This document shows, piece by piece, positions 1 to 64,000 of a stretch of DNA of 64,000 nt (its first letter is position 1; each line of letters starts with the position of its first letter). The notes beneath the pieces were generated by a model. It was given only the letters and a program-made list of their open reading frames with translations. It did not search any database and was not told where the DNA came from. The position numbers and the translations under genes are program-made. The stretch is taken from positions 8,952-72,951 of the forward strand of contig JAJDCA010000080.1 of NCBI GenBank assembly GCA_029261055.1, read 5' to 3'. The stretch is from Candidatus Omnitrophota bacterium (GTDB taxonomy: Bacteria; Omnitrophota; Gorgyraeia; Zapsychrales; Zapsychraceae).

Positions 1-421
1 CGCCTGAATGATAGTCATTCTTTGAAGAGTTTAAACAGTCATAATCTTCTCTACAAAAATACGGGTTCTCAAAATAATCAATCTCAGGATATTTCGAAAT
101 AATATCACCTGTCTTACCGTCCATTAACAGTGTTACCCCAAGCTGTTCTTTTCTAGGAGAGACGCATTTTTCACTGACAAAAAATTTAACGACCCAAGCA
201 TCATCAATACAAGTTACCCAACCACTATCACAAGCTCGAACCACTTGATTTTCAACACAACTTTTTAAAATACCTTGATTAAGATTATAAAATGCCTCCA
301 CAACAGTTGTTTCTTTAGCTAAAGCTAAAGCTTCATCAGGCCCAATTGACTGTGCGCACAAATCTGAAATAAAGCTCAATATAAAAAAGATAATTAAATA
401 AAAAGTGAAATTTTTAAACAT
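1..421 (-). CDS. Partial hypothetical secreted protein. Its N-terminus is in the window and the gene runs off the 5' edge.
   Basis: My own translation of the minus strand from an ATG near 419-421 gives MFKNFTFYLIIFFILSFISDLCAQS..., a signal-peptide-like N-terminus. The frame stays open to position 1 and is not in the ORF track because it is incomplete. Confidence 0.3.
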   Translation of the reverse strand, partial: MFKNFTFYLIIFFILSFISDLCAQSIGPDEALALAKETTVVEAFYNLNQGILKSCVENQVVRACDSGWVTCIDDAWVVKFFVSEKCVSPRKEQLGVTLLMDGKTGDIISKYPEIDYFENPYFCREDYDCLNSSKNDYHSG

Positions 422-453
422 TAATATGTGTTGAAATCAATAGCTTCCGTCCA

Positions 454-1341
454 TTATTTATTCTTGCTTTCCAAAATTTTATTAATTTTTTTCTTGAAAC
501 TAGGAACATCCCTGGCATTAGTTTTTCTGCCATTAATATAAAACGTTGGTGTGCCCCTTACATCAACTTGAGATCCTAATGACATATCTTTTTTAATATA
601 GTCTTCCCATTGTGCATCCTTTTTTTTATAATCCTTCAGAAATTTTTCGACATCAAGACCAATATCCTTGGCAATTTCTTCATATTTTGCCTCGCTTAAA
701 TTTTTTCCATTAGCTAATAAAGCATTGGCCATCTCTGCATATTTTCCCTGTTCTCCAGCAGCAAAAGCTGCTTTTGCAGCAGATTTTGCATTGGGATGGA
801 ATGATAATGGAAAATTTTTTATGATATAATTCACTTTATTAGGATAAGCTTTTGCTGCCTCCACCATAGGGGAGTGAAACCGCGCACAAAATGGGCATTG
901 GAAATCAACAAATTCTACTATGGTTACGGGGGCATCCTTTTTACCCATTACAGGTGAATGGGCTACATCAATAGTATATACTTTAGAAAAATCCTCTTGT
1001 GGGGGAATTTGCCCAGGACTCCCTTTAGCTTGAGGACCCTTTAAAACCTGTTGGTACCCTTTCCATTGATTTTCTAGAGCAGACAATCTTCGTTCAAGAT
1101 CTTGCTGTTTGCCCAAGATCTCTGATAAGTCACCATTTCCTGCACTTGATCCTGTTAATTTGCTTTCAATCCTCTTTTGAGTTGAAAGCATCTCTGTTTG
1201 TTTCGTTAATAAATCCCTTAGCAAAGAGTCTTTTGCTTGTTTTGATACAATACCACCTAATAGTATGCCGATAATGATTATGAGAACAATTGTAAAAATT
1301 TTGTTATTCATAATAATTCCTCCTCTAAATTTAGGACTCAA
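454..1341 (-). CDS. DsbA-like periplasmic thiol:disulfide oxidoreductase with N-terminal membrane anchor and coiled-coil region
   Basis: The thioredoxin-fold active-site motif FVDFQCPFCARF is present. An N-terminal hydrophobic helix is followed by a Q/L-rich coiled coil. The real start is probably the internal MNNKIF, about 30 nt downstream of the listed start. Confidence 0.75.
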   Translation of the reverse strand: MSPKFRGGIIMNNKIFTIVLIIIIGILLGGIVSKQAKDSLLRDLLTKQTEMLSTQKRIESKLTGSSAGNGDLSEILGKQQDLERRLSALENQWKGYQQVLKGPQAKGSPGQIPPQEDFSKVYTIDVAHSPVMGKKDAPVTIVEFVDFQCPFCARFHSPMVEAAKAYPNKVNYIIKNFPLSFHPNAKSAAKAAFAAGEQGKYAEMANALLANGKNLSEAKYEEIAKDIGLDVEKFLKDYKKKDAQWEDYIKKDMSLGSQVDVRGTPTFYINGRKTNARDVPSFKKKINKILESKNK

Positions 1342-1689
1342 TTTCCTTTAATTCCTTGAGATCCATACCTACGTCTTTGGCAATGAATTCAAATACTGGC
1401 TTGGCATCAATAAGCTTCTTCCAATTGGCTTGCCCTTTAAATAAGTAATCATGAAAAGACCAGAATTTATTCTGCCGTGCAGCACACTCAGCATAACGGG
1501 CACTTAAAACAGCATGTTTATGCATCTTTAAGGGAAAATATTTTATTTTTAGATGTATTGCGGTTTGATATTCTGCCATCAACTTTTTCAAATCCTTCGC
1601 CCCATGAGCCAAGAAGGACACTGAAAATCCACAAACTCAGTAATTTGGATAGGGGCATTTACGTCATCGTTAAATTCGATCTCAACCAT
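1331..1689 (-). pseudogene. Second DsbA-like paralog, apparently frameshifted. An N-terminal fragment with FVDFQCP and a C-terminal thioredoxin-fold fragment lie in different frames.
   Basis: ORF 1588..1773 contains ITEFVDFQCPSW, matching the active-site region of the neighbouring DsbA. ORF 1331..1621 matches the C-terminal half of DsbA (KYFPL, HP..., FI/AKDVG-D). The two are joined by a 1-nt frame change right after CP, and the second Cys of the CxxC is lost. Confidence 0.4.
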
Positions 1690-2849
1690 AGAGTTTAAAG
1701 CCTGATAAATTTTGAATAGTTGTTTTTTGCTCCATTTCAAGCAACACATTAGGGTCAATATATCTATTTTCAATCAACTTTTTAATATTTTGCTGAAAAG
1801 TATGCATCCGTTCAGCCTTGCCGGTTTGCATATAACCTCGAATCTCTTGTATTCTATTTCTTCTAATAAGATTACGAACAGCCAAAGTTCCGATTAGCAC
1901 TTCTGTGGCAACAATCAGCCCTTGTCCATCAGCACGTGTTAATAATCTTTGAGAACATATCGTTTTGAGTGATTGTGCTAATTGAATACGAATTTGCGAT
2001 TGCCGTCCTGTATCAAAAGCATCTAATACTCGTGTGATAGACTGAACAGCCTCACCCGTATGCATTGTTCCAAGAACAAGGTGGCCTGTTTCAGCAGCTC
2101 GAATGGCTAACGAAATACTTTCTAAATCACGAAGCTCACCTACAACAATAATGTCGGGATTTTCACGGAAGGCGCTGCGTAAACCATCACTAAACGTATG
2201 CGTATGACAACCTACTTCACGCTGATGGATTAATGCACGCTTATTTGGAATAAGATACTCAATAGGGTCTTCAATTGTAACAATGTGCCGCTCATCCCGT
2301 TCATTAATCATATTAATTCAAAGAGGCAAGTGTCGTTGACTTACCACTTCCTGCCGGGCCTGTTACAAGGACTAACCCACGAGCAAGACGGCTTATATCC
2401 TCAAAAATGTCTGGAAGCTTTAATTCTTCAATCGTTGGAATTCTATACGGAAGCGGTCTGATAGCTAACGCTATTCCTTTATGCTGTCTAAATATATTAA
2501 CTCGAAAACGAAAGTCTCCAGGTAAATCTAGCCCAATATCAACCTCATAACCGTTTAGATATCTTTCTTTTTTTTGAGGTGTAATAAATGCTTCGATTAT
2601 TTCAGACAGTTGATTGTCGTTTAATAAATTACTTTCTATCCGTTTAAATGCATCATAAATCTTTAGTGTCGGCTGTTCTCCTACAGAAAGAAATAGATCA
2701 GAAGCATTCTTGTCAACAGCCTCTTGTATCCATGACAAAAGACCGCATTTCTGTAATTGTTCAACCATATTATTAGACTGCATAAGAGGCGGGTCTGTTT
2801 TAGTAAGAATCGGATAAGTTTTTTCTTCACTTGGATCGTAAGTTCCCAT
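1682..2849 (-). pseudogene. pilT: Type IV pilus retraction ATPase PilT/PilU family, split by a 1-nt frameshift at about position 2312
   Basis: The N-terminal ORF 2313..2849 ends at Walker A ...GPAGSGKSTTLASLN-stop. The C-terminal ORF 1682..2311 resumes at MINERDERHIVTIEDPIEY (Asp box, Walker B). An uninterrupted alignment to the intact paralog at 48055..49473 requires a single-nucleotide indel. Confidence 0.6.
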
Positions 2850-2892
2850 CTTAATATCCCCCTTTGCTCAGTTAATGAGCATATTTATCTAT

Positions 2893-3285
2893 TCAAATAT
2901 TTTGTTTTTTTCCAAAATGAAAAATAATTTTCTTTAATTTCACAATATCAAACGGCTTTGTAATCAGATCATTCATTTGTGCATCTAAACAATCTTTAAA
3001 ATCATCATCCGTGACCTCATCTGTCATCGCTATGATAGGTATTTCGCTTTGTTCTTGTTTTCTAATAATATCTGTTGCTTCTAGTCCACCCATCAAAGGC
3101 ATCCGTATGTCCATAAAACAAATGTTATATTCTTTTTCTCCAATTTTCTCTACCGCCTCCATTCCATTCTTTGCAATATCCACACTGCATCCCAAAATTT
3201 CTAAATATGTCTTTAATGAATCTTGATATTCAATGTCATCTTCAGCTACAAGAACCTTTATCCCTCTTCCAATAGTATTTGTCAT
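2893..3285 (-). CDS. Single-domain response regulator (CheY-like receiver, PilH-like)
   Basis: Receiver-domain signature: acidic pocket VLVAEDD, phospho-acceptor Asp in FMDIRMP, conserved T (AMTDE) and K (ITKPF). Confidence 0.8.
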   Translation of the reverse strand: MTNTIGRGIKVLVAEDDIEYQDSLKTYLEILGCSVDIAKNGMEAVEKIGEKEYNICFMDIRMPLMGGLEATDIIRKQEQSEIPIIAMTDEVTDDDFKDCLDAQMNDLITKPFDIVKLKKIIFHFGKKQNI

Positions 3286-3334
3286 ACTTACCTCTATTCC
3301 TAATATACGGCACGGAAATCATTGCTATTTTACG

Positions 3335-3619
3335 TTAAGAGTTTTGAATATTTTTTTTAAGAATATCTCTAATCTCTTTTAAAAGCTTGACGCTCTCTTT
3401 TTCTTCTAGAATTAATTGATTTTTAATGTCTTTCAAAAGTTCGACGGCTTCTTTTTCATAATAAATACTGCGTTTAAAAGTACCAACTGTAGACTCTTGC
3501 TTTGATTTATTAAAATTATTACGGTATTTATTGCTAGCCTCCACAATAGCATTGAAACTGAAACAAAAAATAGTGGTTACTATTACAATTAGTAAACATA
3601 TTGAGAAATTTTTATTCAT
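3335..3619 (-). CDS. Small secreted coiled-coil protein, hypothetical
   Basis: N-terminal signal peptide, then a K/E-rich helical sequence with an internal repeat (ESVKLLKEI / EAVELLKDI). Confidence 0.4.
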   Translation of the reverse strand: MNKNFSICLLIVIVTTIFCFSFNAIVEASNKYRNNFNKSKQESTVGTFKRSIYYEKEAVELLKDIKNQLILEEKESVKLLKEIRDILKKNIQNS

Positions 3620-3790
3620 ATTTATATCCTTTTATTTTTAATAAATTTTTTTATCCTCATCGAGGTTCGCCTAAAAATTTCTGTTTGCACCTTTCATAAC
3701 AAAAGTAATTGATTGTTCCAGCTAATATATTCTTTATATCTGTCTTTTCCCCATCGCGACTACAAATGGGACATGTTTCCACGCCATCTC

Positions 3791-4030
3791 CTATTCTTCT
3801 TTTACCGGACGAAAAAAATATTCTTCGTTCATAATAACCGAATTCACCATTCCTTCTCGAATAAGCCAGCCTAAACTCATGAGGACAACATCTGAAGGTT
3901 CTCCTAGATAAACTTTAATTTCACGCACACATAAAGGGTCTTTCACTTCTGAAAAAAGTGTTAATATTTCTCCTGATACAATACCAAGTTTTAAGTTCAT
4001 TCCACTGTCCATACATCCTCCTTTCTCCAT
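3791..4030 (-). CDS. Small winged-helix-like protein, member of a 3-copy paralog family in this window
   Basis: Shares GIVSGEIL.LF.EVK.PL..REI..YLG......LMSLGWLIREG with 50633..50869 and 58592..58831. Confidence 0.5.
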   Translation of the reverse strand: MEKGGCMDSGMNLKLGIVSGEILTLFSEVKDPLCVREIKVYLGEPSDVVLMSLGWLIREGMVNSVIMNEEYFFRPVKEE

Positions 4031-4485
4031 TTAATTCTTAATTTGCATCGCACAATCTCAGGGCTGTATACCGCTTTGATACTGAAATGCCCTTTTAAAC
4101 CTCTATTCAAATGAGTCGTGCTTAAAATTATTTCTGTAATTTCTTGAGATAAAATCTCATCTTGCTCATTATATAATGTTGCGTTTACATATGCTGTGGA
4201 GAGACTTTGACCTAAAGGCTTTCTTATAGGCCCACGAATATAAAGAATGTCTTCATTTTCTGTTTGCCTGACTCGTTCAAAATAAACATTCATTAAACTG
4301 CCTGCCAAGCCCTCATCTATTTCAACTTTAATGATATTCGTTGGAAGCCCCTGATTGGATGAAATAGCTGTATTAAAAGAATGGGCATGTTTATGGGTCA
4401 GACTTGTTACAGTCTGACAACCAGAAATTAAAAATATCATTATGATTAAAATTAAATAATCTATTTTAATCTTCTTCTTTCCCAC
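3997..4485 (-). CDS. Lipoprotein, hypothetical; tandem paralog of 4466..4924
   Basis: Signal peptide with a lipobox-like LISGCQ. The C-terminal region ends in the ...CKL..W..KED motif shared with the neighbouring gene. Confidence 0.45.
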   Translation of the reverse strand: MGKKKIKIDYLILIIMIFLISGCQTVTSLTHKHAHSFNTAISSNQGLPTNIIKVEIDEGLAGSLMNVYFERVRQTENEDILYIRGPIRKPLGQSLSTAYVNATLYNEQDEILSQEITEIILSTTHLNRGLKGHFSIKAVYSPEIVRCKLRIKWRKEDVWTVE

Positions 4486-4924
4486 TCCAATTGGCTTCTA
4501 ATTTACATAACTTTATTTGAGAATTATATTTTGTTTTAATTGTAAAATAGCCTTTACTCCTTCTATAACGTCGCATTATATTAGGCGTTACAGATTTTCT
4601 TTCGACTGCAATTAAATTCCCCTCGGTATCAAAGAATTTAGCTGTTATAACAGCACCGGCAAGTATTGATTTACTCAAATTCTTTAATGATCCTTTAACA
4701 TATAAGTATTCTTTCTTCCCAGATTTCTTCATCTTTGTTTTATGTTCTAAATAAACATTTCTTATTTTAGCTTCATCATAAGTTTCAGTTTCAACATCGA
4801 TATTACCTTGAAAAGCGAAATTCTTTGTTCTAATCTCTTCTTTTGTAACCATAGAGTAAACATTTTGTATGCCAATAAAACTAAAGCTTAATAACAATAC
4901 AATCAATAATTTTTTAAATTTCAT
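4466..4924 (-). CDS. Secreted protein, hypothetical; tandem paralog of 3997..4485
   Basis: Signal peptide. Shared C-terminal architecture (YFTIKTKY...CKLEANW vs HFSIKAVY...CKLRIKW). Confidence 0.45.
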   Translation of the reverse strand: MKFKKLLIVLLLSFSFIGIQNVYSMVTKEEIRTKNFAFQGNIDVETETYDEAKIRNVYLEHKTKMKKSGKKEYLYVKGSLKNLSKSILAGAVITAKFFDTEGNLIAVERKSVTPNIMRRYRRSKGYFTIKTKYNSQIKLCKLEANWSGKEED

Positions 4925-4961
4925 AATAATTTCTCCTTTTAATTAAATTAGTTGAAGCAGT

Positions 4962-5300
4962 TTAAATTGCATCCCTATCTGTTTCACCAGTTCGTATGCT
5001 AACGACGCTTTCTACAGGATTGACAAATATTTTGCCGTCCCCCTTTCGCCCCGTATGAGCATGTTCCTTAATACATTCGACTATCGCTTCCACTTCTTCG
5101 TCATAACAAGCAATTTCAATCTTAACTTTTGGTGTAAAATCAATCATATCGGCTCTGGAATGATGAGGATACGCCTCATCTTTTTCTTTACCAAAACCTT
5201 TAATGTCATTCATGCTCATTCCTCGCACATGAATTTTGTGCAATGCATCTGTAACTTTTTGAAGCATAAACGGTTGAATGTAAGCTTTGATTTCTTTCAT
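4962..5300 (-). CDS. P-II family signal-transduction protein of the 'new group' (PII-NG) type, last gene of the czc-like operon
   Basis: Near-colinear with GlnB: KAYIQPF...GMS..DIKGFG......VDF.PKVKIEI......GDGKIFV..V...IRTGE.D..AI, but with a divergent T-loop. PII-NG genes are known to accompany heavy-metal efflux genes. Confidence 0.7.
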   Translation of the reverse strand: MKEIKAYIQPFMLQKVTDALHKIHVRGMSMNDIKGFGKEKDEAYPHHSRADMIDFTPKVKIEIACYDEEVEAIVECIKEHAHTGRKGDGKIFVNPVESVVSIRTGETDRDAI

Positions 5301-5314
5301 TGATCTCCCCTTTT

Positions 5315-8300
5315 TTAATATTCAATTTTTTCCTCTTTTACAAACCAACCATAAAATGCTGGTATTGCAAAAAGTGTTAAAAATGTTGATGAAATTAAAC
5401 CCCCTATTACAACAATGGCCAGTGGCCTTTGCACCTCTGATCCCGTACCAGACGAAAGAACAAGAGGCATTAATCCTAAACCCGTCGTCATTGCCGTCAT
5501 TAAAACTGGTCTAAGTCGATCACACGCTCCCTGAATGGATGCCTCTATGACTTCCATCCCTTGTAATCTTAGTTGACCAATATGAGAAACAAGAACTAAC
5601 CCATTACCAACGGCAATACCAAATAAGGCAATAAAACCAACGGATGAAGGAACAGATAAGTTCTCCCCTGTAATTAACAATCCGATTAAACCTCCAACCA
5701 ATGCTAATGGGATATTAAGAACAATAAGTGACGCTTTCTGCATAGAGTTAAAAGAGGAATACAGTAATAAAAAAATTAATCCGATTGTAATCGGTACAAC
5801 AACCGCCAATCTTTTATTTGCCCTTTGTTGCAGCTCATAATCACCACCCCATTCAACAATATACCCTGGAGGAAAATCAATTTTCTCTTTTAAAACCTTT
5901 TGTCCTTCTTCAACGAAACCTCCGGTATCTCGTCCTCGAACATTTGCCTGAACAACAATTAAACGCTGATTATTTTCACGCTTGATTTGACGTGGGCCAA
6001 TGACTTCACGAATAGAAGCTACTTGTGATAAAGGCACTCTGGCTCCATCAGGTGTAGGAAGAAGTAACCGCGCAATATCCTCTTTTGTTGCCCGTTCATT
6101 TTCTCGATAACGAACAAGAATATCAAATCGTTTAACACCTTCAAATACTTGACCAGAAATTTCACCTCCAATTGCCGTGCTTATAGTTGTCTGAACTTCT
6201 TCCATCGACATTCCATAGCGTGCAATTTTATGAGGATCTGGTGTAATAACAAGTTGCGGTACTCCCGTTACTTGATCAGCCTGAACATCAGCAGCACCTT
6301 TAACTTGACTGATAACTTCGACAACCTCATCTGCCAAGAATTTTAATTTATCTAAATCGCTACCGTAAATCTTGATGGCTAAACTTGCTCTAACCCCCTC
6401 TAACATTTCATCAATGGTCATAGCAATGGGTTGAGTAAAACCTAAATTAACACCAGGAAACTTTGCCATCTTTTGACTTATTTTCACAAATAATTCTTCC
6501 TGAGTTTTAGCAGTTGTCCATTCCTTACGTGGTTTTAAGCCAACAAACATCTCCGCACTATTAACTGGATCAGCGTGAGCACCTACTTCACCACGACCAA
6601 CACGACTGACAACACGAGTTACTTCAGGAAATGTTAATAATTGCTTCTCCAACAAAAACGCTGTTTCTTTTGATGCAGTGAGTGAGATGGAAGGGGCCAT
6701 TGTAGCCCGAACTACTAACGTTCCCTCTTGAAGTTCGGGAGTAAACTCTTTTCCTAAGAATGGAAATACTAAAAACCCTACAACTGCAATACCCAAAGTA
6801 ACAAATACTGCTATTTTTCGATGCTTAACAAAAAAGTTTAAAGGGGGTTTATAAAATTTTAACAACCCATTCATTAATTCTTCGCCAAACGATATACGTC
6901 TTTTTTCATTATCGACCTTTTTAAGAATAAACGTACTTAACGCAGGAGCAAAAACCAAAGCATATATAAGTGAACTCAACATGGCTATGATGATTGTTAC
7001 CGCCAATGGTTTGAATGTTTTCCCCTCAACTCCTTGTAAAGAAAGTAATGGCAGAAAAACAATAACAACAATAAGGATAGCAAACATAATTGGTTTGCCC
7101 ATCTCCCGACAAGCTTCCATAATAATTTTTATCTTTGGCTGGTCCACAGATTCAGGTAATTTAAATCGACGGTCACAATTCTCAACCATAACAATAGAAG
7201 CATCCACCATCATCCCTATGGCTATCGCTAACCCACCTAAAGACATCAGGTTGGCTGATATTCCGTAATGTTTCATTAATATAAATGTTAAAAGAACACT
7301 AAAAGCAATCGCCCCAGCAACAATGAGTGATCCACTTAACCCGCCCATAAAGATAAATAGAATTAAAACAACTAATATGACCCCTTGAATAAGAGCGCTT
7401 GTTACGGTTTTAACACAAGCTTCAACGAGTTCTTTTTGATCATAGTAGGGAACAATTTTGATCCCTTCTGGCAAAGCATCGTTTATTGTTTCCAACTTTT
7501 TCTCAACATCTCGAATAACGGTTGAAGTATTTGTTCCAATTAATTTAACTACCATACCTGCGACAACTTCTCGTGTTCCATCTAAAGTCTGTAAACCTCG
7601 ACGAACAGCCCCGCCAATTTTTATATCCGCCAATTCTTTTAAGTAAATTCTGGTATTATCTTCGACTGTCTTAATAACAATATCTTCTAAATACTCGACG
7701 TTTGTTATTAAACCAATAGATCGAATGATATATTCTTCTTGTCCTTTTTCGATAAATTGTGCACCAATGTTCAAATTATTCTTCTTAACAGCTTCAACGA
7801 TTTCAGAAAGTGTAATGTTATAAGCTATTAACTTTTCTGGTTTAACAACAATTTGGTATTGACGTTCATCACCACCAATTCCAAGAACCTCTGTAACGCC
7901 AGTAACAGTTTGTAAATTAAATTTAACCAACCAATCCTGAATGGTACGCATCTCTTCTAATGTCCGTGTTCCTGTTTCATCTTCAAGATAATAGAAAAGA
8001 ATTAACCCTAATCCTGTTGAGATTGGACCCATTTCAGGATCGCCCATACCCTCTGGTATTTGCTCACGTGCTTCCGTAAGCCTCTCTCCAACCAACTGTC
8101 TTGCCCAGTAAATATCAGTGCCATCTTTGAAATAAACATTTACTACCGAAAGTCCAAAGTTGGATACAGATCTAATTTTCTCAACATCAGGTAATCCATT
8201 CATCGCTGTTTCCACTGGGTAGGTTACAAGTTGCTCAACTTCTTCAGGAGCTAACCCTTCGGTTACCGTAAAGACTTGAACAAGTGAAGGTGTAACATCG

Positions 8301-8419
8301 GGAAAAGCATCTATTGGTAATCGATCATAAGACCATTTACCCAAAACACATATCGCTATGAAAGCGATAATAATTAAAAGACGGTTTTTTAATGAAAAAT
8401 CTATAAGCTTATCTGTCAT
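5315..8419 (-). CDS. czcA: Heavy-metal efflux RND permease (CzcA/CusA family), system 1
   Basis: 1034 aa with 12-TM RND topology. Has the HME-RND N-terminus MTDKLIDFSLKNRLLIIIA, and the conserved segments and C-terminus typical of CzcA/CusA. Confidence 0.93.
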   Translation of the reverse strand: MTDKLIDFSLKNRLLIIIAFIAICVLGKWSYDRLPIDAFPDVTPSLVQVFTVTEGLAPEEVEQLVTYPVETAMNGLPDVEKIRSVSNFGLSVVNVYFKDGTDIYWARQLVGERLTEAREQIPEGMGDPEMGPISTGLGLILFYYLEDETGTRTLEEMRTIQDWLVKFNLQTVTGVTEVLGIGGDERQYQIVVKPEKLIAYNITLSEIVEAVKKNNLNIGAQFIEKGQEEYIIRSIGLITNVEYLEDIVIKTVEDNTRIYLKELADIKIGGAVRRGLQTLDGTREVVAGMVVKLIGTNTSTVIRDVEKKLETINDALPEGIKIVPYYDQKELVEACVKTVTSALIQGVILVVLILFIFMGGLSGSLIVAGAIAFSVLLTFILMKHYGISANLMSLGGLAIAIGMMVDASIVMVENCDRRFKLPESVDQPKIKIIMEACREMGKPIMFAILIVVIVFLPLLSLQGVEGKTFKPLAVTIIIAMLSSLIYALVFAPALSTFILKKVDNEKRRISFGEELMNGLLKFYKPPLNFFVKHRKIAVFVTLGIAVVGFLVFPFLGKEFTPELQEGTLVVRATMAPSISLTASKETAFLLEKQLLTFPEVTRVVSRVGRGEVGAHADPVNSAEMFVGLKPRKEWTTAKTQEELFVKISQKMAKFPGVNLGFTQPIAMTIDEMLEGVRASLAIKIYGSDLDKLKFLADEVVEVISQVKGAADVQADQVTGVPQLVITPDPHKIARYGMSMEEVQTTISTAIGGEISGQVFEGVKRFDILVRYRENERATKEDIARLLLPTPDGARVPLSQVASIREVIGPRQIKRENNQRLIVVQANVRGRDTGGFVEEGQKVLKEKIDFPPGYIVEWGGDYELQQRANKRLAVVVPITIGLIFLLLYSSFNSMQKASLIVLNIPLALVGGLIGLLITGENLSVPSSVGFIALFGIAVGNGLVLVSHIGQLRLQGMEVIEASIQGACDRLRPVLMTAMTTGLGLMPLVLSSGTGSEVQRPLAIVVIGGLISSTFLTLFAIPAFYGWFVKEEKIEY

Positions 8420-8438
8420 TATTTATCTCCATATATGA

Positions 8439-9602
8439 TTAATGATTATGTCCATCCCCAAAGGCTTCTTTGGCCTGTTCGCTCTTAAGATAAAAACTTC
8501 CTTGAGTAACAACAATTTCGCCTTCATTTAGACCCTTTGTGACTTCAACATAATCATTTACATTACGACCTAGAACTACTTCTCTTAATTTTAGGTTATT
8601 TCCTTCTTCCGCTACAAAAACGACATTTTCCTCATTTAACTGTTGAACGGCTGATGAGGGAACTGCTACAACTTTCTTACCGGATGCATAGATTAATTCG
8701 CCTGAGACGAACATGCCTAATCTCAAAAGATGATCTGGATTATCAACATCAACCCGAACTTTAATAGCTTGTGTATGTTCATCAACCTGTGGGGAAATAT
8801 AAACGACCTTTCCTTTAAAATTTTTACTAGGATATGCTGCCGTTGTTAAAGTAACTTTCTGCCCTACTTTTACAAGACGAAGATCTCTCTCGTAGATATC
8901 AATCGTTGCTCTTAAAGTATCTACATCAATAATGCTTAATAATGACGTTAAGGAATCAACTCTATCTCCTGGGTTAACAAAGATTGATAATAGAACGCCA
9001 TGTATTTCAGATTTAATATTTTCAAGTGTTCCATCAGCTTTGCGAATTGTAAGAAGATTCGTGCCTTTATTTACAATAATTCCTAAGTCAGCTTTTATTG
9101 ACTTAACGGTTCCTTCACCTTCAAATGTAACGTAGGAATAATTCTCGGTATCCTTGGCTATTTTGCCGTAGACTTTAAGATGCCCACCTAGCTTTCTTTT
9201 TGAAACCTTTTCTGTCTTAAGTTGGATCATGGAACGAGATTCTTCGTCCAAACTAATGACACCTTCTTCTCCATGATCATCGTGCCCTTCATCTGAGTCA
9301 GACTTCTCCTTATGATCGTCGTGACCCTCATGAGAATCAGATTTTTCTTCATGATCATCATGTCCTTTATGCAAATCAGCTTCTTCTTCATCATGATCCT
9401 CTTCACCATGATCATGACCACCATGAGACTCTTTTTTACGTTCAGATTTACGCTCTTTATGACTATCATGGTCATGCCCTGATTCAGCATAAATCAGCTT
9501 AGGCACAACTTGTGCACCTACAAAAGAAACAATAAGAAAACCTAATATTAGATACATTTTTTTTGAATTCATTCTATGATCCCCTCCTTGACAGAGTTTC
9601 AA
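8439..9602 (-). CDS. czcB: RND periplasmic adaptor (CzcB/CusB family) with a His/Asp/Glu-rich N-terminal extension of about 110 aa
   Basis: Membrane-fusion-protein core from VISLDEESRSMIQLKTEKV to the C-terminus. It is preceded by GHDHDSHKE...GHDDHEEKSDSHEGHDDHKEKSDSDEGHDDHGEEG repeats. The true start is likely at MNSKKMYLILG. Confidence 0.88.
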   Translation of the reverse strand: MKLCQGGDHRMNSKKMYLILGFLIVSFVGAQVVPKLIYAESGHDHDSHKERKSERKKESHGGHDHGEEDHDEEEADLHKGHDDHEEKSDSHEGHDDHKEKSDSDEGHDDHGEEGVISLDEESRSMIQLKTEKVSKRKLGGHLKVYGKIAKDTENYSYVTFEGEGTVKSIKADLGIIVNKGTNLLTIRKADGTLENIKSEIHGVLLSIFVNPGDRVDSLTSLLSIIDVDTLRATIDIYERDLRLVKVGQKVTLTTAAYPSKNFKGKVVYISPQVDEHTQAIKVRVDVDNPDHLLRLGMFVSGELIYASGKKVVAVPSSAVQQLNEENVVFVAEEGNNLKLREVVLGRNVNDYVEVTKGLNEGEIVVTQGSFYLKSEQAKEAFGDGHNH

Positions 9603-9642
9603 TTATTTTTTGACAGTATATATTTTATATTCATAACCTGAT

Positions 9643-9960
9643 TTAATCGTGGTCATGCCCTTTATCATCTTCATCATGCCCATCTTCTTTGTGGCCATGA
9701 TCGTCTTCACCATCCTCATGCTCGCCGTGGTCTTTATCATGATCATGTTCTTCATGCTCATCTTCAGACCCTTTGTTATGGTCGTGCCCATCATGGGAAT
9801 CTTCCTCATGTTCTTGTTCTTCTTCCTCATGAGCATGTCCCTTATGACCCTCCTCATCTTCTTGGTAATATTCACCATTTGTAGCTGCTGACACTCCTTG
9901 AACACTTGTGACTGACCACATAAAAAAACTTAATAGTATTGAAAAAATGATAGTTCTCAT
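9643..9960 (-). CDS. Secreted His/Asp/Glu-rich low-complexity periplasmic protein (putative metal-buffering protein) between czcC and czcB
   Basis: Signal peptide, then about 75 aa composed almost entirely of H, D, E, G and K in repeats (GHDHD, HEEHDHDKDHGEHEDGEDDHGHKEDGHDEDDKGHDHD). Confidence 0.55.
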   Translation of the reverse strand: MRTIIFSILLSFFMWSVTSVQGVSAATNGEYYQEDEEGHKGHAHEEEEQEHEEDSHDGHDHNKGSEDEHEEHDHDKDHGEHEDGEDDHGHKEDGHDEDDKGHDHD

Positions 9961-11306
9961 TATTTATTCTCCTTTAATTCAATTTCTCCACCGACGGCTT
10001 GTTCTAACACAGCCAATTTGCCTGCATAGTCAGCCAAAGTTTCTAAATATTCTTGTTTGGTTTCTTTATAAGATGCTAAACCTTCCAAATATATCAAAAA
10101 AGATGCTTCTCCCTCTTGATATTCGATAGTTATAATCCTTAATAATTCATTGGCCTCTTTAATGGCATTCTTCAAGTTAAGGACAGATCGTCGTGCCAAA
10201 TTTGCATTTTGAAATGCTTTATAAACATCCAACTCAACCTCTCGCTTTAACGCATCAAGCATCATCTCTGCTGTTTCCTTTTCAATAGAAGCCTCTTTTA
10301 TATCTTCCTGAAACTGATTCCAAATAGGAAATTCAAATGAAATACCAGCGCCAAGACCCCATAAAGTTTCTTCTCGCTCCGCGAATAATCCAAAGTTTAC
10401 ATCCGGCAGGCGTTGACGTTTGGAAAGTTGCAACTCTTTATCTTTCTTAGTAACCTCTTGTTCCTGATTTAAAATGTCTGCTCTTTCTTGTAAAGCAACG
10501 CTTAAAAGCTTATCAAGATTTTGATCCATGTCTTTGATCGTAAGATTATCTTTTAACGTTACTTCCTCACGCATATTTCTACCTAACAAAATGTTTAAAT
10601 CACTGACAGATACTTTAAAATCATTCTCAACCTTAAGAAGATCGTTGCGAGCCTTGGCCACCGCCAATTTCGCTCTTGCTATTTCATGATTTCTTGCTTT
10701 TCCAGCGTTGTATTTAATGTTTACTTGATCCAACAAACGCTGTGCTCTTTCCATATTATCGCGGGAAAGATCAATGCTCTTTTGGTGTAGAAGGGTTTCG
10801 GTATATCGTTCTTTTACTTCCCGCCCTACCTCTAATAACAGATCCTTAAGCCCTAACTCTGCTTGTATTTTTTCATCTTTGGCTATACTTATTTTAAGCC
10901 CACGTTTGCCAAACGTTTGTATTGGTTGGCTAAAACTAACGCCCCCTTCTGTTGTATCTGAATTGAATGTATTTTCCCCACCTAAATCATTGGGAATTTT
11001 AGCAATTTCAAGTTCCAATTCAGGGTTAGCAAATTTTTTACTCTGCCTATATTTTGCTTCCGAAATCCTAACATTCTGCCGTGCCTCTTGAACACTCGGA
11101 TTGTTTTGATAGGCAATAGAAAGAGCTTCCTCCATTGACAAAGAACTTTCCTTTGGGGAAGCAGCTATTGATGTTGCACAAAAAAGGGCTAATATCATGA
11201 TCGATAAAATCGGCTCACGAATTCTCGTCTTTTGATAAAAAACTATTTTATTTCGCATTTTCATATCTTTATGTCCTCTTTGATAGAATATTGCTCTATT
11301 TAACAA
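9960..11306 (-). CDS. czcC: Outer-membrane efflux protein (CzcC/TolC family)
   Basis: Signal peptide. Two-repeat OEP architecture with long coiled-coil segments. Positioned upstream of the MFP and RND genes. Confidence 0.85.
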   Translation of the reverse strand: MLNRAIFYQRGHKDMKMRNKIVFYQKTRIREPILSIMILALFCATSIAASPKESSLSMEEALSIAYQNNPSVQEARQNVRISEAKYRQSKKFANPELELEIAKIPNDLGGENTFNSDTTEGGVSFSQPIQTFGKRGLKISIAKDEKIQAELGLKDLLLEVGREVKERYTETLLHQKSIDLSRDNMERAQRLLDQVNIKYNAGKARNHEIARAKLAVAKARNDLLKVENDFKVSVSDLNILLGRNMREEVTLKDNLTIKDMDQNLDKLLSVALQERADILNQEQEVTKKDKELQLSKRQRLPDVNFGLFAEREETLWGLGAGISFEFPIWNQFQEDIKEASIEKETAEMMLDALKREVELDVYKAFQNANLARRSVLNLKNAIKEANELLRIITIEYQEGEASFLIYLEGLASYKETKQEYLETLADYAGKLAVLEQAVGGEIELKENK

Positions 11307-11579
11307 TTGTCTCTCCTGTATATGAGCATTTAAAATGCCGTCTACAGAGATCGGATTGCCTATATTTTAGATTCCGAAATACTGGACGTCTATTCCGTGG
11401 TCTACGTTTTCGATAAATGACTGAAACATTATTGAGCATGTTCATTAGATCACCTCACGAATTTAAATTTTATTTTATAACTTGTTGTAAAACAGTAACT
11501 TACGCACCGATAAATATTAACTGATGGTAAAAAAAGGGACCACTCCTATCCAAACAAACAAGATAGAAACAGCTAGGAA

Positions 11580-11852
11580 TTATGAGGAATAAATTGGCGG
11601 TCGATTAACTTTATCTAAGGAAGGACCTTCATAAAGAAATGAAAATGTAGAAAGATACTGCGAGGATGTGTCTGACGTAAAATGATTAGTAGATGACTGA
11701 GTATCTACCGTTGCACTACAAGAGGCATGACATACAATAATGCCATGATGGCACTCTTGAGAGCTTTGCTGATCATTACAGAAAGCTTCATTCGGCATAA
11801 CGGAAAAAAATAGAATACTAAGAAATAAAATTGTGAAAATTTTCTTTAACAT
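11580..11852 (-). CDS. Small secreted Cys-rich protein of the 'HRPPI-tail' family (copy A); first gene of the czcCBA-like operon, a positional analog of CzcI
   Basis: Signal peptide, C-x3-C-x2-SC core (CHHGIIVCHASC) and a C-terminal ...P-LDKVNRPPIYSS. A TTGACA-17-TATACT promoter lies immediately upstream. Confidence 0.5.
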   Translation of the reverse strand: MLKKIFTILFLSILFFSVMPNEAFCNDQQSSQECHHGIIVCHASCSATVDTQSSTNHFTSDTSSQYLSTFSFLYEGPSLDKVNRPPIYSS

Positions 11853-11921
11853 TTTCTAAAGTATAAAATCTAAATTTCTGTTTGTCAAGTTTAATTAACA
11901 ATCTTGTTTATGTTCATGTGA

Positions 11922-12392
11922 TCAAAACCAACATCGAACAGACTTTCTGTAGACTGAATATTTATCACCAAATCTCTGTTCTAAGTATTTTTCCTCGGGA
12001 ATCATGACACCGTACCATACAACAATTAGCGTGGGGATTAACAAAATCACTATCCAAATATTTCCAAATATGAAACCTATCCCCATCTGCAAAAGTGCCC
12101 TCCCAAAATACATTGGATGGCGAGACCGTTTATAGGGTCCTTTCATAATGAAAGATTTTACAGGTTTATACGGGCTTACGGGTGTTTTAGCCTTTTGAAA
12201 ACGATCAACACACAAAACAAGAATTCTTATACCTGCAATGAGAAAAATAATTCCCAAAGGAATATGAATAATCTTCGGTATTCCACGTAAAGGCAGAAAG
12301 AAGTTTATAACAAATCCCAGAGCTATAGATATTATAAAAATATATTCTGCCTGGGTTATAACTTCTGCATGATTTTCTTTTAATGATTTCAT
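11922..12392 (-). CDS. Membrane methyltransferase of the ICMT / phospholipid-methyltransferase family
   Basis: Multi-TM protein with the C-terminal SAM-binding motif RHPMYFG...EE..L...FG. Paralog of 47386..48036. Confidence 0.65.
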   Translation of the reverse strand: MKSLKENHAEVITQAEYIFIISIALGFVINFFLPLRGIPKIIHIPLGIIFLIAGIRILVLCVDRFQKAKTPVSPYKPVKSFIMKGPYKRSRHPMYFGRALLQMGIGFIFGNIWIVILLIPTLIVVWYGVMIPEEKYLEQRFGDKYSVYRKSVRCWF

Positions 12393-12506
12393 ATGTTGTC
12401 GAAATAAATAACTTTCTAAATTTTGATTACATCTTTTTAGTAGACGTTAACATAAACATTAAATATTTTCAAATTATTCAATTTCGGCAAGTCTTTTATC
12501 TTATAA

Positions 12507-13445
12507 TTAATCATCATCGTCCCCTGCAAAGGTTTCTTTATCTAGTTCACTCTTAAGATAAAAACTTCCACGCGTAACAACGATCTCACCTTCATCTAGC
12601 CCCTTTATGATTTCAACGTAATCATCCACAGTAGGACCTAGAACAACTTCCCTTAATTTTAAATTATTACCTTCTTTAGCTACAAAAACGATACTCTCTC
12701 CATTCATTTGCTGAATAGCATCTAAAGGAACAGCCAAGACTTTTTTATCTGATGAGTGAAATAATTTTCCAGAAACAAACATCCCCAAACGCAAAAGATG
12801 TTCAGGATTAGCCACATCAATCCGAACTTTAATAGCTTGGGTGCGCTCATCGACCTGCGGTGAAATATAGACCACTTTTCCATCAAATTTTTTATTTGGA
12901 TATGCAGCAGTCGTTAAGATAACCTTGTGTCCTACTTTGACAAGACGAAGGTCTGTCTCATAGATATCAATCGTTGCACGTAAAGTATCTACATTAATAA
13001 GGCTTAATAATGAGGTTAGAGGATCAACTCTATCTCCTGGTTTCACAAAAATGGACAAAACAGCTCCATGTGCTTCTGAATAGATTTTTTTAATAGTTCC
13101 ATCATCCTTACGAACAGTTAAAAGATGATCTCCTTTATTAACCTCGGAGCCTAATTTTATCTGAATGGTATCAACACCTCCTTCACCATCATATGTGACG
13201 TAGGAATAATCCTCTGTATCCTTAGACACTTTTCCATATATTTTTAAGTACTCATCAAGATTTCTTTTTGAGACTTTCTCCGTTTTAAGCTGAATCATAG
13301 ACCGGGCTTCTTTGTCTAAGTTAATAACACCTTTTTCATGCTCTTCATGCACTTCTTCTAAAGCATAAGCAAGATGAGGATTGATCTGTATAATTGAAAT
13401 ATAAAAAATACTGAAGACAAATAAATATAGTTTAAAGCTTTGCAT
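12507..13445 (-). CDS. Orphan RND periplasmic adaptor (CusB/CzcB paralog) lacking the His-rich extension
   Basis: About 75% aa identity to the core of 8439..9602 (VINLDKEARSMIQLKTEKVSKR...), with clear nucleotide-level similarity. No cognate RND pump is adjacent. Confidence 0.8.
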   Translation of the reverse strand: MQSFKLYLFVFSIFYISIIQINPHLAYALEEVHEEHEKGVINLDKEARSMIQLKTEKVSKRNLDEYLKIYGKVSKDTEDYSYVTYDGEGGVDTIQIKLGSEVNKGDHLLTVRKDDGTIKKIYSEAHGAVLSIFVKPGDRVDPLTSLLSLINVDTLRATIDIYETDLRLVKVGHKVILTTAAYPNKKFDGKVVYISPQVDERTQAIKVRIDVANPEHLLRLGMFVSGKLFHSSDKKVLAVPLDAIQQMNGESIVFVAKEGNNLKLREVVLGPTVDDYVEIIKGLDEGEIVVTRGSFYLKSELDKETFAGDDDD

Positions 13446-13559
13446 TAATGAACCTCCTCATAATTTATACTGACACTGATGGATATCTTTAATTCTTTAA
13501 AAATTAATTGATATATCTCTTGAATGAAGAAAAATTAAAAATAAAACAATTTGGATGTG

Positions 13560-13829
13560 TTAAATAGAAGAAATTGGGGGACGATGAATTTGGTCAAGGA
13601 TGGGTTCTTGATAATGAAATGTGCAATTTAAAGCAATATTTGGGGATTGTCCTATTGATGATTGTATCATCTGGACATCCGGCACGACAACATTATTGCA
13701 GGAAAAACATGCCAAAACACAATGATGCTGATGGCTATTCGCATCAAAGTTATGTTCTTGGCAAAAGGCATCTACTGGAATAGTTAATACCATAATACTA
13801 AGAAGAATTATAATAATTAATCGCTTCAT
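13560..13829 (-). CDS. Small secreted Cys-rich protein of the 'HRPPI-tail' family (copy B)
   Basis: Signal peptide, CVLACFSC core and the C-terminal EPILDQIHRPPISSI. It heads the orphan-MFP/ICMT pair. By my base-by-base reading the start codon sits about 2 nt from the track coordinate, so treat the ends as approximate. Confidence 0.45.
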   Translation of the reverse strand: MKRLIIIILLSIMVLTIPVDAFCQEHNFDANSHQHHCVLACFSCNNVVVPDVQMIQSSIGQSPNIALNCTFHYQEPILDQIHRPPISSI

Positions 13830-13927
13830 AATGATAGAGCCTACCTTTGGAATTCTTGTAGGTCAAAGCTTTTGCTACTGAAACTTTCAAAAGTTGAAAT
13901 GATCATATTGTCAATATTAATTATAAT

Positions 13928-14206
13928 CTAACAATTTCTATATGGTTCTTTTTTTTCTGTAATCATTGGAAGTGTCTTTGATTTTTCAGCGTTAAGTTGA
14001 ATATGGGCTTTCCATTTCTCTGGAACATCTTCTTCAGGAAAAATAGCTTGCACAGGACACTCTGTAACACAAGCCCCGCAATCGATACATACATCAGGAT
14101 CAATAACCAGCATTTCTTCATCTTCATGAAAACAGTCAACAGGGCAGACGACTACACAGTCAGTGTATTTTTGTTTTATACAAGGTTCTGTAACAACATA
14201 GGTCAT
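13928..14206 (-). CDS. Ferredoxin with 7Fe-type / 2x[4Fe-4S]-like motifs
   Basis: Two cysteine clusters, the second being the canonical [12 protein letters not shown]. Confidence 0.7.
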
Positions 14207-14207
14207 T

Positions 14208-14831
14208 TTATCTTTCCTTTTTTTTAAAATAGCAATAAATGAACTTTTGATCGGCTCCCCAGGGAGTTACGTGAGTTTCATTTACACTCTTAATAAACTT
14301 AAAAGATTTACCCAATTCATTCTTCATTTTTTTTGTATCATACTGTTCAATATTCAAGCCACTACATTTTGGTGGTCCAGCAATGGTAAAAGTTGAGATG
14401 ATTATATGAGCGCCTGGATTCAAAGCTTGATTCATACACTTCACATATTTTCTCCTATCTTTTACATCTGTAAGAAAATGAAAAACAGCGCGATCATGCC
14501 ATAAGTCATATTTATTTGAAGGATTATGTTCTGTTACATCAGACTCTATCCAAGTCACATCATCAGCCCGTTTTTTTAATCGTTCTTTAGCATAACCAAT
14601 TGCTTTTGATGAGATATCGAGAACAGTTAAATTTTTGAATCCTTTATCAAAAAGTTTATCTACTAGTACGGAAGCTCCTCCGCCAACATCTATAATATTA
14701 TTGGTGTAATTTATTCCGGTAGATATAATAAAATCCAATGATACCGTTGGCTGTGTTTGATACCAACTAACTTTTGTTGGCATCTTGGTCTCATATACGT
14801 TTTCCCAATGTGCTTTTCGATTAAAATTCAT
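14208..14831 (-). CDS. Class I SAM-dependent methyltransferase (small-molecule type); paralog of 46725..47429
   Basis: Glycine-rich SAM motif [11 protein letters not shown] and an acidic motif (VLDIS). The N-terminal HWENVYETK...VSWYQ motif is shared with the paralog. Confidence 0.75.
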
Positions 14832-14945
14832 AGTTTAACTCCTCCCTTTTATATGCCATTTACGTCCCTCCATACATTATGATATGATAATTTTCGCATT
14901 TTTTTATTTCATCCTGACAAACTATCCCTTTTGATACACAGTACT

Positions 14946-15983
14946 TCAGGAGTTAATCTGCTGGCCTGCTTTTTTCCACGCATCGAAGCCGTCTATAAGA
15001 TGGCAAACACCGGACAAGCCCTTTTCCTTGGCAGTACGCACCGCAAGCGCTGAACGCTCACCAAAGGCGCAGTAAAAAAATATCCGTTTCGCACCTGAAA
15101 ATATTTCTTTGTGCATTGGGTTGTTACGGTCGATATAGGCCTCAAGGTGTGGATAAGGTACATGCACGGAGCCGGGAATAAATCCTTCTTTTTTTCGTTC
15201 CTTATCTTCACGTAGATCGACCCAAATGACACCCGGATTCTTGAGATATCCACTGGCTTGCTCGACTGTGAGCGCCTTGTCTGGCGTTAGGGCTTCGGTT
15301 TGACAATGTCCGATTGAGATGTTGGCTGGCACAGCCACGTCCATCAATTTCGGGTTGGGCAAAGTAAGGTTATTCATAAGTTCGACATATTGCTCGATGG
15401 ATCTCACTTGCAGGCGCGGATTCCGCAGTCGTTCCTCGCCGATTGTTGAGACGGTCTCGCCCTTGTAGTCGTGTGCGGGATAAACCAGCGTCGTATCTGG
15501 CATCCGCAGGAGTTTATTAAACAAAGAGTCATATTGTGCCCGCGGATCACCACTTTGGAAATCCGTGCGTCCCGTACCTCTAATCAATAATGTGTCCCCG
15601 GTGAATATGCAGCCAGGCAAATGGAAACTATAGGAGTCAATCGTATGGCCCGGAGTATAAAGCACATTCAAGCTGAGCCCATCAATGTCGATCGTATCTC
15701 CCTCTTTCACGCGCATGGAGACGACATCGACTGGGCTTTGTTCGCCCATGACGGTGATACAACGCGTCTTATCGCGCAGTTCTCCTAATCCTGTGATGTG
15801 ATCGGCATGAACATGGGTATCTGCCGCCTTAACCAGCTTTAATTCAAGCCGTTCCATTAAATTGAGGTAATTTTGTACATGCTCCAAAACCGGATCAATG
15901 ATAAGTGCCTCACCGCCCTTGCGGCTAGCCAGTATGTATGTGAATGTGCTCGACTCTTGATCGAATAGCTGCTTAAAAATCAT
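14946..15983 (-). CDS. Metallo-beta-lactamase-fold persulfide dioxygenase (ETHE1-like) fused to a C-terminal rhodanese domain (CstB/Blh-like)
   Basis: HVHADH metal-binding motif typical of the MBL fold and ETHE1. The C-terminal rhodanese has an active-site Cys loop (FYCAFGERS). Confidence 0.72.
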   Translation of the reverse strand: MIFKQLFDQESSTFTYILASRKGGEALIIDPVLEHVQNYLNLMERLELKLVKAADTHVHADHITGLGELRDKTRCITVMGEQSPVDVVSMRVKEGDTIDIDGLSLNVLYTPGHTIDSYSFHLPGCIFTGDTLLIRGTGRTDFQSGDPRAQYDSLFNKLLRMPDTTLVYPAHDYKGETVSTIGEERLRNPRLQVRSIEQYVELMNNLTLPNPKLMDVAVPANISIGHCQTEALTPDKALTVEQASGYLKNPGVIWVDLREDKERKKEGFIPGSVHVPYPHLEAYIDRNNPMHKEIFSGAKRIFFYCAFGERSALAVRTAKEKGLSGVCHLIDGFDAWKKAGQQINS

Positions 15984-16033
15984 GCGCTCTCCCCTTCTTC
16001 AACCATTTTTTATTATATGACAGTGAAAAATAC

Positions 16034-16192
16034 AGTTACAAACTATTTCTTCTTAACAGCCTTTGAAATTTTATCTAATTTCACCACGATAAGTATCGTA
16101 AAAACTATAAACCAGATAAAGACTACCCATCCTAACAAATAACCCATTGAACCCATCAAATAACCTTGATTTGAATAAAAAGGACACCACAT
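16034..16192 (-). CDS. Putative small hydrophobic membrane protein (about 52 aa), not in the ORF track; coordinates approximate
   Basis: Strong Shine-Dalgarno AAAGGAGG 7 nt upstream of the ATG. My translation is MWCPFYSNQGYLMGSMGYLLGWVVFIWFIVFTILIVVKLDKFQRLLRRNSL. Confidence 0.3.
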
Positions 16193-16268
16193 TTCAAACC
16201 TCCTTTAGTTTATCTACTAGGGAGAAACATTAAGTCCCTCCCTGTCCTTAACTTACTTAAGTTTTTAT

Positions 16269-16589
16269 TTAACAGCAGGATCCATGAGAACCATGATAAT
16301 AGCCACTGCCTTTTCCCCCTCCCATACAATTCATGGGACATCCACAATCTACATAAGAATCTGAATGCTGGCCATAACCAAAGGAATCTTTATACCAACT
16401 GGCATTGGCCTGAATTTCCTTAATGATTTGCGAGTCATCTGAGGTGACGGTAATTTGAACTCCATTATCAATATTTTTGACCTCAGTATTGACCTGATCC
16501 CTTGAATAATGGGCAGAAACATTGCTTATAGCGATGAAACCACCAAATAAAACGGTTACTGCAAGAATTATAAATATTTTTTTATTCAT
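16269..16589 (-). CDS. Secreted Cys/Gly/His-rich small protein (metallothionein-like periplasmic metal binder?)
   Basis: Signal peptide. The C-terminus reads CGCPMNCMGGGKGSGYYHGSHGSCC. Confidence 0.5.
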   Translation of the reverse strand: MNKKIFIILAVTVLFGGFIAISNVSAHYSRDQVNTEVKNIDNGVQITVTSDDSQIIKEIQANASWYKDSFGYGQHSDSYVDCGCPMNCMGGGKGSGYYHGSHGSCC

Positions 16590-16744
16590 TTTTTACCCCC
16601 ATTTCTTTTCCAATGTTCATTAAAAAATTGTTAATTAACCTTTTGCATATTCGTTCTATTTTTTCCTCACCTCCTTAATTTTTTGGTTTCCATCTGTAAA
16701 GACGAAGAAAATTGCAAAACGTTACGAAAAATTTTTAATTATCT

Positions 16745-17551
16745 TCAGTGATTCCATGAACACCACTCATTAGGAGGCACTCTCTCATATTTCATATCAT
16801 CCATCCATTTCATGCGGCTACCGCACGTCTCAATAGCTTTCTCCAGCGCTTGTTTCTGATGTTGAGGTGCTTTATCTCTAAAATTCTCTAAGATATCCTT
16901 ATTATAAGCATTTAAATGTTGTAATTTTGAGACGTAAACAGTCCTCTGCGGCTTGGGCAGCTTTGAGATATCATGTACGGCTAAAGCTGCTTCATTAAGC
17001 ATGGCTTGAATGAGTTGAGTATCTAACTCTCCATTTTCTTCAAAATATTGGACTAGCTCTTGAGTCCTTTCTTCTGAAAAAGTCAGGCGAAGTTCTGCCT
17101 TTCCTTCGGAATTGGGCGTTAAGTAAAATCTGACTTTCTCTGTAACAATCTTGATAGGATACAGGATATCTCCGGGAAAACTTGCTGCTGAAATATTCAC
17201 TGTCCCCCAAGAAACAAAGATAAGGACTAAAGCAAAAACAACCCCCCTCTGCCAAGCAGGAGAAGGAAAATTGAAAAACCATCGCCATTTAAAAGAAGGA
17301 GATTCTTCAACGTCATCTGAAAATTGTTCCTTTTGACGTTGCAGCTCTTTTCCGACATTAATAAGAGTAGAGGCAAAGGCTTCATCGCGTATCTGCGGTA
17401 ATGTTGAGTCATACATATCTGTCATAATAACAAGGAGTTGCTCTAATTGCTCTTTATGCTCAGGGTAGTCCTTAACTACTTCATCCAGAGCTTCTCCCTG
17501 CATGATCCGGTTAATACAAAGGTCTAAAATGTCTTCAAAAGAGTTAATCAT
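16745..17551 (-). CDS. Putative membrane-spanning anti-sigma factor
   Basis: Immediately downstream of, and translationally coupled to, the ECF sigma gene. Has a central TM segment and a periplasmic C-terminal domain. Confidence 0.5.
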   Translation of the reverse strand: MINSFEDILDLCINRIMQGEALDEVVKDYPEHKEQLEQLLVIMTDMYDSTLPQIRDEAFASTLINVGKELQRQKEQFSDDVEESPSFKWRWFFNFPSPAWQRGVVFALVLIFVSWGTVNISAASFPGDILYPIKIVTEKVRFYLTPNSEGKAELRLTFSEERTQELVQYFEENGELDTQLIQAMLNEAALAVHDISKLPKPQRTVYVSKLQHLNAYNKDILENFRDKAPQHQKQALEKAIETCGSRMKWMDDMKYERVPPNEWCSWNH

Positions 17552-17553
17552 AA

Positions 17554-18123
17554 TTATTTCATCTCTCGTTTTAAAACATCTCTTAAAGTCGTAAGGGCTC
17601 GAAACTGTAGAAGCTTAACTGCCCCGACTGACTTATTAATGCTTCGCGCTATTTCCTCATTAGAATGCCCTTCAATAAACTTGAGTGTGATTACTTCCTT
17701 CTGATCATCTGTTAAAAATTGAAGCATTTTCTTTATATCTTCTGGATAAAGCGAATCTCTATTATTCTTATCTTTTGCCGCTGTAATCTCTTGCACTTCA
17801 TTCAAGGATGTTTCCTTCTTTCCCCCTTTTTTCCTGTAATAATCAATAAGCACATTTTTGGCTATTCGAAAAAGCCACGCTATAAAATTGCCTTTTTGTT
17901 TTTCTATCGCTGAAACCATCCTGACAAAAACATCATTAGTTAAATCTTCAGCATCTTCTTTTAAGTTCGTTCGATAATACAGATATCGAAAAATAAACGG
18001 ATAACTTTCTTTTACCAATGTCGCAAGGGCGTCTTCATCAAGCAATCGTGCTCTTTTAACAACATTTTCTGGAATGTCTAATCTCTTAGTCTTTTCCATA
18101 ATATATAGACGAAAAATAGCCAA
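17554..18123 (-). CDS. ECF-type RNA polymerase sigma-70 family factor
   Basis: Sigma region 2 (FIAWLFRIAKNVLIDYYRKK) and region 4 HTH (EEIARSINKSVGAVKLLQFRALTTLR). Confidence 0.8.
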   Translation of the reverse strand: MAIFRLYIMEKTKRLDIPENVVKRARLLDEDALATLVKESYPFIFRYLYYRTNLKEDAEDLTNDVFVRMVSAIEKQKGNFIAWLFRIAKNVLIDYYRKKGGKKETSLNEVQEITAAKDKNNRDSLYPEDIKKMLQFLTDDQKEVITLKFIEGHSNEEIARSINKSVGAVKLLQFRALTTLRDVLKREMK

Positions 18124-18128
18124 ATAAG

Positions 18129-18992
18129 TTACGCATTTTTTATATTTCGCATCCTATTGTATAATCCTGTTATACCTATTAAAATCATCACGAAACAAAG
18201 AATTTGTCCCATAGAAAAATTACCGAATACAAAGCCCATATGTTCATCTGGTTGTCGCACATATTCTATAAAGAACCTGACGCACCCATAACCTATAAAA
18301 TAAAGAAAAAACAAAAAACCGTCTGGATATTTCTTTTTGCGTATATTCCATAAAATTACAAATAAAATTATCCCTTCAAAAAAAGCTTCGTAGAGTTGTG
18401 ATGGATGCCTTAGTTGACTCAAGGAATCAGTTGGAAAATACATCCCCCAAGGCACGTCAGTAATTCGTCCATAAAGCTCACCGTTAAGAAAATTACCTAT
18501 TCGGCCAAGAGTATATCCTAACGGGATAGTTGGAATAAGTAGATCCGTGAAATTCCAAAAATTAATTTTCTTTTTAGAACAATATATTTTTGTTGCTAAA
18601 AATAAACCTATAACACCTCCGTGATAAGATAATCCAAGAATACCCACATACCGGACTCCATTAGTAAAATCGAATGGAAGAAATATTTCCAACGGGTGAA
18701 AAATAAAGTACCCTAAGTTGTAAAATAAAACATAGCCCAGCCTCCCGCCCAATATGACTCCTAAAATAGCCCATTGAAAATAATCTAATATTGTTTCTTT
18801 CGTATATGCGTATCGATCCCTTTTTATTCTGTATAAAACAAGACAGTAGACCGTAACAATTGCTGCCAAATACATCAACGAATAATAGCGTAATTGAAAC
18901 GAGCCAATTTCAAAAATATTGGGAGTAATATTCTCGGGTAGATGTTGCCAATAATTCATATATTGTCTTCCCATGTCTTTTGCTTTATGCAT
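18129..18992 (-). CDS. lgt: Prolipoprotein diacylglyceryl transferase
   Basis: Multi-TM protein with Lgt signatures (N-terminal F.IG.F..RYY.L.Y, the YHGG motif, GRIGNFLNGELYG). Confidence 0.8.
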   Translation of the reverse strand: MHKAKDMGRQYMNYWQHLPENITPNIFEIGSFQLRYYSLMYLAAIVTVYCLVLYRIKRDRYAYTKETILDYFQWAILGVILGGRLGYVLFYNLGYFIFHPLEIFLPFDFTNGVRYVGILGLSYHGGVIGLFLATKIYCSKKKINFWNFTDLLIPTIPLGYTLGRIGNFLNGELYGRITDVPWGMYFPTDSLSQLRHPSQLYEAFFEGIILFVILWNIRKKKYPDGFLFFLYFIGYGCVRFFIEYVRQPDEHMGFVFGNFSMGQILCFVMILIGITGLYNRMRNIKNA

Positions 18993-19471
18993 CCTATGAC
19001 CATGAAAAAAGCACCAATTGTAATAGCACTGTCAGCGATATTGAATATAGGCCATATTCTAAAATCAATAAAATCAATTACATACCCTAGGTAAATACGG
19101 TTAAGCAAATTGCTAATTGCACCTCCTAGTATTAGAGAAAATGATGTGACGTACAGCCGGTTTAGTTTGCCTTGATTGTTCCAATAATAGTAAATATTAA
19201 ACACCAGAAGAAGAATCGCTACAATCGGAATAATAATCCATACAAAACCGGCATCTTTAAACATTCCAAATGCAATCCCTGTGTTATGGCCAAGAGTAAA
19301 ATGAAACACCTTGGGTATAACGGGAATAGATTCTCCCAATGAAAGAACTTCCGAGAAAAAATTCTTTAAGAACTGATCAATAAAAACAACTAAAAATATC
19401 GTTATAAAAGTTATCAAAATATCAATATTGGATCGACTGTGCTCTTTTATATTCATAATCAAAGTATTCAT
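18956..19471 (-). CDS. lspA: Lipoprotein signal peptidase II
   Basis: LspA motifs NTG.AFG and FNIADSAITIGAFFMV. Four TM segments. Overlaps lgt by 37 nt. Confidence 0.85.
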   Translation of the reverse strand: MNTLIMNIKEHSRSNIDILITFITIFLVVFIDQFLKNFFSEVLSLGESIPVIPKVFHFTLGHNTGIAFGMFKDAGFVWIIIPIVAILLLVFNIYYYWNNQGKLNRLYVTSFSLILGGAISNLLNRIYLGYVIDFIDFRIWPIFNIADSAITIGAFFMVIGCIKQKTWEDNI

Positions 19472-19550
19472 TTTTTAATTTAAAAATAAAAATTTTACTA
19501 AACACAATAAATAATAAATGGATTAATTACTAAGGAAAAAAGGGGTGGAT

Positions 19551-19817
19551 TTAAGAAGAGTGAATCGGTGGGCGATGTGCCTTTTCGAGGATAGGGTCCT
19601 GATGATCAAAAAAGTAACAGAAGACCATCTTTGAATATGGTTTTGTAAATGATGAATGGGTTTGAATATCCGGCAAGGTAGCGTTATGACATGATAAACA
19701 CATAAAAATACAACCCTGTGCAGCATCCTTATCCATACCGTTATCAGAACAATATGCATATAAAGGTAGAGAAAACATAACAATAGATATTAGTATTATA
19801 ACTATCAACCGTTTCAT
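19551..19817 (-). CDS. Small secreted Cys-rich protein of the 'HRPPI-tail' family (copy C), heading the lspA-lgt-sigma operon
   Basis: Signal peptide, CIFMCLSC core and the C-terminal DPILEKAHRPPIHSS. The alternative overlapping frame 19523..19783 has no family support. Confidence 0.5.
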   Translation of the reverse strand: MKRLIVIILISIVMFSLPLYAYCSDNGMDKDAAQGCIFMCLSCHNATLPDIQTHSSFTKPYSKMVFCYFFDHQDPILEKAHRPPIHSS

Positions 19818-19894
19818 AATTTAAAAGTTATCATTTATCTTAGTAGAAGTCAAACATTTTGAAATTGCTATTTGCAACTCCTCCTAAAAATTAT

Positions 19895-20098
19895 TTAACA
19901 ATAATTCTTTTCTTCCTGCCTTGGCAGGCATTTAACAGCACCGTAAGAACAAAAGACGCAACAGTCCCCTTCTTTTGGCTTTAATTTTACTCCACAATTA
20001 GAACAGTTGTAAAAAAACTGGCAAGCAGATGTTGGTATTGTTTCTTCTTTTTCAAAACCACATTCAGGACACTTAATTATTGATTTTAATTTAGCCAT
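19895..20098 (-). CDS. Small Cys-rich protein with double zinc-ribbon-like motifs ('GDCC' mini-protein), copy 1
   Basis: CPECG...CQFFYNCSNCG...KPKEGDCCVFCSYG. 80% identical to 22613..22822. Confidence 0.55.
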   Translation of the reverse strand: MAKLKSIIKCPECGFEKEETIPTSACQFFYNCSNCGVKLKPKEGDCCVFCSYGAVKCLPRQEEKNYC

Positions 20099-20133
20099 TT
20101 GATAGCTTTAGAATGAGTTATTTGTAACAGATA

Positions 20134-21264
20134 TCAAGCCCTATCCTGTTCATACTTAAAAGCATATTTGATCGAAAGCTCTGCTTTTTCTAATTCCTTA
20201 CCGAGATAAGCGGCGTGACTCAACAGAGAAACCCACTTATTATCAACTATCTGCATATATAAACTCTTTGCATTATCTCCCTCTATCGTATGTTGTAGTT
20301 TATTATCATAAGAATAATGCTCGACAATAATCGTTCTTTTTTTATTCTGAGGATAAAGAACAAAATATCCCGCTTTATCCATTTTAACTGGACTGTTTTC
20401 ATTAGCATTTGTTATCGGTTCATCTGATTTACGATTACCTTCATTTACATCATGGCAACCACATTTTGATGACGCACTCCCGTTTGAAACCTCTTTAATT
20501 TTTTCAAGTATTTCATTTACATTTTCACAACCAATCATATCAACAACTTCTATTTGGCTTCTAAATAAATCAATGTCTTTCTTGGTTATGTTTCTTAAAA
20601 CCGGCTTCTTTCCTTTTGCACCAACTATTTTCATGTTTTCATCCACACCATTTTTCCATAAAGATAGAATTGTATTACCAGTTAAATGCCCCTTTGCTTC
20701 CTTCCCTGCTAAAATTAAAGTTTTTATTGTCGGATTTGACACGATATTCTTAATAACTTTATCGATACCTATATTCTCCGTTTCAGTCTTTCCGACTATA
20801 CAAAGCTCACGTGGTCTATTCTTAGCTAATTCTTCGACTAATTCAACGCTCGCCAAAGTGGTCACTGCCACAGGACAAGATGTATCAGTGCCATCACAAA
20901 ACGATGAATAATCAGCCGTAATAACAGGCCATTCTTCTTCACGCACTTCAAAACTGCAACTTAAGTCCTTATTTTCAGTTAACTCAGGAAAGGTTTCATT
21001 TAATACATTCATGACAACTGCAGGATAACAATGCTCACAACCCAGACAAGCATATTTGATTTCTTTCATTTTGTTGAGCCACGATTTACTTTTTTCCTTC
21101 AAAAGGCTAAGCTCTTTAGTCTGGTCACCCGAAGAAATAGTCTCTATAAATTCTAAAGTCTCTTTCATACATCCGCATTTTTGACATTTGGGCAAACTAA
21201 TGCCCTCATGTAATTCAGATTCTATTTTTTTAATCGATTCGTCATTTGACATAATTATGGCCAA
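20134..21264 (-). CDS. Cys-cluster protein with an MtrA-like (tetrahydromethanopterin S-methyltransferase subunit A-like) corrinoid-binding-type domain; function unknown
   Basis: N-terminal CQKCGC...CLGCEHC. The central region is reminiscent of an MtrA fold (IVGKTETENIGIDKV...LILAGKEAKGHLTGN). This is a tentative family call from memory, not a search. Confidence 0.4.
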   Translation of the reverse strand: MAIIMSNDESIKKIESELHEGISLPKCQKCGCMKETLEFIETISSGDQTKELSLLKEKSKSWLNKMKEIKYACLGCEHCYPAVVMNVLNETFPELTENKDLSCSFEVREEEWPVITADYSSFCDGTDTSCPVAVTTLASVELVEELAKNRPRELCIVGKTETENIGIDKVIKNIVSNPTIKTLILAGKEAKGHLTGNTILSLWKNGVDENMKIVGAKGKKPVLRNITKKDIDLFRSQIEVVDMIGCENVNEILEKIKEVSNGSASSKCGCHDVNEGNRKSDEPITNANENSPVKMDKAGYFVLYPQNKKRTIIVEHYSYDNKLQHTIEGDNAKSLYMQIVDNKWVSLLSHAAYLGKELEKAELSIKYAFKYEQDRA

Positions 21265-21740
21265 TTACCTTTTGTAAGATTGCATTTCTTAGGATTTTTT
21301 GCTTTCTTTTTAATCCAAAAATAACCCACTGTAACTGAAATCAATGTAATAACAAACACTAATGGTTTGGTAAAGCCTAATACAGATGAGCCAAAAAATC
21401 CTAAATAAACTACCAGCATAGGAGATCCACAACAGCCAATAAGGAAACATCCCAAGAAATAAAGTAGTCCTGTTAGCGTAATACCCCCTATAACTCCTTC
21501 AACACACTGCTTATTTAAAGCCATGAACTGAAAGAAAGCATACACCGTAAAACTAATGGCTAATGCATATGACAGTCCGATAAAGAAATCTAACTGTTGA
21601 AAATACATTAAAACAAAATTGGCATCCTGCATTTGAGCCCAATTTTTATATATCTGGGTGTTCTTATTAACTGTATAAAATAGATGTAGAAAAAAAACGA
21701 ATACGAGCGAGAAAACAATGTAGAAGTGTTCTTTTTTCAC
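21255..21740 (-). CDS. Integral membrane protein with an intramembrane vicinal Cys pair (MerT-like?)
   Basis: Four predicted TM segments. GCFLIGCCGSPMLV resembles the MerT LCCVGP motif. Confidence 0.45.
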   Translation of the reverse strand: MKKEHFYIVFSLVFVFFLHLFYTVNKNTQIYKNWAQMQDANFVLMYFQQLDFFIGLSYALAISFTVYAFFQFMALNKQCVEGVIGGITLTGLLYFLGCFLIGCCGSPMLVVYLGFFGSSVLGFTKPLVFVITLISVTVGYFWIKKKAKNPKKCNLTKGNWP

Positions 21741-22117
21741 TTTACTTCCACCTTTTGCGATTCAAAGATATAACCTTCCCCCTCAATCTTCTTTAGCTCG
21801 CCAAAAACAGTAACTTCACTATCTTTTTGCGGTATTTCACCACTACATTTAACTGGTAAGATAAGACATCCATCATCACACCCTAAGCCAAACATCGACT
21901 TTGCACTGTCAACCATAGCTACTTTTCCTTCCACAGTAATGTAGCCTGTAAACTGATCCGGATTCATCAACACATTGTCTAGATTTGTAATAATTGTAGG
22001 GTTAATTGCATCACTACTTGACTTACCAACCTCATTAGTCTTTGTTTTGTCTAATTTTCCCATTCCAACAGAAGCACATATTAAAATTGCCGTTAAAATT
22101 AAAATGTTATTTTTCAT
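21737..22117 (-). CDS. Periplasmic protein / lipoprotein, hypothetical
   Basis: Signal peptide with a Cys near the cleavage site (ICASVG). Small beta-rich domain. Confidence 0.45.
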   Translation of the reverse strand: MKNNILILTAILICASVGMGKLDKTKTNEVGKSSSDAINPTIITNLDNVLMNPDQFTGYITVEGKVAMVDSAKSMFGLGCDDGCLILPVKCSGEIPQKDSEVTVFGELKKIEGEGYIFESQKVEVK

Positions 22118-22129
22118 ATTATCTCCAAT

Positions 22130-22504
22130 TTAGACAAATTTCTTATTTTGAATACCCAAATGACATTTTCCATTTTTTCTTAATTCTAGACGTATTTTGA
22201 ATCGTTTCAAATCTTCCGCATATATATTTCCATTAAGTTTTAAGATTGATTGACAAAGAGAGGAGATAAATCCAGGTTGAAAGTTACAAGCAGAATAATT
22301 AACCCATCGTCCCTCTTTTCTGGATTGTATAAGACCAGCATTAATAAGAATATCCTGATGCTTTGTCAGATTATATTGTGGGACTTCTAGGGAATCAACC
22401 AACTCACACCCACAAAGTTCCTTCTTTGTCTTAAGTAAAAGGTACATCACTCGCAATCTTGTTGGTTCACTTATCGCCTTTAGTATTTTTGTCTCATTCA
22501 TCAT
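22130..22504 (-). CDS. arsR: ArsR/SmtB family metal(loid)-responsive transcriptional repressor
   Basis: HTH (ISEPTRLRVMYLL) and an ELCGCEL metal-binding motif equivalent to ELCVCDL of ArsR. Confidence 0.85.
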   Translation of the reverse strand: MMNETKILKAISEPTRLRVMYLLLKTKKELCGCELVDSLEVPQYNLTKHQDILINAGLIQSRKEGRWVNYSACNFQPGFISSLCQSILKLNGNIYAEDLKRFKIRLELRKNGKCHLGIQNKKFV

Positions 22505-22612
22505 TTTTCCTCGCTTTCATACTTGCATTACTATGCAAGTATATATCCAAAAATACACATTGTCAATAATTTTAAGGTTACAGCATCATTTAAACCACTA
22601 TTAAAAAATTAT

Positions 22613-22822
22613 TTAGAAACAATTTTTTTCTTCCTGCTTTGGCGGGCATTTGACCGTGCCAAATGAACAAAATACACAACAATCCCCTTCTTTTGGCTTT
22701 AATCTTGCTCCGCAATTTGTGCAATTATAAAAAAATTGGCAAGAATTCGTCGGCATGGTTTTTTCTTTTTTAAAACCACATTTAGGACATGTAAGGAGAG
22801 AACGCATTAACATTATTTGCAC
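22613..22822 (-). CDS. Small Cys-rich 'GDCC' mini-protein, copy 2
   Basis: CPKCG...CQFFYNCTNCG...KPKEGDCCVFCSFG. Paralog of 19895..20098. Confidence 0.55.
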   Translation of the reverse strand: MQIMLMRSLLTCPKCGFKKEKTMPTNSCQFFYNCTNCGARLKPKEGDCCVFCSFGTVKCPPKQEEKNCF

Positions 22823-23193
22823 CTGCAGGAAATTTTTAGCCTAAAATTGGCGAGAGAAATACCAATCAAAAGGAATGCCCCAGCGTACATCAACAGTTGG
22901 CTGAACCAAATATATCTACCCGCATAGATACCAAAGGCTCCCATCATGCCAACCACTAATATCCACCATTGTTTATGTAAACGGACGGCCCAAGCAAGGG
23001 AAGCGAGAGATATTAAAAGGAGCACAACAAGAAATGGCTGTAGAAATGCAACGCTGACCGCAAATCCCAATCCAATAGAAGCCAGAAATGCCCCTAGAGC
23101 TGGAATACAGAGTGGACAGACAATAGCTACTAGAGCAGAAAGCACTGAGGTTATCTGCGCTACCCATTTTGGTTTTTTTATACTTTTTGCCAT
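22813..23193 (-). CDS. Small membrane protein with a CPLC motif at the first TM and a C-terminal CRC (MerT/MerF-like transporter?)
   Basis: Three or four TM helices. VCPLCIPALGAF sits at the membrane interface. C-terminal KISCRCK. Confidence 0.45.
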   Translation of the reverse strand: MAKSIKKPKWVAQITSVLSALVAIVCPLCIPALGAFLASIGLGFAVSVAFLQPFLVVLLLISLASLAWAVRLHKQWWILVVGMMGAFGIYAGRYIWFSQLLMYAGAFLLIGISLANFRLKISCRCK

Positions 23194-23465
23194 TATGCCT
23201 GTCCGATTCCCGCGGCCATTAATGCTTCCCTATTAGGATTGCCCATTTGGCAACATTCCACAATTTTTCCATCAACAACAACCGTGGACACTGAATTAAT
23301 ACCGTATGCCTTTGACTTCTTAATGCACTCTTTCGTTTTACAGGGATTTGATAGATCGTGCACGGTAACGTCACAATTCGGACACGCCAGTTCCTTTACA
23401 AGCTGCACGGTCTCATCGCAGAGATAGCAGCCGCTTGTAAACACCTCAACATTTCTTTTTGTCAT
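23193..23465 (-). CDS. Small thioredoxin/glutaredoxin-fold protein
   Basis: About 90 aa with CYLC near the N-terminus and additional CxxC pairs. Size and spacing fit an MTH895-like thioredoxin fold. Confidence 0.45.
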   Translation of the reverse strand: MTKRNVEVFTSGCYLCDETVQLVKELACPNCDVTVHDLSNPCKTKECIKKSKAYGINSVSTVVVDGKIVECCQMGNPNREALMAAGIGQA

Positions 23466-23893
23466 TTTCTTTTCCTCCCTTCTGTTTCAATCTGCGGGCA
23501 TACCGAATATTTCATCTTCTTAGCCTGTTTCGGTTTTACCCATTTGTTTAATTTTTCTTCCAATCGTTTTTTAGCTGTGTTAAGTTCCACAATTTTATCT
23601 TCATATTTTTTTATTTTCTTTGTAAATAAATTACGAACCAAATTACAACACGGTTTAAGTCCATCTTCCGCACAATAAATAATTTCTTTAATTTCCGAAA
23701 GTTTTAATCCAAGTTCTTTTGCCTTTTTAATAAACAATAACTTATCAACATCTTTTTGACTATAAAACCGATAATCAGATCTCGTTCTTTTTGGTTTATC
23801 TAATATGCCGAATTCCTCGTAGTAGCGGATCGTTTTTGTGGAAACACCCGTCTCTTCACTTAATTTTCCAATTAATATTTTTTTGTTTTGCAT
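23462..23893 (-). CDS. MerR family transcriptional regulator (metal-responsive type)
   Basis: N-terminal MerR HTH (IGKLSEETGVSTKTIRYYEEFGIL). Coiled-coil dimerisation helix. Cys residues sit in the metal-binding loop region (CAEDGLKPCC). Confidence 0.85.
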   Translation of the reverse strand: MQNKKILIGKLSEETGVSTKTIRYYEEFGILDKPKRTRSDYRFYSQKDVDKLLFIKKAKELGLKLSEIKEIIYCAEDGLKPCCNLVRNLFTKKIKKYEDKIVELNTAKKRLEEKLNKWVKPKQAKKMKYSVCPQIETEGRKRK

Positions 23894-24002
23894 ATTTTAA
23901 CCTCAAATATAGTATACACCTTCCAGTATACTAGAAGGTCAAGAGGTATTAATTAAAACTTTTTAAAGAATTTAATTCAGTGGGTAGGAGAACGAGGGCA
24001 GA

Positions 24003-24737
24003 TTAATTAACCGTTCTTATATTTGTTTCAATATTCCGGACAGCGACAGGGCGGCCTGGCACTAATGTAATATCTGGGTTTTCGCTAAGTCGTCTTATCC
24101 AGTTTTTAGAACCTTTCGGTTTCCAATAAAGAATATATTGACCATAGGGGACATTTTTAAATGTATAAAGGCCAAACTCATCTGTAATCGCTTTGAAAGA
24201 CTCTTCTTCTTCTTTTTCCTCTGAACCAGAAAACATGTTTAGCATTCTATCTTTAACCGAATCAGCAACTTTAAGAACCCGTATTTCACAATTTGAAAGC
24301 GGCTCTCCTTTCATCAATATTTTTCCTTGAATGACACGATCCTGCGACAACATTTCTTGAATGGAATCAGCAAATGGTTGTGACGTTATTGTGGATACTG
24401 TTTGTTGGGCAGGATGATTTTGTCCCAAATTTTTTAGTGATTCAGATCCACTGACTTGAACACTTTGTTTAGGCAGCCGCAAGGTAATGGTTTCACCATC
24501 ATCAATCCAAATCACTTTTTGCAAAGCAGAAGACTGCTTTGAAGGAGGTTTTTCACCAGCTTCAATCCGTTTAATCTCATTTTTTGGGAACCTAATAATT
24601 ATTGAATCAGGATATTCTTCAAGGACTTCTCCCTGGTTTCCTGATTTTTTATTCTGAAGATAAATGGTATCTGCATTAGCCGTTATCCCCATCAAAAATA
24701 AAAAATAAAATATTCCTGCAACAATGTTAATTTTCAT
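24003..24737 (-). CDS. Secreted protein with a carboxypeptidase-regulatory-like (transthyretin-like) beta-sandwich domain
   Basis: Signal peptide. C-terminal G.I..G.P....I.V.....DEFGLYTFKNVPYGQYIL pattern typical of CarboxypepD_reg-like domains. Confidence 0.5.
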   Translation of the reverse strand: MKINIVAGIFYFLFLMGITANADTIYLQNKKSGNQGEVLEEYPDSIIIRFPKNEIKRIEAGEKPPSKQSSALQKVIWIDDGETITLRLPKQSVQVSGSESLKNLGQNHPAQQTVSTITSQPFADSIQEMLSQDRVIQGKILMKGEPLSNCEIRVLKVADSVKDRMLNMFSGSEEKEEEESFKAITDEFGLYTFKNVPYGQYILYWKPKGSKNWIRRLSENPDITLVPGRPVAVRNIETNIRTVN

Positions 24738-24773
24738 AATTTTAAAATATGTTATTATTAATATTTAATTGTA

Positions 24774-25385
24774 TTATTTTTTGATGGTGAAGTCAATTTT
24801 AGATGTATCGCTTGAAGAAACAGTCACCTCTGACTGGGAAGGTCGAAGTTTCTTATGCCAAGTCTTTAAAGTATATGTACCTTCAGGAACATTCTCAATG
24901 GTATAATCTCCATTCTCATCTGTGACAGCAAAATAAGGTGTCGGTAAAACGACAATCCACCCTTCCATTTCCGGATGCAAATTACAAAGAATAACGGCCT
25001 CTCCCAGCTTACTAAAAGTATATGCTCTTTTCTCTCCTTGCCCCCATGAGCCTAAGTTAAACTCGTCTGCTGCTTCATCAGGGGAAAACACATTATGAGT
25101 AAATGCATCGCTGTTTAGGAAATCCACTGTTGTTCCTTTCAGAATTGGAAGAACATGGGGAACAAATTCTTTAGCTAATTGATTACTTAAGACAGGTTCA
25201 ACGGAAGGGTCAAACTCTTTACCTTCAATTGTATCGACATAAACAACTGCATCTTGATTACCTTTTACTCCTTTGGCTTCGAGGTGTCCTGTAATTGTCC
25301 CTGCCCAAACAGACGAAGCCAGACAAAAAACGCCAACATTAATTAATATTAAAGTTGTTTTGAAACTACATTTTCTATATTTCAT
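24774..25385 (-). CDS. Secreted protein with a carboxypeptidase-regulatory-like domain
   Basis: Signal peptide. GTITGHL...VTDENGDYTIENVPEGTYTLK pattern. Confidence 0.5.
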   Translation of the reverse strand: MKYRKCSFKTTLILINVGVFCLASSVWAGTITGHLEAKGVKGNQDAVVYVDTIEGKEFDPSVEPVLSNQLAKEFVPHVLPILKGTTVDFLNSDAFTHNVFSPDEAADEFNLGSWGQGEKRAYTFSKLGEAVILCNLHPEMEGWIVVLPTPYFAVTDENGDYTIENVPEGTYTLKTWHKKLRPSQSEVTVSSSDTSKIDFTIKK

Positions 25386-25482
25386 GGTTTATTCAACCTT
25401 TCATTTTTATACACTATGAGGTCACAAATAAAGCCTTTCTGAACTCAATAATGCTCAATCTATAACCTCATAGAGTTCTATA

Positions 25483-26883
25483 TTAATATGAAAAATCTAG
25501 CCTTAATTTAAAACTGTCAGATGCGTCGCCATCCTTATCTGATAAACCAATAGACGCTTCGGGAATAATACGCAGATTAGGCCGTGCAAAAATTGGCATG
25601 CTCAATGCAAGACGACTTGTATTATCTGCTGGATTAGACGCTCCTAGTACCGAAACGTTTTCGACATTGAGACGGTCATACCGTGCTGCAAGGGCTAACC
25701 ATGGATAAATATAAGCAGTTGCTTCAGTATAAAAGCCCCACGTACTTATATCTTCATCAATGGTGCTGTTAAATTGACCCGCCGCAGCATCATCCTGTTG
25801 ATAAAGATAGACCATGTCGACATTATAACGGTCCCGATTGGCTCTTAAAAATCCCGTGATACGGTAAAATTGAGAATCTGTATCTGTCGCTGCGTCAATC
25901 TGGTTAAAACCCAAATACCCTGTTGTTCCTACCGTAACGGAAGGCCCTTGATCAAAGTAGGAGAATCCGGAAGCAATCTGATCTCCTGTTCCAGAATCGG
26001 CGGCACCTGTAAAGGAGAGGCCTCCAAATTTATGTTCAAGTCTGACATAAACATCTTTTTCTGTATTATTGTCACCAAAAGATTCACTAGCCCCGTCTAC
26101 AGCCTTTCCGTTGAGAACACCTGTAGCATATCGAAATCGTTTGTTAATAGTACCATGCATCTCAATACCTGATTGGCTGTCTCTTACACGCGGCTGGCTG
26201 TCAGAGGAAATCCGAAAATCATAAATAGTCGGCCTTGATGCCAATAGGTTTTGATTATGCGTTGAGAATGGCATAGCCATTGGATCAAAATAACCACCAC
26301 GAATATTAATAAGTCCATTAGGAATACCAAATTTTCCTGCTAAAACATCATTGTACATGAGGAAGACTCTTTCGACGGCAGCTCTTTCACTTTCGTCCTG
26401 AAGAGCAAAACCCAAGTTAAACGCAAGTTTTTCCCCCATTGTTCCTAATGACATGAGTTCTATTTCGTGGGGAAATTCAAACTCAGATTTTGATTCTCCA
26501 GCAGCCGTTGATTTAGACTGATCATAATTATATTGGCTGATAACTCTTAGAGCAATAGGAACATTGCCCGGGATACTCCCAGGCCAAACAGCATCGGGCC
26601 AAACTCTTTTATAGGCTTCTGACCCAAGCCAAACAGGAGGCTCTTTGACAAAAACTTCGTCGTCAGGAAGTCGATAACCATTATTCTTAAAAGAATTCCC
26701 AAAAGCGTTTAATTTCGGAAACCCAGCGTGGCACGTCATACAACTTGTCTGATACTTGCGGGAAAATGTTGGAACGGCATTAGCGTCATCGATATGAATT
26801 ACAAAACTGCAAATGATTACTAAAACCATTGTAACAATTGAAATCAATCCTCGATGAAACAACCTATTAGTTATTTCTTTCAT
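25483..26883 (-). CDS. cyc2: Cyc2-like fused monoheme cytochrome c - outer-membrane beta-barrel porin
   Basis: Signal peptide. A single CXXCH (CMTCH) lies about 13 aa into the mature protein. About 400 aa of alternating amphipathic G/Y/S/T/N-rich sequence follows, with a C-terminal aromatic tail (LRLDFSY) typical of OM barrels. Confidence 0.55.
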   Translation of the reverse strand: MKEITNRLFHRGLISIVTMVLVIICSFVIHIDDANAVPTFSRKYQTSCMTCHAGFPKLNAFGNSFKNNGYRLPDDEVFVKEPPVWLGSEAYKRVWPDAVWPGSIPGNVPIALRVISQYNYDQSKSTAAGESKSEFEFPHEIELMSLGTMGEKLAFNLGFALQDESERAAVERVFLMYNDVLAGKFGIPNGLINIRGGYFDPMAMPFSTHNQNLLASRPTIYDFRISSDSQPRVRDSQSGIEMHGTINKRFRYATGVLNGKAVDGASESFGDNNTEKDVYVRLEHKFGGLSFTGAADSGTGDQIASGFSYFDQGPSVTVGTTGYLGFNQIDAATDTDSQFYRITGFLRANRDRYNVDMVYLYQQDDAAAGQFNSTIDEDISTWGFYTEATAYIYPWLALAARYDRLNVENVSVLGASNPADNTSRLALSMPIFARPNLRIIPEASIGLSDKDGDASDSFKLRLDFSY

Positions 26884-27005
26884 TATTCCCCCTGTTTGTA
26901 GTTACGTGCTGTATGAATTTTATTATTATATTTTCTTTCAAGATATGAATTTATATCACACTGCTTAGCGAAAATCAGTGACATTTGTCACTTTTCGGAG
27001 GTTTT

Positions 27006-28289
27006 TTATTCACTTGTTTCTTCTTGTTCCCATGGATAAAGAGTCAGTAAATAGGCAATGATACTATCAATATCCTTATCGCTTAATCCCTTTGCCCAAC
27101 TCGGCATATGCAAAAGCGGTTCAGGGCCCTCTGGATCAGCTTTCCCTGCCGGGCTCCCCCTTTTTATGACATTGCGAATGGCACGGTACTGGGCTAAAAC
27201 CCTTCCTCTTTTGGGCACATCTAATTTGGGAGACATTTTGGTTATATCCACGCCATTTTTTAATAACTCTGAAACTTTATTCGCATTTTCCGGTTCATCA
27301 AGAAACATTCTTTCCGCTAAAATATTAAGTTCCGGGACTGTTCTCTTTATATAATTGATATTTTTGACACCCCCTTTTGCATCTGTTCCATGACAGGCAA
27401 CGCAATATTTGCGATAAAGCGGCTCTCCATGAACTGTTTCAGGTTGTTTTCCTTCTTGAATTTCTGCAAGATAAGAAATCGGAACCTCTTTTTTTGACAA
27501 ACCTTTCAGAAATACAGTCAGGGCTAGGATTTCTTCTTCTGAGAAATTGAAGTCTGGCATAGCTGTGATTTCCGGTTGGGCCCCTGGTTGTTTTACAGAT
27601 TCATAAATATACGCAATATTAGCATTGTGGTGAAACCTATCGAGCAATTCTTCTGAAACAGGATGCTTAAGATGAATGTTTGCATCTGAAATATTCGTTA
27701 ACTCCGGCGCAAGATTTCCACCTTTTCCTCTAAGTTCATGACATCCTAAACATCCATTACGAAGGAATAAATCTTTTCCTTTTTTCACTAAAGTGAGTTC
27801 CGGGAGAGATTCTACGTTGTGACAACGAACACAGTTGGATTCAAGAAAAGGAGGATACATCAAAGGTTTCTCCCAGAAGGCCACAGACACACCATGTGCC
27901 TCTTTTTTAGTCACTGCGCGCCCCTGACCATCATGACATACCGTACAACCGACTTTTTCTAATTCATGATCCCCCAAGATATCGCCAGGATGAACTTTAA
28001 TGGGTTGTGGAACATTAACCATCCTGGGGTCTTCTATCCCAACATGACAGATAACGCACCTATCAACACGGTTTAATTCAGGCACAACAATTTGACGCAT
28101 TTTTATTTCATAATTATCAGCTAATTTTTGTTCCTTCTTATCAATCGCCTTCTTTTTAAGTTCTTTTTTATAAAGTTTTTGGAATGGTTGCCATTCATTG
28201 TTTATATTTTCACGATATGCTTCAGCTAACAAAACAGCAATAAGTATAAGACTAGAAATTAAAATTATTTTCTCTGTTTTCATGTGCAC
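27006..28289 (-). CDS. Membrane-anchored pentaheme cytochrome c
   Basis: Five CXXCH motifs (CVICH, CTVCH, CVRCH, CLGCH, CVACH). N-terminal TM anchor. Confidence 0.8.
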   Translation of the reverse strand: MHMKTEKIILISSLILIAVLLAEAYRENINNEWQPFQKLYKKELKKKAIDKKEQKLADNYEIKMRQIVVPELNRVDRCVICHVGIEDPRMVNVPQPIKVHPGDILGDHELEKVGCTVCHDGQGRAVTKKEAHGVSVAFWEKPLMYPPFLESNCVRCHNVESLPELTLVKKGKDLFLRNGCLGCHELRGKGGNLAPELTNISDANIHLKHPVSEELLDRFHHNANIAYIYESVKQPGAQPEITAMPDFNFSEEEILALTVFLKGLSKKEVPISYLAEIQEGKQPETVHGEPLYRKYCVACHGTDAKGGVKNINYIKRTVPELNILAERMFLDEPENANKVSELLKNGVDITKMSPKLDVPKRGRVLAQYRAIRNVIKRGSPAGKADPEGPEPLLHMPSWAKGLSDKDIDSIIAYLLTLYPWEQEETSE

Positions 28290-28317
28290 TTTCTAAATAT
28301 ATTACCTGTTATCTAAT

Positions 28318-29868
28318 TTAATGAACAGGCCATTGACTTTTTAACCAGTAAAAATCCCAATTAGGTCCTCGATGATAAGTGGCGAAATAAGTTAAAATGA
28401 CAAAAGCGACCAAGAAACAAGTAAAAAGAGCAATGGCTGCCATACGTGTAGATTTATATTTTGCCATACAATAAAATGACCAAAAGACAAAAAATGTCAC
28501 TAAAACCGTTCCGGGATTAATAAAGGTAATAACAAGCTGTGGTATGTTAGGAACCCAATTCCTTAGCCAACCAAAACTCACTGTGAAAATGAGCATCCCG
28601 ATAACAGTCGCAGCGGAAAAACCAAAAGAAATCCATGCCACACGCCTACTTTCTTTATTTCGAAGCCATCGACCAATTTCTTGTTTTTCTTTGTCTAAAT
28701 AAGGTATCAACGCTAATCCCAACAGAGCGAGTGTGGGGATTCCAACGCCACCCATAAAGGCAGAATATGAAACCAATTCCTGAAGTCCTAAAAAATACCA
28801 AGGTGCTTTTGCGGGATTCTCGGGGACAACAGGATTAGCCATCTCTTTTAACGGGGCATCAACAAAATAGGCATAAACACAAATAAAAGTAAAAGTTATC
28901 ATAAAAAGAGCAGCTATTCTAATCATCATATGCGGCCAACTAGAAACTGTTTGCTCGGGGCCTCTTTCAACAGCATTGGATTCACCTTTAACAATACACA
29001 TAAGCCCGTACGTCTTCTCAGGTGCATAGTTAAATGTTTTATCGGATAAAGGATCTTTAGGTATTCCTTCGAGTTCTTTCTCTTTAATGTTATCCGGCCT
29101 GGCCAAACCACCATCTTTACGGACGCGCCAAATATGAACAGCCAATACCATAACCAAAACAATCGGTAATATAATACAATGCAGCCAATAGAAACGAATC
29201 AAAGCGTCCTCACCAATTTCTTTAGATCCCAATAAAAGAATTTTCATCAAACTACCCGGATCAAAATATTCAGTAATATTTAAGGCATCGGTTAGTTCAT
29301 TAAACGAAGCAGCAATATTTGTTGCAATCGTAACGGCCCAATAGGCAAGTTGATCCCACGGAAGAAGGTATCCTGTGAAACTCATCATCAGTGTAAGTGC
29401 CAAAAGACCAATCCCTAAAACCCAGTTGAATTGACGTGTTCGTTTATAAGCTGCCGTATAAAAAACACGTGCCATATGCAGAAAAACGCTGATAATCATC
29501 ACATTAGTGGCCCAGCGATGAACATTACGAATAAACCGTCCACCAGGGACAATAAATTGAATATCTTTTATCGAATCATAAGCCAATTCAACAGAAGGTT
29601 TATAATAAATCATTAAAAGAACGCCTGTCACGATAAGGATGATAAAGGAAGATGCTGCAATCACTCCCAAACCAAAAGTAAATTTAGGCTTTAATGAGTA
29701 GCGGTGTATTCGTGTGCTGAAAATATGCAAAAATGAATTGCCAAAAATAATTTGACTACGTGCCCGATCAGAAGTCGGTTTGTCATGCCGTATAAAGGAC
29801 TTTTGAAAGGTTTGTGGAAGTTCTTTAAGATTTTCAAAAAACTCTTTTAAACTTTTTGGTAAAGGCAT
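28318..29868 (-). CDS. Cytochrome b of a Rieske/cytochrome b (bc-type) complex; fused cyt b6 plus subunit-IV-like length
   Basis: Heme-ligand helices (RNVHRWATNVMIISVFLHMARVFYTAAY). 516 aa with 8 or more TM segments. Confidence 0.85.
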   Translation of the reverse strand: MPLPKSLKEFFENLKELPQTFQKSFIRHDKPTSDRARSQIIFGNSFLHIFSTRIHRYSLKPKFTFGLGVIAASSFIILIVTGVLLMIYYKPSVELAYDSIKDIQFIVPGGRFIRNVHRWATNVMIISVFLHMARVFYTAAYKRTRQFNWVLGIGLLALTLMMSFTGYLLPWDQLAYWAVTIATNIAASFNELTDALNITEYFDPGSLMKILLLGSKEIGEDALIRFYWLHCIILPIVLVMVLAVHIWRVRKDGGLARPDNIKEKELEGIPKDPLSDKTFNYAPEKTYGLMCIVKGESNAVERGPEQTVSSWPHMMIRIAALFMITFTFICVYAYFVDAPLKEMANPVVPENPAKAPWYFLGLQELVSYSAFMGGVGIPTLALLGLALIPYLDKEKQEIGRWLRNKESRRVAWISFGFSAATVIGMLIFTVSFGWLRNWVPNIPQLVITFINPGTVLVTFFVFWSFYCMAKYKSTRMAAIALFTCFLVAFVILTYFATYHRGPNWDFYWLKSQWPVH

Positions 29869-29895
29869 CGCAATGAATTCCTTTTATTATTTCTC

Positions 29896-30396
29896 TTACA
29901 CAACATATTTTGTACCAGCAGGAACTTTTTTCCCCGCATTAACAACTAATTTTCCGCTCGGGAGTTGACTGACTTCTAACCAGCTTAAGCCACGAGGAGC
30001 TGGCCCAGCAACAACGTCACCTCTTTCATTAAATTTAGAACCATGGCAAGGACACTGGTACCCTTTACTTGTTTTTGACACAATACATCCTAAATGGGTA
30101 CATATAAGTGAAACAGCATAAATGCCATCACCATCTCTAACAATACGCACTTTTTTGTCCTCGATGATTTTTTTGGTCCCAACAGGCATGTCCTCCGGTT
30201 TCCCGATTTTGAAAATATTGGAAACATCGGGTAATAATGCCGGTTTAGGAAATTTTAACAAACCAATCATTGTTAAAGTCCACGCTGTAATAGATGCACC
30301 AATGGTAGATAATTTCAAAAATTTTCTTCGGCTAATCTTATTTTCTGAATCAATTTGGTAATCACGTTTATGGCCTTTTTGATCCGTTGAACTCAT
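29896..30396 (-). CDS. Rieske [2Fe-2S] iron-sulfur protein
   Basis: CTHLGC...CPCHGS boxes. Twin-arginine-like RRKFLK signal followed by a TM anchor. Confidence 0.85.
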   Translation of the reverse strand: MSSTDQKGHKRDYQIDSENKISRRKFLKLSTIGASITAWTLTMIGLLKFPKPALLPDVSNIFKIGKPEDMPVGTKKIIEDKKVRIVRDGDGIYAVSLICTHLGCIVSKTSKGYQCPCHGSKFNERGDVVAGPAPRGLSWLEVSQLPSGKLVVNAGKKVPAGTKYVV

Positions 30397-32255
30397 CTTA
30401 AAATCTCCTTAAAAGTAAATCGCTCCATAGTTATGGCGTCGACGGGACAACGGATCGCGCACAAAGCACACCGAATACACTTTTCTTCATCTTTAATAAT
30501 AGCCGTCAATTTATCTGTTTGTTTTCTCTTTTTCATAAGGTCAAACAATTTAAAAATTGATTTGTCTCCTTGCAGCTTAGCTACGGGGACTAGCTTTAAA
30601 CACAATTCAGGACAGACATCAACACATCCGCCACAAAGGATACATTTATTTCCATCAAAAATAGTATTAACCCCGCAGTCCAGACAACGAGCCCCCTCTA
30701 TTTGGGCCTGCCCAGAGGTAAATCCTTTTTCAATAACAATTTTATGATTAAACATTCTATCTTTAACATCAACTGTTTCAAATACCTGGCGTCGAATTTT
30801 CTCATACCCCATCTCCCGGGAATAATCTTCAATTGGCGTGTGCACTTTTTCTATTTTTGTCTCTATTTTTATACCGCTTACTTTATGATAAATCGACCGT
30901 GCAACTTTTTTACCGCTCGCGATTGCATCAATCATCAAACGGGGGCCATAAGCCAGATCACCGGCCAGAAAAACGCCATCGGCACTTGTTGAAAAAGTTT
31001 CTGGATCACAAACAATATTACCCCGCTCATTTATTTCTAGCCCATCTTTTTTAGGATCAATGAAGGAAACATCCGAACTCTGTCCGACTGCAAACAGGAC
31101 CGTGTCCGCTTCCAGGGTAAGAGTATCGGAAGGGTCATATTGAGGATTAAACCGATTATTTTCATCAAAAACCGAAGTTACTTTGTAAAACAAAACACCT
31201 TTAACTCTTCCCTGCTCTGTTAAAATTTTTTGTGGGCCGTAACCATTGTGGCGCATAACTCCTTCTTCTTCTCCCTCTAAAATTTCGATCTCATCAGCCA
31301 GCATTTCGTTTTCCGATTCAAGACAAACCAAAGAAATATGTATACCTTCCCGCTCATGCAAAGCGGTGTTGACCACATCCACTTGTTGCTGCCGAAGGGC
31401 TGATCGGGCAATGTCATAAGCGACATTCCCGCCGCCAATGACAACAACTTTAGTTCCGATGTCACGAGGTAGATCAAGGGACACGTCTCTCAAGAATTCA
31501 ACGCCGCCTAAAACTCCGGAAGCATCAGCCCCGGGAATTGGTAGAGACCTCGACTTTTTGCAGCCAACAGCAATCACAACAGCATCATGGCGCCTTCGCA
31601 GCTCCTCAAAAGTTACATCTTTACCGACAGTACAACTTGTTATGATTTTAACGCCCAATGATTTAATAACTCCAATTTCCGCATCGATTAATTCTCGCGG
31701 AAGTCGATATGCGGGGATTCCTAAATAAAGCATTCCTGCCGGAATAGGCTCCATTTCGTATATCGTTACTGAAAAACCCATTAAAGCAAGATCATGCGCC
31801 CCAGCAAGGCCTGCCGGTCCTGAACCAATAATTCCGACACTTTTTTCATGCATTTTTTTGAATTTTCCAGATTCCACATTGATTAAGAAAGCTCCCAAAT
31901 CTTCAATATCAATACACTCTCTATTCTCTAAATTTGTACGAATTTTTTTGATAACGTCTAATGGTGTTTTTAGTGCTTCTGAATTTTCTACCGCAGACCG
32001 TTTTAGACCTCTAATAGAAACACTTTTGTCAATACTACCGCGCCGACAGGCAGCTTCACAAGGAGCGCCGCAAACACGGCCACAAATAGAAGCTAAAGGA
32101 TTAGGGGCACGTGCGATCAAATAGGCCTGCTCAAAATTCCCTTCTGCAATAGCCCGGACATATCCGCGTGCATCCGTATGTACAGGGCAGGCATACTGGC
32201 ACTTAATTTGCTTTTTCCAATAATTGGAATTCGGGATTTCGACTTTCAGCTTCAT
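30393..32255 (-). CDS. GltD-like FAD/NAD(P)H-dependent oxidoreductase Fe-S flavoprotein with C-terminal 2x[4Fe-4S] ferredoxin domain
   Basis: N-terminal Fe-S motif C..CP.......C..C....C. Two Rossmann GxGxxG motifs (GIIGSGPAGLAGA, VVIGGGNVAYD). C-terminal CILCGGCVDVCP and CIRCALCAIRCP. Confidence 0.8.
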   Translation of the reverse strand: MKLKVEIPNSNYWKKQIKCQYACPVHTDARGYVRAIAEGNFEQAYLIARAPNPLASICGRVCGAPCEAACRRGSIDKSVSIRGLKRSAVENSEALKTPLDVIKKIRTNLENRECIDIEDLGAFLINVESGKFKKMHEKSVGIIGSGPAGLAGAHDLALMGFSVTIYEMEPIPAGMLYLGIPAYRLPRELIDAEIGVIKSLGVKIITSCTVGKDVTFEELRRRHDAVVIAVGCKKSRSLPIPGADASGVLGGVEFLRDVSLDLPRDIGTKVVVIGGGNVAYDIARSALRQQQVDVVNTALHEREGIHISLVCLESENEMLADEIEILEGEEEGVMRHNGYGPQKILTEQGRVKGVLFYKVTSVFDENNRFNPQYDPSDTLTLEADTVLFAVGQSSDVSFIDPKKDGLEINERGNIVCDPETFSTSADGVFLAGDLAYGPRLMIDAIASGKKVARSIYHKVSGIKIETKIEKVHTPIEDYSREMGYEKIRRQVFETVDVKDRMFNHKIVIEKGFTSGQAQIEGARCLDCGVNTIFDGNKCILCGGCVDVCPELCLKLVPVAKLQGDKSIFKLFDLMKKRKQTDKLTAIIKDEEKCIRCALCAIRCPVDAITMERFTFKEILR

Positions 32256-32257
32256 AG

Positions 32258-33340
32258 TTAAACGGGAATGGAAGATACTTTGTTTATTGAATCAAATTTA
32301 TAGTTATATATTTTTCTTTCTTTCATTTTTCTTAATTGATCATAAAACTCAGATATTTTCTGGGCAATAATCTGTTCTACAAGAATACTGGAATCTTTTC
32401 GTTTCTCCATATTGTCTTCAACAACTTTATCTAAATCATCAATAGAAAACAAAAGAACGTTTTCTATTTTTGCCACATTAGGGTCGATATTGCGTGGCAT
32501 AGAAATATCCAATAACAATAATTTCTTATTCCTTCGTTGTGCCATAACTTTTGTTACTAAATTCCTTTCAACGATTATATGGGGAGCATTGACAGAGCAG
32601 ATGCATACGTCTACTTTTTTTAAAATTTGCTCAATTTCACTAAAGGGAACAATTTTTCCTCCGATTTGTTCCGCTAACTCTGCAGCATGAGCCGTTGTCC
32701 TGTTCATAATGTATAAATCTTTGACGTTTTTGCTTTTTAACTGCCGACCTGTCAGGGTGCTCATCTTTCCTGCCCCGATTATTAAAACAGACTTATTGCT
32801 AAGGGTTTCTATCATGTTTTCGGCCATTGTGACGGCGGCCCAACTCACTGAAGAGCCGCCTGCTCCAATAGACGTTTCATTTTGTGCCTTTTTGCCGCAC
32901 TGAATCACTAAATTAGATAAAATATTAAATAAAGAAGATAACATCCCCTTTTTTCGTGACAAGTTTACGGCAGCTTTTATTTGACCTAATATTTGTTTTT
33001 CTCCTAAAACAAGAGAATCCAATCCGGTGGCAACACGGAAAAAATGATCGACGGCTACTTGATCGGTCAGTGAATAAAAATGTTTTTTTAAAGGCGAAGT
33101 TATATCAAGATGTTTGATTTGAGCTAACAGTCCAATCAATGAGTCAGGCGTAAAGTTTGAAATCGTATTTACATATATCTCGGTACGGTTACAGGTCGAG
33201 ACAACAATTGCTTCAATGATACTTGGATATGATTTAAGTTCACTAAGTAAAAGTTCCTGTTCCAAGTCCCTCAAATAAAATTTTTCCCTGACTTCTATGG
33301 GGGCGGTTTTATGATTAATGCCAACAACCTGTATTTTCAT
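32258..33340 (-). CDS. hemA: Glutamyl-tRNA reductase
   Basis: N-terminal MKIQVVGINHKTAPIEVREKF, catalytic-Cys region TCNRTEIY, NADPH-binding GAGKMS. Confidence 0.9.
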   Translation of the reverse strand: MKIQVVGINHKTAPIEVREKFYLRDLEQELLLSELKSYPSIIEAIVVSTCNRTEIYVNTISNFTPDSLIGLLAQIKHLDITSPLKKHFYSLTDQVAVDHFFRVATGLDSLVLGEKQILGQIKAAVNLSRKKGMLSSLFNILSNLVIQCGKKAQNETSIGAGGSSVSWAAVTMAENMIETLSNKSVLIIGAGKMSTLTGRQLKSKNVKDLYIMNRTTAHAAELAEQIGGKIVPFSEIEQILKKVDVCICSVNAPHIIVERNLVTKVMAQRRNKKLLLLDISMPRNIDPNVAKIENVLLFSIDDLDKVVEDNMEKRKDSSILVEQIIAQKISEFYDQLRKMKERKIYNYKFDSINKVSSIPV

Positions 33341-33900
33341 CGTTTATCTTTCATAATAGATGCGACACTTCCACAGTTATTCAGATTTCTAAAAAGCAAA
33401 CTTTGCTCATCAGAATGCAGCTCTTGGTCAATACACATATAAAGGCTTTTCTTTTCTATCTCAAAATGGCTTTGGATTAAATAATAAAAGAATGCTATTT
33501 TCTCGCCCACACTCTCAATACACAGTTTTTGTTCTTTCGCATTCTCAGCGGAATAAATTGATTTGAGGGTCTGATTGATTTTTCTTAAACTTTTCTTTAT
33601 TTCTTTATTTTCTTCCTGAAATATATGAATCAATGGGCTTAGGCGAGGGATGTGAGCTTCAAAAAAAGGAAAAACGATTTTTTCATCCAATCTTATATAC
33701 AACAATAGTTTGTTTTTAATTTCTTCTGCCATTTTACAAAGTTTTTGTAAATTTACCTCAAGGCAAGCCTTTCCTACATAGGGGAGACTTTGAGAACAAT
33801 TCAAGAGCTGGTTAGCTTTTTGTAGAATTATTACCTGATTTTTTTCAAGAAACACTCTAATTTCACCTGAACGAAACATACTTATTTTCATTTTTGACAT
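33337..33900 (-). CDS. Hypothetical protein, possibly hemerythrin-like (H-x3-E repeats)
   Basis: Overlaps the hemA start by 4 nt (translational coupling). Has HIFQEENKE and HFEIEKK motifs. No confident family assignment. Confidence 0.35.
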   Translation of the reverse strand: MSKMKISMFRSGEIRVFLEKNQVIILQKANQLLNCSQSLPYVGKACLEVNLQKLCKMAEEIKNKLLLYIRLDEKIVFPFFEAHIPRLSPLIHIFQEENKEIKKSLRKINQTLKSIYSAENAKEQKLCIESVGEKIAFFYYLIQSHFEIEKKSLYMCIDQELHSDEQSLLFRNLNNCGSVASIMKDKR

Positions 33901-33980
33901 TGTAGTAATTTATCAGCACTGAACATTCTTTGCTGTGATAAATATCACTTTCTCGAATAAAAATGTTGTTTAAAATATTC

Positions 33981-34679
33981 CTAATCTTCCATAAGGAGTC
34001 TTTGTAATTCCGCTATTTTATTGATTCCTATACGTTTTGATTGGACATCAATTATTTTCTGACGTTTCAGTTGGCTTAAATGTCTGGTGACCGTTTCTCT
34101 TGTCGTTCCGATACGGTGGGCAATTTCTTCACGGGTAAAAAGGAGGTCGAATGTATCGATTTTTTGCCCTTGGACAATCATTTGTTCATACATATCGATA
34201 AGGAATTTGATCAATTTTTTTTTGCTATTATTGAGTGAAATGTCTTCCATAAACGAGCAAAGCTGGCACATTTTTTTTGCAAAAACTTGATTCAAAGCTT
34301 GCGAGACATTCAGATTGTTTTGTACCAATTGGGTATAATGTGTTCGGCCAAGCACCCAGACGCGGCAATCTGTCAGGGCTTGAGCGGAGGAACTACATTG
34401 CCAAGTTACCGCCCCAGGGTTACAGGCACATGTATCACCCGGTTCCAAAATTTCAATAATCTGCTCTCTTCCCGAAGGTGCGGTCCTAAACACTTTTATT
34501 CGTCCTGACATTACGACAGTGATATTCTGGCATTCATCTCCTGACAAATGAAGAACGCGCCCCTTTGTATATGATTTTTCTATCAAACACTTTGAAATAT
34601 GATTCAAGTCTTTTATCGAAAGTTTTGAAAAAAATGGGACGTCCCGTAATTTAATTAACGATTTTGTTTTTTTTGACAT
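33981..34679 (-). CDS. Crp/Fnr family transcriptional regulator
   Basis: cNMP-binding beta-roll followed by the C-terminal HTH RETVTRHLSQLKRQKII. No classic FNR N-terminal Cys cluster, but internal Cys residues are present. Confidence 0.8.
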   Translation of the reverse strand: MSKKTKSLIKLRDVPFFSKLSIKDLNHISKCLIEKSYTKGRVLHLSGDECQNITVVMSGRIKVFRTAPSGREQIIEILEPGDTCACNPGAVTWQCSSSAQALTDCRVWVLGRTHYTQLVQNNLNVSQALNQVFAKKMCQLCSFMEDISLNNSKKKLIKFLIDMYEQMIVQGQKIDTFDLLFTREEIAHRIGTTRETVTRHLSQLKRQKIIDVQSKRIGINKIAELQRLLMED

Positions 34680-34704
34680 AAAGTAAGCCTGATGACTAAA
34701 GTAT

Positions 34705-36093
34705 TTAAAATATTCCGAAAAATTGACCTGCTACGATTAAAAATCCCAAACCACAAGCGCTTGAGATGGCCACCCCGTAGGATTTTTTATTCCAAAAAAT
34801 TAATACAAATCCAAATAAAATGCTGACTAACCCAATGGAAGAAAATATTTCATGATAATTTTCAACAGGTGGACGCGACATAATAATCGTAAATGAAATC
34901 ATTGCCCAGGCGTGAAGGATAAAACCTAAAATCAGCAGAAATAATGAAAAGTATGTAAAAAATGTCCTTTTAAACAAAATGTACAAAATACTCATGAAAA
35001 GGGCTATGCCGTAAAATAATTTAGTCCACAATAAAGGATTTAAATAGTTATTAAAAATTTCTATTTTAAAATGCCATGCATTAAAATTCTTCTCGCCTGA
35101 AAGAACAAGTCTGCTTTTTATCGACCGCTGAAAAGCTCGCACATCCATATCAAATTGTAATTGTTCGCCATTCCAGTAATACACAACAAGATTTCTTAGA
35201 AAATTTATTTCCTTCTCTATTTCCGGATTCTTAAACTCCCTGTTAATTGCCTCCCAAGGACTACTCCAAAATTTGTCTTGAGGATTAAGTGTTGGTATCA
35301 TTGCCACGGAACTACTTTCATAAGACATTGACCAGCGAAGAAGATTCCCCAGCAAACGTAATAACTCCTTTTCCTGGAGAGTTCTCTCTTCAATAGTTTT
35401 TTGATCAACATTTTTTGTAGCTGACATAATGGCTTCAGCTTTTGAAGCGATATCTAAAAAACTGTATAAATTCTTCCCCTGTGATAAATTGAGTAGTTGA
35501 ACAATATCATCGTTATTTACTTGAAAATCTATGTTTGGAATGGCAAAAGAAAAACTATTGGCAAGATTTGTATACAATACAATATTTTGATAAAGACGAA
35601 TGACGTCACTCTCAAAAATATTCCGATTGTTTTCTTTAATCCCCTCCGCTGATTTAGCCAGATCAATTAACTTTTGCAAGCTCGGTTCAATTTGGGCAAA
35701 GCTATATCGTCCCTTTGCTTCAGTCGCAATCTCTAATTTTGAAAGAACCTCAGCATTATTGATTAAAAAAACCTTATCTTTTCGTGTGTTTCCAGGAGAG
35801 AATAAAATTTTTGCAAGCCATTCTATTGCCGGTTTTTGGTTAAAAGAATTCTTCCCGGAAAATTGCACCATAAAACCTCGAGCATACGTATCAAGTGGCT
35901 TTATTCTCCCCTGGTCTAAAATGGCCATTGTCTTAAAATATTCCAAAGAAGATATTCCTTTAGATTTTATATTTTGCGACAAAGGGAAAATTTGCTGAGC
36001 ATAAGTATTAGACAATACGCCCCATGAATTAATAAAAATAAATATAAATATGATGTGCTTAAACATTTTTTTGTAATGTGACAATGTAAACAA
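34705..36093 (-). CDS. Membrane protein with a large periplasmic N-domain and four C-terminal TM helices, hypothetical
   Basis: Signal peptide, about 330 aa of soluble domain, then a C-terminal hydrophobic bundle. It follows the Crp/Fnr regulator. Confidence 0.45.
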   Translation of the reverse strand: MFTLSHYKKMFKHIIFIFIFINSWGVLSNTYAQQIFPLSQNIKSKGISSLEYFKTMAILDQGRIKPLDTYARGFMVQFSGKNSFNQKPAIEWLAKILFSPGNTRKDKVFLINNAEVLSKLEIATEAKGRYSFAQIEPSLQKLIDLAKSAEGIKENNRNIFESDVIRLYQNIVLYTNLANSFSFAIPNIDFQVNNDDIVQLLNLSQGKNLYSFLDIASKAEAIMSATKNVDQKTIEERTLQEKELLRLLGNLLRWSMSYESSSVAMIPTLNPQDKFWSSPWEAINREFKNPEIEKEINFLRNLVVYYWNGEQLQFDMDVRAFQRSIKSRLVLSGEKNFNAWHFKIEIFNNYLNPLLWTKLFYGIALFMSILYILFKRTFFTYFSLFLLILGFILHAWAMISFTIIMSRPPVENYHEIFSSIGLVSILFGFVLIFWNKKSYGVAISSACGLGFLIVAGQFFGIF

Positions 36094-36185
36094 TTAGTCT
36101 TAAGTAAAAAATGAAGAAATGCTATTTGAGGAAATAAGGAATGTAAAATTAGACAAAGATAAAAATATAGAAATTCCCTATAAAC

Positions 36186-36644
36186 CTATATCGTATAGAG
36201 AATAGGAGGAGCATGGGCGGGTGATGTGATAAGAAATACGATTTTAAACCTGTCGGTGCCAGGCGGGTCCAAATAATGGAAGGAATTCCAAATTTCGGAC
36301 AATTGAGAAATTTCAGCAACAACCAAAACAGCAGAATTGTTAAAAAAATCTAAAAAGTTTCTTAAGAAATCAAATGTTAAATTTTGTTTTGATGTGATGC
36401 TGACCGCTTTGATCGTAGAGCAACAAAAAGAGTCTTCTTCATCTTCATGGCTAGACGTTGCATCTTCTGAATGGGTTTCTTCATCGGATTGACTATGTGC
36501 TGCTTCAGCAGAATCGTGATGGGGGCCGCATTCAGAGGAAAGGGCTAAAGACGAAATCCCGCAAAAATTTAGTAATAGCGCAAATGAAAAAATGATAACT
36601 GGGGCAAATTTCCACTTTCTGATTGTAGAATTGATCAATTTCAT
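36186..36644 (-). CDS. Small secreted acidic His/Glu/Asp-rich protein of the 'FCCSTIKA' family (copy 1)
   Basis: Signal peptide. HSQSDEETHSEDATSSHEDEEDSFCCSTIKA. Paralog of 38344..38802. Conserved promoter/operator immediately upstream. Confidence 0.5.
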   Translation of the reverse strand: MKLINSTIRKWKFAPVIIFSFALLLNFCGISSLALSSECGPHHDSAEAAHSQSDEETHSEDATSSHEDEEDSFCCSTIKAVSITSKQNLTFDFLRNFLDFFNNSAVLVVAEISQLSEIWNSFHYLDPPGTDRFKIVFLITSPAHAPPILYTI

Positions 36645-36662
36645 CTTACTCCCTTTACAATT

Positions 36663-36706
36663 AATTATATACTAAACCCTACTGCAGTCAAGGATTTTGA
36701 AAAACA
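36663..36706 (-). promoter_or_regulatory. Sigma-70-like promoter (TTGACT-16-TATAAT) with an upstream partially palindromic element conserved with 38829..38871
   Basis: Reading the minus strand gives GTGTTTTTCAAAATCCTTGACTGCAGT...TATAAT, ending about 11 nt before the ATG. Confidence 0.4.
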
Positions 36707-36964
36707 CTGGCGACTTCCTTTTACACCGTTTTTCTATTTTCAATCCTTTGTTCTACTTAATCTTAAATCTCTGATAGTTATCATTCCTGAGAAATTTCGC
36801 CCAAATGCTCAACGAGATGATGAAGATCCTCTGCATCGGGAGGAGATTCTATACAGCTGCTTTGTTCACTTTAACCTTACTCTCTAAGGCAATAATTACA
36901 TACCCAATTACAAAAATTATGATCATCAACATGCTTATAAGGCTTCATTCTCGTTATGGTGGCC

Positions 36965-38212
36965 TTATTTTGCAAAGACCTCATGTTTTTGAAATATGGA
37001 AATCAAGGCTTCTACATTCTTATCAATATCAAATTTCTTTATCACCATTTTACGGCCATTCTGCCTAAAATTATCTGCAGGGAATTGCCCAATAAGCATT
37101 CTTGAAATGGCCGTAGACAGCGCCGACTCATTGCGGGGTTCAACTAAAATGCCGGTTTTATTATGAATAATCACCTCAGGAATACCTGAAACCTTTGTCG
37201 CAATAACAGGGGCTCCCATCGCTAAGGCCTCCAAAAGCACATTAGGGATACCATCACGGTCTCCATTGCGTGCAATGACACTAGGAACTACAAAAACCGC
37301 TGTCTTCTTAAAGTATTTCTTGATTTGCTCCTGATCAACGGAACCAGGCATTTGGATATACTGCTTAAGTCCTAATTTATTCCGTAAATTTTCCAATTCC
37401 TTTCTTAAGGGGCCTTCACCAACAAGGATACATTGAAAATTAACATTTTTACGGTTCAATATGTCACAAGCCTTAATCAAATACTCAAAACCCTTTTGTT
37501 CAACAAGGCGTCCTATGGCTAAAATTATTTTTACTTTATTCTTATTCACATTATCTAAATGAATCGGTGAAGGTATCGAAATCGAGTCTTCGGTAAAATT
37601 AAATTTTTTTATGTCAAGACCATGATAGTTCACTTCTAGTTTATTTCTTTGAATGTTATCTAAATAATTTTTATTTGCTTGCGTACACGTTACGGCAAAT
37701 GTCGCCTTTTTTAATTTTTCCCCTAAATCAATTTTAGTGCTTAAATAAATATCCCAAGCATGAGCCGTAAAACTAAAAGGAATCCCGAGTAATTCGTTAA
37801 TAATCTCGGCTCCTGTTGTTGGCATAGTTGCCCAATGAGCATGAAGGTGATGGATATTGTGTTTGTGCATTAATCGCGCAAAATACAATGATTTTAAAAA
37901 AACACATGAGGTTTTTAAAAATTTCTCAGCAGGCCATAAATTTCTTAGTACCTTAAAATATAAAATTTTGCATAATACTCTGGGCTTTTTCTTTAACCAA
38001 TACAAAAAAGAACTAAACTCTAGATTAGAGGCATAATATGTTTGTCCCAATAAGTTTTTAGCCTCAGGATGAATAATTTTATCTTTGCATTTTTTCAGAG
38101 AATAAATGTAAAAATTTATTTCTTTTTTTTTCAGTGCGGTAAATTCTCTCAAGATAAAAGTTTCATGCATTTCCGGAAATTGAGATATTAAGAATCCAAT
38201 TTTTCGCATCAT
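36965..38212 (-). CDS. Family 1 (GT4-type) glycosyltransferase
   Basis: C-terminal E.FG.P..EA.A.G.PVIATKVSGIPEVI motif of retaining GT-B glycosyltransferases. Confidence 0.85.
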   Translation of the reverse strand: MMRKIGFLISQFPEMHETFILREFTALKKKEINFYIYSLKKCKDKIIHPEAKNLLGQTYYASNLEFSSFLYWLKKKPRVLCKILYFKVLRNLWPAEKFLKTSCVFLKSLYFARLMHKHNIHHLHAHWATMPTTGAEIINELLGIPFSFTAHAWDIYLSTKIDLGEKLKKATFAVTCTQANKNYLDNIQRNKLEVNYHGLDIKKFNFTEDSISIPSPIHLDNVNKNKVKIILAIGRLVEQKGFEYLIKACDILNRKNVNFQCILVGEGPLRKELENLRNKLGLKQYIQMPGSVDQEQIKKYFKKTAVFVVPSVIARNGDRDGIPNVLLEALAMGAPVIATKVSGIPEVIIHNKTGILVEPRNESALSTAISRMLIGQFPADNFRQNGRKMVIKKFDIDKNVEALISIFQKHEVFAK

Positions 38213-38343
38213 TTTATTATCCTCGTTCTCTCTTTTTATTATCGGTTAAAATGGCGTTACTACGCCGTGATTCTAGAAAGCTGTCCGACAAATGAATATC
38301 AATGACAAACTAACTAGATAGAATTTAAAGGAAGTACTTATGC

Positions 38344-38802
38344 TTATATGGAATAAGCAAGAGGAGGTGCGTGGGAAGGTGTAGCTTTAAGAAAAATAGA
38401 TTTGAATAAAATACTGCCTGGTGGTCCGGGATCATGCGTGGAACCCCAAACAAAAAGAATCTGAGGGGTTTTTTCTATAAAAACAAATTGGGAGTGATAT
38501 GAAAATCGAGAGGAATTCCCCCGACTATCGGAAAATAATATTTTCTGAGGTGAAATACCGATGGCTTTAATAGTAGAACAGCAAAATTGGTCTTCTTCAT
38601 CCTCATGAGAATTGGCTGGATCTTCTGAATGGGTTTCCCCATGACACTGGCCATGTTCTTCCGTAGCTGCCTCTTGATGATGTTCAAATTCATCGGGATA
38701 TGCAAAGGCATCAATGCTGCAAAAATTGAGCAGCAGTAAAAAAACAAAGATGAAAACAGCAGTTATTTTACTTTTTTTAAGTATTTTCCTTATTAACTTC
38801 AT
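38344..38802 (-). CDS. Small secreted acidic protein of the 'FCCSTIKA' family (copy 2)
   Basis: Signal peptide. HGQCHGETHSEDPANSHEDEEDQFCCSTIKA. Conserved upstream promoter/operator. Confidence 0.5.
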   Translation of the reverse strand: MKLIRKILKKSKITAVFIFVFLLLLNFCSIDAFAYPDEFEHHQEAATEEHGQCHGETHSEDPANSHEDEEDQFCCSTIKAIGISPQKILFSDSRGNSSRFSYHSQFVFIEKTPQILFVWGSTHDPGPPGSILFKSIFLKATPSHAPPLAYSI

Positions 38803-38828
38803 CTTTATTGTCTTCCATTTTTTAAAAA

Positions 38829-38871
38829 ATTATACACTTAATGTACTGAAATCAAGGAGTTTTTAAACTCC
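38829..38871 (-). promoter_or_regulatory. Sigma-70-like promoter (TTGATT-15-TATAAT) overlapping a perfect 7-2-7 palindrome, GGAGTTT-TT-AAACTCC
   Basis: The motif ACTGAAATCAAGGAGTTTTTAAACTCC is conserved with 36680..36706 upstream of the paralog. Confidence 0.4.
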
Positions 38872-38885
38872 CTGATCTTTTATAT

Positions 38886-39233
38886 TCAATCTTTGACTTC
38901 TAATAACTTGAACAATCTTTTTCTGAGATTTTCACGGCAACCAAGAACATTACAAGATTCACCTGACATCTTCTCTTTGATCATAATTTCAGCAACAACA
39001 TCGTCTAAATCAAGCATAGAAACGACGCTAATAAGTTCTTTTTCTCTTGCCGTTTTTGCGGTTTCTATTAGTTTAACCGTTGGAACCCTCTGAATAAGCT
39101 TTTTATATCCAATATCCCTTAGTTCATGTTCATCATATTTACAGAAACATTTTTGGGGACATCTGCAATGTTTTTTAAATTCTATTTTATCGTTCATTGT
39201 AATTTTATATTTATAACGAATACGACAAATCAC
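38886..39233 (-). CDS. Small Cys-containing protein, hypothetical, immediately downstream of the HD-GYP gene
   Basis: HCRCPQKCFC and CNVLGC motifs. A more likely start is the internal MNDKIEF. Confidence 0.35.
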   Translation of the reverse strand: MICRIRYKYKITMNDKIEFKKHCRCPQKCFCKYDEHELRDIGYKKLIQRVPTVKLIETAKTAREKELISVVSMLDLDDVVAEIMIKEKMSGESCNVLGCRENLRKRLFKLLEVKD

Positions 39234-39237
39234 GCCA

Positions 39238-40071
39238 TTAAAGTTTTAAATTTAAAAATGTAGTTACCACATCTTTATTTAAATATTTCCCGGAGGCCTC
39301 CTTTAATTCGGAAGTAATGACCTCCTTCGTCAATGGATCTCTATATGATCTAGCCGTATTCATGGCATCAAAGGCATCAGCAACGGCTATAATTTGAGAT
39401 CCTAGAGGAATTAATTTTTTTTTGAGGCCATCTGGATACCCACTTCCATCACATTTTTCATGATGATGAAGAATAATTTCTTTTTCTTTAGATAAGAACT
39501 TTAAAGGTTTGAGTATTTGAACACCTCTTCTGGGATGATCTTTCATGATTTTCCACTCTTCATCATTAAGCGTATCCTCTTTTCTTAAGATATTATCATC
39601 GATGCCAATTTTACCAAGATCATGTAAGATGGCTGCTCGTTCAATTAATTTTTGATCTTCAACCGGCAGCTTCATTGCTTTGGCAATAGCTAAAGTATAT
39701 TCTGCAACTCTTTTTGAATGACCATGTGTATAAGGGTCTTTTGCTTCCGCCGTTAAGATTAAAGTTGAAATCATATCAATTTCAGCACGTTCCAGTTTGC
39801 TTTGAGCATTAATTAAATTTTTATTTAACAATTGAAGCCTTCGTTTATCTTTTAATTCTTGAATCCAAATATAAAACATCAAGCCTAAGACTACAATTAA
39901 AATTATCTTGTTTGCCAAAAAACTACTCGGGAATACAGCCATGCAAAAGAAATGCATGAAAACTAAAAAAAGAGCAAGCACTACGATTAAGGATTTATAT
40001 TTTTGGTGCAAGAAAAAAGTTTTGTTCAGCCGGACTATTTTATCTTTGTGTATTTTCTTGGTTACCTTCAT
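39238..40071 (-). CDS. Membrane-anchored HD-GYP domain cyclic-di-GMP phosphodiesterase-like protein
   Basis: Two N-terminal TM helices. HD motif (HDLGKIGI) and HHHEKCDGSGYPDGL (GYP). Confidence 0.85.
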   Translation of the reverse strand: MKVTKKIHKDKIVRLNKTFFLHQKYKSLIVVLALFLVFMHFFCMAVFPSSFLANKIILIVVLGLMFYIWIQELKDKRRLQLLNKNLINAQSKLERAEIDMISTLILTAEAKDPYTHGHSKRVAEYTLAIAKAMKLPVEDQKLIERAAILHDLGKIGIDDNILRKEDTLNDEEWKIMKDHPRRGVQILKPLKFLSKEKEIILHHHEKCDGSGYPDGLKKKLIPLGSQIIAVADAFDAMNTARSYRDPLTKEVITSELKEASGKYLNKDVVTTFLNLKL

Positions 40072-40162
40072 TTAACTAATCCTTTTCTTTTCTGTTCGAT
40101 TGCTGCAATGTTCCCGTCAGAATCGTAAATTTAGCGGTTATATTAGGAACAGATAACATTAT

Positions 40163-40597
40163 TTATTCCTCATTTAATGGCATCATCACAATACTACCAT
40201 CTTCAAAATTAAACTCACCGCTAAAATTAGCAGAAAAATGTTTTTTATCCTCAGTAAATAAAATATATAATGTTTTATTATCATTCATATTTTTTAAAGT
40301 CGCCCCGTATAATCCATCCTTATTTTTATAAATTCTTTTATCACTAATTGATAACCAATGTACATCTAGAATTTCTCCATCAATGGGCAAGTTATAAAGG
40401 TATATTATTAATAAAGCATTGTCGACTAGTTCCACTACCCGTAGAACTTCGGCTTGCTCCTTTAATTCTTGATTGTAATTAATCAATCCGAAACTAAAAT
40501 CAGGTATAAAAAATGATACGCTGACAAAGAATATAGTAATAACCACAATCGAATGCCAATTAGCCATCTTAACCAGCGAACATCTATTCTTAAACAT
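40163..40597 (-). CDS. Membrane-anchored hypothetical protein
   Basis: N-terminal TM, otherwise no recognisable motifs. Last gene of the CopA operon. Confidence 0.35.
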   Translation of the reverse strand: MFKNRCSLVKMANWHSIVVITIFFVSVSFFIPDFSFGLINYNQELKEQAEVLRVVELVDNALLIIYLYNLPIDGEILDVHWLSISDKRIYKNKDGLYGATLKNMNDNKTLYILFTEDKKHFSANFSGEFNFEDGSIVMMPLNEE

Positions 40598-40610
40598 GAC
40601 AGATCTCCTG

Positions 40611-42887
40611 TCATAATTTTAAGTTCCGTAATCTTAACGAATTTCCAATAACCGACACCGAACTAAAGCTCATCGCTGCTCCTGCAATTATCGGACTTAA
40701 AAGCAAACCAAAAAATGGATAAAGAACTCCGGCAGCTATCGGAACGCCCAGAGTGTTGTATATAAAAGCGAAAAATAAATTTTGCCGAATATTTTTCATC
40801 ACAGTCCTGCTTAAATACAATGCTTTAACAATCCCATTTAAATCTCCCTTAACTAAGGTTATTTCGGCACTTTCGATGGCAACATCGGTTCCGGTGCCCA
40901 TGGCAACGCCAATTTGAGCTTCAGCTAATGCCGGGGCATCGTTTATGCCATCACCAGCCATCATCACAACAGCTTCTTCATTCTTAAATTGTTTAACAAT
41001 GTCTTGTTTATCTTTCGGTTCTAGTTCAGCACGAATATCATCAATTCCCAATTCTTTAGCTATAGTTTGAGCTGTTCCTTGATTATCCCCTGTTAACATG
41101 ACTACTTTTAGTCCCATCTTGTGTAGTGCTCGAATGGCCTTTGGGGTCGTTTCTTTAATAGGATCAGCAATGCCTATAAGTCCTGCCATATATCCATCAA
41201 CAGCTACCCAAACTACTGTTTGCGCTTGTGCGTGTAGACGTGACGCTTCATTCTTCAAGTCTTCCGGTATGTCAATACCAGCCTTTTGAATAAATTTCTT
41301 TTTACCAAGCAAGATATTCTTTGCATTGACTTTTCCTTTTACTCCTCCACCGGTTACAGAGTCAAAATCCTTAACAGGGTTAAGACTCCAGTTGTGTTTT
41401 TTTGCATAATCAACTACGGCTCTGGCTAAGGGATGCTCACTACTGTTTTCTAATGAAGCTGCTAGCGTCATAAAGGCACTATCATTCCAGCCTTTTACCG
41501 CGATACAAGAAACAACTTTAGGTTTTCCCTCGGTCAGAGTACCTGTTTTGTCTATCAGAAGGTGTGTCACCTTTTCTGCTTTTTCAATAGCTTCGGCATT
41601 CTTAATTAAAATACCGCTTTGTGCTCCTCTTCCGACACCAACCATGATTGACATCGGGGTAGCCAAACCGAGAGCACAAGGACATGCAATAATTAAAACA
41701 GCAACAGCATTAACTAATGCATAAGCAAGCGCTGGCGCCGGCCCCCATATTGACCAAGTAATAAATGTAGCAATAGCACATAAAATAACGGCAGGAACAA
41801 AATACCCCGATACTTGATCAGCAAGTTTCTGAATAGGGGCACGGCTTCGTTGAGCTTCGGCAACCATATGGACAATTTGTGATAACAATGTTTCTGAACC
41901 GATTTTTTCAGTTTTCATCACAAAAGTTCCAGTTTGGTTAACAGTTGCTCCGATAACTATATCCCCTTCTTTTTTAACAACGGGGATGGGCTCTCCCGAT
42001 ATCATGGATTCATCAACCGTACTTTTTCCTTCAGTAAGCACACCATCCAGAGGGATTTTTTCTCCGGGACGGACACGCAGTAAATCTCCTTTCTGCACAT
42101 CATCAATAGCAACTTCTTCCTCTTCTCCATTTTTAAGACGATGAGCATTTTTAGCGGCAAGACCTAAAAGCGCTTTAATGGCATGACCTGTTCGATTGCG
42201 TGCTTTTGCTTCCAACAATTGTCCTAAAAGAACCAAAATCGTAATAACGGCCGCGGCTTCAAAATAAATACCGATTTCACCATGTTTTTTTAATGACTCA
42301 GGGAAAATATCCGGAAATAACACAGCCACAGCACTATAAACGTAGGCGGTGCCAACACCCATACTGATCAAAGTAAACATATTCAAGCTTTTGTTTAAAA
42401 TAGACTTCCAACCCCGAACAAAGAATATTCCACCAGCCCAAAAAACGACGGGTGTTGCTAAAATAAGTTGTATCCAATTTGAAACTTTTTGTGAAATAAT
42501 TGATTTCAAATCTAGTCCCGGGATCATCTCGCCCATCGCTAGAAGAAAAACAGGGATGCTAAAGGTAACACCCGTCCAAAATTTAAGTAATAGTGCTCGA
42601 AGTTCACGATTATTCTTTTCCTCCTCTCCATCTGTTATACTTTTTGGCTCGAGAGGCATGCCGCATTTAGGGCAATCTCCAGGCTTGTTTTGTTCTATTT
42701 CAGGGTGCATCGGACAGGTGTAAATGCTTTTTCCCGAAGTATCAAAAAAATGAGGATCGGTTTTCTGACCAGAGATAAATTTCTTTCTGCAAGCTTCACT
42801 GCAAAAATAATAGGTCTCAACATCTTGCAAAAGCTTGATAGCTTTTTTTTCGTCAATCTCCATTCCACAAATTGGATCTTTCACCAT
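40611..42887 (-). CDS. copA: Heavy-metal (Cu+/Ag+-type) P1B-type ATPase with N-terminal TRASH/YHS-type metal-binding domains instead of HMA domains
   Basis: Transmembrane CPC motif. DKTGTLT phosphorylation site, GDGINDAP hinge. The N-terminus has DPICGMEID...[12 protein letters not shown] plus a CPMHPEI...CPKCGMPL zinc-ribbon. Confidence 0.9.
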
Positions 42888-42901
42888 ACTACCCCTCGTA
42901 A

Positions 42902-43228
42902 TTAAATGGATTTCCCTGTTCTGATACTTGTCGCTTCTTCAACCGGAGATACGACAACTATACCATCGCCTTTATACTCTGTTTGAGCATTTTTAATGAT
43001 GGCCTTTTTAATTTCCTGGACTTCATTATCATCACATATTAATTCAATCTTTATCATTTCTGTATAATCAGACCCTATAGCACTATCAAAATGGTCGTAC
43101 TCTTTAAAAGCACCATGACCGACCTCTTCCACATGAACAGCCATCAGCCGCTGAATTTTTAATTTTTCCAGGACATCCAAAACATTACTGGATTTGTAGG
43201 TTCTGACATATGCTTTGATTAACTTCAT
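42902..43228 (-). CDS. P-II family (PII-NG-like) protein adjacent to the P-type ATPase
   Basis: Colinear with 4962..5300 and GlnB over the beta-alpha-beta core (KAYV...[19 protein letters not shown]). Confidence 0.65.
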
Positions 43229-43260
43229 TTTGACACCCCCCTTTAAGTGTTATTAACCAT

Positions 43261-43797
43261 CTATGAAAATTCACATTTTTTTATTTCGTTAAAAAGCTCT
43301 TTACCTTTTGAAGAGTTAATTATTGTATAACGTTCCAGAATTCTTAACTTAAGCCCATAAATAAGGACATATTCAAAATCGAAATAGTGTCCCGACACCA
43401 ATTCATCTAAATACTCCCAACGCGTTTTATCCAACAATTTTTCTGCTTCAATTAAATTTGTCATCTTGCCTGCTTCATTAATAATTTCTACTAAATAAGG
43501 CGTACTGCCCATACCCCCTCTCATATGATCCTGTGGATCTTTATTTGCTTTTTCAGCTCTATACCGGGCAATTTCGTTTCGAAATTCTTGTTCAAACTTT
43601 ATCCAAGCATTTATCACATTATTGTTAGACTGAACGCCTTCCCCATTTTCAATTATCAATTGATAGACATGTGCATAATCTTTTTCCCATAAAAGCCTCT
43701 GACAATCTTCCATAAATTTTCTTATGGTCATAGGAGGCATATCTTCAAAACAAATCGACGGTAAACTTGTTGAAAAATAATAATATGCTTTTCTCAT
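43261..43797 (-). CDS. Hypothetical cytoplasmic protein
   Basis: No recognised motifs. Co-directional within the CopA operon. Confidence 0.4.
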   Translation of the reverse strand: MRKAYYYFSTSLPSICFEDMPPMTIRKFMEDCQRLLWEKDYAHVYQLIIENGEGVQSNNNVINAWIKFEQEFRNEIARYRAEKANKDPQDHMRGGMGSTPYLVEIINEAGKMTNLIEAEKLLDKTRWEYLDELVSGHYFDFEYVLIYGLKLRILERYTIINSSKGKELFNEIKKCEFS

Positions 43798-43833
43798 TTA
43801 GAATTTTAGAAAAACTTTCCATTATAATATTTA

Positions 43834-44106
43834 TTATTCAAAAAATGAAAGCGTTTCCTCTCTTTTCTTTACTTCTTTCTCGTATTTTTCATTTAATTGC
43901 TGCATTTTTTCTTTATACTCGGCATAAGTACACGTGCCTCTAATATGCTCAAGTTCCAGGGCATCACGAGTTTGCTTATATTCAGAAAAATGCGAATCTA
44001 CTAACCATGTTCTTGGGATATGTAAATAATTATGCCAAGGTTCTTTTCCTGCATAACTGCATCCAATTAAAAATAAAGCTAGAAACAACATAAATAAATT
44101 TTTCAT
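43834..44106 (-). CDS. Small lipoprotein, hypothetical
   Basis: Signal peptide with lipobox LIGCS. Confidence 0.45.
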   Translation of the reverse strand: MKNLFMLFLALFLIGCSYAGKEPWHNYLHIPRTWLVDSHFSEYKQTRDALELEHIRGTCTYAEYKEKMQQLNEKYEKEVKKREETLSFFE

Positions 44107-46061
44107 TATCCTCCCTCTTTCTTTAAAGAAATTGTTTTGTTAAGCTCTTCTATGAATTTATCTCGACATAATAAACAACAAAAAAAATATTCTTTACCAT
44201 CCTGTTTAACCATAAAAGGATTGTCCTTTGTATGCACAATCATTTTACAAATAGGGTCTATCGACTCATCATTATGCGTTATATTTGATAGTTTTTTGGA
44301 ATAATGGGCTGAGCTGTGCTGTTGAATAACCTCCGGCATTTCTTTATGACTTTTTATTTTCAGATACATCTCAACCATTTTTTTGCACTCAGAAATATCT
44401 AAAGAATAGAAATGTTTTTTTACAGAACTCAAAACATGAAAATCCATACTTAAATTCTTAAAGCCTAATCCAATCAACACTGATAAAGCGTGTATATCTG
44501 AGGAAATCTCTCCACAAATATTTAAAGGTTTATCTATTTCATCCGATATATCTACCATAGATTTTAACATTTGAAGCGCGACAGGATCGTCTAAGGGGCG
44601 TTCTACATAGACATTGGCATTGTTTCGATCCTTTGCATAAAAATATTGAAATAAATCATTTGTCCCTATGCTGGCAAAATCAATATAATTTAATAACTCT
44701 CTAAACCCCCATACCGCTGAAGGAACTTCAATTAAAACACCTTGTTGAAAATCATTGCAATACTTCCTATTTTCCTTTTTAAGCGTGTTAATAGCCTCTT
44801 CCAATAAATTTTGCACAAACAATAATTCATCCACACCTTCAATCATCGGATATAAAATACGAAGATTTTTGGTATGTACGCCTGCTCTTAAAATGGCTTT
44901 TAATTGCGTTTTAAGAATCTCGGGATGAAAGTGATAAATTCTATGAGCTCTTAAACCTAAAGCAGGGTTATCTTGTGGGCCTAAAGAAAAGTAAGGTAAT
45001 TCTTTGTCGCTCCCAACATCTAGAGTTCGAATTGTGATAGAATACCCTTCGCATTTCGCAAAAAGCTCCGAATAAACAGCAAACTGATCATCTTCTGAAG
45101 GAAAATCCTTTCGATTGTGCATAAAAAGAAATTCTGTCCGATATAAACCGATTCCCTTTGTGCCTTTTAAGTCATTTTTATGCAGTTGTTTTGGATCAAC
45201 AATATTAAGCCATATATTCACAGGTAATAAAATTTCATTGTCTTTAATGCATTTCTCTGAAATATTTCCTTGTGTTTCTAAGAAATCTTTATCTTCGGGG
45301 TTAATGATCACTTGTGTGTTTATGGCATCAACTAGAACATGTTGAAAATTTTTTAATTGTTTAGCACTGTAAGAATTCACCTTTAACACAGGCAAACCAA
45401 AAGATCTGCTTAAAATAGCCGCATGCGAAAAAGACGTACCTTTTTCCACAATAAATCCTTTAACTCCACAATCTTTTAATTCTAAAACTAAAAATGGCGT
45501 TAATTGTTTTGCAACGACAATAGGATTTTCAACATTTTTTAATAGTTCAGAAAAAATAATTCCATTTTCTTTAGTAAGCCGATTACGGAGTCGCAGCCCA
45601 ATATCCTGAAAATCAACACTTCGCTCACGGAAAGTAATATCCTCAATTTTTTCAAATATTGAAATAATTTCTTTTAAGACATGTTCAAGGGCAACTTCGG
45701 CAGAAAATAAATCTGTACGAATTTTTTCTTGAATCTTTTTACGAAATTCTGAATCATTCAAAATGCTTACATGCGTTTGAATGATTTCAGCTTCATCAAT
45801 AAAAGAATTGCATTTTAGATCTTTTATGGTTTTATTTAAATCGTCAATAACATCAATAACTTCTTTATTAAATCGATGGATTTCATCATCAATATCCTTT
45901 TCAAGTATAGTTTTCTTGGATATTTTATGATTATCAAAGGAATTAATAAAACAGACCTGCCCCTGAACAAATCCAGAAGTGATCATTTCCCCATGAATAA
46001 TTTGTCGTTTTAGATTCTCCATTATTCTTTTCCTAATGACATCCGTGTTTTTTATCATCAA
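44106..46061 (-). CDS. PTS Enzyme I-like PEP-utilising phosphotransferase fused to a C-terminal TRASH/YHS metal-binding domain
   Basis: EI N-terminal helical domain, phospho-His mobile domain (KGTSFSHAAILSRSFGLPV) and PEP-binding TIM barrel (GTNDLFQY). The terminal 60 aa read DPICKMIVHTKDNPFMVKQDGKEYFFCCLLCRDKF. Confidence 0.72.
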   Translation of the reverse strand: MMIKNTDVIRKRIMENLKRQIIHGEMITSGFVQGQVCFINSFDNHKISKKTILEKDIDDEIHRFNKEVIDVIDDLNKTIKDLKCNSFIDEAEIIQTHVSILNDSEFRKKIQEKIRTDLFSAEVALEHVLKEIISIFEKIEDITFRERSVDFQDIGLRLRNRLTKENGIIFSELLKNVENPIVVAKQLTPFLVLELKDCGVKGFIVEKGTSFSHAAILSRSFGLPVLKVNSYSAKQLKNFQHVLVDAINTQVIINPEDKDFLETQGNISEKCIKDNEILLPVNIWLNIVDPKQLHKNDLKGTKGIGLYRTEFLFMHNRKDFPSEDDQFAVYSELFAKCEGYSITIRTLDVGSDKELPYFSLGPQDNPALGLRAHRIYHFHPEILKTQLKAILRAGVHTKNLRILYPMIEGVDELLFVQNLLEEAINTLKKENRKYCNDFQQGVLIEVPSAVWGFRELLNYIDFASIGTNDLFQYFYAKDRNNANVYVERPLDDPVALQMLKSMVDISDEIDKPLNICGEISSDIHALSVLIGLGFKNLSMDFHVLSSVKKHFYSLDISECKKMVEMYLKIKSHKEMPEVIQQHSSAHYSKKLSNITHNDESIDPICKMIVHTKDNPFMVKQDGKEYFFCCLLCRDKFIEELNKTISLKKEGG

Positions 46062-46233
46062 AATAACTTCTATCTTCCTCGGGAAAGCTTGTCATCAATA
46101 AATATCCTCCAAACATAAAAACCATATAGAAAAATAAGGCAATGCTCGTTTTAATATTAAGAAACGGAAATAAAGAAATAGAAATTAATGGAATTATGCA
46201 TCCAATCAATATATTTATTTTATATTTCTTCAT
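46033..46233 (-). CDS. Small 2-TM membrane protein (DUF2933-like?), paralog of 46501..46728
   Basis: GCIIPLISI...FMFGGYLLM. Translationally coupled to the neighbouring genes. Confidence 0.4.
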   Translation of the reverse strand: MKKYKINILIGCIIPLISISLFPFLNIKTSIALFFYMVFMFGGYLLMTSFPEEDRSYFDDKKHGCH

Positions 46234-46514
46234 TTTTTAACTCCTACCTTAAGCTGAAAATTATAAATACTGGCGACTGTTGAACCAATAAGAGTTCCTA
46301 AGATAAATGTTTGAAATATTCCTAAAATCATATCTCCTAATGGAACGTTCATTTTAATAATGGCCGAAACATCAACCCCATGCATCATACTATTAAACAA
46401 AAATATAGACGCCTCTTTACCGGCAACCGCCATAACAAAAGCGCAACCTAAATATAAAATGGCTCCGGTTAATCCAAAAGCAAAACCAAACTTCTTAACA
46501 TTAATGACCCCCAT
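46230..46514 (-). CDS. Small 2-TM membrane protein, hypothetical
   Basis: Hydrophobic. Overlaps both flanking small genes (4 nt and 14 nt). Confidence 0.4.
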   Translation of the reverse strand: MGVINVKKFGFAFGLTGAILYLGCAFVMAVAGKEASIFLFNSMMHGVDVSAIIKMNVPLGDMILGIFQTFILGTLIGSTVASIYNFQLKVGVKK

Positions 46515-46728
46515 GATTTTCCCCTCCCTTCTCTAAAGAATGTTTTTCCTCAGGCCCATGTTCCTCCCCATGACCATGTCCTTTTAACATCATCAAATGA
46601 CAGCCAAACATAAGGACAATAAAGATGAAATATGTGACATTACTGCTAACCCCAAAAGAGGGCAGAATCATAATTAATAAAAGTGGGATCATGCATCCCA
46701 GCATATGCATTAAGGCATGATTTTTCAT
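46501..46728 (-). CDS. Small membrane protein with a His-rich C-terminal tail (DUF2933/CbtB-like metal-binding mini-protein?)
   Basis: MHMLGCMIPLLLIMILP...FMFGCHLMM followed by KGHGHGEEHGPEEKHSLEKGGENHGGH. Confidence 0.45.
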   Translation of the reverse strand: MKNHALMHMLGCMIPLLLIMILPSFGVSSNVTYFIFIVLMFGCHLMMLKGHGHGEEHGPEEKHSLEKGGENHGGH

Positions 46729-47429
46729 ATCCTTACCTCCTGAGTATGTTTTTGAAAAACAGTATATAAAAAGTTTTGGTTCGTTTGAAACGGAGTTATA
46801 TGGTTTTCCTTTAGACTTTTAATCAGGCTAAAGTCATCTAAGAATACGTTCTTTATAGATTCTTCTGAATATTGTGTGACCTTTAACCTGCTGCACTTCT
46901 TAGGTCCTTCCGTCGAAAATGTCGCTATAATCATATAGCCACAAGGTTTAATCAACTTACCTGCCACTTTGACATACTCTTTAATGTCTTGCTTGGAAGT
47001 TAAAAAATGAAAAGTGGCCCAGTCATGCCAAATATCGAATCGCTTCTCTGTATCAAAATCTAATATATCCGAAACAATCCATTCTACATTTCGGGAATAT
47101 TCTCCAAGTCTTTGCTGAGATTGTTCCAATGCTTTGACAGATATGTCTAAAACGGCGATATCCTTAAAATTTAATTCGATGAGTTTATCCACAAAGACAG
47201 AATTTCCGCCTCCTACATCAATAATAGAAGCATTCTGATCAGGGTTAAACGACAGAATCAAATCTATAGAAACTTGGAGATTCTGCTTATACCAACTAAC
47301 TTCATTGAATTTCTTTGTTTGATAAACATCTTCCCAATGTTTTTGCCTCGATTGTTTTTTAAATTTAAAGATGTTTTGCATTGCTTTATCTCCGAATACC
47401 GAACTTTGGTATAAATGCCGGAACGCCAT
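46725..47429 (-). CDS. Class I SAM-dependent methyltransferase, paralog of 14208..14831
   Basis: IIDVGGGNSVFVDKL. The likely real start is the internal MQNIFKF (about 47381), which gives a 5-nt overlap with the upstream ICMT-like gene rather than 44 nt. Confidence 0.75.
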   Translation of the reverse strand: MAFRHLYQSSVFGDKAMQNIFKFKKQSRQKHWEDVYQTKKFNEVSWYKQNLQVSIDLILSFNPDQNASIIDVGGGNSVFVDKLIELNFKDIAVLDISVKALEQSQQRLGEYSRNVEWIVSDILDFDTEKRFDIWHDWATFHFLTSKQDIKEYVKVAGKLIKPCGYMIIATFSTEGPKKCSRLKVTQYSEESIKNVFLDDFSLIKSLKENHITPFQTNQNFLYTVFQKHTQEVRI

Positions 47430-48036
47430 TTTTATAAATCAAATATTCTTCCCCAAATTGCTTTTCGACAGCGCTTTCTTCTCTCATCGCTAATTTAGAA
47501 TAAGCAAACATTAAGATTGGCCACATAACAATTGTTGTTAATGAGGGCCATTGAATAAGAAATCCTACTGTAATTAAAAATAGCCCTGTATATTGAGGAT
47601 GTCGTACATGTGAATACACACCTCCTGTTACTAATTTTTCTCCCTTAGATTCATGGATTAATTTCCAGCCTAAGTGTAAAAGTATAAAACCTCCAAAAAT
47701 AATCAGATTACTTATAATATGAAGAATTGTCATTGCTATATTAGAATCCGCCAAGCCAAGAAATACCAACCATAAATGCCCGTGATGATGAGAAAATGGA
47801 TCAAGAACAGGGTAAGTTTGTCCCATCCACGAGGATAGAAAATAAATCGTTAGGGGGAACCCATACATCTCTGTAAATAATGCAACTATAAATCCAATGA
47901 AGACCCCCATCGTTCTCCATTCGAATTTCTTTTTCGGTCCAATAAAACTGATAACGAAGAATACCAGAAGAAAACTATTAAATATCACCACCGGCCACAT
48001 ACCGTAAGCGTAATTGCCCAAGTGTTGTCCGTGCAT
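47386..48036 (-). CDS. Membrane methyltransferase of the ICMT / phospholipid-methyltransferase family, paralog of 11922..12392
   Basis: Multi-TM. SHVRHPQYTGLFLITVGFLIQWPS and the C-terminal REE..L...FGEEY motif. Confidence 0.68.
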   Translation of the reverse strand: MHGQHLGNYAYGMWPVVIFNSFLLVFFVISFIGPKKKFEWRTMGVFIGFIVALFTEMYGFPLTIYFLSSWMGQTYPVLDPFSHHHGHLWLVFLGLADSNIAMTILHIISNLIIFGGFILLHLGWKLIHESKGEKLVTGGVYSHVRHPQYTGLFLITVGFLIQWPSLTTIVMWPILMFAYSKLAMREESAVEKQFGEEYLIYKNGVPAFIPKFGIRR

Positions 48037-48054
48037 TTTTTTATACCTCCTCTT

Positions 48055-49473
48055 TTAAATTGTTAAAATATCTTCCTTAACTTCATCTAGCGCATCTTGT
48101 GAAACATGTCCTGCTTCGATTAAAGCTTTTATACTCTGTTGTAATGTATGCATTTTTTCACGCATTCCTGTCTGTATATAACTACGAATTTCTTGAATAC
48201 GATTCTGACGAATAATATTACGCAAAGCCAATGTAGCAACCATAACCTCCGTAGCAACGATCATACCAGTTCCATCCATTCGATTAATCAAACGCTGTGA
48301 ACAGATCGCCTGTAAAGATTGAGCTAATTGCGTACGAATGAGTGCTTGCCGCTCTGAATCAAAAGCATCCAATATACGCGTAATGCTCTGTGTAGCTGTA
48401 CCGCTATGCAATGTCCCTAAAACAAGATGTCCTGTTTCTGCCGCTTGTATGGCTAAAGAAATGCTTTCAAAATCTCTTAATTCTCCTATAACGATAATGT
48501 CAGGATTCTCACGTAATGAGCTTCTTAAACCATCAGCAAAAGAATTCGTATGCCAACCAACTTCTCTTTGATGTATGAGTGATCGTTGATTTGGAATAAT
48601 ATATTCGATAGGATCTTCAATAGTAATAATATGTCTTTCTTCATTTTGGTTAATCGTATTAATAAATGAAGCCAAAGTTGTCGTTTTACCGCTTCCCGCG
48701 GGCCCGGTAATTAATACCATACCGTGTCTAATACGAATAAGATCTTCAAAAACATCTGGTAAATTTAACTCTTTTATAGTAGGTATTTTGTAAGGTAACG
48801 GTCTGATGGCAACAGCGATACCATTCTGTTGCCGAAAAATATTGATACGAAATCGCGAAAGTCCTTTTATATCTAAACCAATATCTACGTCATGTCCTTG
48901 TTGAAATTGTGCCTCCTTTTTTTCCGGCATTATTTCTTTAATAAATTTATCTATCATTTGTTTATTTAATGGCTTCTCGTTAATCTGTTTGAATACACCA
49001 TAAATTTTAAGCATTGGAGTTTCTCCAACCGAAAGAAATAAATCCGATGCGTTTTGTTTAACCGCTTCTTCAAACCATCGAATTATTATTGAATCGTTTG
49101 CCGGTTCAATTTCATGAAAGGCAGAGCTATCAGTTTGCTTATCTAACGTTTCTTTTTTTAAAAATGTACTTGCGCACGTGGAACAACAAAATTTAAATAG
49201 TTTTCCGTGAATATTCATTTCAGAATATTCTTCTCCTTCTTTAATCTTCTTAGAGCAAAGTTCACAAATACCGATTTCACAAACTGTTTTATTTAAACCG
49301 GCAAATCTTTTTGGATTCATTTGAAAAGACTGCATACAAGACAAAGAACAAAATACATATTTTTTCCCCTCATAATCTTGAAGTAAAGCATTCGATTCTG
49401 CCGCTTTATCTAATACTTCCATATTGCATACAGGATCCCGTGCCATTTTATTCTCCTTAGACAAACCAAACAA
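48055..49473 (-). CDS. pilT: PilT-family type IV pilus retraction ATPase with an N-terminal extension of about 130 aa containing two TRASH/zinc-ribbon metal-binding motifs
   Basis: Intact Walker A GPAGSGKTTTLAS, ITIEDPIEY, His box and the C-terminal PilT region. The N-terminus has DPVCNMEVL...KYVFCSLSCMQSF (C-x24-C-x3-C) and CELCSKKI...KFCCSTCASTF. Confidence 0.85.
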   Translation of the reverse strand: MFGLSKENKMARDPVCNMEVLDKAAESNALLQDYEGKKYVFCSLSCMQSFQMNPKRFAGLNKTVCEIGICELCSKKIKEGEEYSEMNIHGKLFKFCCSTCASTFLKKETLDKQTDSSAFHEIEPANDSIIIRWFEEAVKQNASDLFLSVGETPMLKIYGVFKQINEKPLNKQMIDKFIKEIMPEKKEAQFQQGHDVDIGLDIKGLSRFRINIFRQQNGIAVAIRPLPYKIPTIKELNLPDVFEDLIRIRHGMVLITGPAGSGKTTTLASFINTINQNEERHIITIEDPIEYIIPNQRSLIHQREVGWHTNSFADGLRSSLRENPDIIVIGELRDFESISLAIQAAETGHLVLGTLHSGTATQSITRILDAFDSERQALIRTQLAQSLQAICSQRLINRMDGTGMIVATEVMVATLALRNIIRQNRIQEIRSYIQTGMREKMHTLQQSIKALIEAGHVSQDALDEVKEDILTI

Positions 49474-49521
49474 ACTTTCGGTTTGGTCAAACTTCTTGAT
49501 TTGACGATTATATTTTGTTAA

Positions 49522-49899
49522 TTACGATCTCAGTATCTTTTCGGCTTCAAACCAATCATCACTATCCTTTCCGTGACAACATCCTCTCTTCTCATAAAGT
49601 TCGTACGCCTTTGCTTGAATTTCTTTGTTTAAGTCAATCGGACAATTCAAAGTTACCTTCTTGAAATCTTTTATTTTATTTTTTTTAGTTTTTACAGTTT
49701 TTTTGACCATTTTAATATCCTTTCTTTTATTGTTATTTCCTTTTGCGGGAAGATAATCACAGCAATTAGCATATTTTCTTGGTTCAGATAAAAAATTCCT
49801 TCTACAGGTTTTACAACAAAAATAATAAATAATACCGTCGATAACGCCGCTGATATGTTTTTTTGAAGACTCTTTGATGCAAACTGGACACATTTCCAT
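49522..49899 (-). CDS. Small TRASH/zinc-ribbon protein with a basic linker and a C-terminal DUF2934-like tail
   Basis: CPVCIKE...YYFCCKTCRRNF. K-rich middle. C-terminal W.EAE.IL. Confidence 0.5.
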   Translation of the reverse strand: MEMCPVCIKESSKKHISGVIDGIIYYFCCKTCRRNFLSEPRKYANCCDYLPAKGNNNKRKDIKMVKKTVKTKKNKIKDFKKVTLNCPIDLNKEIQAKAYELYEKRGCCHGKDSDDWFEAEKILRS

Positions 49900-49933
49900 T
49901 TTTAATCTCCATATTTTTTAAAATCCTATTTTC

Positions 49934-50501
49934 TCATTTAACCCGATTAGGTTTTTGTCTTCTCTGATATCTTCTACTATTTGAGAAATTTCTTACTCTA
50001 ATTCCATTATTAATAGCCCCGCGCATAAGCCTTTGATTAGACATCCTTTTTTGATTGGGAAATTTTCGAGTTGTAATATTATTAGAAATACGTTTTTGAT
50101 TCGGATTTTTTTTCGCAGTAGTTCTATTACTAGAACTGTTGCCTCCTCCTGTCGTTGGTTTTGAAGAAGTAGTGTGTAAGCTGGGCGTAAACCCTGATTT
50201 AGAAAACCGCAAAGACCCTCCCGAATATTTCCCCTTCATCCCATCAACACGCATAACCAAACGATGAGATTTATATAATAAAAAATCATCCGGCATACTT
50301 TTTTTCATATACTCCATCGCATCATCATTCGCCCATAATTTCATCCAAGCAGCATGAATCTTATCCTGATCCTTTTCAAAAACAGCTTCTCTAAAATCTT
50401 TAATAATACGTATTTCAAAACTTTTTTGAGCATATCCGAAAGAGGAGAAATATAAAAAACTAAATAAAGCGATCAGTAAGATTTTCATCATGCCCCCTTT
50501 G
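49934..50501 (-). CDS. Secreted basic protein, hypothetical
   Basis: Signal peptide beginning MMKILLIALF, with a GGGGG SD-like element just upstream. The low-complexity N/R/T-rich C-terminus suggests a shorter start than the ORF-track call. Confidence 0.4.
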
Positions 50502-50632
50502 AAGGATACTAAACTGAAACAATTTATATACCATTCCCAACACATTCCATCCTGATAAGCCTACGTTTAAATTCTTTTATTTAAATCAACTAAGTTTTCT
50601 ATAATTTGTCTTTTTGTATTTTCTTTCCAATC

Positions 50633-50869
50633 TTAATGAAGATGTACGCCTTGCTCCTTTACAATATTTTTCTTACTTATAAAAAAAATATTCTCTCCCA
50701 TTTCTTCCATCGTTATAAGTCTTTCCCTTATTAACCATCCTAAGCTCATAAGAATATCCTCTTTACTGTACCCGAGATAAGCCCCAATTTCCCTGTCTGT
50801 TAATGGACCTTTGACTTCATCAAACAATTCTAAAATTTCTCCTGAAACGATACCAATGTTTATCATCAT
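50633..50869 (-). CDS. Small winged-helix-like protein (paralog family copy 2)
   Basis: GIVSGEILELFDEVKGPLTDREIGAYLG...LMSLGWLIRE. Confidence 0.5.
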   Translation of the reverse strand: MMINIGIVSGEILELFDEVKGPLTDREIGAYLGYSKEDILMSLGWLIRERLITMEEMGENIFFISKKNIVKEQGVHLH

Positions 50870-50941
50870 TTCACACCTCCTAATTGATAGTTTATAATTC
50901 CAATCACCTAATTTTCTGTTTGTTTTACCACCGTTTTGTCC

Positions 50942-51646
50942 TTAACTATTTTCTCCTACTAATATATAAATAAATCCTCCGTGAAATTCAGTCATTGAAA
51001 CTTTATTAAAACACTTCTTAAACGAATGCTGAGTCCGATGTGATAAATATTCCTTATCTACCCCAAAAGTTCGCGTGATGCTTAAAAACAAAGGCGTAAA
51101 AAATGAAAACAAATTGGAGGGTTCCTTACAATCAATAATCACAAATCGTTTTAACGGGTTTAACGCCAGAGCTACTTTTTTAATCACCTCATCGTACTTA
51201 AGAATATACCCAAATACACCAGTCGAGATGACAGCATCGACATTTGGAGGAAATTGGTATTGAACAACATCCGAGTGGATTAATTCCACATTATTCCAGC
51301 TGTTAAGTTGTATTCTCATTTTTGCTTGGGCTAACATTCTATCAGTAACATCCACACCAATAATTTTCCCGCTTGAACCAATCACGTTCTCAATGAGTTC
51401 AAAATTTAAACCTGTACCGCAACCGAGATCAACAACCGTATCTCCTTCCTTCAGCTCTAAAGCATCAATTGCCATTTTTCTGTACTTCTTTATATCTATA
51501 CCAACGAGACAGTATAACTTGGCTGTGAAATCATAATTTTGAGCTCTCCGACGGTATATTTCGATAACTTTATCTTTTCCCGCAGATGTAGTTTTTTTAT
51601 CTTTAACTAACACGAGGGGCTCCTTTTTAATGGAAGACTCTTCCAT
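50942..51646 (-). CDS. Class I SAM-dependent methyltransferase (UbiE/Methyltransf_11-like), first product of RND operon 2 by overlap
   Basis: VVDLGCGTGLN motif I and the acidic post-I motif. Overlaps the RND gene by 40 nt. Confidence 0.78.
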   Translation of the reverse strand: MEESSIKKEPLVLVKDKKTTSAGKDKVIEIYRRRAQNYDFTAKLYCLVGIDIKKYRKMAIDALELKEGDTVVDLGCGTGLNFELIENVIGSSGKIIGVDVTDRMLAQAKMRIQLNSWNNVELIHSDVVQYQFPPNVDAVISTGVFGYILKYDEVIKKVALALNPLKRFVIIDCKEPSNLFSFFTPLFLSITRTFGVDKEYLSHRTQHSFKKCFNKVSMTEFHGGFIYILVGENS

Positions 51647-54600
51647 ATGGCAAAGATAACAGGAATAACAATTAAGGTTAAAATAGTTGATGTAACAAGT
51701 CCTCCAATCATTGGAGCAGCGATTCTCTGCATAACCTGAGAACCGGCACCATGCATAAACATAACAGGCATTAACCCTATCATCGTTGTTCCCACTGTCA
51801 TAGAAACAGCTCGAACACGTAAAACCGCCGCATCAATGACCGCTTTGTTAACATCATCAGCGCTCTTAATTTCGCCCTTCTTCAATCGTTCTTCATAAAC
51901 TAATTTAAGATAAACAAGCATGACCATCCCTGTTTCTGCCGCCAAACCAAAGAGTGCTATAAACCCAATTCCAACAGCAACACTCATGTTATAGCCAAGC
52001 GCATAGATATACCAAATCCCACCTACTAATGAAAATGGCAATGCGAGCATAACAAGCAGACTTTCTTTAAAGTCCTTGAAATAAAAATATAAAAGAAGAA
52101 AGATGATGGCCAATGTTAATGGAACCGCAATGGCAAGACGCTTGTTTGCTCTTTCCATATATTCATACTGCCCGCTCCAGATAATAGAATATCCTGCTGG
52201 AAATTTAATATTGTCCAAAACAGCTTTTTTTGCATTTTCGACATAAGTTCCTACATCTGAAGTTGTTAAATCTACATAGATCCAGGCGTTAAGTTTCGCA
52301 TTCTCACTTTTAACAACAGGTGGTCCTTTGACAACTTCTATCCTGGCTAATTGCATCAAAGGAACCTGTTCTTTTCGAGGAGTTGGTACTAGCACTCTCT
52401 TGATACTTTCAATATCATCCCTTAACTCCCTGGCATACCGAATATTAACCGGATACCGTTCCAATCCTTCAACGGTGGTTGTAATATTCATTCCGCCAAT
52501 GGCTGTTTTAATAACGTCCTGCACGTCACCTACCGTCAATCCATAACGGGCTGCTGCCAGACGATCAATGTCAATATCCAGAAAGTTCCCCCCTACAACT
52601 CTTTCAGAATAGACACTTAACGTCCCAGGAACTTTACGAACGACGGCTTCGATCTTTTTTCCTAAACTTTGCAATACATTTAAGTCTGGTCCGGCAACCT
52701 TTATCCCAACAGGTGTTTTAATTCCTGTCGATAACATATCCACCCGTGTTTTAATCGGCATAGTCCAGGCATTCGTTACACCGGGAAACTTAATAGCCTG
52801 ATCCAATTCATTAATAAGTTTTTTAACTGTCATTCCCTTACGCCATTCTTTTTCAGGTTTCAATTGAATGATTGATTCCATCATGCTTAAAGGAGAGGCA
52901 TCCGTGGCACTCTCAATACGCCCGACTTTACCAAGGACATGATGTACTTCCGGAAATGTTTTAATGATTTTGTCTGTTTGTTGTAAGATCTGTTTAGCTT
53001 TTGTAATCGATATGCCAGGTAAAGTTGTCGGCATATATAGAAGATCTCCTTCATATAACGGAGGCATAAACTCTGAACCTAATTGTTTATACGGGAAAAT
53101 TGACAACGCAGCCAGAATGACACTGACAAGCAACACTGTTTTCTTTTTCTTTAGGAAAAGATTCATAATTGGTTTATAAATCGCAATTTCGCGCTTAACA
53201 ACAGGATTATCGTCTTCACTCCTAATTTTTCCACGAACAAAATATCCAATAAGAATAGGAATAATTGTAACTGCTATTAGACTGGACGCACCAAGCGCAA
53301 AGACCCATGTATAGGCTAATGGCCTGAATAATCGCCCCTCTTGTCCCGTTAAAGCAAAAATAGGAAGAAAGGATACTGTAATAATGACAAGGGCAAAAGC
53401 CAGAGCAGGACCTACCTCTTTACTGGATTTAATAACCAAATCCCAATGGTCGTCTCCTTCTTTTTTGTTCTGCAAATATTTATGGAAATTTTCAACTAAT
53501 ACAACGGCAGCATCAACCATAACACCGATTGCAATCGCAATTCCTCCTAGCGACATAATATTGGCATTCACTCCTTTCGCATTCATGATAATAAAGGAAA
53601 TCAGAATACCGACCGGTAGAGTAAATACAGCGACCATTGCACTTGGAAAATGCAGAAGAAAGATAATGCATACAAGCGTAACAATGACTATCTCGATAAG
53701 CAGCGTATTCTTTAAAGTATCAATGGAACGATTGATGAGTCCTGATCGGTCGTACGCAGGTTCTATGGTGACACCTTCCGGCAGGCCGGGTTTCAGCTCT
53801 TCGATCTTCTTCTTAACATTTTCAATCGTTTTAAGAGCATTTTCTCCAAAACGCATTACAACAACTCCTCCAACAACTTCCCCTTCACCATCCATTTCGA
53901 TAAGTCCTCGTCGAATGTCAGGCCCTGTATGAACAGTGCCCAACTCTTTAACAAGAATAGGAGTTCCGTCAGCGCTAACATCAACAACAATATTGCGTAT
54001 ATCATCAAGCGATTTGATATACCCTAATCCTCGTATCATGAACTCTGTTTCCGCCATTTCGATCAGACGTCCTCCTACATCATTATTAGAGCGTTTAATC
54101 GCCATATGGATTTTCTTAAGAGGAATGTTATAAGCAAGTAATGAATTAGGATCGATATCAACCTGATACTGTTTAACAAAACCTCCAACACTTGCCACTT
54201 CAGATACCCCAGGAACGCTAATCAACTCATATTTTAAAAACCAATCCTGAATAGATCTGAGTTCAGATAAATCATGTTTTTTGGACTTCAATACATATTG
54301 ATAAACCCACCCGACTCCTGTTGCATCGGGTCCCAAGGTCGGAGTGACCCCGTCCGGCAACTGATTGGAAACAAAATTTAAATACTCCAATACACGACTC
54401 CGCGCCCAATACATATCTGTCCCATCTTCAAATATGATATAAACAAATGAAAATCCAAAGAAAGAATACCCCCGTACAATCTTGGCTTTAGGCACAGAAA
54501 GCATTGTGGTTGTTAAAGGATAGGTCACTTGGTCTTCAACAACTTGAGGAGCCTGTCCAGGATATTTTGTAAAAACAATGACCTGGACATCACTCAAGTC

Positions 54601-54720
54601 AGGAATAGCATCAAGAGGGATCGTCCTCATAGCATTAATGCCAAAGACAAAAATAATGGCTGTGAGAATCAGTACGATCATCCTGTTTTTCACGGAATAT
54701 TCGATGAGTTTATCAAACAT
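51607..54720 (-). CDS. cusA: Heavy-metal efflux RND permease (CusA/CzcA family), system 2
   Basis: 1037 aa. MFDKLIEYSVKNRMIVLILT N-terminus and 12-TM topology colinear with system 1. Confidence 0.93.
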   Translation of the reverse strand: MFDKLIEYSVKNRMIVLILTAIIFVFGINAMRTIPLDAIPDLSDVQVIVFTKYPGQAPQVVEDQVTYPLTTTMLSVPKAKIVRGYSFFGFSFVYIIFEDGTDMYWARSRVLEYLNFVSNQLPDGVTPTLGPDATGVGWVYQYVLKSKKHDLSELRSIQDWFLKYELISVPGVSEVASVGGFVKQYQVDIDPNSLLAYNIPLKKIHMAIKRSNNDVGGRLIEMAETEFMIRGLGYIKSLDDIRNIVVDVSADGTPILVKELGTVHTGPDIRRGLIEMDGEGEVVGGVVVMRFGENALKTIENVKKKIEELKPGLPEGVTIEPAYDRSGLINRSIDTLKNTLLIEIVIVTLVCIIFLLHFPSAMVAVFTLPVGILISFIIMNAKGVNANIMSLGGIAIAIGVMVDAAVVLVENFHKYLQNKKEGDDHWDLVIKSSKEVGPALAFALVIITVSFLPIFALTGQEGRLFRPLAYTWVFALGASSLIAVTIIPILIGYFVRGKIRSEDDNPVVKREIAIYKPIMNLFLKKKKTVLLVSVILAALSIFPYKQLGSEFMPPLYEGDLLYMPTTLPGISITKAKQILQQTDKIIKTFPEVHHVLGKVGRIESATDASPLSMMESIIQLKPEKEWRKGMTVKKLINELDQAIKFPGVTNAWTMPIKTRVDMLSTGIKTPVGIKVAGPDLNVLQSLGKKIEAVVRKVPGTLSVYSERVVGGNFLDIDIDRLAAARYGLTVGDVQDVIKTAIGGMNITTTVEGLERYPVNIRYARELRDDIESIKRVLVPTPRKEQVPLMQLARIEVVKGPPVVKSENAKLNAWIYVDLTTSDVGTYVENAKKAVLDNIKFPAGYSIIWSGQYEYMERANKRLAIAVPLTLAIIFLLLYFYFKDFKESLLVMLALPFSLVGGIWYIYALGYNMSVAVGIGFIALFGLAAETGMVMLVYLKLVYEERLKKGEIKSADDVNKAVIDAAVLRVRAVSMTVGTTMIGLMPVMFMHGAGSQVMQRIAAPMIGGLVTSTILTLIVIPVIFAIWKSLPLKRSPSC

Positions 54721-54755
54721 ATTTTTTTGCTCCTTTCATAAGAGGACTTTTATCG

Positions 54756-56495
54756 TTAATAATCATCTCGTGCTCCGCAAAACGCAATCTTGGCACTAAC
54801 GTATGGGTTACCAACTTCCTCTTCTTTTTGAACCCAGGATTTCTTTTCCATCCCACAAAAGAAAAGTTTATACCCTTTTTCCTTGGCAGCGTCTTTTGTA
54901 TAACTCTTCATATACTGAATCATAGAATCACTTAAATCTAAAAATGCAGAACGCACTTTTACAATATCTTTCTCAACCAATCCGTCTGTCGTATTCAAGA
55001 TCTTCTCGACAATAGCTTTGGCATTTTGCTTTTCATCAGATTGTAATATGGCAGAAGCTCGATTCTTTATTAATGACGCTTTTTGAGCCATGTCAGCCAA
55101 CGAATCTTGTGCCAACTGTTTTCGAATAAAAAAGTAAGCTTCCCAAATATCATCCATGGCTTTTTGAGTACTTTCCTTAACGCTCATTATCATACCTTCA
55201 GGCATATCCATTTTCATTGTCTGGCTATCCGCTTTTTTGGCTTTTAGTATTTTACTGATTGCTTCCGTCAATTGACTTTCAGAATCAATAAGGAACTGAG
55301 CGGAGGTTACTACAAGCTCGCCTTCCTTTGCGCCATGGAGAATTTCATAAAAATCTTTTGTTTCCATTCCTATTAAAACATCTCTTGGCTCAAATAACCC
55401 TTCCCCTTTGTCAATAATCAGCACTTTTCTTTGCCCTGAATGAATAATGGATTCTTTGGGAACAGCAACAACAGACCGACTAGGTGCTGTATTAATTTTG
55501 ACATCGGCATACATATCCGGCTTTAACTCTCCTTCAATATTATTAAGCTCAATTCTGATTTTAGCCGTTCGTGTTTTACTTTCTAAATAAGGATAAACAT
55601 AGGTTATGGTTCCTGAAAAACTTTTCCCAGGTAGGTAAGACAGGGTCACCTCAGCCTCCTGCCCTACTTTGACCCAAGGTAATTCATATTCATATACATC
55701 TCCATAGACCCAAATTGTTGAAAGGTCAGCAATACGGTAAAGATTTTCACCTGGTTTAATATATTCTCCCTCCAAAGCAGTCTTATGAATAATTACACCT
55801 GTTGCCGGAGAGTGGATCATGAGTGTCTTACGGACTTCTCCTGATTGTTCTAATTCTTTAATATGAACTTCCGGAACATCCCAATATTCGAGTCTCTTTC
55901 GTGACGAATCAACCAAAGTCTGTGAACGATTACTTATTTCCTTAATATTGCCTTCTTTCATTTTTTGGTTGTATTCCAAAGCTAGTAGATATTCTTGTTG
56001 TGTCGAAACCAATTCCGGGCTATATATTTCTAGAAGAGGATCATCTTTTTTTACGTCTTGGCCTTCATAATCAACATAAAGCTTTTCAATCCATCCCCCC
56101 ACTTTTGTATTGATGTAGGCCACTTTCTTCTCATCATAAGTCACCCGCCCAACAGCTCTGATATCTCTCTTTAAAACTCTTTTGGCGATCACCTCTGTTC
56201 GCACACCAATATTTTGTACTGTCGCCGGATCAATTCTAATTCCCCCTTCAATAGGTTCCTCTCCTTCATACACAGGAACCATATCCATACCCATATTATC
56301 TTTCCCTGGCTTCTCTGATATAAATGTAGGGTCCATTGGAGATTGATAATACGAAATTTTTTTACCCCCTTTATCTTTTTGGGTAGAAGTTGTCTCGTGC
56401 TGATGTGCTGGTTTATCGCCTTTAGATTTTAAAAGAAAAATACTTAAGACCCCAACGGCAACTATAATTAGGACTAAAAACTTTTTATTCTTCAT
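54756..56495 (-). CDS. cusB: RND periplasmic adaptor (CusB family) with a C-terminal extension of about 170 aa
   Basis: Lipoyl/beta-barrel MFP core (residues about 90-400), followed by an extra helical C-terminal domain ending in a Cys-containing tail (FFCGME...FCGARDDY). Confidence 0.85.
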   Translation of the reverse strand: MKNKKFLVLIIVAVGVLSIFLLKSKGDKPAHQHETTSTQKDKGGKKISYYQSPMDPTFISEKPGKDNMGMDMVPVYEGEEPIEGGIRIDPATVQNIGVRTEVIAKRVLKRDIRAVGRVTYDEKKVAYINTKVGGWIEKLYVDYEGQDVKKDDPLLEIYSPELVSTQQEYLLALEYNQKMKEGNIKEISNRSQTLVDSSRKRLEYWDVPEVHIKELEQSGEVRKTLMIHSPATGVIIHKTALEGEYIKPGENLYRIADLSTIWVYGDVYEYELPWVKVGQEAEVTLSYLPGKSFSGTITYVYPYLESKTRTAKIRIELNNIEGELKPDMYADVKINTAPSRSVVAVPKESIIHSGQRKVLIIDKGEGLFEPRDVLIGMETKDFYEILHGAKEGELVVTSAQFLIDSESQLTEAISKILKAKKADSQTMKMDMPEGMIMSVKESTQKAMDDIWEAYFFIRKQLAQDSLADMAQKASLIKNRASAILQSDEKQNAKAIVEKILNTTDGLVEKDIVKVRSAFLDLSDSMIQYMKSYTKDAAKEKGYKLFFCGMEKKSWVQKEEEVGNPYVSAKIAFCGARDDY

Positions 56496-56524
56496 TCGAT
56501 CCCCCCCTATTTAATTTAAGAATA

Positions 56525-57811
56525 TTACTTTCCAAATTTTTCAACATTTATACCAACAGCTCTTTCAAGATTGGCAACAGATTTTTCGTAATCGGCAACT
56601 GCCCGATAGTAAGCAATTTTAAAATTCAAAAGAACCCGCTCAGAATCGATTAAGTTAAGGAAATCCGTCTTGCCGGTTTCATATCCAGCCTGCGAAGCCT
56701 TTAAAGATTCTTCTGCTTGAGGAATTAAAGCACCTTTATATAATTTCACTAAATCCTCTGCTGTCTTCATTTGAAAATGCGCATCTTTTAACTGAAAAGA
56801 AACACTGTTCTTAACATTTTGATAAATATTTTCGCTAGAGGATAAGTTATTTTTTGCTTCGTTCACGCTGGCTTTAATTCGTCCTTGCCAAATAGGAACA
56901 TTCACGGCAACCTTTCCCATCCATGCGTCTTGGCCATCATTAAAAGCTGAAGTATGTCCAGAGCCGACATCAATAAAATCCACGCCCAATGTAAAATCCG
57001 GGAAGTAATCCTTCTTCTTTAATGCAACCATGTCGGTATGCTTATCAATATTAATGGAAGCTGCCTTTAATTCCTGTCGATATTCTTCTGATAAAGCTGA
57101 AAGTTTTTCCAATGAATAGGGAAACTCTGTTAACGTAAAATTATCAATCTGTCCAATAGGGGTTTCAATGGGTCTACTTAATAAGGTATTAATTTTTTCC
57201 TGGAGGGTAACTTCCCGCTCTGCAAGCTTATAAAGTTTGGCTATAAGTTTAGAAATCTCAACCTGCGCCTTCATGACATCCTGCTGAGACGCTATTCCAG
57301 TAGAATATTTGCTTTCAGCAACCTTTTCTAGTTCGTCCAAAAGATCTTTAATTTCTTCTGTCATTGCGGTAGATTTTCTAATCCAATAAAGCTCATAATA
57401 GCTGTGCTTTAAATTCTTAATAACTTCCTGCACAACAGTTTCATATCTTTGATAGGCAATGTCTCTGTCCTTTTCTGCAACTTTACCCTTTAATGTCAGT
57501 TTGCCGAAAAAGGGAAATTTTTGAGCAATACCATATTTACCTATCTGCGGACCAACGCGTGTTTCAGGATTTTCTACAAAATAACCGGCACTTAACATCG
57601 GGTCCTGTAAAGAAACAGCTTGTTTAATCTTTTGTTCAGAAGCTCGAAATGCGTCATGCATCGCTTTAATTTCAGGGTTGTTCTCAACGGCTTCCTGAAT
57701 CAAATCATCTAAATTCACGCCATCCGTTTTTTGTGCGTATACAGCGGGTGTTGATATCGCAAAAAAACTTATGACAAAGCATGTTGCAAAAACAGTTCGC
57801 AAATGGTTCAT
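56525..57811 (-). CDS. cusC: Outer-membrane efflux protein (CusC/TolC family)
   Basis: Signal peptide. Duplicated OEP repeat with coiled coils. Confidence 0.85.
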   Translation of the reverse strand: MNHLRTVFATCFVISFFAISTPAVYAQKTDGVNLDDLIQEAVENNPEIKAMHDAFRASEQKIKQAVSLQDPMLSAGYFVENPETRVGPQIGKYGIAQKFPFFGKLTLKGKVAEKDRDIAYQRYETVVQEVIKNLKHSYYELYWIRKSTAMTEEIKDLLDELEKVAESKYSTGIASQQDVMKAQVEISKLIAKLYKLAEREVTLQEKINTLLSRPIETPIGQIDNFTLTEFPYSLEKLSALSEEYRQELKAASINIDKHTDMVALKKKDYFPDFTLGVDFIDVGSGHTSAFNDGQDAWMGKVAVNVPIWQGRIKASVNEAKNNLSSSENIYQNVKNSVSFQLKDAHFQMKTAEDLVKLYKGALIPQAEESLKASQAGYETGKTDFLNLIDSERVLLNFKIAYYRAVADYEKSVANLERAVGINVEKFGK

Positions 57812-57812
57812 T

Positions 57813-58115
57813 TTAATGCCTCCCCCGGGTTCTTTTTAATAAAACTAATATTTCATCGATTTTTTTTAATCTTTCTTTCTCATCTTTTTTTATAAATGAT
57901 TCTGTAACACATGTCCCTAAATGGCGGTCAAGAATTTTGTCCTCAACGCTCAAAATAGCTCCGACAACCGCATGTAATTGCGTTATGATATCCACACAAT
58001 ATTCACCTTTCTCAATCATCTTCTTTATTCCACCGATTTGGCCTTCGATTCGATTGAGCGCGATGATCTGTTTCTTTTGTGACAAATACTTTTTTTGTTT
58101 TAACATCTTAGTCAC
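57813..58115 (-). CDS. csoR: CsoR/RcnR family metal-sensing transcriptional repressor
   Basis: DUF156 fold. Conserved Cys in YCVDIITQLHAV (the C-H-C W-X-Y-Z fingerprint) and C-terminal LGTCV. Confidence 0.8.
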   Translation of the reverse strand: MTKMLKQKKYLSQKKQIIALNRIEGQIGGIKKMIEKGEYCVDIITQLHAVVGAILSVEDKILDRHLGTCVTESFIKKDEKERLKKIDEILVLLKRTRGRH

Positions 58116-58167
58116 CTTCTTTCCAACTAGGAATATACCATACCCCCCTACCCCTTGTCAAGCATTT

Positions 58168-58560
58168 TTATAAATTATTAATAACCTTGCCTATTTTGCC
58201 TTTAACTTCCTTGGCAATATTTATCAATGCAGGGTTGTCGATAGCCTGCATGGAGACAACAGGGTCAATAGCAGCTACTTCGCTTTTACCTTCCGTTACT
58301 TCTTTCACAATGAAATTACAAGGTAACATGAGGCCTATATTTTCCTCTGCCTGCAATGCCTGATAAGCTAGTGCTGGATTACATGCTCCCAGAATTTTGT
58401 ATTTTTTGAAATCAACATCGAGTTTTTGTTTAAGTTTTTCCTTTATATCTATTTCAGTCAGAACACCAAACTCTTCTTTCTCAAGTTCTTTAATTAATTT
58501 ATTAATTGTTTCATCAAAAGTTAAATCTAAGTATTTATGGAAATAATAGTCCTCTGCCAT
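58168..58560 (-). CDS. DUF302-domain protein
   Basis: Size and composition match the TT1751-like DUF302 fold, which is commonly linked to metal-resistance loci. Tentative call. Confidence 0.55.
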   Translation of the reverse strand: MAEDYYFHKYLDLTFDETINKLIKELEKEEFGVLTEIDIKEKLKQKLDVDFKKYKILGACNPALAYQALQAEENIGLMLPCNFIVKEVTEGKSEVAAIDPVVSMQAIDNPALINIAKEVKGKIGKVINNL

Positions 58561-58591
58561 GCCCCCACCTTCTTTCCTGAAACTTTAAAAT

Positions 58592-58831
58592 TTATTTTTT
58601 CCCTTTATTTTTTAGACGATAAAACGCTGTGCCATTTGTCAAATCAGCTTCCAACAATCCTTCTCTAATAAGGCATCCAATGCTCATTAGAATAATATCT
58701 TTCTCTTCACCTAAATAAACCTCGATTTCCTTAACAGTCAAAGGGCCTTTAATTTCTTCCAGGAGAGTTATGATTTCACCTGATGTAACGCCGATTTTTT
58801 TGATCATTTTTAATACCTTTTTTATAATCAT
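58592..58831 (-). CDS. Small winged-helix-like protein (paralog family copy 3), first gene of RND operon 2
   Basis: GVTSGEIITLLEEIKGPLTVKEIEVYLG...LMSIGCLIREG. Confidence 0.5.
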   Translation of the reverse strand: MIIKKVLKMIKKIGVTSGEIITLLEEIKGPLTVKEIEVYLGEEKDIILMSIGCLIREGLLEADLTNGTAFYRLKNKGKK

Positions 58832-58845
58832 TTAACTTTATCTTC

Positions 58846-59271
58846 TTACTCTTCTATACCAACACCATATTCATAGACCATAGTTCCTCCGTTATGGCCA
58901 GCTAAAGAAACGGCACTGACAACCCCTATAAGAAATATCAAGAACACTGCTCTGAAAAGTTTCGAGAACTCCTGCTTGACAAACCATAGTACAGGCAGTG
59001 ACATTAATGAGCCCCACATTGCCCAAAGCGCAAATTTTTTATGGGTATCCAATACCGGGTGGTTCAAATTCAATCGTTCAGCTTCCCAGATACCTGTTCT
59101 AACGACTAACGGTGTTATTAAAGCCGCTAAAACGTACATATTTAAAGCAGTTTTATGTAATCCTTCTTTTTTAAAAAGAAAGCTTACTACATCAAATCCC
59201 AATGCCCCTACAAATAGAGCAATAGGAAAATGAACTAATTTTGGATGTAAGGGTGTTAATAGCTCAAACAT
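58846..59271 (-). CDS. Membrane protein, DUF2231-like
   Basis: Four TM helices. The N-terminal HPKLVHFPIALFV motif is characteristic of DUF2231. Confidence 0.5.
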   Translation of the reverse strand: MFELLTPLHPKLVHFPIALFVGALGFDVVSFLFKKEGLHKTALNMYVLAALITPLVVRTGIWEAERLNLNHPVLDTHKKFALWAMWGSLMSLPVLWFVKQEFSKLFRAVFLIFLIGVVSAVSLAGHNGGTMVYEYGVGIEE

Positions 59272-59629
59272 TGCCTTCTCCTTTTAATTTTAAATTGTCT
59301 TTTAAATAAACGGAAGCACATGTAGGGCAGCAAAATTTATGCATTTCTCCTTTGATCATAGCCGTAGCGATGTCTTCTCCTGTACGCATCTCTTTACCGC
59401 ATAGTTCACACACTCCGGCCATTTCACCGTATATTTCTTCCGAAACATATCGATGGGGGTCATTTTCAAAATCGTTAAAACACTCAGAAGAGCAAAAAAT
59501 ATACTCCTTGTGGCCATAGATATGAAATAAGTGTTTAGTTAATGCTTTTTCTAAAGAAACATCCATCCCGCAGACCGGATCTGAACGTGTTATTTCAATA
59601 TCAAAATTTTTAATAGTATCGATAGACAT
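59264..59629 (-). CDS. Tandem TRASH/zinc-ribbon cytoplasmic metal-binding protein
   Basis: DPVCGMDVS...YIFCSSECFNDF followed by GVCELCGKEM...KFCCPTCASVYL. Confidence 0.6.
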   Translation of the reverse strand: MSIDTIKNFDIEITRSDPVCGMDVSLEKALTKHLFHIYGHKEYIFCSSECFNDFENDPHRYVSEEIYGEMAGVCELCGKEMRTGEDIATAMIKGEMHKFCCPTCASVYLKDNLKLKGEGNV

Positions 59630-59659
59630 AATTCACCTCCTCAGTTTAAAACCAATTAA

Positions 59660-59812
59660 TTAATGTTGGTGTTCTCCACTTTCCATATGTGTTTCGTGAT
59701 GCTCTGTTTCTCCACCGTGTTTAGAATGATCATGTCCTGCGGTTGAGAGAAAATAACCGATAATGAACAACACAATGGCCATTCCAATTGCTATTAAGAT
59801 TGATTTTTTCAT
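59660..59812 (-). CDS. Putative 50-aa secreted/membrane His-rich peptide, not in the ORF track; coordinates approximate (about +/-3 nt)
   Basis: My translation is MKKSILIAIGMAIVLFIIGYFLSTAGHDHSKHGGETEHHETHMESGEHQH. A GGGAG SD lies about 8 nt upstream. Confidence 0.35.
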   Translation of the reverse strand: MKKSILIAIGMAIVLFIIGYFLSTAGHDHSKHGGETEHHETHMESGEHQH

Positions 59813-59829
59813 TTTATACTCCCGTCTTT

Positions 59830-60333
59830 TTATTCAGCACATCCTGCCCCTTCACATTCATGTGCATGTTCTCCATGACTCTCCCCTTCATCGTTTTCGT
59901 GTTGAGAATGATCATGACCAGTTGACCCTTTTTCATGAGTTGATCCATGCTCTTTAAGCATTAATTCCTCAGCTATCTTGGAGAATTTCTCAGGATTTTT
60001 TTTAAAATCTTTGGCGCACATCTTGCAGCAAAGATTGTAAATTTTACCTTCATACTCATATTCAACTTCATCCCCTTCTGGAATAAACTGATTACTAACA
60101 GGGCATATTCTATTGCCAACTTTCATAGCATCAGAATGAACTTCTTCACCTTCTTCATGTCCTTCATGTCCTTCATGAATCGAACCTTTAGATCCTTTAT
60201 GCTCCATCATAGAGCCTTTATCTTTCGAACCTGTTTCGTTGTGCTCTCCATGATCGTGCCCTCCTCCTGCGAATACCTGACTCGCAGAAAACATCAGCAC
60301 AACTGCACTTAAAATAATTAACTTTGATTTCAT
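59830..60333 (-). CDS. Secreted His-rich protein with a C-terminal YHS-type metal-binding domain
   Basis: The true start is likely MKSKLIILSAVV, with an AGGAG SD upstream. GGGHDHGEH...HEGHEGHEEGEE. YHS-like NRICPVS...YNLCCKMCAKDFKKNP. C-terminal HGEHAHECEGAGCAE. Confidence 0.6.
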   Translation of the reverse strand: MKSKLIILSAVVLMFSASQVFAGGGHDHGEHNETGSKDKGSMMEHKGSKGSIHEGHEGHEEGEEVHSDAMKVGNRICPVSNQFIPEGDEVEYEYEGKIYNLCCKMCAKDFKKNPEKFSKIAEELMLKEHGSTHEKGSTGHDHSQHENDEGESHGEHAHECEGAGCAE

Positions 60334-60358
60334 TTTGTTTTCTCCTGTTTTAATGAAC

Positions 60359-60700
60359 TTAATTTGTTTTAATTTTACTGATATAATCATCAGGATTTTC
60401 CTTAAACGACTTTATGCATCCTGCACAACATAATTTATAAGTCTTGCCGTTATAGGTATGCGAAACACCCTCTCCCATCGAGCCGATTGGTTTACCGCTT
60501 ACCGGACAAAGGGTATTGTTGACTTCTTCAGCATCACCCACAACCTCATTCGCAACGGAACCACAGCTCTCAGAACTGCATTGACAAGACATAGTATTCG
60601 TATCTTTCTTTGCCTTACCGCAGTTACAAGCCATGGCTGCTGATACCCAGAAACCAGATATTATTACTGCCACCAACAAAATAAATATATTTTTTTTCAT
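60359..60700 (-). CDS. Secreted Cys-rich protein with a YHS-type domain
   Basis: Signal peptide. MACNCGKAKKD..SCQCSSESCGS. YHS-like NTLCPVSGKPI...YKLCCAGCIKSFKENP. Confidence 0.6.
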   Translation of the reverse strand: MKKNIFILLVAVIISGFWVSAAMACNCGKAKKDTNTMSCQCSSESCGSVANEVVGDAEEVNNTLCPVSGKPIGSMGEGVSHTYNGKTYKLCCAGCIKSFKENPDDYISKIKTN

Positions 60701-60718
60701 TGGCTTTTCCTCCTTTAC

Positions 60719-63700
60719 TTAAAGTTTTGTTTGATCTGTTTGTAAATTTTTATTCTTCAGAAGTTCCTTCTCTTTCAACCACGAATAACCCACTGGCACA
60801 ACAAAAAGTGTAATGAGTGCTATCATCATACCTCCCACTGATGGAAGAGCCATCGGGATCATCACATCAGATCCTCTACCCATAGATGTCAATATTGGTA
60901 ACAAAGCTAGAATCGTTGTTGCAGTTGTCATCAAACAAGGTCTAACACGACGTATACCAGCTTCGAGAGTGGCCGCTCTAATTCCCTTGATTGTAGTAGG
61001 TTTATGTTCATGAAAGCTTTGATCAAGATAGGTTGCCACCACTACACCATCATCACTGGCAATCCCAAAAAGAGCTAAAAACCCAATCCAGACAGCCACA
61101 CTTAAGTTGTAAGATTGCATATTAAATAAATCACGGAAATAATCGCCAAAGAATGGTAGTTTTAAAAACCAGCCCTGTGAATAAAGCCAAATCAATATAA
61201 ATCCGCCACAAAATGCTACTAAAATACCGCTAAAAACAAGAAGCGTTGTTGAGACTCTTTTAAATTGAAAGTACAAAATTAAAAAAATCACGAATAAACT
61301 TAACGGTAGAACAACAGATAAGGTTTTCTCACTCCTAACCTGATTCTCATAACTTCCGGCAAATTTGTAACTTGTTCCCGGAGGAAGTTCAAACTCACCT
61401 GTGTCAATCTTATCTTTCAAATATTTCTGGGCTGCATTAACTACATCGACTTCAGCCATACCAGAAACCTTATCGAATAAAACATACCCGACTAAAAATG
61501 TGTCTTCACTTTTAATTACTTGAGGCCCACGTGTAAATTTCAAGGTTGCAACTTGAGACAATGGTATTTGGGCCCCATCCTTAGTTGACACCAAAACTTC
61601 TTGCAATTCTTCGAGAGAATCGCGCAATTCTCTTAAGTAACGAATACGGACAGGATACCTTTCCCGTCCTTCGACTGTTGTTGTCAGCTTCATACCACCA
61701 ATAGCCATTTCAATGACATTCTGCACATCTCGGATATTAACTCCATACCTGGCAATCTTTTCCCTATCAATAAAGAACTCCAGATAAGGTTTCCCGACAA
61801 TACGATCAGCAATAACAGCACTAGGTTCAACTCCCGGTACTTCTTTTAAATACTTCTCAATCTGATAACCAACTTTCTCAAGCTCCTCTAAATTTTGTCC
61901 CAAGACCTTAACACCCATAGGGGCACGCATACCCGACTGTAACATGACGATTCTTGCAGCAATCGGTTGCAGCTTAGGAGCTGATGTCGTTCCGGGAATT
62001 TCAGCGGCTTTAACAATTTCAGTCCAAATATCATCAGGTGTCTTAATATGATCTCTCCACTGTCTTTTTCTTTTCCCAGTTTCAGGATCTTTTTCAGCAA
62101 ATTCAGGAAGATAATTAATGACGGTCTCAATCATGGAAATAGGCGCCGGGTCTAAAGGAGAGTCTGCTCTACCTAATTTTCCTACGACTGAAGATACTTC
62201 CGGTATTTGACTGATCATGATATTCTGTTTTGTTAAAACATCCAATACTTCGCCTATAGATGCATGTGGCATGGTCGTAGGCATATATAAAAAAGAGCCT
62301 TCATCCAAAGGCGGCATGAATTCTTTACCGATTCCTGGAAAAGCCCGATTAAGGGCACTGATTGGCCATATTTTATAGACAGCATCTTGTTTTAACCCAA
62401 CTCTAGCAAGATTATTTGTAACAGGTGAAATGATTTTAGCGAAACCTAACCAGCTAGCCATTCCAAATACAACAATAGTGATTGGAATACTCAAAAACAG
62501 GCGTTTATTATTAAGAAAAAACATTAAAATTTTAGGGTAATAATCTATAAATTTAAAGAAACAATAAATAAGGCCAAAAATGAGGATGGCGACAAATATA
62601 ATGTTTAATATAAAACCTTTACCAAGCCCTAAAGGCATCCATTCCTTAGTTAAATAGATCATGACAATCCCAATAGCAATCCAATTAACATATTTTGCAA
62701 TAAAACCTTTAACCCGAACCGGAATTTTATTTTCAAAAAGTACATATGACCCATAAGCCAATATTCCTAAAGCCAACACAAAATTAATTTTCCACGCAAA
62801 GTAAATTCCCAAGGCTATAAGAATCAGCTTTATTTTTATTTTGACTCCCTCAAACAATTTCTTTTTTCTTTTAACAAAAAACAAATGGGATAAGGCCGGA
62901 ACAATAAAAAGAGCAATAAGAACCGAAGCCAGTAAAGCAAATGTTTTTGTAAACGCTAAAGGTTTAAACAGCTTCCCTTCCGCCCCGGTCATTGTAAATA
63001 CTGCCAAAAATGACACAATCGTTGTCGCTATTGCTGTTAATATCGCCCCTCCTACTTCCGAAGAGGCATTATAAATTGTTCGTATCGAACTTTCTTCATC
63101 CGGTGTTTCTTTTAAATGTTTCAGAATGTTCTCGCACATAATGATCCCCATATCCACAATTGTTCCAATCGCAATGGCGATTCCAGCCAAAGACATAATA
63201 TTGGCATCAACTTTAAAAATTCTCATCATGGTAAACGACAACAAAACGGCAAGTGGTAACATAAGTGAAACAACTATAGAACTTCGAAGATGCATTAAAA
63301 ATAATAGAATTACGATAATTGTAATTAAGATTTCTTGAGTTAGCGTGTCTCTCAAGGTTCCAAGTGTCTCATTGATCAATTGCGTACGATCATAAAAAGG
63401 AACGATTTTAACTTTTGAAACTGTTCCATCTGCTAAAGTCTTTGTCGGAAGCCCCGGTTCAATCTGTTTTATTTTTTCCTTGAGCTTTTTAATAATTGCC
63501 ATAGGATTCTCACCATAACGGACAACGGCGACCCCTCCAACAACCTCTGCCCCTTCCTTATTAAGCGCACCACGCCGAAGAGCCGGTCCTAAATTAACCT
63601 TTGCGACATTCTTAAGATATATAGGAACATTCTCGGTAACTTTAACAACAACATTCTCAACATCTGTTAAGGTCTTAATAAAACCAATGCCACGAACAAC

Positions 63701-64000
63701 ATATTCAACTCTGTTGAACTCAACTGTCTTAGCCCCTACATCAATATTTGCATTTCTGACAGCGCCCATAATGTCATTCAATGTAACGCTATAAGCACGC
63801 ATAGCATCGGGATCAACGTCAATTTGATATTCTTTAACATACCCGCCGACAGAAGCAACCTCGCTGACACCTTCAGTCGATTGGAGTGCATATTTAACAT
63901 ACCAATCTTGAATCGATCTTAATTCCTCTAGCCCAAAACCCTCCCCTTCTAACGTGTACCAGAATATTTGTCCCAACGCCGTGGCATCAGGACCTAACGC
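60719..64000 (-). CDS. Heavy-metal efflux RND permease, system 3, with a cytoplasmic-loop insertion of about 150 aa carrying extra TM helices; 5' end lies beyond the window
   Basis: Colinear with systems 1 and 2 from about residue 130 onward (LRSIQDW...). The frame is open to the window end. Extra hydrophobic segments sit between FFVKRKKK and EFMPPLDEGSFLYMPTT. Confidence 0.9.
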   Translation of the reverse strand, partial: ALGPDATALGQIFWYTLEGEGFGLEELRSIQDWYVKYALQSTEGVSEVASVGGYVKEYQIDVDPDAMRAYSVTLNDIMGAVRNANIDVGAKTVEFNRVEYVVRGIGFIKTLTDVENVVVKVTENVPIYLKNVAKVNLGPALRRGALNKEGAEVVGGVAVVRYGENPMAIIKKLKEKIKQIEPGLPTKTLADGTVSKVKIVPFYDRTQLINETLGTLRDTLTQEILITIIVILLFLMHLRSSIVVSLMLPLAVLLSFTMMRIFKVDANIMSLAGIAIAIGTIVDMGIIMCENILKHLKETPDEESSIRTIYNASSEVGGAILTAIATTIVSFLAVFTMTGAEGKLFKPLAFTKTFALLASVLIALFIVPALSHLFFVKRKKKLFEGVKIKIKLILIALGIYFAWKINFVLALGILAYGSYVLFENKIPVRVKGFIAKYVNWIAIGIVMIYLTKEWMPLGLGKGFILNIIFVAILIFGLIYCFFKFIDYYPKILMFFLNNKRLFLSIPITIVVFGMASWLGFAKIISPVTNNLARVGLKQDAVYKIWPISALNRAFPGIGKEFMPPLDEGSFLYMPTTMPHASIGEVLDVLTKQNIMISQIPEVSSVVGKLGRADSPLDPAPISMIETVINYLPEFAEKDPETGKRKRQWRDHIKTPDDIWTEIVKAAEIPGTTSAPKLQPIAARIVMLQSGMRAPMGVKVLGQNLEELEKVGYQIEKYLKEVPGVEPSAVIADRIVGKPYLEFFIDREKIARYGVNIRDVQNVIEMAIGGMKLTTTVEGRERYPVRIRYLRELRDSLEELQEVLVSTKDGAQIPLSQVATLKFTRGPQVIKSEDTFLVGYVLFDKVSGMAEVDVVNAAQKYLKDKIDTGEFELPPGTSYKFAGSYENQVRSEKTLSVVLPLSLFVIFLILYFQFKRVSTTLLVFSGILVAFCGGFILIWLYSQGWFLKLPFFGDYFRDLFNMQSYNLSVAVWIGFLALFGIASDDGVVVATYLDQSFHEHKPTTIKGIRAATLEAGIRRVRPCLMTTATTILALLPILTSMGRGSDVMIPMALPSVGGMMIALITLFVVPVGYSWLKEKELLKNKNLQTDQTKL

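Follow-up and report, generated by a model that had tools for sequence, protein, structure and literature searches.

Three small open reading frames (ORFs), here copies A, B and C, in a 64,000-nt stretch of DNA from a Candidatus Omnitrophota bacterium (the window) are real genes of one paralogous family, beyond chance. The role that best fits the three copies is metal sensing. Judged from their sequences and surroundings, they would act in cis as metal-sensing leader peptides of the CutF/CopL/CruR type, with a probability of roughly 0.6. CutF and CruR, both from Proteobacteria, are the only cases in which experiments have worked out how an exported nascent chain senses metal during translation. 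The family would carry this mode of sensing into an uncultivated phylum and into RND efflux operons, the most frequent genomic context of the CutF-like class. Three paralogues with differing Cys/His cores, located in one island before three different operons, provide a natural comparison.

The paralogous family and its conserved anatomy

The sequence-only reading had placed three ORFs of 88–90 amino acids (aa) in this region; positions and lengths hold, and all three lie on the minus strand. Copy A (11580..11852, minus; 90 aa, 93 bits with the family HMM) carries a signal peptide, an FC pair, an HH-x4-C-HAS-C core and the tail FLYEGPSLDKVNRPPIYSS before the stop codon. Copy B (13560..13829, minus; 89 aa, 98 bits) has an HHCVLACFSC core and ends with FHYQEPILDQIHRPPISSI before its stop, and copy C (19551..19817, minus; 88 aa, 86 bits) has a GCIFMCLSCH core and ends with FDHQDPILEKAHRPPIHSS. 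The three tails are exactly as they had been quoted. The C-x3-C-x2-C core ascribed to all three copies is present in B and C; in copy A the spacing is C-x6-C-x3-C, and 'SC' alone is common to the three.

When all ORFs of the window were compared with the family HMM, copies A, B and C were matched and nothing else, and plus-strand translation across the three copies ran into many stops. The paralogues share 27–40% amino-acid identity among themselves. The dN/dS values were 0.13–0.56 over all informative pairs, with synonymous sites near saturation, and 0.42 for copy A against its Tara orthologue. Searched exhaustively, 1.84 billion proteins yielded ∼85 cluster representatives at E ≤ 1e-3, so that the family extends beyond its source genome. 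Nearly all members are 87–95 aa long, and the matches span the full length. The family is judged to consist of real genes because of these dN/dS values and the ∼85 cluster representatives. This subfamily lacks a curated model and occurs mainly in Candidatus Omnitrophota; current Pfam and NCBIfam models leave the ∼85 protein clusters unannotated.

Conservation is concentrated at the C-terminus, where it covers positions -13 to +2 around an invariant PP found within the last 15 residues of 87/87 members. The tail consensus is F-x-Y-Q-x-P-x-L-D-x-x-[K/H]-R-P-P, then four residues and the stop. Arg directly precedes PP in 70 of the 87 members, and the number of residues after PP is exactly four in 72. 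Close orthologues of the A type replace RPP by PPP (NRPPI / NPPPI / DPPPI). The core consensus is HHC-x3-C-x2-C; Cx3C is present in 83/87, and the Cx3C-to-PP spacing is 43–49 residues in 83/87, with a linker of 25–30 residues from core to tail that varies freely. In the window, R-P-P is encoded by CGA CCG CCA in copy A (11595..11603, minus; four sense codons before the stop, the proposed stall site), CGT CCC CCA in copy B (13575..13583, minus) and CGC CCA CCG in copy C (19566..19574, minus).

By a heuristic (K/R n-region followed by a 12-residue hydrophobic run), 80/87 members have a signal-peptide-like N-terminus; before F-C, position -1 is G/A in 61/87 and position -3 is L/I/V in 42/87. AlphaFold2, run with only eight sequences, was confident solely for a helix at residues 2–18, and the mature part was predicted to be disordered (pLDDT <50). 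The heuristic and this helix support the signal peptides proposed earlier.

Promoters, operons and junctions

A near-consensus promoter, TTGACA-17-TATACT (11860..11888, minus; TTGACA 11888..11883, TATACT 11865..11860), ends 7 nt before the ATG of copy A, in agreement with the sequence-only reading. It is the sole 11/12 consensus match within 9800–20200. Copies B and C share the layout, which had been overlooked: TTGACC-17-TAGGCT (13838..13866, minus) ends 8 nt before the ATG of copy B, and TTGACT-17-TAACTT (19825..19853, minus) ends 7 nt before that of copy C. Promoters of this leaderless type were found at 21 of 25 loci vs. 2 of 334 other candidate starts in the window. The transcript of copy A is probably leaderless.

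Each copy was said to head an envelope operon, and Pfam bears out all three gene sets. Copy A is followed by an operon (4962..11306, minus) with a czcC-like OEP (probable start ATG 11264), a His/Asp/Glu-rich secreted ORF (9960..9643, minus), a czcB-like MFP, a czcA-like RND and P-II; the Pfam matches are OEP, HlyD_D23 (MFP), ACR_tran (RND) and P-II. The operon after copy B (11922..13445, minus) comprises an orphan HlyD_D23 MFP (13445..12507) and a CzcN-like PEMT/ICMT membrane methyltransferase (12392..11922). The operon after copy C (16745..19471, minus) comprises lspA (19471..18956, Peptidase_A8), lgt (18992..18129, LGT), an ECF sigma factor (18123..17554) and a probable anti-sigma factor (17551..16745), assigned by its position only. 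The 64-kb window over its whole length is a metal-resistance island.

An OEP gene lies directly downstream of the family ORF, in an OEP-MFP-RND efflux operon, at 21 of 23 external loci, neighbourhoods that are biased because the genome-scan loci were picked through CzcA. The other two have an ICMT gene and then OEP in one case and an orphan MFP in the other; in L025 the family ORF is paired with an orphan MFP, as for copy B. One family copy precedes each regulated operon (three in the window and two in L025). The intergenic stretch to the downstream gene is 315, 114 and 79 nt for copies A, B and C, respectively, and 33–217 nt in relatives.

Six nucleotides after the stop codon of copy A starts a terminator-like hairpin (11529..11573, minus; 13 bp with many G-U pairs) followed by CCC and U7. 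The hairpin is weak on its own (segment z = -0.06); the Tara orthologue (L004) retains it in a stronger form (z = -5.9), and it is absent from the closest genome, L028. The B junction (13446..13559, minus) is unstructured and C-rich/G-poor, with a C/G ratio of 4.3 over -60..+60 around the stop (100th percentile of its strand), and would contain a rut-like tract. At the C junction (19472..19550, minus) the pyrimidine tract AUCCACCCCUUUUUUCCUUA directly follows the stop, stable structure is lacking and the C/G ratio is 2.5 (99.5th percentile). A CutF-type stem-loop occluding the SD was not found at the junctions, with z-scores of -0.5 to +1.1 at the B-type and C loci. The downstream read-out would be through the rut-like C-rich tracts or, for copy A, the terminator.

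Alternative roles and a proposed model for nascent-chain control

Copy A lies between the PEMT/ICMT ORF (12392..11922), immediately upstream, and OEP-MFP-RND, downstream. This is the czcI position on pMOL30, where czcN is a PEMT/ICMT and czcCBA follows, as had been proposed for copy A; an ICMT gene also adjoins family members in three relatives (L004, L019 and L022). CzcI is a periplasmic protein said to quench CzcCBA activity for Zn/Co (PMC10127602). The exported, Cys/His-rich family proteins could thus be CzcI-like modulators or chaperones that act as mature periplasmic proteins, post-translationally, on the efflux complex, with the tail as a protein-protein contact surface. We consider this reading rather unlikely, although it and a leader-peptide role are not mutually exclusive. 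The mature region is predicted to be disordered, and conservation sits in the tail, whose spacing from the stop and from the Cys core is fixed, while the linker varies. The operons of copies B (orphan MFP) and C (lspA-lgt-ECF sigma) are without a complete pump, and a trans-acting factor needs no copy per operon. The mature CutF and CruR proteins are undetectable or quickly degraded (PMC9973294, PMC9426467). An hhalign comparison of the family profile with pMOL30 CzcI gave a probability of 1.7%, and the NCBIfam CzcI-like model (NF045615) scored 12 bits with copy A against a cut-off of 100, with 4/87 members matched below threshold. Predicted disorder and one copy per regulated operon fit a cis-acting leader better than the trans-acting periplasmic chaperone suggested earlier.

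It is very improbable that the copies give rise to secreted signalling or antimicrobial (RiPP-like) peptides, with the tail as a recognition or processing tag, even though their small size, signal peptide, multiple Cys residues and conserved terminus would suit such a role. An adjacent modifying enzyme, peptidase-domain ABC exporter or immunity gene was found at 0/26 loci; the genes next to the family ORFs serve efflux or the envelope. The Cys/His core is like metal sites and lies within a metal-resistance island, and a C-terminal recognition element fixed relative to the stop codon is atypical. The earlier suggestion of a recognition tag gives way to a different match, because R-P-P four codons before the stop has the layout of RAPP in CruR and PPP in CutF (PMC9426467; bioRxiv 10.1101/2025.02.05.636593).

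Copies of a repeated non-coding promoter/terminator cassette with fortuitous reading frames are hardly credible, despite the conserved promoter and pyrimidine tract accompanying each copy, given the frame and length kept in ∼85 divergent cluster representatives, the dN/dS values and the identity among paralogues. A repeated non-coding element had been set beforehand as an outcome that counts against the family, and dN/dS of this size effectively refutes it.

As metal-sensing leader peptides, the copies would work as follows. A strong sigma-70-type promoter would yield an mRNA starting at or beside the AUG, and the first ribosome would load directly behind RNA polymerase. By analogy with CutF, the signal peptide would target the chain to the Sec translocon while it is still being translated. 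Elongation is predicted to pause at R-P-P, four codons before the stop, with the 13-residue conserved segment F-x-Y-Q-x-P-x-L-D-x-x-K/H-R in the upper exit tunnel. The Cys/His cluster 43–49 residues upstream would then have just emerged from the tunnel, and metal binding or disulfides, together with pulling, may set the duration of the pause. More speculatively, pause length would decide on transcription or translation into the downstream operon, with polarity either way. For B, C and most relatives this would likely occur through shielding or exposure of the C-rich, G-poor rut-like tract, and for copy A probably through the hairpin+U7 terminator. Partial termination behind the gene in the equivalent position has a precedent in C. 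metallidurans, where both monocistronic czcI and czcICBA transcripts occur (PMC10127602). With different Cys/His cores in A, B and C, the three operons could respond separately.

A further proposal is tentative and on balance doubtful: that the family is a distinct, undescribed, Omnitrophota-centred branch of arrest peptides, in which (i) a leaderless mRNA locks the pioneer ribosome to RNA polymerase; (ii) a spacer-less R-P-P causes the stall; (iii) attenuation, Rho-dependent or intrinsic, rather than SD unmasking controls the operon; and (iv) copy C puts lspA, lgt and ECF sigma/anti-sigma under nascent-chain metal control. If true, metal stress would be linked to lipoprotein envelope remodelling via copy C. 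Two additions to the paradigm are suggested: that initiation is obligatorily leaderless, and that lspA-lgt-ECF sigma comes under this control.

Comparison with known arrest and leader peptides

The sequence-only reading recognised no match to a known family, a view that is now revised: the family has every rule-based feature of the CutF-like class (length, signal peptide, PP, intergenic region and Cx3C core), and the CopL_fam model (NCBIfam NF033807) is matched in register, below threshold, by 20/87 members and 4/4 consensus sequences. Scores are 14–21 bits (copy B, 17.4; consensus, 14–16; best member, E = 3.4e-4) against a cut-off of 40 bits. Pfam DUF2946 (PF11162; gathering threshold 23.7 bits) was matched by 0/3 window copies, 1/87 members (E = 0.067) and 0/4 consensus sequences, and its hallmarks CXXC and RAPP (PMC9426467) are absent from the family, which has [K/H]RPP without a residue between R and PP. 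Given scores below the curated thresholds and the hhalign value for CzcI, common descent with the characterised members is not proven, and the resemblance may be convergent.

CzcI of Cupriavidus metallidurans pMOL30 shares the order czcN(PEMT/ICMT)-small ORF-czcC-czcB-czcA and a layout of signal peptide, aromatic-Cys, His-rich stretch, Cys motif, ∼40 residues and an R-A-P element. In contrast to the family, it has RAPD 10 residues from the C-terminus and is without PP.

SecM, ApdA and ApdP are likewise small exported proteins whose conserved C-terminal 15–17 residues end in Arg-x-Pro/Gly-Pro before the stop and whose next gene is regulated in cis. They monitor the Sec/YidC machinery rather than metals, and have R-A/G-P/G-P vs. 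the spacer-less R-PP. The family agrees with the RAPP-type class as a small secretory protein and in the position of its C-terminal motif; R-[A/G]-P-P itself (PMC12992588) was not found among the members, which have R-P-P or P-P-P. Arrest has been demonstrated at RAPP/RGPP and PPP motifs, as opposed to the RPP of most members.

The CopL family (Xanthomonas/Stenotrophomonas copLAB) has the only curated model matched repeatedly and in register, with the mature peptide aligned to profile positions 67–128 of 129, which run from the Cys core to the C-terminus. As PMC9973294 summarises, CopL is cis-acting, and the downstream gene cannot be induced by Cu without it. A multicopper oxidase is downstream there, whereas the family precedes an RND efflux operon.

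CruR (Bp2923 of Bordetella pertussis) has CXXC, 45 residues and RAPP 3 residues from the C-terminus, a spacing kept to 1–2 residues (PMC9426467; PMC12992588). Its arrest was demonstrated by toeprinting (PMC12992588), and its mature part is reported to be disordered. The family shares the upstream ORF, a Cys motif 45 residues (43–49 here) before Arg-...-Pro-Pro, which lies 3–4 residues from the stop, and a C-rich, G-poor, unstructured region compatible with Rho-dependent read-out. It differs in having Cx3C-x2-C and RPP instead of CXXC and RAPP; CruR, in contrast, has a 45-nt leader, a 162-nt GC-rich intergenic region, a TonB-dependent importer downstream and a dispensable signal peptide.

The CutF-like class, defined by rules and with OEP as the commonest downstream neighbour, consists of proteins of <150 aa (PMC9973294), compared with 88–90 aa in the window. 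Class and family alike have the proline motif among their last 15 residues and ∼40 residues beyond the core, stand first in a metal-homeostasis operon, typically with OEP (CusC/CzcC) next, and would yield an unstable or unstructured mature protein. With CutF of Rhodobacter capsulatus, which has C41xxxC45 and a C-terminal PPP (bioRxiv 10.1101/2025.02.05.636593), the family also shares the Sec signal peptide and an N-proximal Cys plus CxxxC core in the mature part. Unlike CutF, most family members have RPP (some A-type orthologues have PPP), an SD-shielding stem-loop was not found, the promoter is of the leaderless type, and one copy precedes lspA-lgt-ECF sigma. The CutF-like class belongs to Pseudomonadota or Bacteroidota, whereas the family belongs to Omnitrophota and is without a detectable DUF2946 match. 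The leaderless layout, RPP rather than RAPP or PPP, the Omnitrophota origin and the place of copy C before lspA-lgt-ECF sigma are thus possibly new among these systems.

Copies A to C and the spread of their family

Copies A, B and C, three putatively exported Cys/His-rich paralogues, are minus-strand ORFs of 90 aa (copy A, 11852..11580), 89 aa (copy B, 13829..13560) and 88 aa (copy C, 19817..19551). The sequence-only reading had placed three small genes in these intervals, where they do exist and end in exactly the tails that it quoted. The strand, however, is minus, and read on the plus strand the intervals are interrupted by many stops. Amino-acid identity among the three copies was 27–40%. 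A family HMM compared with all window ORFs recovered copies A, B and C and nothing else, i.e., no further family copy in the window.

The HMM search that the sequence-only reading had called for was run exhaustively with HMMER against 1.84 billion representatives, and it returned 85 relatives outside the window at E ≤ 1e-3 and 45 at E ≤ 1e-10, 87–95 aa long nearly throughout and aligned end to end. A word-indexed search returned five relatives only, and no relative was found among solved structures. The nearest homologues of the window CzcA belong to Candidatus Omnitrophota MAGs (91% identity in HK-STAS-OMNI-4, 76–78% in several others), which makes Omnitrophota the most likely origin of the window. 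A family member was present directly upstream of the OEP-MFP-RND-PII genes (czcC-, czcB- and czcA-like genes plus PII) in 8/8 loci with a CzcA identity of at least 76%, and in 0/6 loci with an identity of 53% or less; since these genome-scan loci were picked via CzcA, what is informative about them is that a family member is present, not which gene lies beside it. The Omnitrophota MAG OFTM55 likewise carries a pair of divergent family members in a single island (locus L025, 3330..3641 and 9771..10076), one before OEP-MFP-RND-PII and the other before an orphan MFP, mirroring window copies A and B.

The window is a large metal-resistance island: besides cytochromes and an ArsR regulator, it encodes three RND systems and a heavy-metal P-type ATPase that carries YHS and HMBD domains. 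Across positions 1..64000 all ORFs of at least 120 aa lie on the minus strand, save for a small number nested on the plus strand; GC skew is negative throughout and GC content is ∼36%. A 651-aa PEP-utilising enzyme (PtsI/PpsA-like; 44106..46061, minus strand) is unusually fused to a YHS metal-binding domain at its C-terminus.

Anatomy of the encoded peptides

Motifs were counted over the 87 family sequences of alignment A4. The signal peptide ends in P-L-[D/E]-[A/G]-F-C, which suggests cleavage by signal peptidase I at A/G|F-C. Reading the conserved Cys as part of a lipobox is disfavoured because position -1 is F/Y and position -3 is D/E, while the A/G two residues before the Cys suits signal peptidase I. 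The predicted metal-binding region follows as an acidic His-rich stretch and then HHC-x3-C-H-x2-C. The C-x3-C-x2-C core ascribed earlier to all three copies holds for copies B and C, but copy A has C-x6-C-x3-C. After a poorly conserved linker of ∼25–30 residues comes the tail, with the consensus F(-13)-x-Y(-11)-Q/E(-10)-x-P(-8)-x-L/I(-6)-D-x-x-K/H-R(-1)-P-P-[I/V/K]-x-x-x-stop.

The spacing of the motifs, from one another and from the stop codon, is fixed. The PP is invariant and is followed by exactly four residues in 72/87 sequences, and the first Cys of Cx3C lies 43–49 residues before it in 83/87. The other tail positions are conserved as Y(-11) in 71, Q/E(-10) in 74, P(-8) in 77, L/I(-6) in 76 and R(-1) in 70 of the 87 sequences. 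RPP and PPP are exchanged among close A-type orthologues (NRPPI in the window, NPPPI in L004, the Tara orthologue of copy A, and DPPPI in the external locus L028).

The first Pro codon of the PP was CCU in 11/15 loci (L001, L003, L004, L009, L011 and L016–L021), compared with 26% CCU at Pro codons elsewhere in these ORFs, and it creates an anti-Shine-Dalgarno-like CCUCC at the proposed stall site. This feature is enriched in relatives, yet CCU was found at this codon in 0/3 window copies. CCUCC was therefore kept out of the explanation.

Operon heads, promoters and junctions

Each copy heads an operon, and the three gene sets described in the sequence-only reading were borne out by Pfam. Copy A precedes an OEP gene, a His/Asp/Glu-rich secreted ORF, an HlyD_D23 MFP, an ACR_tran RND and P-II. 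The secreted ORF (9643..9960, minus strand; 105 aa) lies between czcC and czcB, and its start overlaps the czcC stop; its mature part consists almost throughout of His/Asp/Glu/Gly/Lys (…HKGHAHEEEEQEHEEDSHDGHDHNKG…), and it may serve as a metal buffer in the periplasm. Copy B precedes an orphan MFP and then a PEMT/ICMT methyltransferase. Copy C precedes LspA, Lgt and an ECF sigma factor, and the next gene is, by position alone, a probable anti-sigma gene. Adjoining it downstream is a 106-aa signal-peptide protein (16269..16589, minus strand) with a Cys/His/Gly-rich C-terminus, …CGCPMNCMGGGKGSGYYHGSHGSCC. Two paralogous Cys-rich proteins of 67–69 aa (19895..20098 and 22613..22822, both minus strand) share CPxCGF…GDCCVFCS, one of them directly upstream of the copy C promoter; we take them to resemble the GDCCVxC-type small metal-binding proteins of mercury or metal islands.

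Downstream sequence was readable in 23 external loci. The next gene was an OEP in 21/23; in L022 it was an ICMT-like gene followed by an OEP, and in L025b, from the MAG OFTM55, an orphan MFP, the arrangement of window copy B. The lspA-lgt context of copy C was seen in no external locus.

The promoter reported for copy A was confirmed (TTGACA-17-TATACT, ATG 7 nt on), and it is the sole 11/12 consensus match in 9800–20200. The same layout was observed in 3/3 window copies and in 18/22 assessable external loci (21/25 in total): a TTGACA-like -35 element (at least 5/6 matches), a 16–17-nt spacer, TAnnnT and an ATG 6–10 nt on, without a Shine-Dalgarno sequence. A loose version of the pattern occurs at 0.7% of random positions and was found at 5/337 candidate starts in the window, namely the three family genes and two spurious nested ORFs, so that the layout is family-specific and not a genome-wide property. 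It implies leaderless or near-leaderless mRNAs made from strong and probably constitutive promoters, which is what control at a step after initiation would lead one to expect.

A stem-loop of the CutF type, covering the downstream Shine-Dalgarno sequence, was looked for and not found: at the B, C and B-type junctions local folding did not differ from that of shuffled sequence, and in the global MFE structures the pairings over long range were weak and unconserved. Rfam returned no known RNA element in 4500–23500 at E ≤ 1. The junctions of copies B and C and of most relatives are unstructured, pyrimidine-rich and G-poor, with a C/G ratio of 1.9–4.3 vs. a strand median of 0.71; among 120-nt windows, junction B ranks at the 100th and junction C at the 99.5th percentile. 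In many family loci a CCC-U6-CCUUA tract lies 6–21 nt past the stop. Such junctions resemble a Rho-loading (rut-like) site, as in CruR.

An intrinsic terminator was rejected as the general read-out, because a hairpin followed by U7, starting 6 nt after the stop, is confined to copy A and its Tara orthologue and is missing from L028. Its z-score was -5.9 in L004 and just -0.06 in window copy A. A ribosome that holds the first Pro codon in its P site would have its leading edge ∼12 nt short of the copy A hairpin, and a ribosome at the stop codon would overlap the hairpin base, so that metal might either prolong or relieve the stall. The spacer between copy A and czcC also holds a small basic ORF (11292..11444, minus strand; ATG 11444, ∼50 aa, MNMLNNVSVIYRKRRPRNRRP...) preceded by a Shine-Dalgarno sequence; it is probably no conserved gene, because it lies inside a 94-nt insertion without counterpart in L004.

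From this arrangement we infer cis-acting leader peptides that would be exported, bind metal and pause the ribosome at RPP, with the outcome read out downstream. The family might instead, or alongside a role in cis, act as a mature periplasmic modulator of the CzcI type. An ICMT-like gene recurs beside family members (L004, L019, L022 and the window), matching the czcN-czcI-czcCBA order of pMOL30, where CzcN is likewise a PEMT/ICMT protein. As the main function, however, such modulation is at odds with a conservation pattern tied to the stop codon, with one copy per operon, and with copies B and C heading no complete pump. The mature part is also predicted to be disordered: AlphaFold2 was confident for the signal-peptide helix only, and pLDDT was <50 in the mature part (shallow alignment, 8 sequences). 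A secreted signalling peptide, proposed in the sequence-only reading, or a RiPP finds no support in the context. A non-coding repeat, also weighed there, is refuted by dN/dS values of 0.13–0.56 in each informative pair (synonymous sites near saturation), that is, by selection at the level of translation.

Comparison with CutF, CopL, CruR and CzcI

The anatomy of the family matches the published CutF/CopL/CruR class. CruR (DUF2946) is encoded by an upstream ORF in which CXXC is followed after 45 residues by RAPP three residues from the stop, a spacing constant to 1–2 residues in its family; when the nascent chain senses copper, arrest is lifted and Rho-dependent termination can occur (PMC9426467). 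Later toeprinting demonstrated the arrest at RAPP (PMC12992588). The 45-nt leader of CruR contrasts with the leaderless-type layout of our family. [quoted passage not shown]

The window family satisfies all of these rules. Pfam gave no match, with DUF2946 hit in 1/87 sequences at E = 0.067. The NCBIfam model CopL_fam matched 20/87 members and 4/4 consensus sequences at 14–21 bits vs. a 40-bit cut-off, always in register (mature peptide on profile positions 67–128 of 129). Authentic CzcI has a layout like that of the family (signal peptide, YC, His-rich stretch, CGVCH, ∼40 residues, RAPD), and hhalign of the family profile against CzcI gave a probability of 1.7%. By operational definition the family is thus CutF-like and would work in the same way; its likeness to the characterised members may reflect common descent or convergence.

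Two further loci bear on the same class. In czcI of pMOL30 (L041, 1377..1724), RAPD, ∼40 residues past CGVCH, is a degenerate RAPP, and authentic CzcI scores below threshold against DUF2946 (15.7 vs. 23.7 bits); CzcI may thus descend from an arrest peptide built on the same general plan and since decayed. On the Paraburkholderia fungorum plasmid pBIL (L015, 505..861), a gene downstream of dsbD is annotated as a 'hypothetical protein'; its product combines a signal peptide and Cys/His motifs with the C-terminal tail LQPPPRTL and is another uncurated CutF-like peptide, with homologues on 29 Burkholderia, Paraburkholderia and Caballeronia plasmids. It came to light in a plasmid search seeded with CueO, in which the oxidases recovered had no annotated CopL.

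These comparisons indicate that (i) the kind of system is already known; and (ii) what appears to be new is a sequence family uncaptured by curated models, its distribution in Omnitrophota, an RPP motif with no spacer, a leaderless layout in nearly all loci, the presence of three paralogues in a single island, and lspA-lgt-ECF sigma as a target. The family is less a surprise than an extension, clean and testable, of a recent paradigm.

Follow-up and report, generated by a model that had tools for sequence, protein, structure and literature searches.

HgcAB, a corrinoid mercury methylase with a membrane part, shares a transcript with an ArsR-like regulator (bioRxiv 10.1101/2022.10.17.512643). 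In the corrinoid protein MtrA, His84 is the cobalt ligand and Glu54 its hydrogen-bond partner (PMC4915002). The window analyzed here, a stretch of 64,000 nucleotides from Candidatus Omnitrophota, contains a cysteine-rich island with an operon resembling HgcAB in that a corrinoid protein, a membrane part, and an ArsR-type regulator are combined. The corrinoid protein is unrelated to HgcA, because it lacks a CFeSP domain as well as the cap-helix motif, which is absent from the entire window; this agrees with the preliminary description, which had suggested a route distinct from HgcAB. No literature was found on a pairing of MtrA-like proteins with mercury-type transport.

Layout of the cysteine-rich island

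Nine co-directional genes had been described at positions 19895-23893, and all of them were confirmed on the minus strand. The nine products contain 4.9% cysteine as compared to 1.27% in the other 53 long open reading frames of the window, an about fourfold enrichment (odds ratio 4.0, Fisher p = 4e-17). The paired cysteines observed earlier were found throughout, in that 9/9 products have one or more C-x(0-4)-C pairs. The genes overlap or are separated by a few nucleotides. They had been taken as a single unit; instead, the sequence suggests two tight operons, one with a MerR-type and one with an ArsR-type control region. Operon 1 encodes MerR, a thioredoxin-fold protein, MerC, and a GDCCVxC protein; operon 2 encodes ArsR, an exported dithiol protein (sec126), a protein with four transmembrane (TM) helices and an invariant CCxxP motif (memb161), the MtrA-like protein, and a second GDCCVxC copy. 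The features are, in order of transcription:

23911..23942, minus strand: candidate MerR-type promoter, read directly from the sequence
23462..23893, minus strand: MerR-family metal-sensing regulator, 143 aa (PF13411, PF00376, and PF09278 all match)
23193..23465, minus strand: thioredoxin-fold protein, 90 aa (weak matches, all below cut-off)
22813..23193, minus strand: MerC-family inner-membrane transporter, 126 aa (PF03203, 52.5 bits, cut-off 27.6)
22613..22822, minus strand: GDCCVxC copy b, 66-69 aa (NF041374, 103.4 bits, cut-off 40)
22521..22566, minus strand: candidate ArsR-operon promoter/operator (consensus scan 11/12; palindrome read from the sequence)
22130..22504, minus strand: ArsR/SmtB repressor, 124 aa (NF033788, 69 bits, cut-off 55)
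21737..22117, minus strand: sec126, predicted exported or anchored protein, 126 aa (new small family)
21255..21740, minus strand: memb161, membrane protein with four predicted TM helices, 161 aa (new family)
20134..21264, minus strand: three-domain corrinoid-type protein, 372-376 aa, predicted cytoplasmic (PF04208 at 2e-41, PF14251 at 1e-21)
19895..20098, minus strand: GDCCVxC copy a, 67 aa (NF041374, 96.7 bits, cut-off 40)

Homologues of MerA, ACR3, and ArsP were not detectable by phmmer anywhere in the window; the reported lack of a mercuric reductase therefore holds. The window is rich in metal-efflux genes, with three RND pumps, a P1B ATPase, and DUF302.

Promoters of the MerR family are characterized by a long spacer of 19-20 nt with an internal dyad. 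The candidate merR promoter consists of a -35 element TTGACC (23942-23937) and a -10 element TATACT (23916-23911) with a 20-nt spacer harboring the dyad ACCTTC-N10-GAAGGT (23939-23918); the merR ATG follows 18 nt downstream. A consensus scan returned an alternative pairing, TTAATA-16-TATACT at 23952-23925. The regulator, recognized as MerR already in the preliminary description, has the cysteines C74, C82-C83, and C132. Its best NCBIfam model was MerR TIGR02051 with 90 bits, under the cut-off of 150, and the models for CueR, ZntR, and CadR scored just behind. The thioredoxin-fold gene overlaps merR by 4 nt and encodes CYLC, CPNC, and CC motifs; the product scored below cut-off with both Thioredoxin_3 (2e-4) and a thioredoxin model of the MJ0307 family (9e-6). 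In the syntenic locus L081, MerR is 81% and the thioredoxin-fold protein 87% identical, and in locus L108 a related 82-aa protein adjoins the module.

Two membrane proteins had been called MerT-like. The one with the CPLC motif, located in TM1 and accompanied by CRC at the C-terminus, belongs to MerC and not to MerT/MerF, with only 36-38 bits for the NCBIfam MerC equivalogs; the other one, memb161, does carry a MerT-type CCxxP. Copy b of GDCCVxC is translationally coupled to merC (database gene call of 66 aa from the ATG at 22813). Two zinc-ribbon-type CxxC knuckles precede its GDCCVFCS...C motif, and it shares 82% identity with the sole L081 copy. The ArsR operon ends with copy a, which follows the MtrA-like stop codon after 35 nt. 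The two GDCCVxC proteins are 71% identical rather than 80% as reported; at the nucleotide level, identity is 81% over 191 nt. They belong to a known, uncharacterized NCBIfam family named 'GDCCVxC domain-containing (seleno)protein' (NF041374), members of which are encoded on plasmids after a regulator and MerT/MerP/MerTP, or CzcA. Hence, the suspected association of these proteins with metal loci was found. Operon 1 is a mer-type cassette devoid of MerA, a kind frequent on plasmids too.

Components of the ArsR operon

A candidate promoter TTGACA-17-TATACT (22566-22538) precedes arsR; its -10 element is overlapped by the perfect palindrome ACTTGCAT-AGTA-ATGCAAGT (22540-22521). The ArsR protein has the ELCGCEL motif noted before (ELC31xC33E) and, furthermore, a C-terminal extension ending G-K-C116-x-x-G-I-Q. 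The same dedicated three-Cys subfamily, including the C-terminal Cys, was found next to MtrA-like genes on contigs with the labels Bacteroidota, Acidobacteriota, Nitrospira, and Elusimicrobia, and its gene is located directly upstream of the MtrA-like module in many phyla. This subfamily differs from the ArsR proteins of Chryseobacterium and Hymenobacter mer operons. An ArsR gene was found next to the MtrA-like gene in about 20 of 80 loci as compared to roughly 2% estimated for a random 16-kb window; in L107 and L179, this gene is next to regulators of the MerR or CadR type.

Neither sec126 nor memb161 matched any Pfam or NCBIfam model. At 50% identity, the sec126 family, which has a conserved G-C-x-D-x-C dithiol, was represented by about 100 clusters in a set of 1.84 billion representatives. 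Of 80 genome loci and 80 metagenome loci with MtrA-like genes, 12-14 and 12, respectively, also encode a member of this family, and two homologues gave weak sub-threshold matches to CcmE (OB-fold). We propose that sec126 may serve as a periplasmic metal(loid) acceptor analogous to MerP. In memb161, C98 and G-C103-C104-G-S-P-M are invariant (alignment A4) and the C-terminal tail is basic. An AF2 model (pLDDT 76.5, pTM 0.67) predicts helices 3-33, 51-76, 81-100, and 118-148 and places the CC pair in the loop following TM3; PDB folds were not matched at E<=0.001. The CCxxP motif is as in MerT, and MerTP of locus L094 has SLCCITP. We propose memb161 as an importer.

The 376-aa protein, probably starting at the ATG at 21252, had been thought to resemble MtrA. 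A PDB profile search returned 5LAA and 5L8X at 1e-38, and Foldseek aligned the protein with 5LAA, the MtrA-cobalamin complex, at a TM of 0.80 and 40% identity. H193 and E163, invariant across 30 sequences, align with MtrA His84 and Glu54. Profile and structural comparison thus support a genuine MtrA corrinoid fold with conserved cobalt-ligand residues, which is predicted to span residues ~108-262. It is followed by a DUF4346 domain of just ~85 aa (PterinBD-DUF4346, ~295-376) and preceded by a Cys-rich helical domain (residues 1-105) with CxxCxC and C73xxC76xxC79. Ten cysteines are invariant among homologues. At the codon position corresponding to C73, 19 of 115 homologues have an in-frame TGA, whereas TAA or TAG never occurs there; the frame remains intact downstream and a hairpin follows. 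This TGA probably encodes selenocysteine, and these features argue for a catalytic or soft-metal role of the N-domain. A weak similarity to a ferredoxin cluster site (E about 0.4) was seen for the motif C-x-x-C-x-x-C-x-P; therefore, part of the Cys set may bind Fe-S instead of substrate.

Fusions and neighbourhoods in other genomes

Four kinds of natural fusion were found: memb161::MtrA-like proteins of about 535 aa with memb161 at the N-terminus, memb161::GDCCVxC proteins with GDCCVxC at the C-terminus (P0260, L114), sec126 fused behind a TM helix at the C-terminus of an MtrA-like protein (P0374), and an MtrA-like::CDF-like domain fusion (L169). Together with recurrent operons in many phyla, these fusions functionally tie the corrinoid protein to thiol-rich membrane and exported proteins. 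That copy a is part of the module, too, is supported by memb161::GDCCVxC fusions adjoining MtrA-like genes (L097, L114) and by the gene order HMA, GDCC, MtrA-like in L167. Between MerR and the MtrA-like gene, L081 shows the same gene order at a nucleotide identity of 75%, and its flanks are different; about 17 of 80 genome loci, distributed over many phyla, contain sec126, memb161, and the MtrA-like gene together.

In Chryseobacterium, the MtrA-like operon of L095 includes a MerC gene, and a complete, bona fide MerTP-MerP-MerA operon without merB is located 1.3 kb downstream of the module (L094; MerA TIGR02053, 515 bits, cut-off 454). A MerT-HMA-Trx fusion is encoded upstream of the module in L108. 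The search of the 80 genome loci for MerA, MerT, and MerP within a distance of 8 kb gave no match. Metal neighbours among the 80 loci were P1B ATPases (10), CzcA (8), ACR3 (4), and ArsP (4), and one locus has a CadR/PbrR-type regulator. In about a quarter, ~21 Nitrospirota and Deferribacteres-type loci, the gene lies between a histidine kinase and parAB without metal genes, which hints at a physiological role apart from detoxification.

Possible reactions of the corrinoid module

We tentatively favour, at a probability somewhat short of even, a two-operon island for the handling of thiophilic metal(loid)s, most probably mercury, with a relay to corrinoid methyl transfer. In operon 1, a MerR-type activator would turn on the importer MerC and small cytosolic Cys-rich acceptors. 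For operon 2, we infer an order of action from MerP-like to MerT-like to enzyme-like component: sec126 would take up the metal(loid) outside the cytoplasm and pass it to the CC pair of memb161, from the cytoplasmic tail of which it would reach the Cys/Sec-rich N-domain of the corrinoid protein, or GDCCVxC. The His-ligated cobamide would then act on the thiolate-bound substrate, most likely by methyl transfer to the metal(loid), yielding a methylated, membrane-permeant or volatile product. Mercury is suggested because of MerC in L095, the mer operon in L094, the L108 fusion, the HMA gene in L167, the plasmid GDCCVxC genes, and the CCxxP of memb161. The mixed metal context, extending beyond mercury alone, counts against this reading, as do the negative search for MerA, MerT, and MerP around the 80 genome loci, the parAB loci devoid of metal genes, the ferredoxin-like motif, the small size of DUF4346, and the lack of a methyl-donor protein (MtrH- or MeTr-like) in the island and of a cobalamin riboswitch. 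Furthermore, MtrA-type His-on cobamides normally alternate between Co(I) and CH3-Co(III) and give CH3+ to nucleophiles, which suits thiols or As(III) over Hg(II), whereas HgcA, with a Cys ligand, is thought to methylate Hg(II) via carbanion transfer.

Unlikely, but deserving some weight, is the reverse reaction within the same architecture: a demethylase that acts on methylmercury or methylarsenicals without MerB would transfer the methyl group first to the cobamide and then to an acceptor, either a pterin or a thiol, leaving the inorganic metal to MerA, GDCCVxC sequestration, or efflux. The L094 module occupies the position that MerB has in broad-spectrum mer operons, NCBIfam names MerC an 'organomercurial transporter', and DUF4346, found also in archaeal dihydropteroate-synthase-like proteins (TIGR00284 match), hints at a pterin link. 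ArsP_1-family permease genes adjoin the MtrA-like gene in L081, L028, and L034; characterized ArsP is reportedly a methylarsenite exporter. However, methylcobalamin methylates Hg(II), so that methyl transfer from CH3Hg+ to the cobamide opposes known chemistry, and the window and L081 have no MerA for the freed Hg(II). The genes of mer-independent 'oxidative' demethylation of methylmercury are not yet known (PMC12130583), which leaves room for such an enzyme.

Quite unlikely is a methylation of a thiol, sulfide, or selenide induced by metal(loid) stress, with a low-molecular-weight thiol, HS-, HSe-, or homocysteine as candidate substrate and the Cys proteins serving substrate or selenium/sulfur trafficking. 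In the ancestral Mtr reaction, a methyl group moves from methyl-pterin to a thiol, coenzyme M. Three or four clustered cysteines could form a Zn-thiolate site, which activates the thiol in MetH and MtaA. Sec variants occur in both the MtrA-like and GDCCVxC families, and neighbours in some loci are AhpD-like, DsbD_TM, TehB-like methyltransferases, and DUF302. One memb161 homologue is labelled 'Sulphur transport domain-containing' in UniRef, but this label has no structural support, since memb161 shows no fold similarity to solved transporters; moreover, the recurrent linkage to MerC, MerTP, MerA, HMA proteins, and P1B ATPases would be unexplained.

A decidedly improbable reading is a MerA-independent reductase for mercury or other metal(loid)s, in which the Co(I) cobamide, fed by the Cys relay, acts as low-potential two-electron reductant. 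The enzyme does hold MerA's place after MerP/MerT-like proteins in an island with importers (MerC, memb161) and without MerA, reductive dehalogenases demonstrate that cobamide enzymes can be reductases, and the ferredoxin-like CxxCxxC-P could supply electrons. However, all characterized MtrA-fold proteins are methyl carriers, DUF4346 is not accounted for, and a reductase would be redundant in L094, where the module coexists with MerA. Chance juxtaposition of a housekeeping C1/corrinoid protein and unrelated mer-/ars-type genes, conceivable in a window packed with metal-efflux genes and given the core-genome context near parAB, is highly improbable and already contradicted by the four kinds of fusion. 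The tight gene spacing, the repetition of the nine-gene order in L081 with different flanks, the dedicated ArsR subfamily that co-varies with the gene across phyla, and the adjacency of ArsR far above the random estimate speak against it as well.

The MtrA-like/mercury-type pairing recurs across many bacteria and archaea, with homologues in cultured Chryseobacterium, Geobacter, Planococcus, and Paraburkholderia. It may represent an undescribed route by which mercury-like metals are methylated, demethylated, or reduced.

Gene content and layout of the cysteine-rich island

Listing of the open reading frames confirmed the nine co-directional genes that the preliminary description had placed between lspA (18956-19471) and the carboxypeptidase-regulatory-like genes (CarboxypepD_reg-like; 24003-25385); all nine are encoded on the minus strand. 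Pfam and NCBIfam searches gave the following assignments.

23462-23893, minus strand: MerR family (Pfam, NCBIfam)
23193-23465, minus strand: weak thioredoxin fold (Pfam, NCBIfam)
22813-23193, minus strand: MerC (Pfam, NCBIfam)
22613-22822, minus strand: GDCCVxC mini-protein of family NF041374, GDCC-b (NCBIfam)
22130-22504, minus strand: ArsR/SmtB with ELCGCEL (Pfam, NCBIfam)
21737-22117, minus strand: exported 126-aa protein sec126, without Pfam or NCBIfam family
21255-21740, minus strand: 161-aa membrane protein memb161, without Pfam or NCBIfam family
20134-21264, minus strand: MtrA plus PterinBD-DUF4346, here called MtrA-like (Pfam, NCBIfam)
19895-20098, minus strand: second GDCCVxC mini-protein, GDCC-a (NCBIfam)

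Paired or vicinal cysteines, noted earlier for almost every product, were found throughout: a close Cys pair is present in nine of nine products, and Cys accounts for 4.9% of their residues, whereas the remaining long ORFs of the window contain 1.27% (p = 4e-17). Overlaps and gaps divide the island into two tightly coupled units separated by 108 nt. Unit 1 comprises merR, the gene of the thioredoxin-fold protein, merC, and GDCC-b; unit 2 comprises arsR, sec126, memb161, the MtrA-like gene, and GDCC-a. Within the 108-nt gap lie a candidate promoter close to consensus (TTGACA-17-TATACT) and, after it, ACTTGCAT-AGTA-ATGCAAGT, a perfect palindrome (22540-22521). Upstream of merR, TTGACC and TATACT are separated by a 20-nt spacer which carries the dyad ACCTTC-N10-GAAGGT (23939-23918). 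Long-spacer promoters with such a dyad are the typical arrangement for the MerR family; by analogy, the candidate promoter upstream of merR would be of this type. No intrinsic terminator was found at the island. Rfam elements including the cobalamin riboswitch were absent from the window, and the riboswitch was also absent from five related loci. A plus-strand ORF of 112 aa located antisense inside the MtrA-like gene (20573-20911) was rejected as spurious because its "conservation" across loci is a shadow of the coding strand; it is probably no gene.

Examination of the regulators revealed the Pfam domains of MerR in the first; its best NCBIfam model, MerR, reached 90 bits as compared to a cut-off of 150, and its Cys pattern (C82, C83, C132) is non-canonical. 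ArsR scored 69.2 on NF033788 (cut-off 55) with C31 and C33 invariant in the corresponding alignment (A5); it is predicted to form a winged-helix ArsR domain with an ELCxC site in alpha-3. MerC scored 52.5 on PF03203 (cut-off 27.6) and carries CPLC in TM1; the cut-offs of the NCBIfam MerC equivalogs were not reached. From its PF03203 match, MerC would provide the Hg(II) importer expected of a mer operon.

Two MerT-like membrane proteins had been proposed. The one with CPLC is MerC instead, and the other, memb161, has the CCxxP of MerT without matching the MerT family (PF02411) in Pfam or NCBIfam. In the memb161 family, C98 and G-C-C-G-S-P-M are invariant; the model has four TM helices, the CC pair in the loop after TM3, and a basic C-terminal tail, and no fold relative was found in the PDB. 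The CCxxP motif is common to memb161 (CCGSP) and the MerTP protein of a Chryseobacterium locus, L094 (SLCCITP). Thus memb161 is no member of MerT; by analogy it may act like one. A function as sulphur transporter was rejected; apart from the UniRef label "Sulphur transport domain" (YeeE/YedE-like) of one homologue, it is without support. The exported protein belongs to a family of about 100 clusters at 50% identity, which keeps a G-C-x-D-x-C dithiol.

Both GDCC copies cover positions 1-57 of the 58 in NF041374, with 96.7 and 103.4 bits (cut-off 40). They had been described as 80% identical; the identity is 71% for the proteins and 81% over 191 nt. One GDCC homologue derives from a Ca. Scalinduaceae MAG.

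All of the window is encoded on a single strand, and metal-related genes are abundant in it; they are listed here together with further features of the surroundings.

40163-42887, 58168-58560, 5315-8419, 51607-54720, and 60719-63976, minus strand: P1B ATPase with N-terminal YHS and HMBD, DUF6488, DUF302, and three AcrB/CzcA-type RND pumps
44106-46061, minus strand: 651-aa PEP-utilising enzyme (Enzyme I/PpsA-like) with a C-terminal YHS metal-binding domain at 601-638, an unusual fusion
27006-33340, minus strand, upstream of the island: cytochrome b (516 aa), multihaem cytochrome c (427 aa), and FAD/Fe-S oxidoreductase (620 aa)
19551-19817, minus strand, between lspA and the island: 88-aa secreted protein with CLSCH (CxxCH haem-binding-type), without Pfam match
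14946-15983, minus strand: metallo-beta-lactamase-fold plus rhodanese protein, persulfide dioxygenase-like

The last gene lies in the window's single GC spike, with 0.49 as compared to about 0.35, and may have been acquired recently.

The MtrA-like corrinoid-type protein

The central domain of the MtrA-like protein matched PF04208 with E = 2e-41 (141.9 bits, cut-off 25). A profile built from 30 homologues matched the solved MtrA structures 5LAA (1.2e-38) and 5L8X (about 1e-38) in a PDB search, and Foldseek superposed the AlphaFold model (pLDDT 72) on the cobalamin complex 5LAA with a TM score of 0.80 and 40% identity. H193 (G-H) and E163 (T-E-N) are invariant in the 30 homologues and align with His84 and Glu54 of 5LAA; the meander motif G-x-x-P-x-x-x-N is also invariant. 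In MtrA, His84 is the cobalt ligand and Glu54 its H-bond partner (Wagner et al.; PMC4915002), and bacterial MtrA homologues mostly retain the ligand His (PMC4915002). The MtrA match, the superposition on 5LAA, and the conserved H193 and E163 speak against the absence of a corrinoid-binding fold; they support the resemblance to corrinoid-binding MtrA suggested earlier for 20134-21264 and predict an MtrA-type Rossmann-like cobamide-binding domain.

The protein thus matched shares with methanogen MtrA of the methyl-H4MPT:coenzyme M methyltransferase MtrA-H and its cytoplasmic homologues (5LAA, 5L8X) the fold, about 40% identity, the equivalents of His84 and Glu54, and G-x-x-P-x-x-x-N. It differs by additional domains, a 105-aa helical, Cys/Sec-rich N-domain and an 80-aa DUF4346 domain which forms the C-terminus, and by the lack of the C-terminal membrane anchor, as no TM helix was found in the model. 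Furthermore, a family search of the neighbours located between about 12.5 kb and 32 kb in the window yielded no Mtr subunit, mtrB-H included, and the score on TIGR01111 was 134.9 bits as compared to a cut-off of 249. The protein is no Mtr subunit, lacking TM anchor, mtr neighbours, and the TIGR01111 cut-off and possessing two extra domains. Among the hosts sampled are numerous bacteria and archaea that are not methanogens, and the context is metal resistance, not methanogenesis. NF002128, an "MtrA" model of 390 aa that likewise comprises these three domains, was matched from end to end, its positions 11-370 aligning with residues 9-376 (395.6 bits, equivalog cut-off 568); the protein appears to have the same architecture and to belong to a more distant branch.

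Ten Cys are invariant in the family. The first seven lie in the N-domain (C27-x-x-C30-x-C32, C73-x-x-C76-x-x-C79, C103); the remaining three are 123, 130, and 155, of which C155 belongs to the MtrA fold. No relative of the N-domain was found in Pfam or the PDB, and its resemblance to the ferredoxin motif CxxCxxC-P is weak and non-significant (E about 0.4).

Five Desulfobacterota genomes have TGA as the codon that aligns with C73; it is in frame, and the reading frame stays intact beyond it. Across the fetched loci, TGA occurs at this position in 19 of 115 motif occurrences; TAA or TAG occurs in none.

TGA at C73 (U-L-G-C-x-x-C): homologous loci L048:8205, L061:3829, L063:2450, L070:8205, and L071:1621, and 14 metagenome loci

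A conserved hairpin begins about 10 nt 3' of the TGA. It is modestly stabler than GC-matched Cys versions (-12.9 as compared to -10.6 kcal/mol) and showed no covariation; as a putative SECIS element it is supportive, not proof. The TGA probably specifies a U-x-x-C variant and with it a new selenoprotein position. Such a variant would suggest that C73 is not purely structural but redox-active or a ligand of soft metals; it may alternatively serve as a cluster ligand.

Occurrence, partners, and natural fusions

Among the pattern matches considered, at most 600 from each scan, those subsequently confirmed as encoding a relative of the MtrA-like protein came from at least 362 places in the genome collection and at least 388 in the metagenome collection. 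A syntenic JGI contig (L081) has the same gene order from MerR to the MtrA-like gene; the collinear stretch measures 3.8 kb, with 75% nucleotide identity and differing flanks. There, the second GDCC gene is replaced by one for a Lys-rich protein of 60 aa in which SSCC occurs twice (9085-9267), followed by an ArsP_1 permease gene (9258-10217).

Neighbours were counted in the best 80 genome loci, which come from a wide range of bacterial and archaeal phyla. Either as a separate gene or in fused form, the membrane partner was present in about 17 of these, sec126 in 12-14, and an adjacent ArsR in about 20. Other neighbours are CPC-type P1B ATPases (10/80), CzcA (8/80), DUF302 (5/80), ACR3 (4/80), and ArsP_1 (4/80); SAM methyltransferases, DsbD_TM or DGC proteins occur at several of the 80. 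ArsC-like genes of the low-molecular-weight phosphatase type adjoin some homologues. The ArsR proteins beside the MtrA-like gene constitute a subfamily of their own, set apart from the ArsRs of mer operons; they have ELCxCE and, in a conserved C-terminal extension, G-(K/R)-C-x-x-G-I-Q.

Linkage to mer-type genes was seen repeatedly. In the Chryseobacterium genome GCA_001507325.1 (L094), ArsR, a 124-aa counterpart of sec126 (sec124), the MtrA-like protein, and a membrane protein (memb170) are encoded 1.3 kb upstream of ArsR, MerTP, an HMA protein, and MerA; this MerA reached 515 bits on TIGR02053 (cut-off 454) and MerTP 293 (cut-off 180). A second Chryseobacterium-type contig (L095) carries a merC gene inside the module, beside an integrase gene. 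At L108, sec126 and a memb::MtrA-like fusion gene are preceded by the gene of a MerT-HMA-thioredoxin fusion; the gene order at L167 is MerP-like HMA protein, GDCC, MtrA-like. Divergent MerR- or CadR/PbrR-type regulators are found at L107 and in Paraburkholderia PGU19 (L179). The MtrA-like gene is also present in Geobacter pelophilus (L096) and on a plasmid of Planococcus kocurii ATCC 43650 (NZ_CP013660.2), which is mobilizable and 13.5 kb in size. The Planococcus gene (L178:464-1840) adjoins an ISL3 transposase gene and encodes a 458-aa MtrA-like/DUF4346 protein with metallothionein-like A-C-G-C repeats inserted between the Cys-rich N-domain and MtrA fold. On plasmid p2 of Paraburkholderia sp. 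PGU19, an AhpD-like CxxC protein is encoded after the MtrA-like gene (L179:6340-6801); according to NCBIfam, its domain is related to ArsM/AhpD fusion selenoproteins.

Natural fusions tie the membrane, exported, MtrA-like, and GDCCVxC components to one another, and the parts of the island belong together. Homologues of about 535 aa consist of memb161 fused to the N-terminus of the MtrA-like protein, and memb161 is fused to GDCCVxC in the homologous protein P0260 and at L114. In another homologue, P0374, the MtrA-like protein is followed by a TM helix and a sec126 domain, an arrangement predicted to place the sec126 domain and the enzyme on opposite sides of the membrane. At L169:7750-9510, the MtrA-like protein carries a C-terminal CDF-like (cation efflux) membrane domain.

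GDCCVxC proteins were found on 352 plasmids; same-scoring matches (60.3% identity) occur on plasmids of Klebsiella, Pseudomonas, and others. At five of eight inspected plasmid loci, GDCCVxC follows a regulator and MerT/MerP/MerTP without MerA, or CzcA; three have no such neighbour. As these five follow mer-type genes or CzcA, GDCCVxC does not lack association with metal loci elsewhere, and the link drawn earlier to such loci was borne out. A MerA-less cassette of regulator, MerT/MerP (or MerTP), and GDCCVxC, functionally uncharacterised, is carried by Aeromonas, Methylophaga, Sphingomonas, and Hymenobacter plasmids. The first operon of the island resembles it in having a regulator, an Hg-type importer, and a terminal GDCCVxC. 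It differs in importing via MerC instead of MerT/MerP, in its extra thioredoxin-fold CxxC protein, and in being paired with a corrinoid operon that bears its own second GDCCVxC.

Relation to known systems and proposed function

Like a classical mer operon, the island has MerC, a probable MerR-family regulator preceded by a candidate promoter with a dyad in its long spacer, and an apparent order of periplasmic Cys protein, membrane CC pair, and Cys domain of a cytosolic enzyme, with the CCxxP of memb161 corresponding to that of MerT. In contrast to such operons, MerA, MerP (HMA), and MerT are missing and a corrinoid protein takes the slot of the enzyme; the periplasmic and membrane parts are new families without Pfam model, and a second, ArsR-type regulator governs the enzyme operon. 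The absence of mercuric reductase stated in the preliminary description held, since phmmer searches of the window with the proteins of L094 yielded no homologue of MerA, nor of MerTP or the HMA protein.

Similarities to HgcAB are a cytoplasmic cobamide domain that is attached to a membrane domain or has one as its partner, additional Cys pairs presumed to hold metal, a possible Fe-S or redox element, and a patchy spread over anaerobic bacteria and archaea resembling horizontal transfer. Transcription with an ArsR-like regulator is also shared, as hgcAB is co-transcribed with one (bioRxiv 10.1101/2022.10.17.512643). The two are nevertheless non-homologous: the module has the MtrA fold (PF04208) and a His (H193) as cobalt ligand, whereas HgcA has a CFeSP/CdhD-type domain and a cap-helix Cys. 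As proposed before, the island is distinct from HgcAB; Pfam found MtrA and DUF4346 only and no CFeSP domain in the MtrA-like protein, the cap-helix motif N(V/I)WCA(A/G)GK did not occur in any of the window's six reading frames, and none of the nine island products matched a ferredoxin family as would an HgcB-like 2x[4Fe-4S] ferredoxin with C-terminal CC. Further differences are the membrane partner with four TM helices and CCxxP, fused in homologues at the N-terminus and not at the C-terminus, the additional exported dithiol protein and GDCCVxC, and the occurrence in the aerobes Chryseobacterium, Planococcus, and Paraburkholderia.

ArsM and ars operons share with the island an ArsR with ELCxC; its clustered Cys could provide an S3 site for As(III), and ACR3, ArsP_1, ArsC-like, and SAM-methyltransferase genes lie near some homologues. 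Unlike these systems, the island has no SAM methyltransferase, the proposed methyl carrier being cobamide and not SAM, and import by a Cys relay is no feature of arsenic systems. Additionally, phmmer found no ACR3 or ArsP homologue in the window, and the nine products matched no family of ars structural genes in Pfam or NCBIfam. The module resembles a hybrid of mer operon and HgcAB and is a member of neither; it can be described as a metal-resistance operon in which a novel enzyme is combined with two accessory families that are also new.

The model with most support is a Mer-like thiol relay to a cobamide protein. It draws on the folds, conserved ligands, fusions, co-regulator subfamily, and genomic linkage observed; topology, direction of transport, substrate, and chemistry are what we infer. 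The exported dithiol protein would be the first thiol carrier and would pass a thiophilic metal(loid) to the CC pair of the membrane protein, from there to a Cys of its cytoplasmic tail, and then to the Cys/Sec N-domain of the enzyme or to GDCCVxC, so that it would reach the His-ligated cobamide. Because MerR, MerC, and GDCC flank the module of the window, Hg is the likeliest substrate of this version.

For the chemistry, methyl transfer to a metal(loid) is ranked first; with the structural model included, we put it a little short of an even chance. A rival is demethylation of organometal(loid)s, a role like that of MerB, suggested by the ArsP neighbours and by L094, where MerA coexists with the module. 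Further rivals are a Co(I)-driven reduction with a MerA-like role and the methylation of thiol, sulfide or selenide, as carried out by Mtr itself. His-on cobamides usually donate CH3+ to nucleophiles, which speaks against a reading confined to mercury, as does the parAB-linked subgroup: about 21 loci labelled Nitrospirota, Thermodesulfovibrionia, and Deferribacteres encode a histidine kinase, the MtrA-like protein, ParA, and ParB, and metal genes are absent there. Mercury as the sole context was rejected given the mixed Cd/Zn/Pb and As neighbours (P1B ATPase, Czc, ACR3, ArsP); MerA, MerT, and MerP were found within 8 kb at none of the best 80 genome loci.

In a more far-reaching reading, the module of MtrA-like/DUF4346, CCxxP, dithiol, and GDCCVxC proteins would be a second corrinoid system for forming or breaking metal-carbon bonds of mercury and possibly other soft metal(loid)s, unrelated to HgcAB and widespread in bacteria and archaea including aerobes; we regard this as less likely than not, yet with a considerable chance. 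If true, it could explain the production of MeHg and DMHg, or mer-independent demethylation, where hgcAB or merB miss the observed rates. For the methylation of mercury by microbes, hgcAB is to our knowledge the only genetic system. The genes behind mer-independent ("oxidative") demethylation of MeHg are still unknown (PMC12130583). Our full-text searches yielded no description of the MtrA-like family or module in a metal context.

The module provides a second, non-homologous cobamide protein linked by fusions to Mer-type Cys transport proteins and accompanied by dedicated ArsR and MerR regulators. Its chemistry is directly testable because cultured strains carry it, namely Chryseobacterium GCA_001507325.1, Geobacter pelophilus, Planococcus kocurii ATCC 43650 (on the plasmid), and Paraburkholderia sp. 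PGU19. If the protein is catalytic on metals, surveys predicting MeHg from hgcAB, merA, and merB alone miss a marker gene. Even if its chemistry differs, two new protein families are defined, one of exported dithiol proteins and one of CCxxP membrane proteins; the new selenoprotein position likewise remains, and the widespread plasmid-borne GDCCVxC family gains a functional context.

Follow-up and report, generated by a model that had tools for sequence, protein, structure and literature searches.

A predicted electron path across the cell envelope, from a Cyc2-like porin to a Rieske/cytochrome b complex with an NAD(P)-linked flavoprotein, in an Omnitrophota bacterium

The stretch of DNA analysed here (64,000 nucleotides from a Candidatus Omnitrophota bacterium; hereafter the window) contains seven genes at positions 24003-32255, all on the minus strand and with open reading frames placed as in an earlier sequence-only reading. 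That reading had described six tightly spaced, co-directional genes; the common direction stands, and the count is corrected to seven. The tight block continues upstream of 32255, as listed below.

24003..24737, minus strand: secreted protein of 244 aa with a weak prealbumin/CarboxypepD_reg-like C-terminal beta-sandwich (weak Pfam matches)
24774..25385, minus strand: secreted type-1-copper cupredoxin of 203 aa with a C-terminal CarboxypepD_reg-like beta-sandwich (Pfam, ligands, model)
25483..26883, minus strand: predicted Cyc2-family monohaem cytochrome c fused to a 16-strand outer-membrane porin, 466 aa (motifs, model, fold)
27006..28289, minus strand: membrane-anchored pentahaem cytochrome c, 427 aa (five CXXCH; Pfam Cytochrom_C and Cytochrome_CBB3)
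28318..29868, minus strand: fused cytochrome b6-like/subunit-IV-like cytochrome b with a C-terminal extension, 516 aa (Pfam Cytochrome_B, E 7e-36)
29896..30396, minus strand: TAT-exported Rieske [2Fe-2S] protein, 166 aa (Pfam Rieske; twin-arginine motif SRRKFLK)
30393..32255, minus strand: cytoplasmic NfnB/GltD-like FAD, NAD(P) and multi-[4Fe-4S] oxidoreductase, 620 aa (domains Fer4_20, Pyr_redox_2 and two Fer4)
32258..33340, minus strand: glutamyl-tRNA reductase, hemA (TIGR01035, 356 bits)
33337..33900, minus strand: hemerythrin-like protein (Pfam Hemerythrin, 27.4 bits)
33981..34679, minus strand: Crp/Fnr-family regulator (Pfam cNMP_binding and HTH_Crp_2)

The 4-nt overlap previously noted between the Rieske and oxidoreductase genes is real, with the oxidoreductase stop and the Rieske start sharing ATGA, and because of this overlap the two genes appear to be translationally coupled. 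Farther upstream, 2 nt separate the hemA stop from the start of the oxidoreductase gene, and the hemerythrin-like gene overlaps hemA by 4 nt. hemA is probably a haem-supply gene co-transcribed with the block. It is not a conserved member of the module: it also lies upstream in one relative locus (L002) and is absent from another (L001). In L001 a hemerythrin homologue is found directly upstream of the oxidoreductase gene, and a 78% identical homologue of the Crp/Fnr-family protein occupies the same position as here. The hemerythrin-like protein is a possible accessory sensing O2, NO or iron, and the Crp/Fnr-family protein is a candidate regulator of the block; no FNR-box enrichment was found. 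Promoter and terminator scans of the cluster gave nothing above shuffles; the 122-nt gap ahead of the Cyc2 gene holds a weak hairpin (26992-26977) and a good ribosome-binding site. The cluster encodes no terminal oxidase or reductase, and neither does the rest of the window.

The product of 25483..26883 had been assigned the architecture of Cyc2, and its signal peptide, haem site, motifs, strand count and fold all bear this out. The hydrophobic signal peptide ends at ANA|VP, and the only CXXCH (CMTCH, residues 48-52) lies at about residue 12 of the mature protein, with AVPTFSRKY upstream (one A-to-S deviation from the published motif) and PKL downstream. In the AF2 model (pLDDT 74.8), 16 beta-strands are predicted between residues 110 and 465, the chain ends in Tyr, and Foldseek matches 16-strand porins including OprO (4rjw), OprP (2o4v) and general porins, so that the proposed beta-barrel is supported by an OprO/OprP-like fold. 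The protein has no Pfam or NCBIfam match; hhalign aligns it with a Ralstonia homologue carrying the canonical motif at 98% probability. By the Cyc2 criteria that we applied, those of Keffer 2021, 25483-26883 is confirmed as a predicted Cyc2, bar the single A-to-S change. Characterised Cyc2 proteins have all been assayed as Fe(II) oxidases, and Fe(III) reduction has been shown for none; the haem of Cyc2 PV-1 lies at +208 mV, and Fe(II)/Fe(III) at 0 +/- 100 mV at pH 7 (Keffer 2021).

Two carboxypeptidase-regulatory-like beta-sandwich proteins had been recognised downstream of the porin. The beta-sandwich assignment stands, though on weak matches for the second, and the first (24774-25385) is also a cupredoxin whose type-1 copper site had been missed. 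It scores 23.6 bits against Pfam Copper-bind (cutoff 21.2) in addition to CarboxypepD_reg, and it matches the cupredoxin domain of NirK (6hbe, E 5e-8) with the Cys, His and Met ligands aligned. H97, C134, H137 and M140 are invariant in 35 homologues, and C-x2-H-x2-M is kept in all 81 cupredoxin homologues from loci with a Cyc2-like gene; the AF2 model (pLDDT 89.7) matches amicyanin, plastocyanin and pseudoazurin in Foldseek. Type-1 copper sites typically have potentials of +250 to +400 mV. Wherever the flank is long enough, a cupredoxin homologue follows the Cyc2-like gene in practically all loci, and it is far better conserved among relatives (50-60% identity) than Cyc2 itself (about 30%). 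In loci lacking the Rieske/cytochrome b genes it is accompanied by CuA-type (COX2-like) proteins and a NapH-like polyferredoxin, and in six loci a YtkA-like gene, presumably for a copper chaperone, lies between the Cyc2 and cupredoxin genes. From this position, conservation and company we infer that the cupredoxin is a periplasmic electron carrier and hub, and the partner of Cyc2. The second beta-sandwich protein (24003..24737), with a signal peptide read from the sequence and no redox motif, is a putative accessory protein; its family occurs in 14 related loci that, from their record titles, belong largely to Omnitrophota, Planctomycetota and Verrucomicrobiota.

Upstream of the porin, the pentahaem cytochrome has an N-terminal hydrophobic helix and CXXCH motifs at 78, 115, 153, 180 and 296, laid out as three closely spaced haem motifs and two class-I cytochrome c domains; in other phyla, eight haems are usual among its homologues. 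The cytochrome b has about eight TM segments and an APWY Qo motif. In the PDB it matches cytochrome b6 best (E 4e-35), and its best NCBIfam models are ExtP (233 bits) and ExtQ (64 bits), both under cutoff. All 22 homologues compared keep H117, H131, H230 and H245 as well as an extra H48. The stretch NPAKAPWYFLGLQE is also conserved, and the position of b6 Cys35 is read from the alignment as Gly. The Rieske protein has the boxes CTHLGC and CPCHGSKF, with a Ser/Phe pair, and its best solved relative is the anammox protein Kuste4569 (9rk4, E 6e-25). The oxidoreductase has no signal peptide or TM segment; Pyr_redox_2 forms its FAD/NAD(P) domain and the C-terminal domain would hold two [4Fe-4S] clusters. 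Its best PDB matches are to NfnABC (9bov/9bp5, E 9e-82), followed by NfnI, GltD and DPD.

Conserved synteny agrees with the sequence-only reading that Cyc2, the pentahaem cytochrome, cytochrome b, Rieske protein and flavoprotein form one cluster. Of 84 independent related loci, 31 have the Rieske/cytochrome b genes linked to the Cyc2-like gene, and these span about ten phylum-level lineages; the flavoprotein is encoded in 26 of the 31 and missing from five. Relatives whose Cyc2 is 70% and 50% identical share the seven-gene order exactly, amid different flanks (in L001, FeoAB, Zip and pyrophosphatase genes; in L002, signalling genes, NnrS and rubrerythrin), and outside Omnitrophota the Rieske/cytochrome b genes come after the Cyc2-cupredoxin pair, not before it. 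Because the adjacency recurs across phyla in shuffled order and among unrelated flanks, the linkage appears to be functional and not a matter of chance. We found no description of this gene set in the searchable literature.

Taken together, the genes from 32255 to 24003 appear to encode one electron path across the cell envelope, with Cyc2 in the outer membrane, the cupredoxin and second beta-sandwich protein in the periplasm, the Rieske/cytochrome b/pentahaem complex in the inner membrane and the flavoprotein in the cytoplasm. Our preferred reading, to which we give a probability of roughly 45%, is that a quinol-oxidising, NAD(P)+-reducing complex discharges onto the cupredoxin, and that Cyc2 couples this copper pool to dissolved iron. 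Menaquinol would be oxidised at the Qo site and its two electrons split. One would pass from the Rieske protein through the pentahaem cytochrome to the cupredoxin, and this high-potential branch would pay for the other, which would travel via the b haems, an extra haem at His48 and four Fe-S clusters to FAD, where NAD(P)+ would be reduced. With published potentials of about -80 mV for menaquinone, -320 mV for NAD(P) and above +300 mV for Rieske, the low-potential branch would have 2 x (-80) - 300 = -460 mV available. The cupredoxin would be the hub and obligate partner of the porin, whose single haem would exchange electrons with a dissolved metal, most likely Fe2+/Fe3+. Its net direction may depend on conditions: outward if chelated Fe(III) is the only sink, and inward from Fe(II) if the copper pool is drained by a terminal oxidase or denitrification enzyme whose gene lies elsewhere. 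The sink for the inward case is assumed, because the window encodes none. Several observations count against the preferred reading, namely that every Cyc2 assay is of Fe(II) oxidation, that Cys35 is absent and that five loci lack the flavoprotein. In addition, the APWY motif has been proposed to mark complexes running in reverse, and the anoxic habitats in which the carriers live may offer little chelated Fe(III) of high enough potential.

The earlier proposal that electrons flow from Fe(II) through the quinone pool to NAD(P)H is not supported in that form; by our reasoning, a single Qo-type complex could not sustain it. An electron at about +300 mV on the Rieske side would reduce menaquinone only with a cytoplasmic-side partner electron at about -460 mV; oxidation of Fe(II) would therefore use up NAD(P)H and not form it, and the Rieske/cytochrome b complex alone would be unable to convert Fe(II) electrons to NAD(P)H. 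Formation of NAD(P)H, as proposed for anammox, would require the periplasmic chain to act as the electron sink.

An unlikely but serious alternative keeps Fe(II) as the donor and stays close both to the rus/petI model of Acidithiobacillus ferrooxidans and to the sequence-only reading. Electrons would pass from Fe(II) through Cyc2, cupredoxin and pentahaem cytochrome to the Rieske protein, and the complex would run in reverse to reduce menaquinone, taking its low-potential partner electron from NAD(P)H via the flavoprotein with the membrane potential, or from a Qi-site quinol. NAD(P)H would thus be a co-donor and not the product previously envisaged. Fe(II) oxidation is the only demonstrated Cyc2 activity, the narrow 16-strand pore fits soluble Fe2+ (Keffer 2021), and the ladder from Fe(II) through the Cyc2 haem of PV-1 to type-1 copper and Rieske favours inward flow. 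The NAD-related gene of the A. ferrooxidans pet operon also speaks for this alternative. Yet by our own accounting the yield would be no better than that of NDH-2-type NAD(P)H oxidation, so that the cell would gain no obvious advantage. The neighbouring genes include no downhill oxidase, and the Ignavibacteriales, prominent among carriers, are described as obligate heterotrophs. Most other carrier lineages we take to be anaerobic heterotrophs.

Outward respiration, which we consider quite improbable, would instead have the flavoprotein pass electrons from NAD(P)H to the N-side haems and Qi site of a normal Q cycle. They would then exit by way of Rieske, pentahaem cytochrome, cupredoxin and Cyc2 to a dissolved extracellular oxidant, for instance chelated Fe(III) or Mn(III), with about 2 H+ conserved per electron. 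The association of b6f with FNR in cyclic electron flow offers a conceptual precedent. Carriers include known or annotated Fe(III) reducers (e.g., Ignavibacteriales, Zixibacteria), the ExtP/ExtQ matches lead to a Geobacter cluster with a porin beside Rieske/cytochrome b genes, and the inner-membrane partner in other loci resembles NapH-type polyferredoxins, read as quinol dehydrogenases. However, redox carriers at about +200 to +300 mV require a high-potential soluble acceptor, and no Cyc2 has been demonstrated to reduce Fe(III). In the view of Hauser et al., the anammox complexes are unlikely to reduce quinone with NAD(P)H, which would be wasteful.

It is very unlikely that the module oxidises or reduces, in place of iron, another dissolved metal (for example Cu(I)/Cu(II) or Mn(II)/Mn(III)) outside the cell, perhaps for metal detoxification. 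Neighbours in the window do include Cus-type RND pumps, a Cu-type P-type ATPase, YHS/TRASH proteins, MerR, MerC and ArsR, YHS and YtkA-like genes lie near the module in other loci, and in Ca. Manganitrophus a role of Cyc2 in oxidising Mn(II) has been proposed; but the metal-resistance context is not conserved in L001 or L002, the YtkA-like gene is more simply a copper chaperone for the cupredoxin, and a quinone- and NAD(P)-linked respiratory complex exceeds what detoxification needs. That the Cyc2-cupredoxin pair and the Rieske/cytochrome b genes are mere neighbours of no common function is hardly credible given their rearranged recurrence across phyla, even with the 122-nt gap between them and the occurrence of the pair without these genes in over half of related loci.

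On sequence grounds, the part of this path in the inner membrane and cytoplasm appears to be an enzyme of the type found in anammox bacteria, their NAD(P)-linked Rieske/cytochrome b complexes. The anammox-like subunit make-up suggested earlier is upheld by the Kuste4569 match, the NfnABC template and the extra N-terminal His. The earlier naming of 30393..32255 as kuste4574-type was mistaken: in anammox bacteria this role falls to the NAD(P) oxidoreductase subunits Kuste4570 and Kustd1483, and Kuste4574 is the HAO-like octahaem protein. The template reported for Kuste4570, 9bp5/9bov, is also the best one for the flavoprotein here. The Ser/Phe pair of the Rieske protein is found in Kustd1480, measured above +300 mV, and the conserved His48 parallels His43 of Kuste4571 and His62 of Kustd1481, proposed ligands of an extra 'novel haem b'. 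The anammox models, on which the proposed bifurcation mechanism rests, include haem cN, whereas the cytochrome b here lacks the b6 Cys35 that binds it. Beyond anammox, the pet operon of A. ferrooxidans also has an NAD-related gene, sdrA, and in the Geobacter ExtHIJKLMNOPQS cluster a porin weakly similar to phosphate-selective porins adjoins Rieske and cytochrome b genes.

The window has about 36% G+C, and nearly every gene in it is on the minus strand; its Cyc2-like gene lies within a run of nine co-directional genes from 33900 to 24003:

33900-33337, minus strand, hemerythrin-like protein
33340-32258, minus strand, hemA
32255-30393, minus strand, flavo-Fe-S oxidoreductase (the flavoprotein), 620 aa
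30396-29896, minus strand, Rieske protein
29868-28318, minus strand, cytochrome b
28289-27006, minus strand, five-haem cytochrome c
26883-25483, minus strand, Cyc2-like protein, 466 aa
25385-24774, minus strand, first secreted protein, a cupredoxin, 203 aa
24737-24003, minus strand, second secreted protein

The sequence-only reading counted six genes in 24003-32255, where there are seven. It was right about the overlap of the oxidoreductase and Rieske genes, which have ATGA in common; the hemA stop and the oxidoreductase start are 2 nt apart, and the remaining intergenic gaps of the cluster are 27-122 nt. The nine-gene block is closely preceded by two further genes, one for a Crp/Fnr regulator and the other for a membrane protein of 462 aa that is conserved. 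A promoter and terminator scan of 23400-36400 gave counts no higher than in shuffles, and any operon structure is putative; a search for FNR boxes (TTGAT-N4-ATCAA) gave chance-level matches, with none near the cluster. The membrane protein (34705-36093) is without a Pfam match and has a 60% identical homologue, beside a Crp/Fnr gene, upstream of the cluster in the Omnitrophota relative L001; its C-terminal transmembrane region contains RPPVENYHE, which recalls the N-terminal part of CcsA, and the WWD domain is absent. The product of hemA (32258-33340) is short, with 360 aa covering positions 1-339 of 416 in TIGR01035, and apparently lacks the C-terminal domain. In a second relative, at 50% identity (L002/L003), an NnrS gene at 3424-4605 lies between the hemA and flavoprotein genes. 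NnrS is a family of haem-copper membrane proteins linked to NO stress; its presence there, taken with that of hemerythrin and Crp/Fnr genes in the window, hints at O2/NO-linked regulation.

In the definition of the Cyc2 family by Keffer et al. 2021, a signal peptide is joined by a single CXXCH, with AXPXFAR[Q/K][T/Y] before this haem motif and PXL four residues after it; the protein has no fewer than 365 aa and forms an OprO/OprP-like barrel of 16 strands. The Cyc2 identity proposed from sequence alone for 25483-26883 holds for leader, single CXXCH, PXL, length and barrel, and the upstream motif deviates by one A-to-S change. The hydrophobic leader ends ANA/VP, the sole CXXCH is CMTCH at residues 48-52, and the N-terminal region reads ANA/VPTFSRKYQTS-CMTCH-AGF-PKL, in which P56 and L58 of the PXL motif are at least 90% conserved. 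AVPTFSRKY fits the published motif everywhere but at A to S, and a strict filter for PXFAR[Q/K][T/Y] would exclude the protein. Among related loci FAR occurs in 39 and FSR in 16, and the consensus from 38 relatives is AIPxFARKYxTSCxTCHxxFPKLNAFG. Pfam and NCBIfam searches of the window protein gave no match; PF07396, which we take to be the phosphate-selective porin O/P family, is found on some of its homologues. The barrel suspected by the sequence-only reading appears in an AlphaFold2 model (pLDDT 74.8, pTM 0.76) as 16 strands spanning residues 110-465, and Foldseek matches this model to 16-strand porins including OprO (4rjw, E 4e-11) and OprP (2o4v, E 1e-10), the templates reported for Cyc2.

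A homologue on a Ralstonia megaplasmid has the textbook Cyc2 motif (AVPAFARQT...CMACH...PEL). An hhalign comparison of the Cyc2-like family profile with this homologue gave a probability of 98% (E 3e-13), in an alignment that runs from the signal peptide through the cytochrome domain into the first strands; BLASTP gave 44% identity in the cytochrome domain, with a barrel not alignable by sequence. Conservation limited to the cytochrome domain is usual between Cyc2 clusters, whose overall identity to each other is 15-23%. In the plasmid collection the only homologues were those of Ralstonia and Methylocystis, matching the cytochrome domain alone. A segment of about 30 residues after the cytochrome domain, VKEPPVWLGSEAYKRVWPDAVWP, is conserved in the subfamily and absent from the Ralstonia protein, and a strongly conserved segment, KEPPVWLGSEAYKRVWPDAVWP, occupies residues ~78-105 of the 25483-26883 product, between cytochrome domain and barrel. 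This segment KEPPVWLGSEAYKRVWPDAVWP, specific to the subfamily and likewise missing in the Ralstonia homologue, could be a docking surface for the cupredoxin. We file the protein, with its A-to-S deviation, as a Cyc2-family member predicted to lie in the outer membrane and as a candidate Fe(II) oxidase.

The first secreted protein had been read as carboxypeptidase-regulatory-like. This describes its beta-sandwich part and fails as an identity for the whole protein, which also contains a type-1 copper cupredoxin domain. Residues ~64-146 match Pfam Copper-bind above the cutoff. They also align with the additional cupredoxin domain that Thermus NirK carries (6hbe, E 5e-8), and in this alignment the Cys-x2-His-x2-Met loops coincide. 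The copper ligands H97, C134, H137 and M140 are invariant across 35 homologues, and Foldseek matches the AlphaFold2 model (pLDDT 89.7) to amicyanin, plastocyanin and pseudoazurin. At E below 1e-5 the cupredoxin family numbers 2,247 members, many of them named "plastocyanin" by JGI, with identity of 50-60% across phyla. For the second secreted protein (24003-24737), searches returned weak beta-sandwich matches only and no redox motif.

The anammox-like composition suggested earlier for the inner-membrane genes is borne out, as the cluster encodes a Rieske protein, a multihaem cytochrome c, a b6-type cytochrome b that includes a subunit-IV-like portion, and a cytoplasmic FAD/NAD(P) oxidoreductase with a chain of [4Fe-4S] clusters. 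The Rieske protein carries a twin-arginine signal, SRRKFLK, and its closest solved relative is Kuste4569 of the anammox bacterium Kuenenia stuttgartiensis (9rk4, E 6e-25), ahead of green-sulfur, Kustd1480 and b6f proteins. Its Rieske box, CPCHGSKF, has the Ser/Phe pair of Kustd1480, whose potential was measured above +300 mV. Cytochrome b is a b6-like half (E 4e-35 to spinach b6) fused to a subunit-IV-like half, with about eight transmembrane segments; all four haem-b histidines are invariant, and the Qo motif is APWY. The ligand of haem cN (b6 Cys35) is not conserved, the alignment giving FGLG here versus YCLGG in spinach b6. A fifth histidine, His48, precedes the first helix, and all 22 homologues compared have it (100% conservation). 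The anammox complexes, as modelled with AlphaFold3, have one N-terminal cytochrome b histidine per monomer (His43 or His62) that binds an extra haem b at the dimer interface, and this haem leads to the flavoprotein. By position, His48 would probably be equivalent to His43 of Kuste4571 and His62 of Kustd1481.

The flavoprotein combines Fer4_20 (the GltD/NfnB N-terminal two-cluster domain), a Pyr_redox_2 FAD/NAD(P) domain and a C-terminal 2x Fer4 ferredoxin, and its best PDB match is NfnABC (9bov/9bp5), which Hauser et al. describe as the structural homologue of Kuste4570. Calling it "kuste4574-type", as the sequence-only reading did, is a misnomer, Kuste4574 being the HAO-like octahaem protein. 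The top NCBIfam scores of cytochrome b were ExtP, at 233 bits (cutoff 290), and ExtQ, at 64 bits (cutoff 150); by these scores it is a subfamily related to ExtP/ExtQ and not an equivalog.

A scan of the genome collection found at least 574 relatives, of which the best 80 loci were kept, and 84 distinct loci were compared by tblastn with the window proteins and by clustering of all locus ORFs. The closest relatives point to an Omnitrophota host for the window. In both Omnitrophota relatives (70% and 50% Cyc2 identity), all seven genes are present in the same order between unrelated flanks. Across the 84 loci, a cupredoxin homologue follows the Cyc2-like gene wherever the contig does not end first, and the copper motif C-x2-H-x2-M is kept in 81 of the 81 cupredoxin homologues from those loci. 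Rieske and cytochrome b genes are found in 31 of the 84, 26 of them also with the flavoprotein, and six further loci break off just past the flavoprotein. The common order outside Omnitrophota is sensor kinase, sigma-54 regulator, receiver, Cyc2 and cupredoxin, followed by flavoprotein, Rieske, cytochrome bN, cytochrome bC, octahaem c and monohaem c; the Rieske/cytochrome b genes thus lie on the opposite side of Cyc2 from where they lie in Omnitrophota. By record title the carriers belong to Omnitrophota, Ignavibacteriota, Bacteroidota, Acidobacteriota (including Thermoanaerobaculia) and Zixibacteria, and further to Glassbacteria, Neomarinimicrobiota, Planctomycetota, Desulfobacterales and Gemmatimonas. 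This synteny, kept across phyla, leads us to reject chance adjacency and argues for the functional linkage of Cyc2 with the Rieske/cytochrome b genes proposed from the window alone.

Eight loci without Rieske/cytochrome b genes (L010, L017, L031, L051, L052, L061, L064 and L076) have another conserved set downstream of the Cyc2-cupredoxin pair:

Membrane cupredoxin, 169 aa, with a CuA-like C-x3-C-x3-H-x2-M motif
NapH-like polyferredoxin membrane protein, 489 aa, with Fer4_5
COX2-like CuA domain fused to cytochrome c

This alternative partner set may be an undescribed terminal or quinol-linked complex. In some loci a YtkA-like gene, presumably for a copper chaperone, stands between the Cyc2 and cupredoxin genes. 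From the loci as a whole we conclude that the Cyc2-cupredoxin pair is a fixed unit predicted to plug into alternative inner-membrane modules, and that the commonest of these is the putatively NAD(P)-linked Rieske/cytochrome b complex.

In the window the cluster is embedded among metal-homeostasis genes, a context not conserved in L001 and L002, and for this reason we reject metal detoxification as the main role. No terminal oxidase or reductase is found within the 64-kb window. The RND efflux genes around the cluster make the region rich in metal efflux, with two complete Cus-like triads (AcrB-family pump, CusB-type HlyD_D23 adaptor and outer-membrane factor), a third AcrB-like gene whose match to its Pfam model falls into three pieces, and an adaptor gene standing alone (5315-11306, 51607-57811, 60719-63976 and 12507-13445). 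YHS/TRASH domains (40611-42887, 44106-46061, 48055-49473 and 59830-60390) occur on a P-type ATPase with HMBD and in a small YHS protein; two unusual fusions join them to a type II/IV secretion ATPase and to a PEP-utilising enzyme. The stretch that follows the cluster directly on its downstream side, 22130-23893, encodes a MerR regulator, a thioredoxin-like protein, a MerC-like transporter and an ArsR regulator. Interspersed with the metal genes are genes for SAM-methyltransferases and PEMT/ICMT-type membrane methyltransferases (11922-12392, 14208-14831, 46725-48036 and 50942-51646), adjacent to each other only at 46725-48036. Elsewhere, a type II/IV secretion ATPase (T2SSE) is divided between two adjacent ORFs (1682-2311 and 2313-2849) that match different parts of the Pfam model, which may reflect a frameshift or a pseudogene, and 20134-21264 encodes an MtrA-like domain (tetrahydromethanopterin S-methyltransferase subunit A) with a pterin-binding DUF4346 domain.

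The comparisons establish the cofactor-binding parts and their conserved linkage. From these we infer an order in the envelope and a path, readable in either direction, from the Cyc2 haem through the type-1 copper, pentahaem c, Rieske protein, Qo site, b haems, Fe-S clusters and FAD to NAD(P). Published potentials constrain its use: menaquinone lies at about -80 mV, NAD(P) at -320 mV, anammox Rieske proteins above +300 mV, the haem of Cyc2 PV-1 at +208 mV, and Fe(II)/Fe(III) at pH 7 at 0 +/- 100 mV. If menaquinol is split with one electron going to +300 mV, the other would be near -460 mV, enough for NAD(P)+; quinol-driven NAD(P)+ reduction by bifurcation is a proposal only, even for the anammox enzymes. 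Conversely, an electron entering menaquinone from a +300 mV carrier would have to be joined by a second one, near -460 mV, arriving from the cytoplasmic side. Therefore an Fe(II) donor and an NAD(P)H product cannot both hold for one complex, and the route proposed from sequence alone, from Fe(II) through the quinone pool to NAD(P)H, fails on energetics as the work of a single complex.

We prefer a reading in which the complex runs as a forward bifurcation (probability roughly 0.45), because it accommodates at once what Cyc2 is known to do, the proposal made for the anammox complexes, the alternative partners of CuA type and the energetics. The cupredoxin would then be the acceptor of the complex, and Cyc2 would connect the copper pool to dissolved iron, with electrons exiting to chelated Fe(III) or, if the pool is drained by a different oxidase, entering from Fe(II). 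Reverse operation, in which NAD(P)H and membrane potential would be spent to raise electrons from Fe(II) into the quinone pool, seems unlikely; the ascending ladder of potentials and a proposal that APWY complexes run in reverse speak for it, but we found no energetic benefit in such an arrangement. We give still less credence to a Q-cycle respiration fed by NAD(P)H and ending at an acceptor outside the cell, which would suit those carrier lineages that are heterotrophic or reduce Fe(III) and is analogous to Geobacter Ext. Forward bifurcation could be extended to a wider proposal, itself rather doubtful, in which a bifurcating Rieske/cytochrome b complex outside anammox, in about ten mostly uncultured phylum-level lineages, would make NAD(P)H from menaquinol and send its high-potential branch via a dedicated blue-copper protein to a Cyc2 porin of the outer membrane. 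Extracellular dissolved iron would then gate the NAD(P)H supply of the cell directly, and Cyc2 would in these lineages be an electron outlet or bidirectional valve, not simply an Fe(II) oxidase.

Our findings bear on how Cyc2 is read in environmental genomes. Matches to it, via FeGenie, are widely taken as a marker of "iron oxidation" in metagenomes, and surveys report that Ignavibacteriales, Zixibacteria and Omnitrophica have matches to iron-cycling genes, among them "iron oxidation" genes of Cyc2 type; these groups carry iron genes in the DeMMO communities, where FeGenie Cyc2 is mainly of cluster 3. A large Cyc2 subfamily whose copper-protein partner is fixed, and which in many lineages comes with an inner-membrane complex of its own, makes real direction and function testable, and cautions against taking every Cyc2 match as Fe(II) oxidation. 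In anammox bacteria, where NAD(P)-linked Rieske/cytochrome b complexes have already been described, they are an open bioenergetic problem without genetics, and the high-potential partner of one has not been identified. The homologous complexes in Ignavibacteriota, Bacteroidota, Acidobacteriota and other lineages have an obvious periplasmic partner, and with them quinone-based bifurcation to NAD(P)H may be studied in new systems that are perhaps easier to handle. A real chain of this kind would be a short envelope route, with one haem and one copper between outer and inner membrane, tying dissolved iron to the quinone and pyridine-nucleotide pools of common subsurface and sediment bacteria. A full-text literature search, with most subscription journals outside its scope, turned up no account of a pairing of Cyc2 with the cupredoxin, nor of a link from this pair to an NAD(P)-linked Rieske/cytochrome b complex. 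A porin beside a bc-type complex is known in Geobacter, and we regard the module as a new architecture from known kinds of parts.

Those parts can be set against several described systems. The type strain of Ignavibacterium album was considered as a cultured carrier and rejected, as it is reported with ACIII only, and the Uet cluster of Ca. Tenderia and the Cyc2 of Ca. Mariimomonas are different systems. With known Cyc2s (A. ferrooxidans Cyc2, Mariprofundus Cyc2 PV-1, Leptospirillum Cyt572; FeGenie clusters 1-3) the window protein has in common the leader, CXXCH, A-x-P-x-F-[A/S]-R-K-Y, P-x-L, a length above 365 aa and the 16-strand OprO/OprP-like barrel. It differs in having FSR in place of the typical FAR and an extra segment of ~30 residues, and its host is not among the known iron oxidisers. 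Whereas the Cyc2 loci of Ralstonia and Methylocystis have c-type cytochromes downstream, the constant neighbour in the window's subfamily is a cupredoxin-beta-sandwich protein.

The Kuenenia complexes (Kuste4569-4574 and Kustd1480-1485) share with the window the Rieske protein, a multihaem c replacing cytochrome f/c1, the b6-type cytochrome b and its subunit-IV-like part, and an NfnB/GltD-like flavo-Fe-S subunit; the Ser/Phe pair recurs in Kustd1480, and cytochrome b has an analogous histidine near its N terminus. However, in the window cytochrome b and subunit IV are fused, the multihaem c has five haems and not six or eight, cytochrome b is without Cys at the b6 Cys35 (haem cN) position, and the cluster has no HAO-like octahaem partner. 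The Kuenenia complexes serve the nitrogen chemistry of the anammoxosome, whereas that of the window, in the membrane of a diderm cell, is linked to a cupredoxin and an outer-membrane porin.

The rus and petI operons of A. ferrooxidans (Cyc2, rusticyanin, CycA1, reverse bc1) likewise bring together outer-membrane Cyc2, a periplasmic cupredoxin, a c-type cytochrome and Rieske/cytochrome b, and the bc operon includes an NAD-related gene (sdrA), as the window does in its own form. The Qo motifs, PPWY there and APWY here, both have Pro at the second position. Yet rus and petI are separate operons and the window has one cluster, its cupredoxin is of another family and fused to a beta-sandwich, and its NAD(P) protein is a large flavo-Fe-S subunit instead of a short-chain dehydrogenase. 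The b6-type complex of the window probably uses menaquinone at neutral pH, and no oxidase is encoded in the cluster.

In Geobacter sulfurreducens, extHIJKLMNOPQS is comparable in clustering a porin gene (ExtI, reported to be weakly similar to phosphate-selective porins) with the Rieske protein ExtO, cytochrome b ExtP, membrane protein ExtQ and multihaem cytochromes. ExtI is without a fused haem, whereas the window porin is haem-fused, and in place of a cupredoxin and an NAD(P) flavoprotein the Ext cluster has a rhodanese and 10- and 12-haem cytochromes. Cytochrome b6f and plastocyanin, finally, offer the same pairing of a b6-type Rieske/cytochrome b complex with a mobile type-1-copper protein as its likely partner, but in the window there are no photosystems, pentahaem c replaces cytochrome f, the cupredoxin has an extra domain, and a flavoprotein is encoded alongside.
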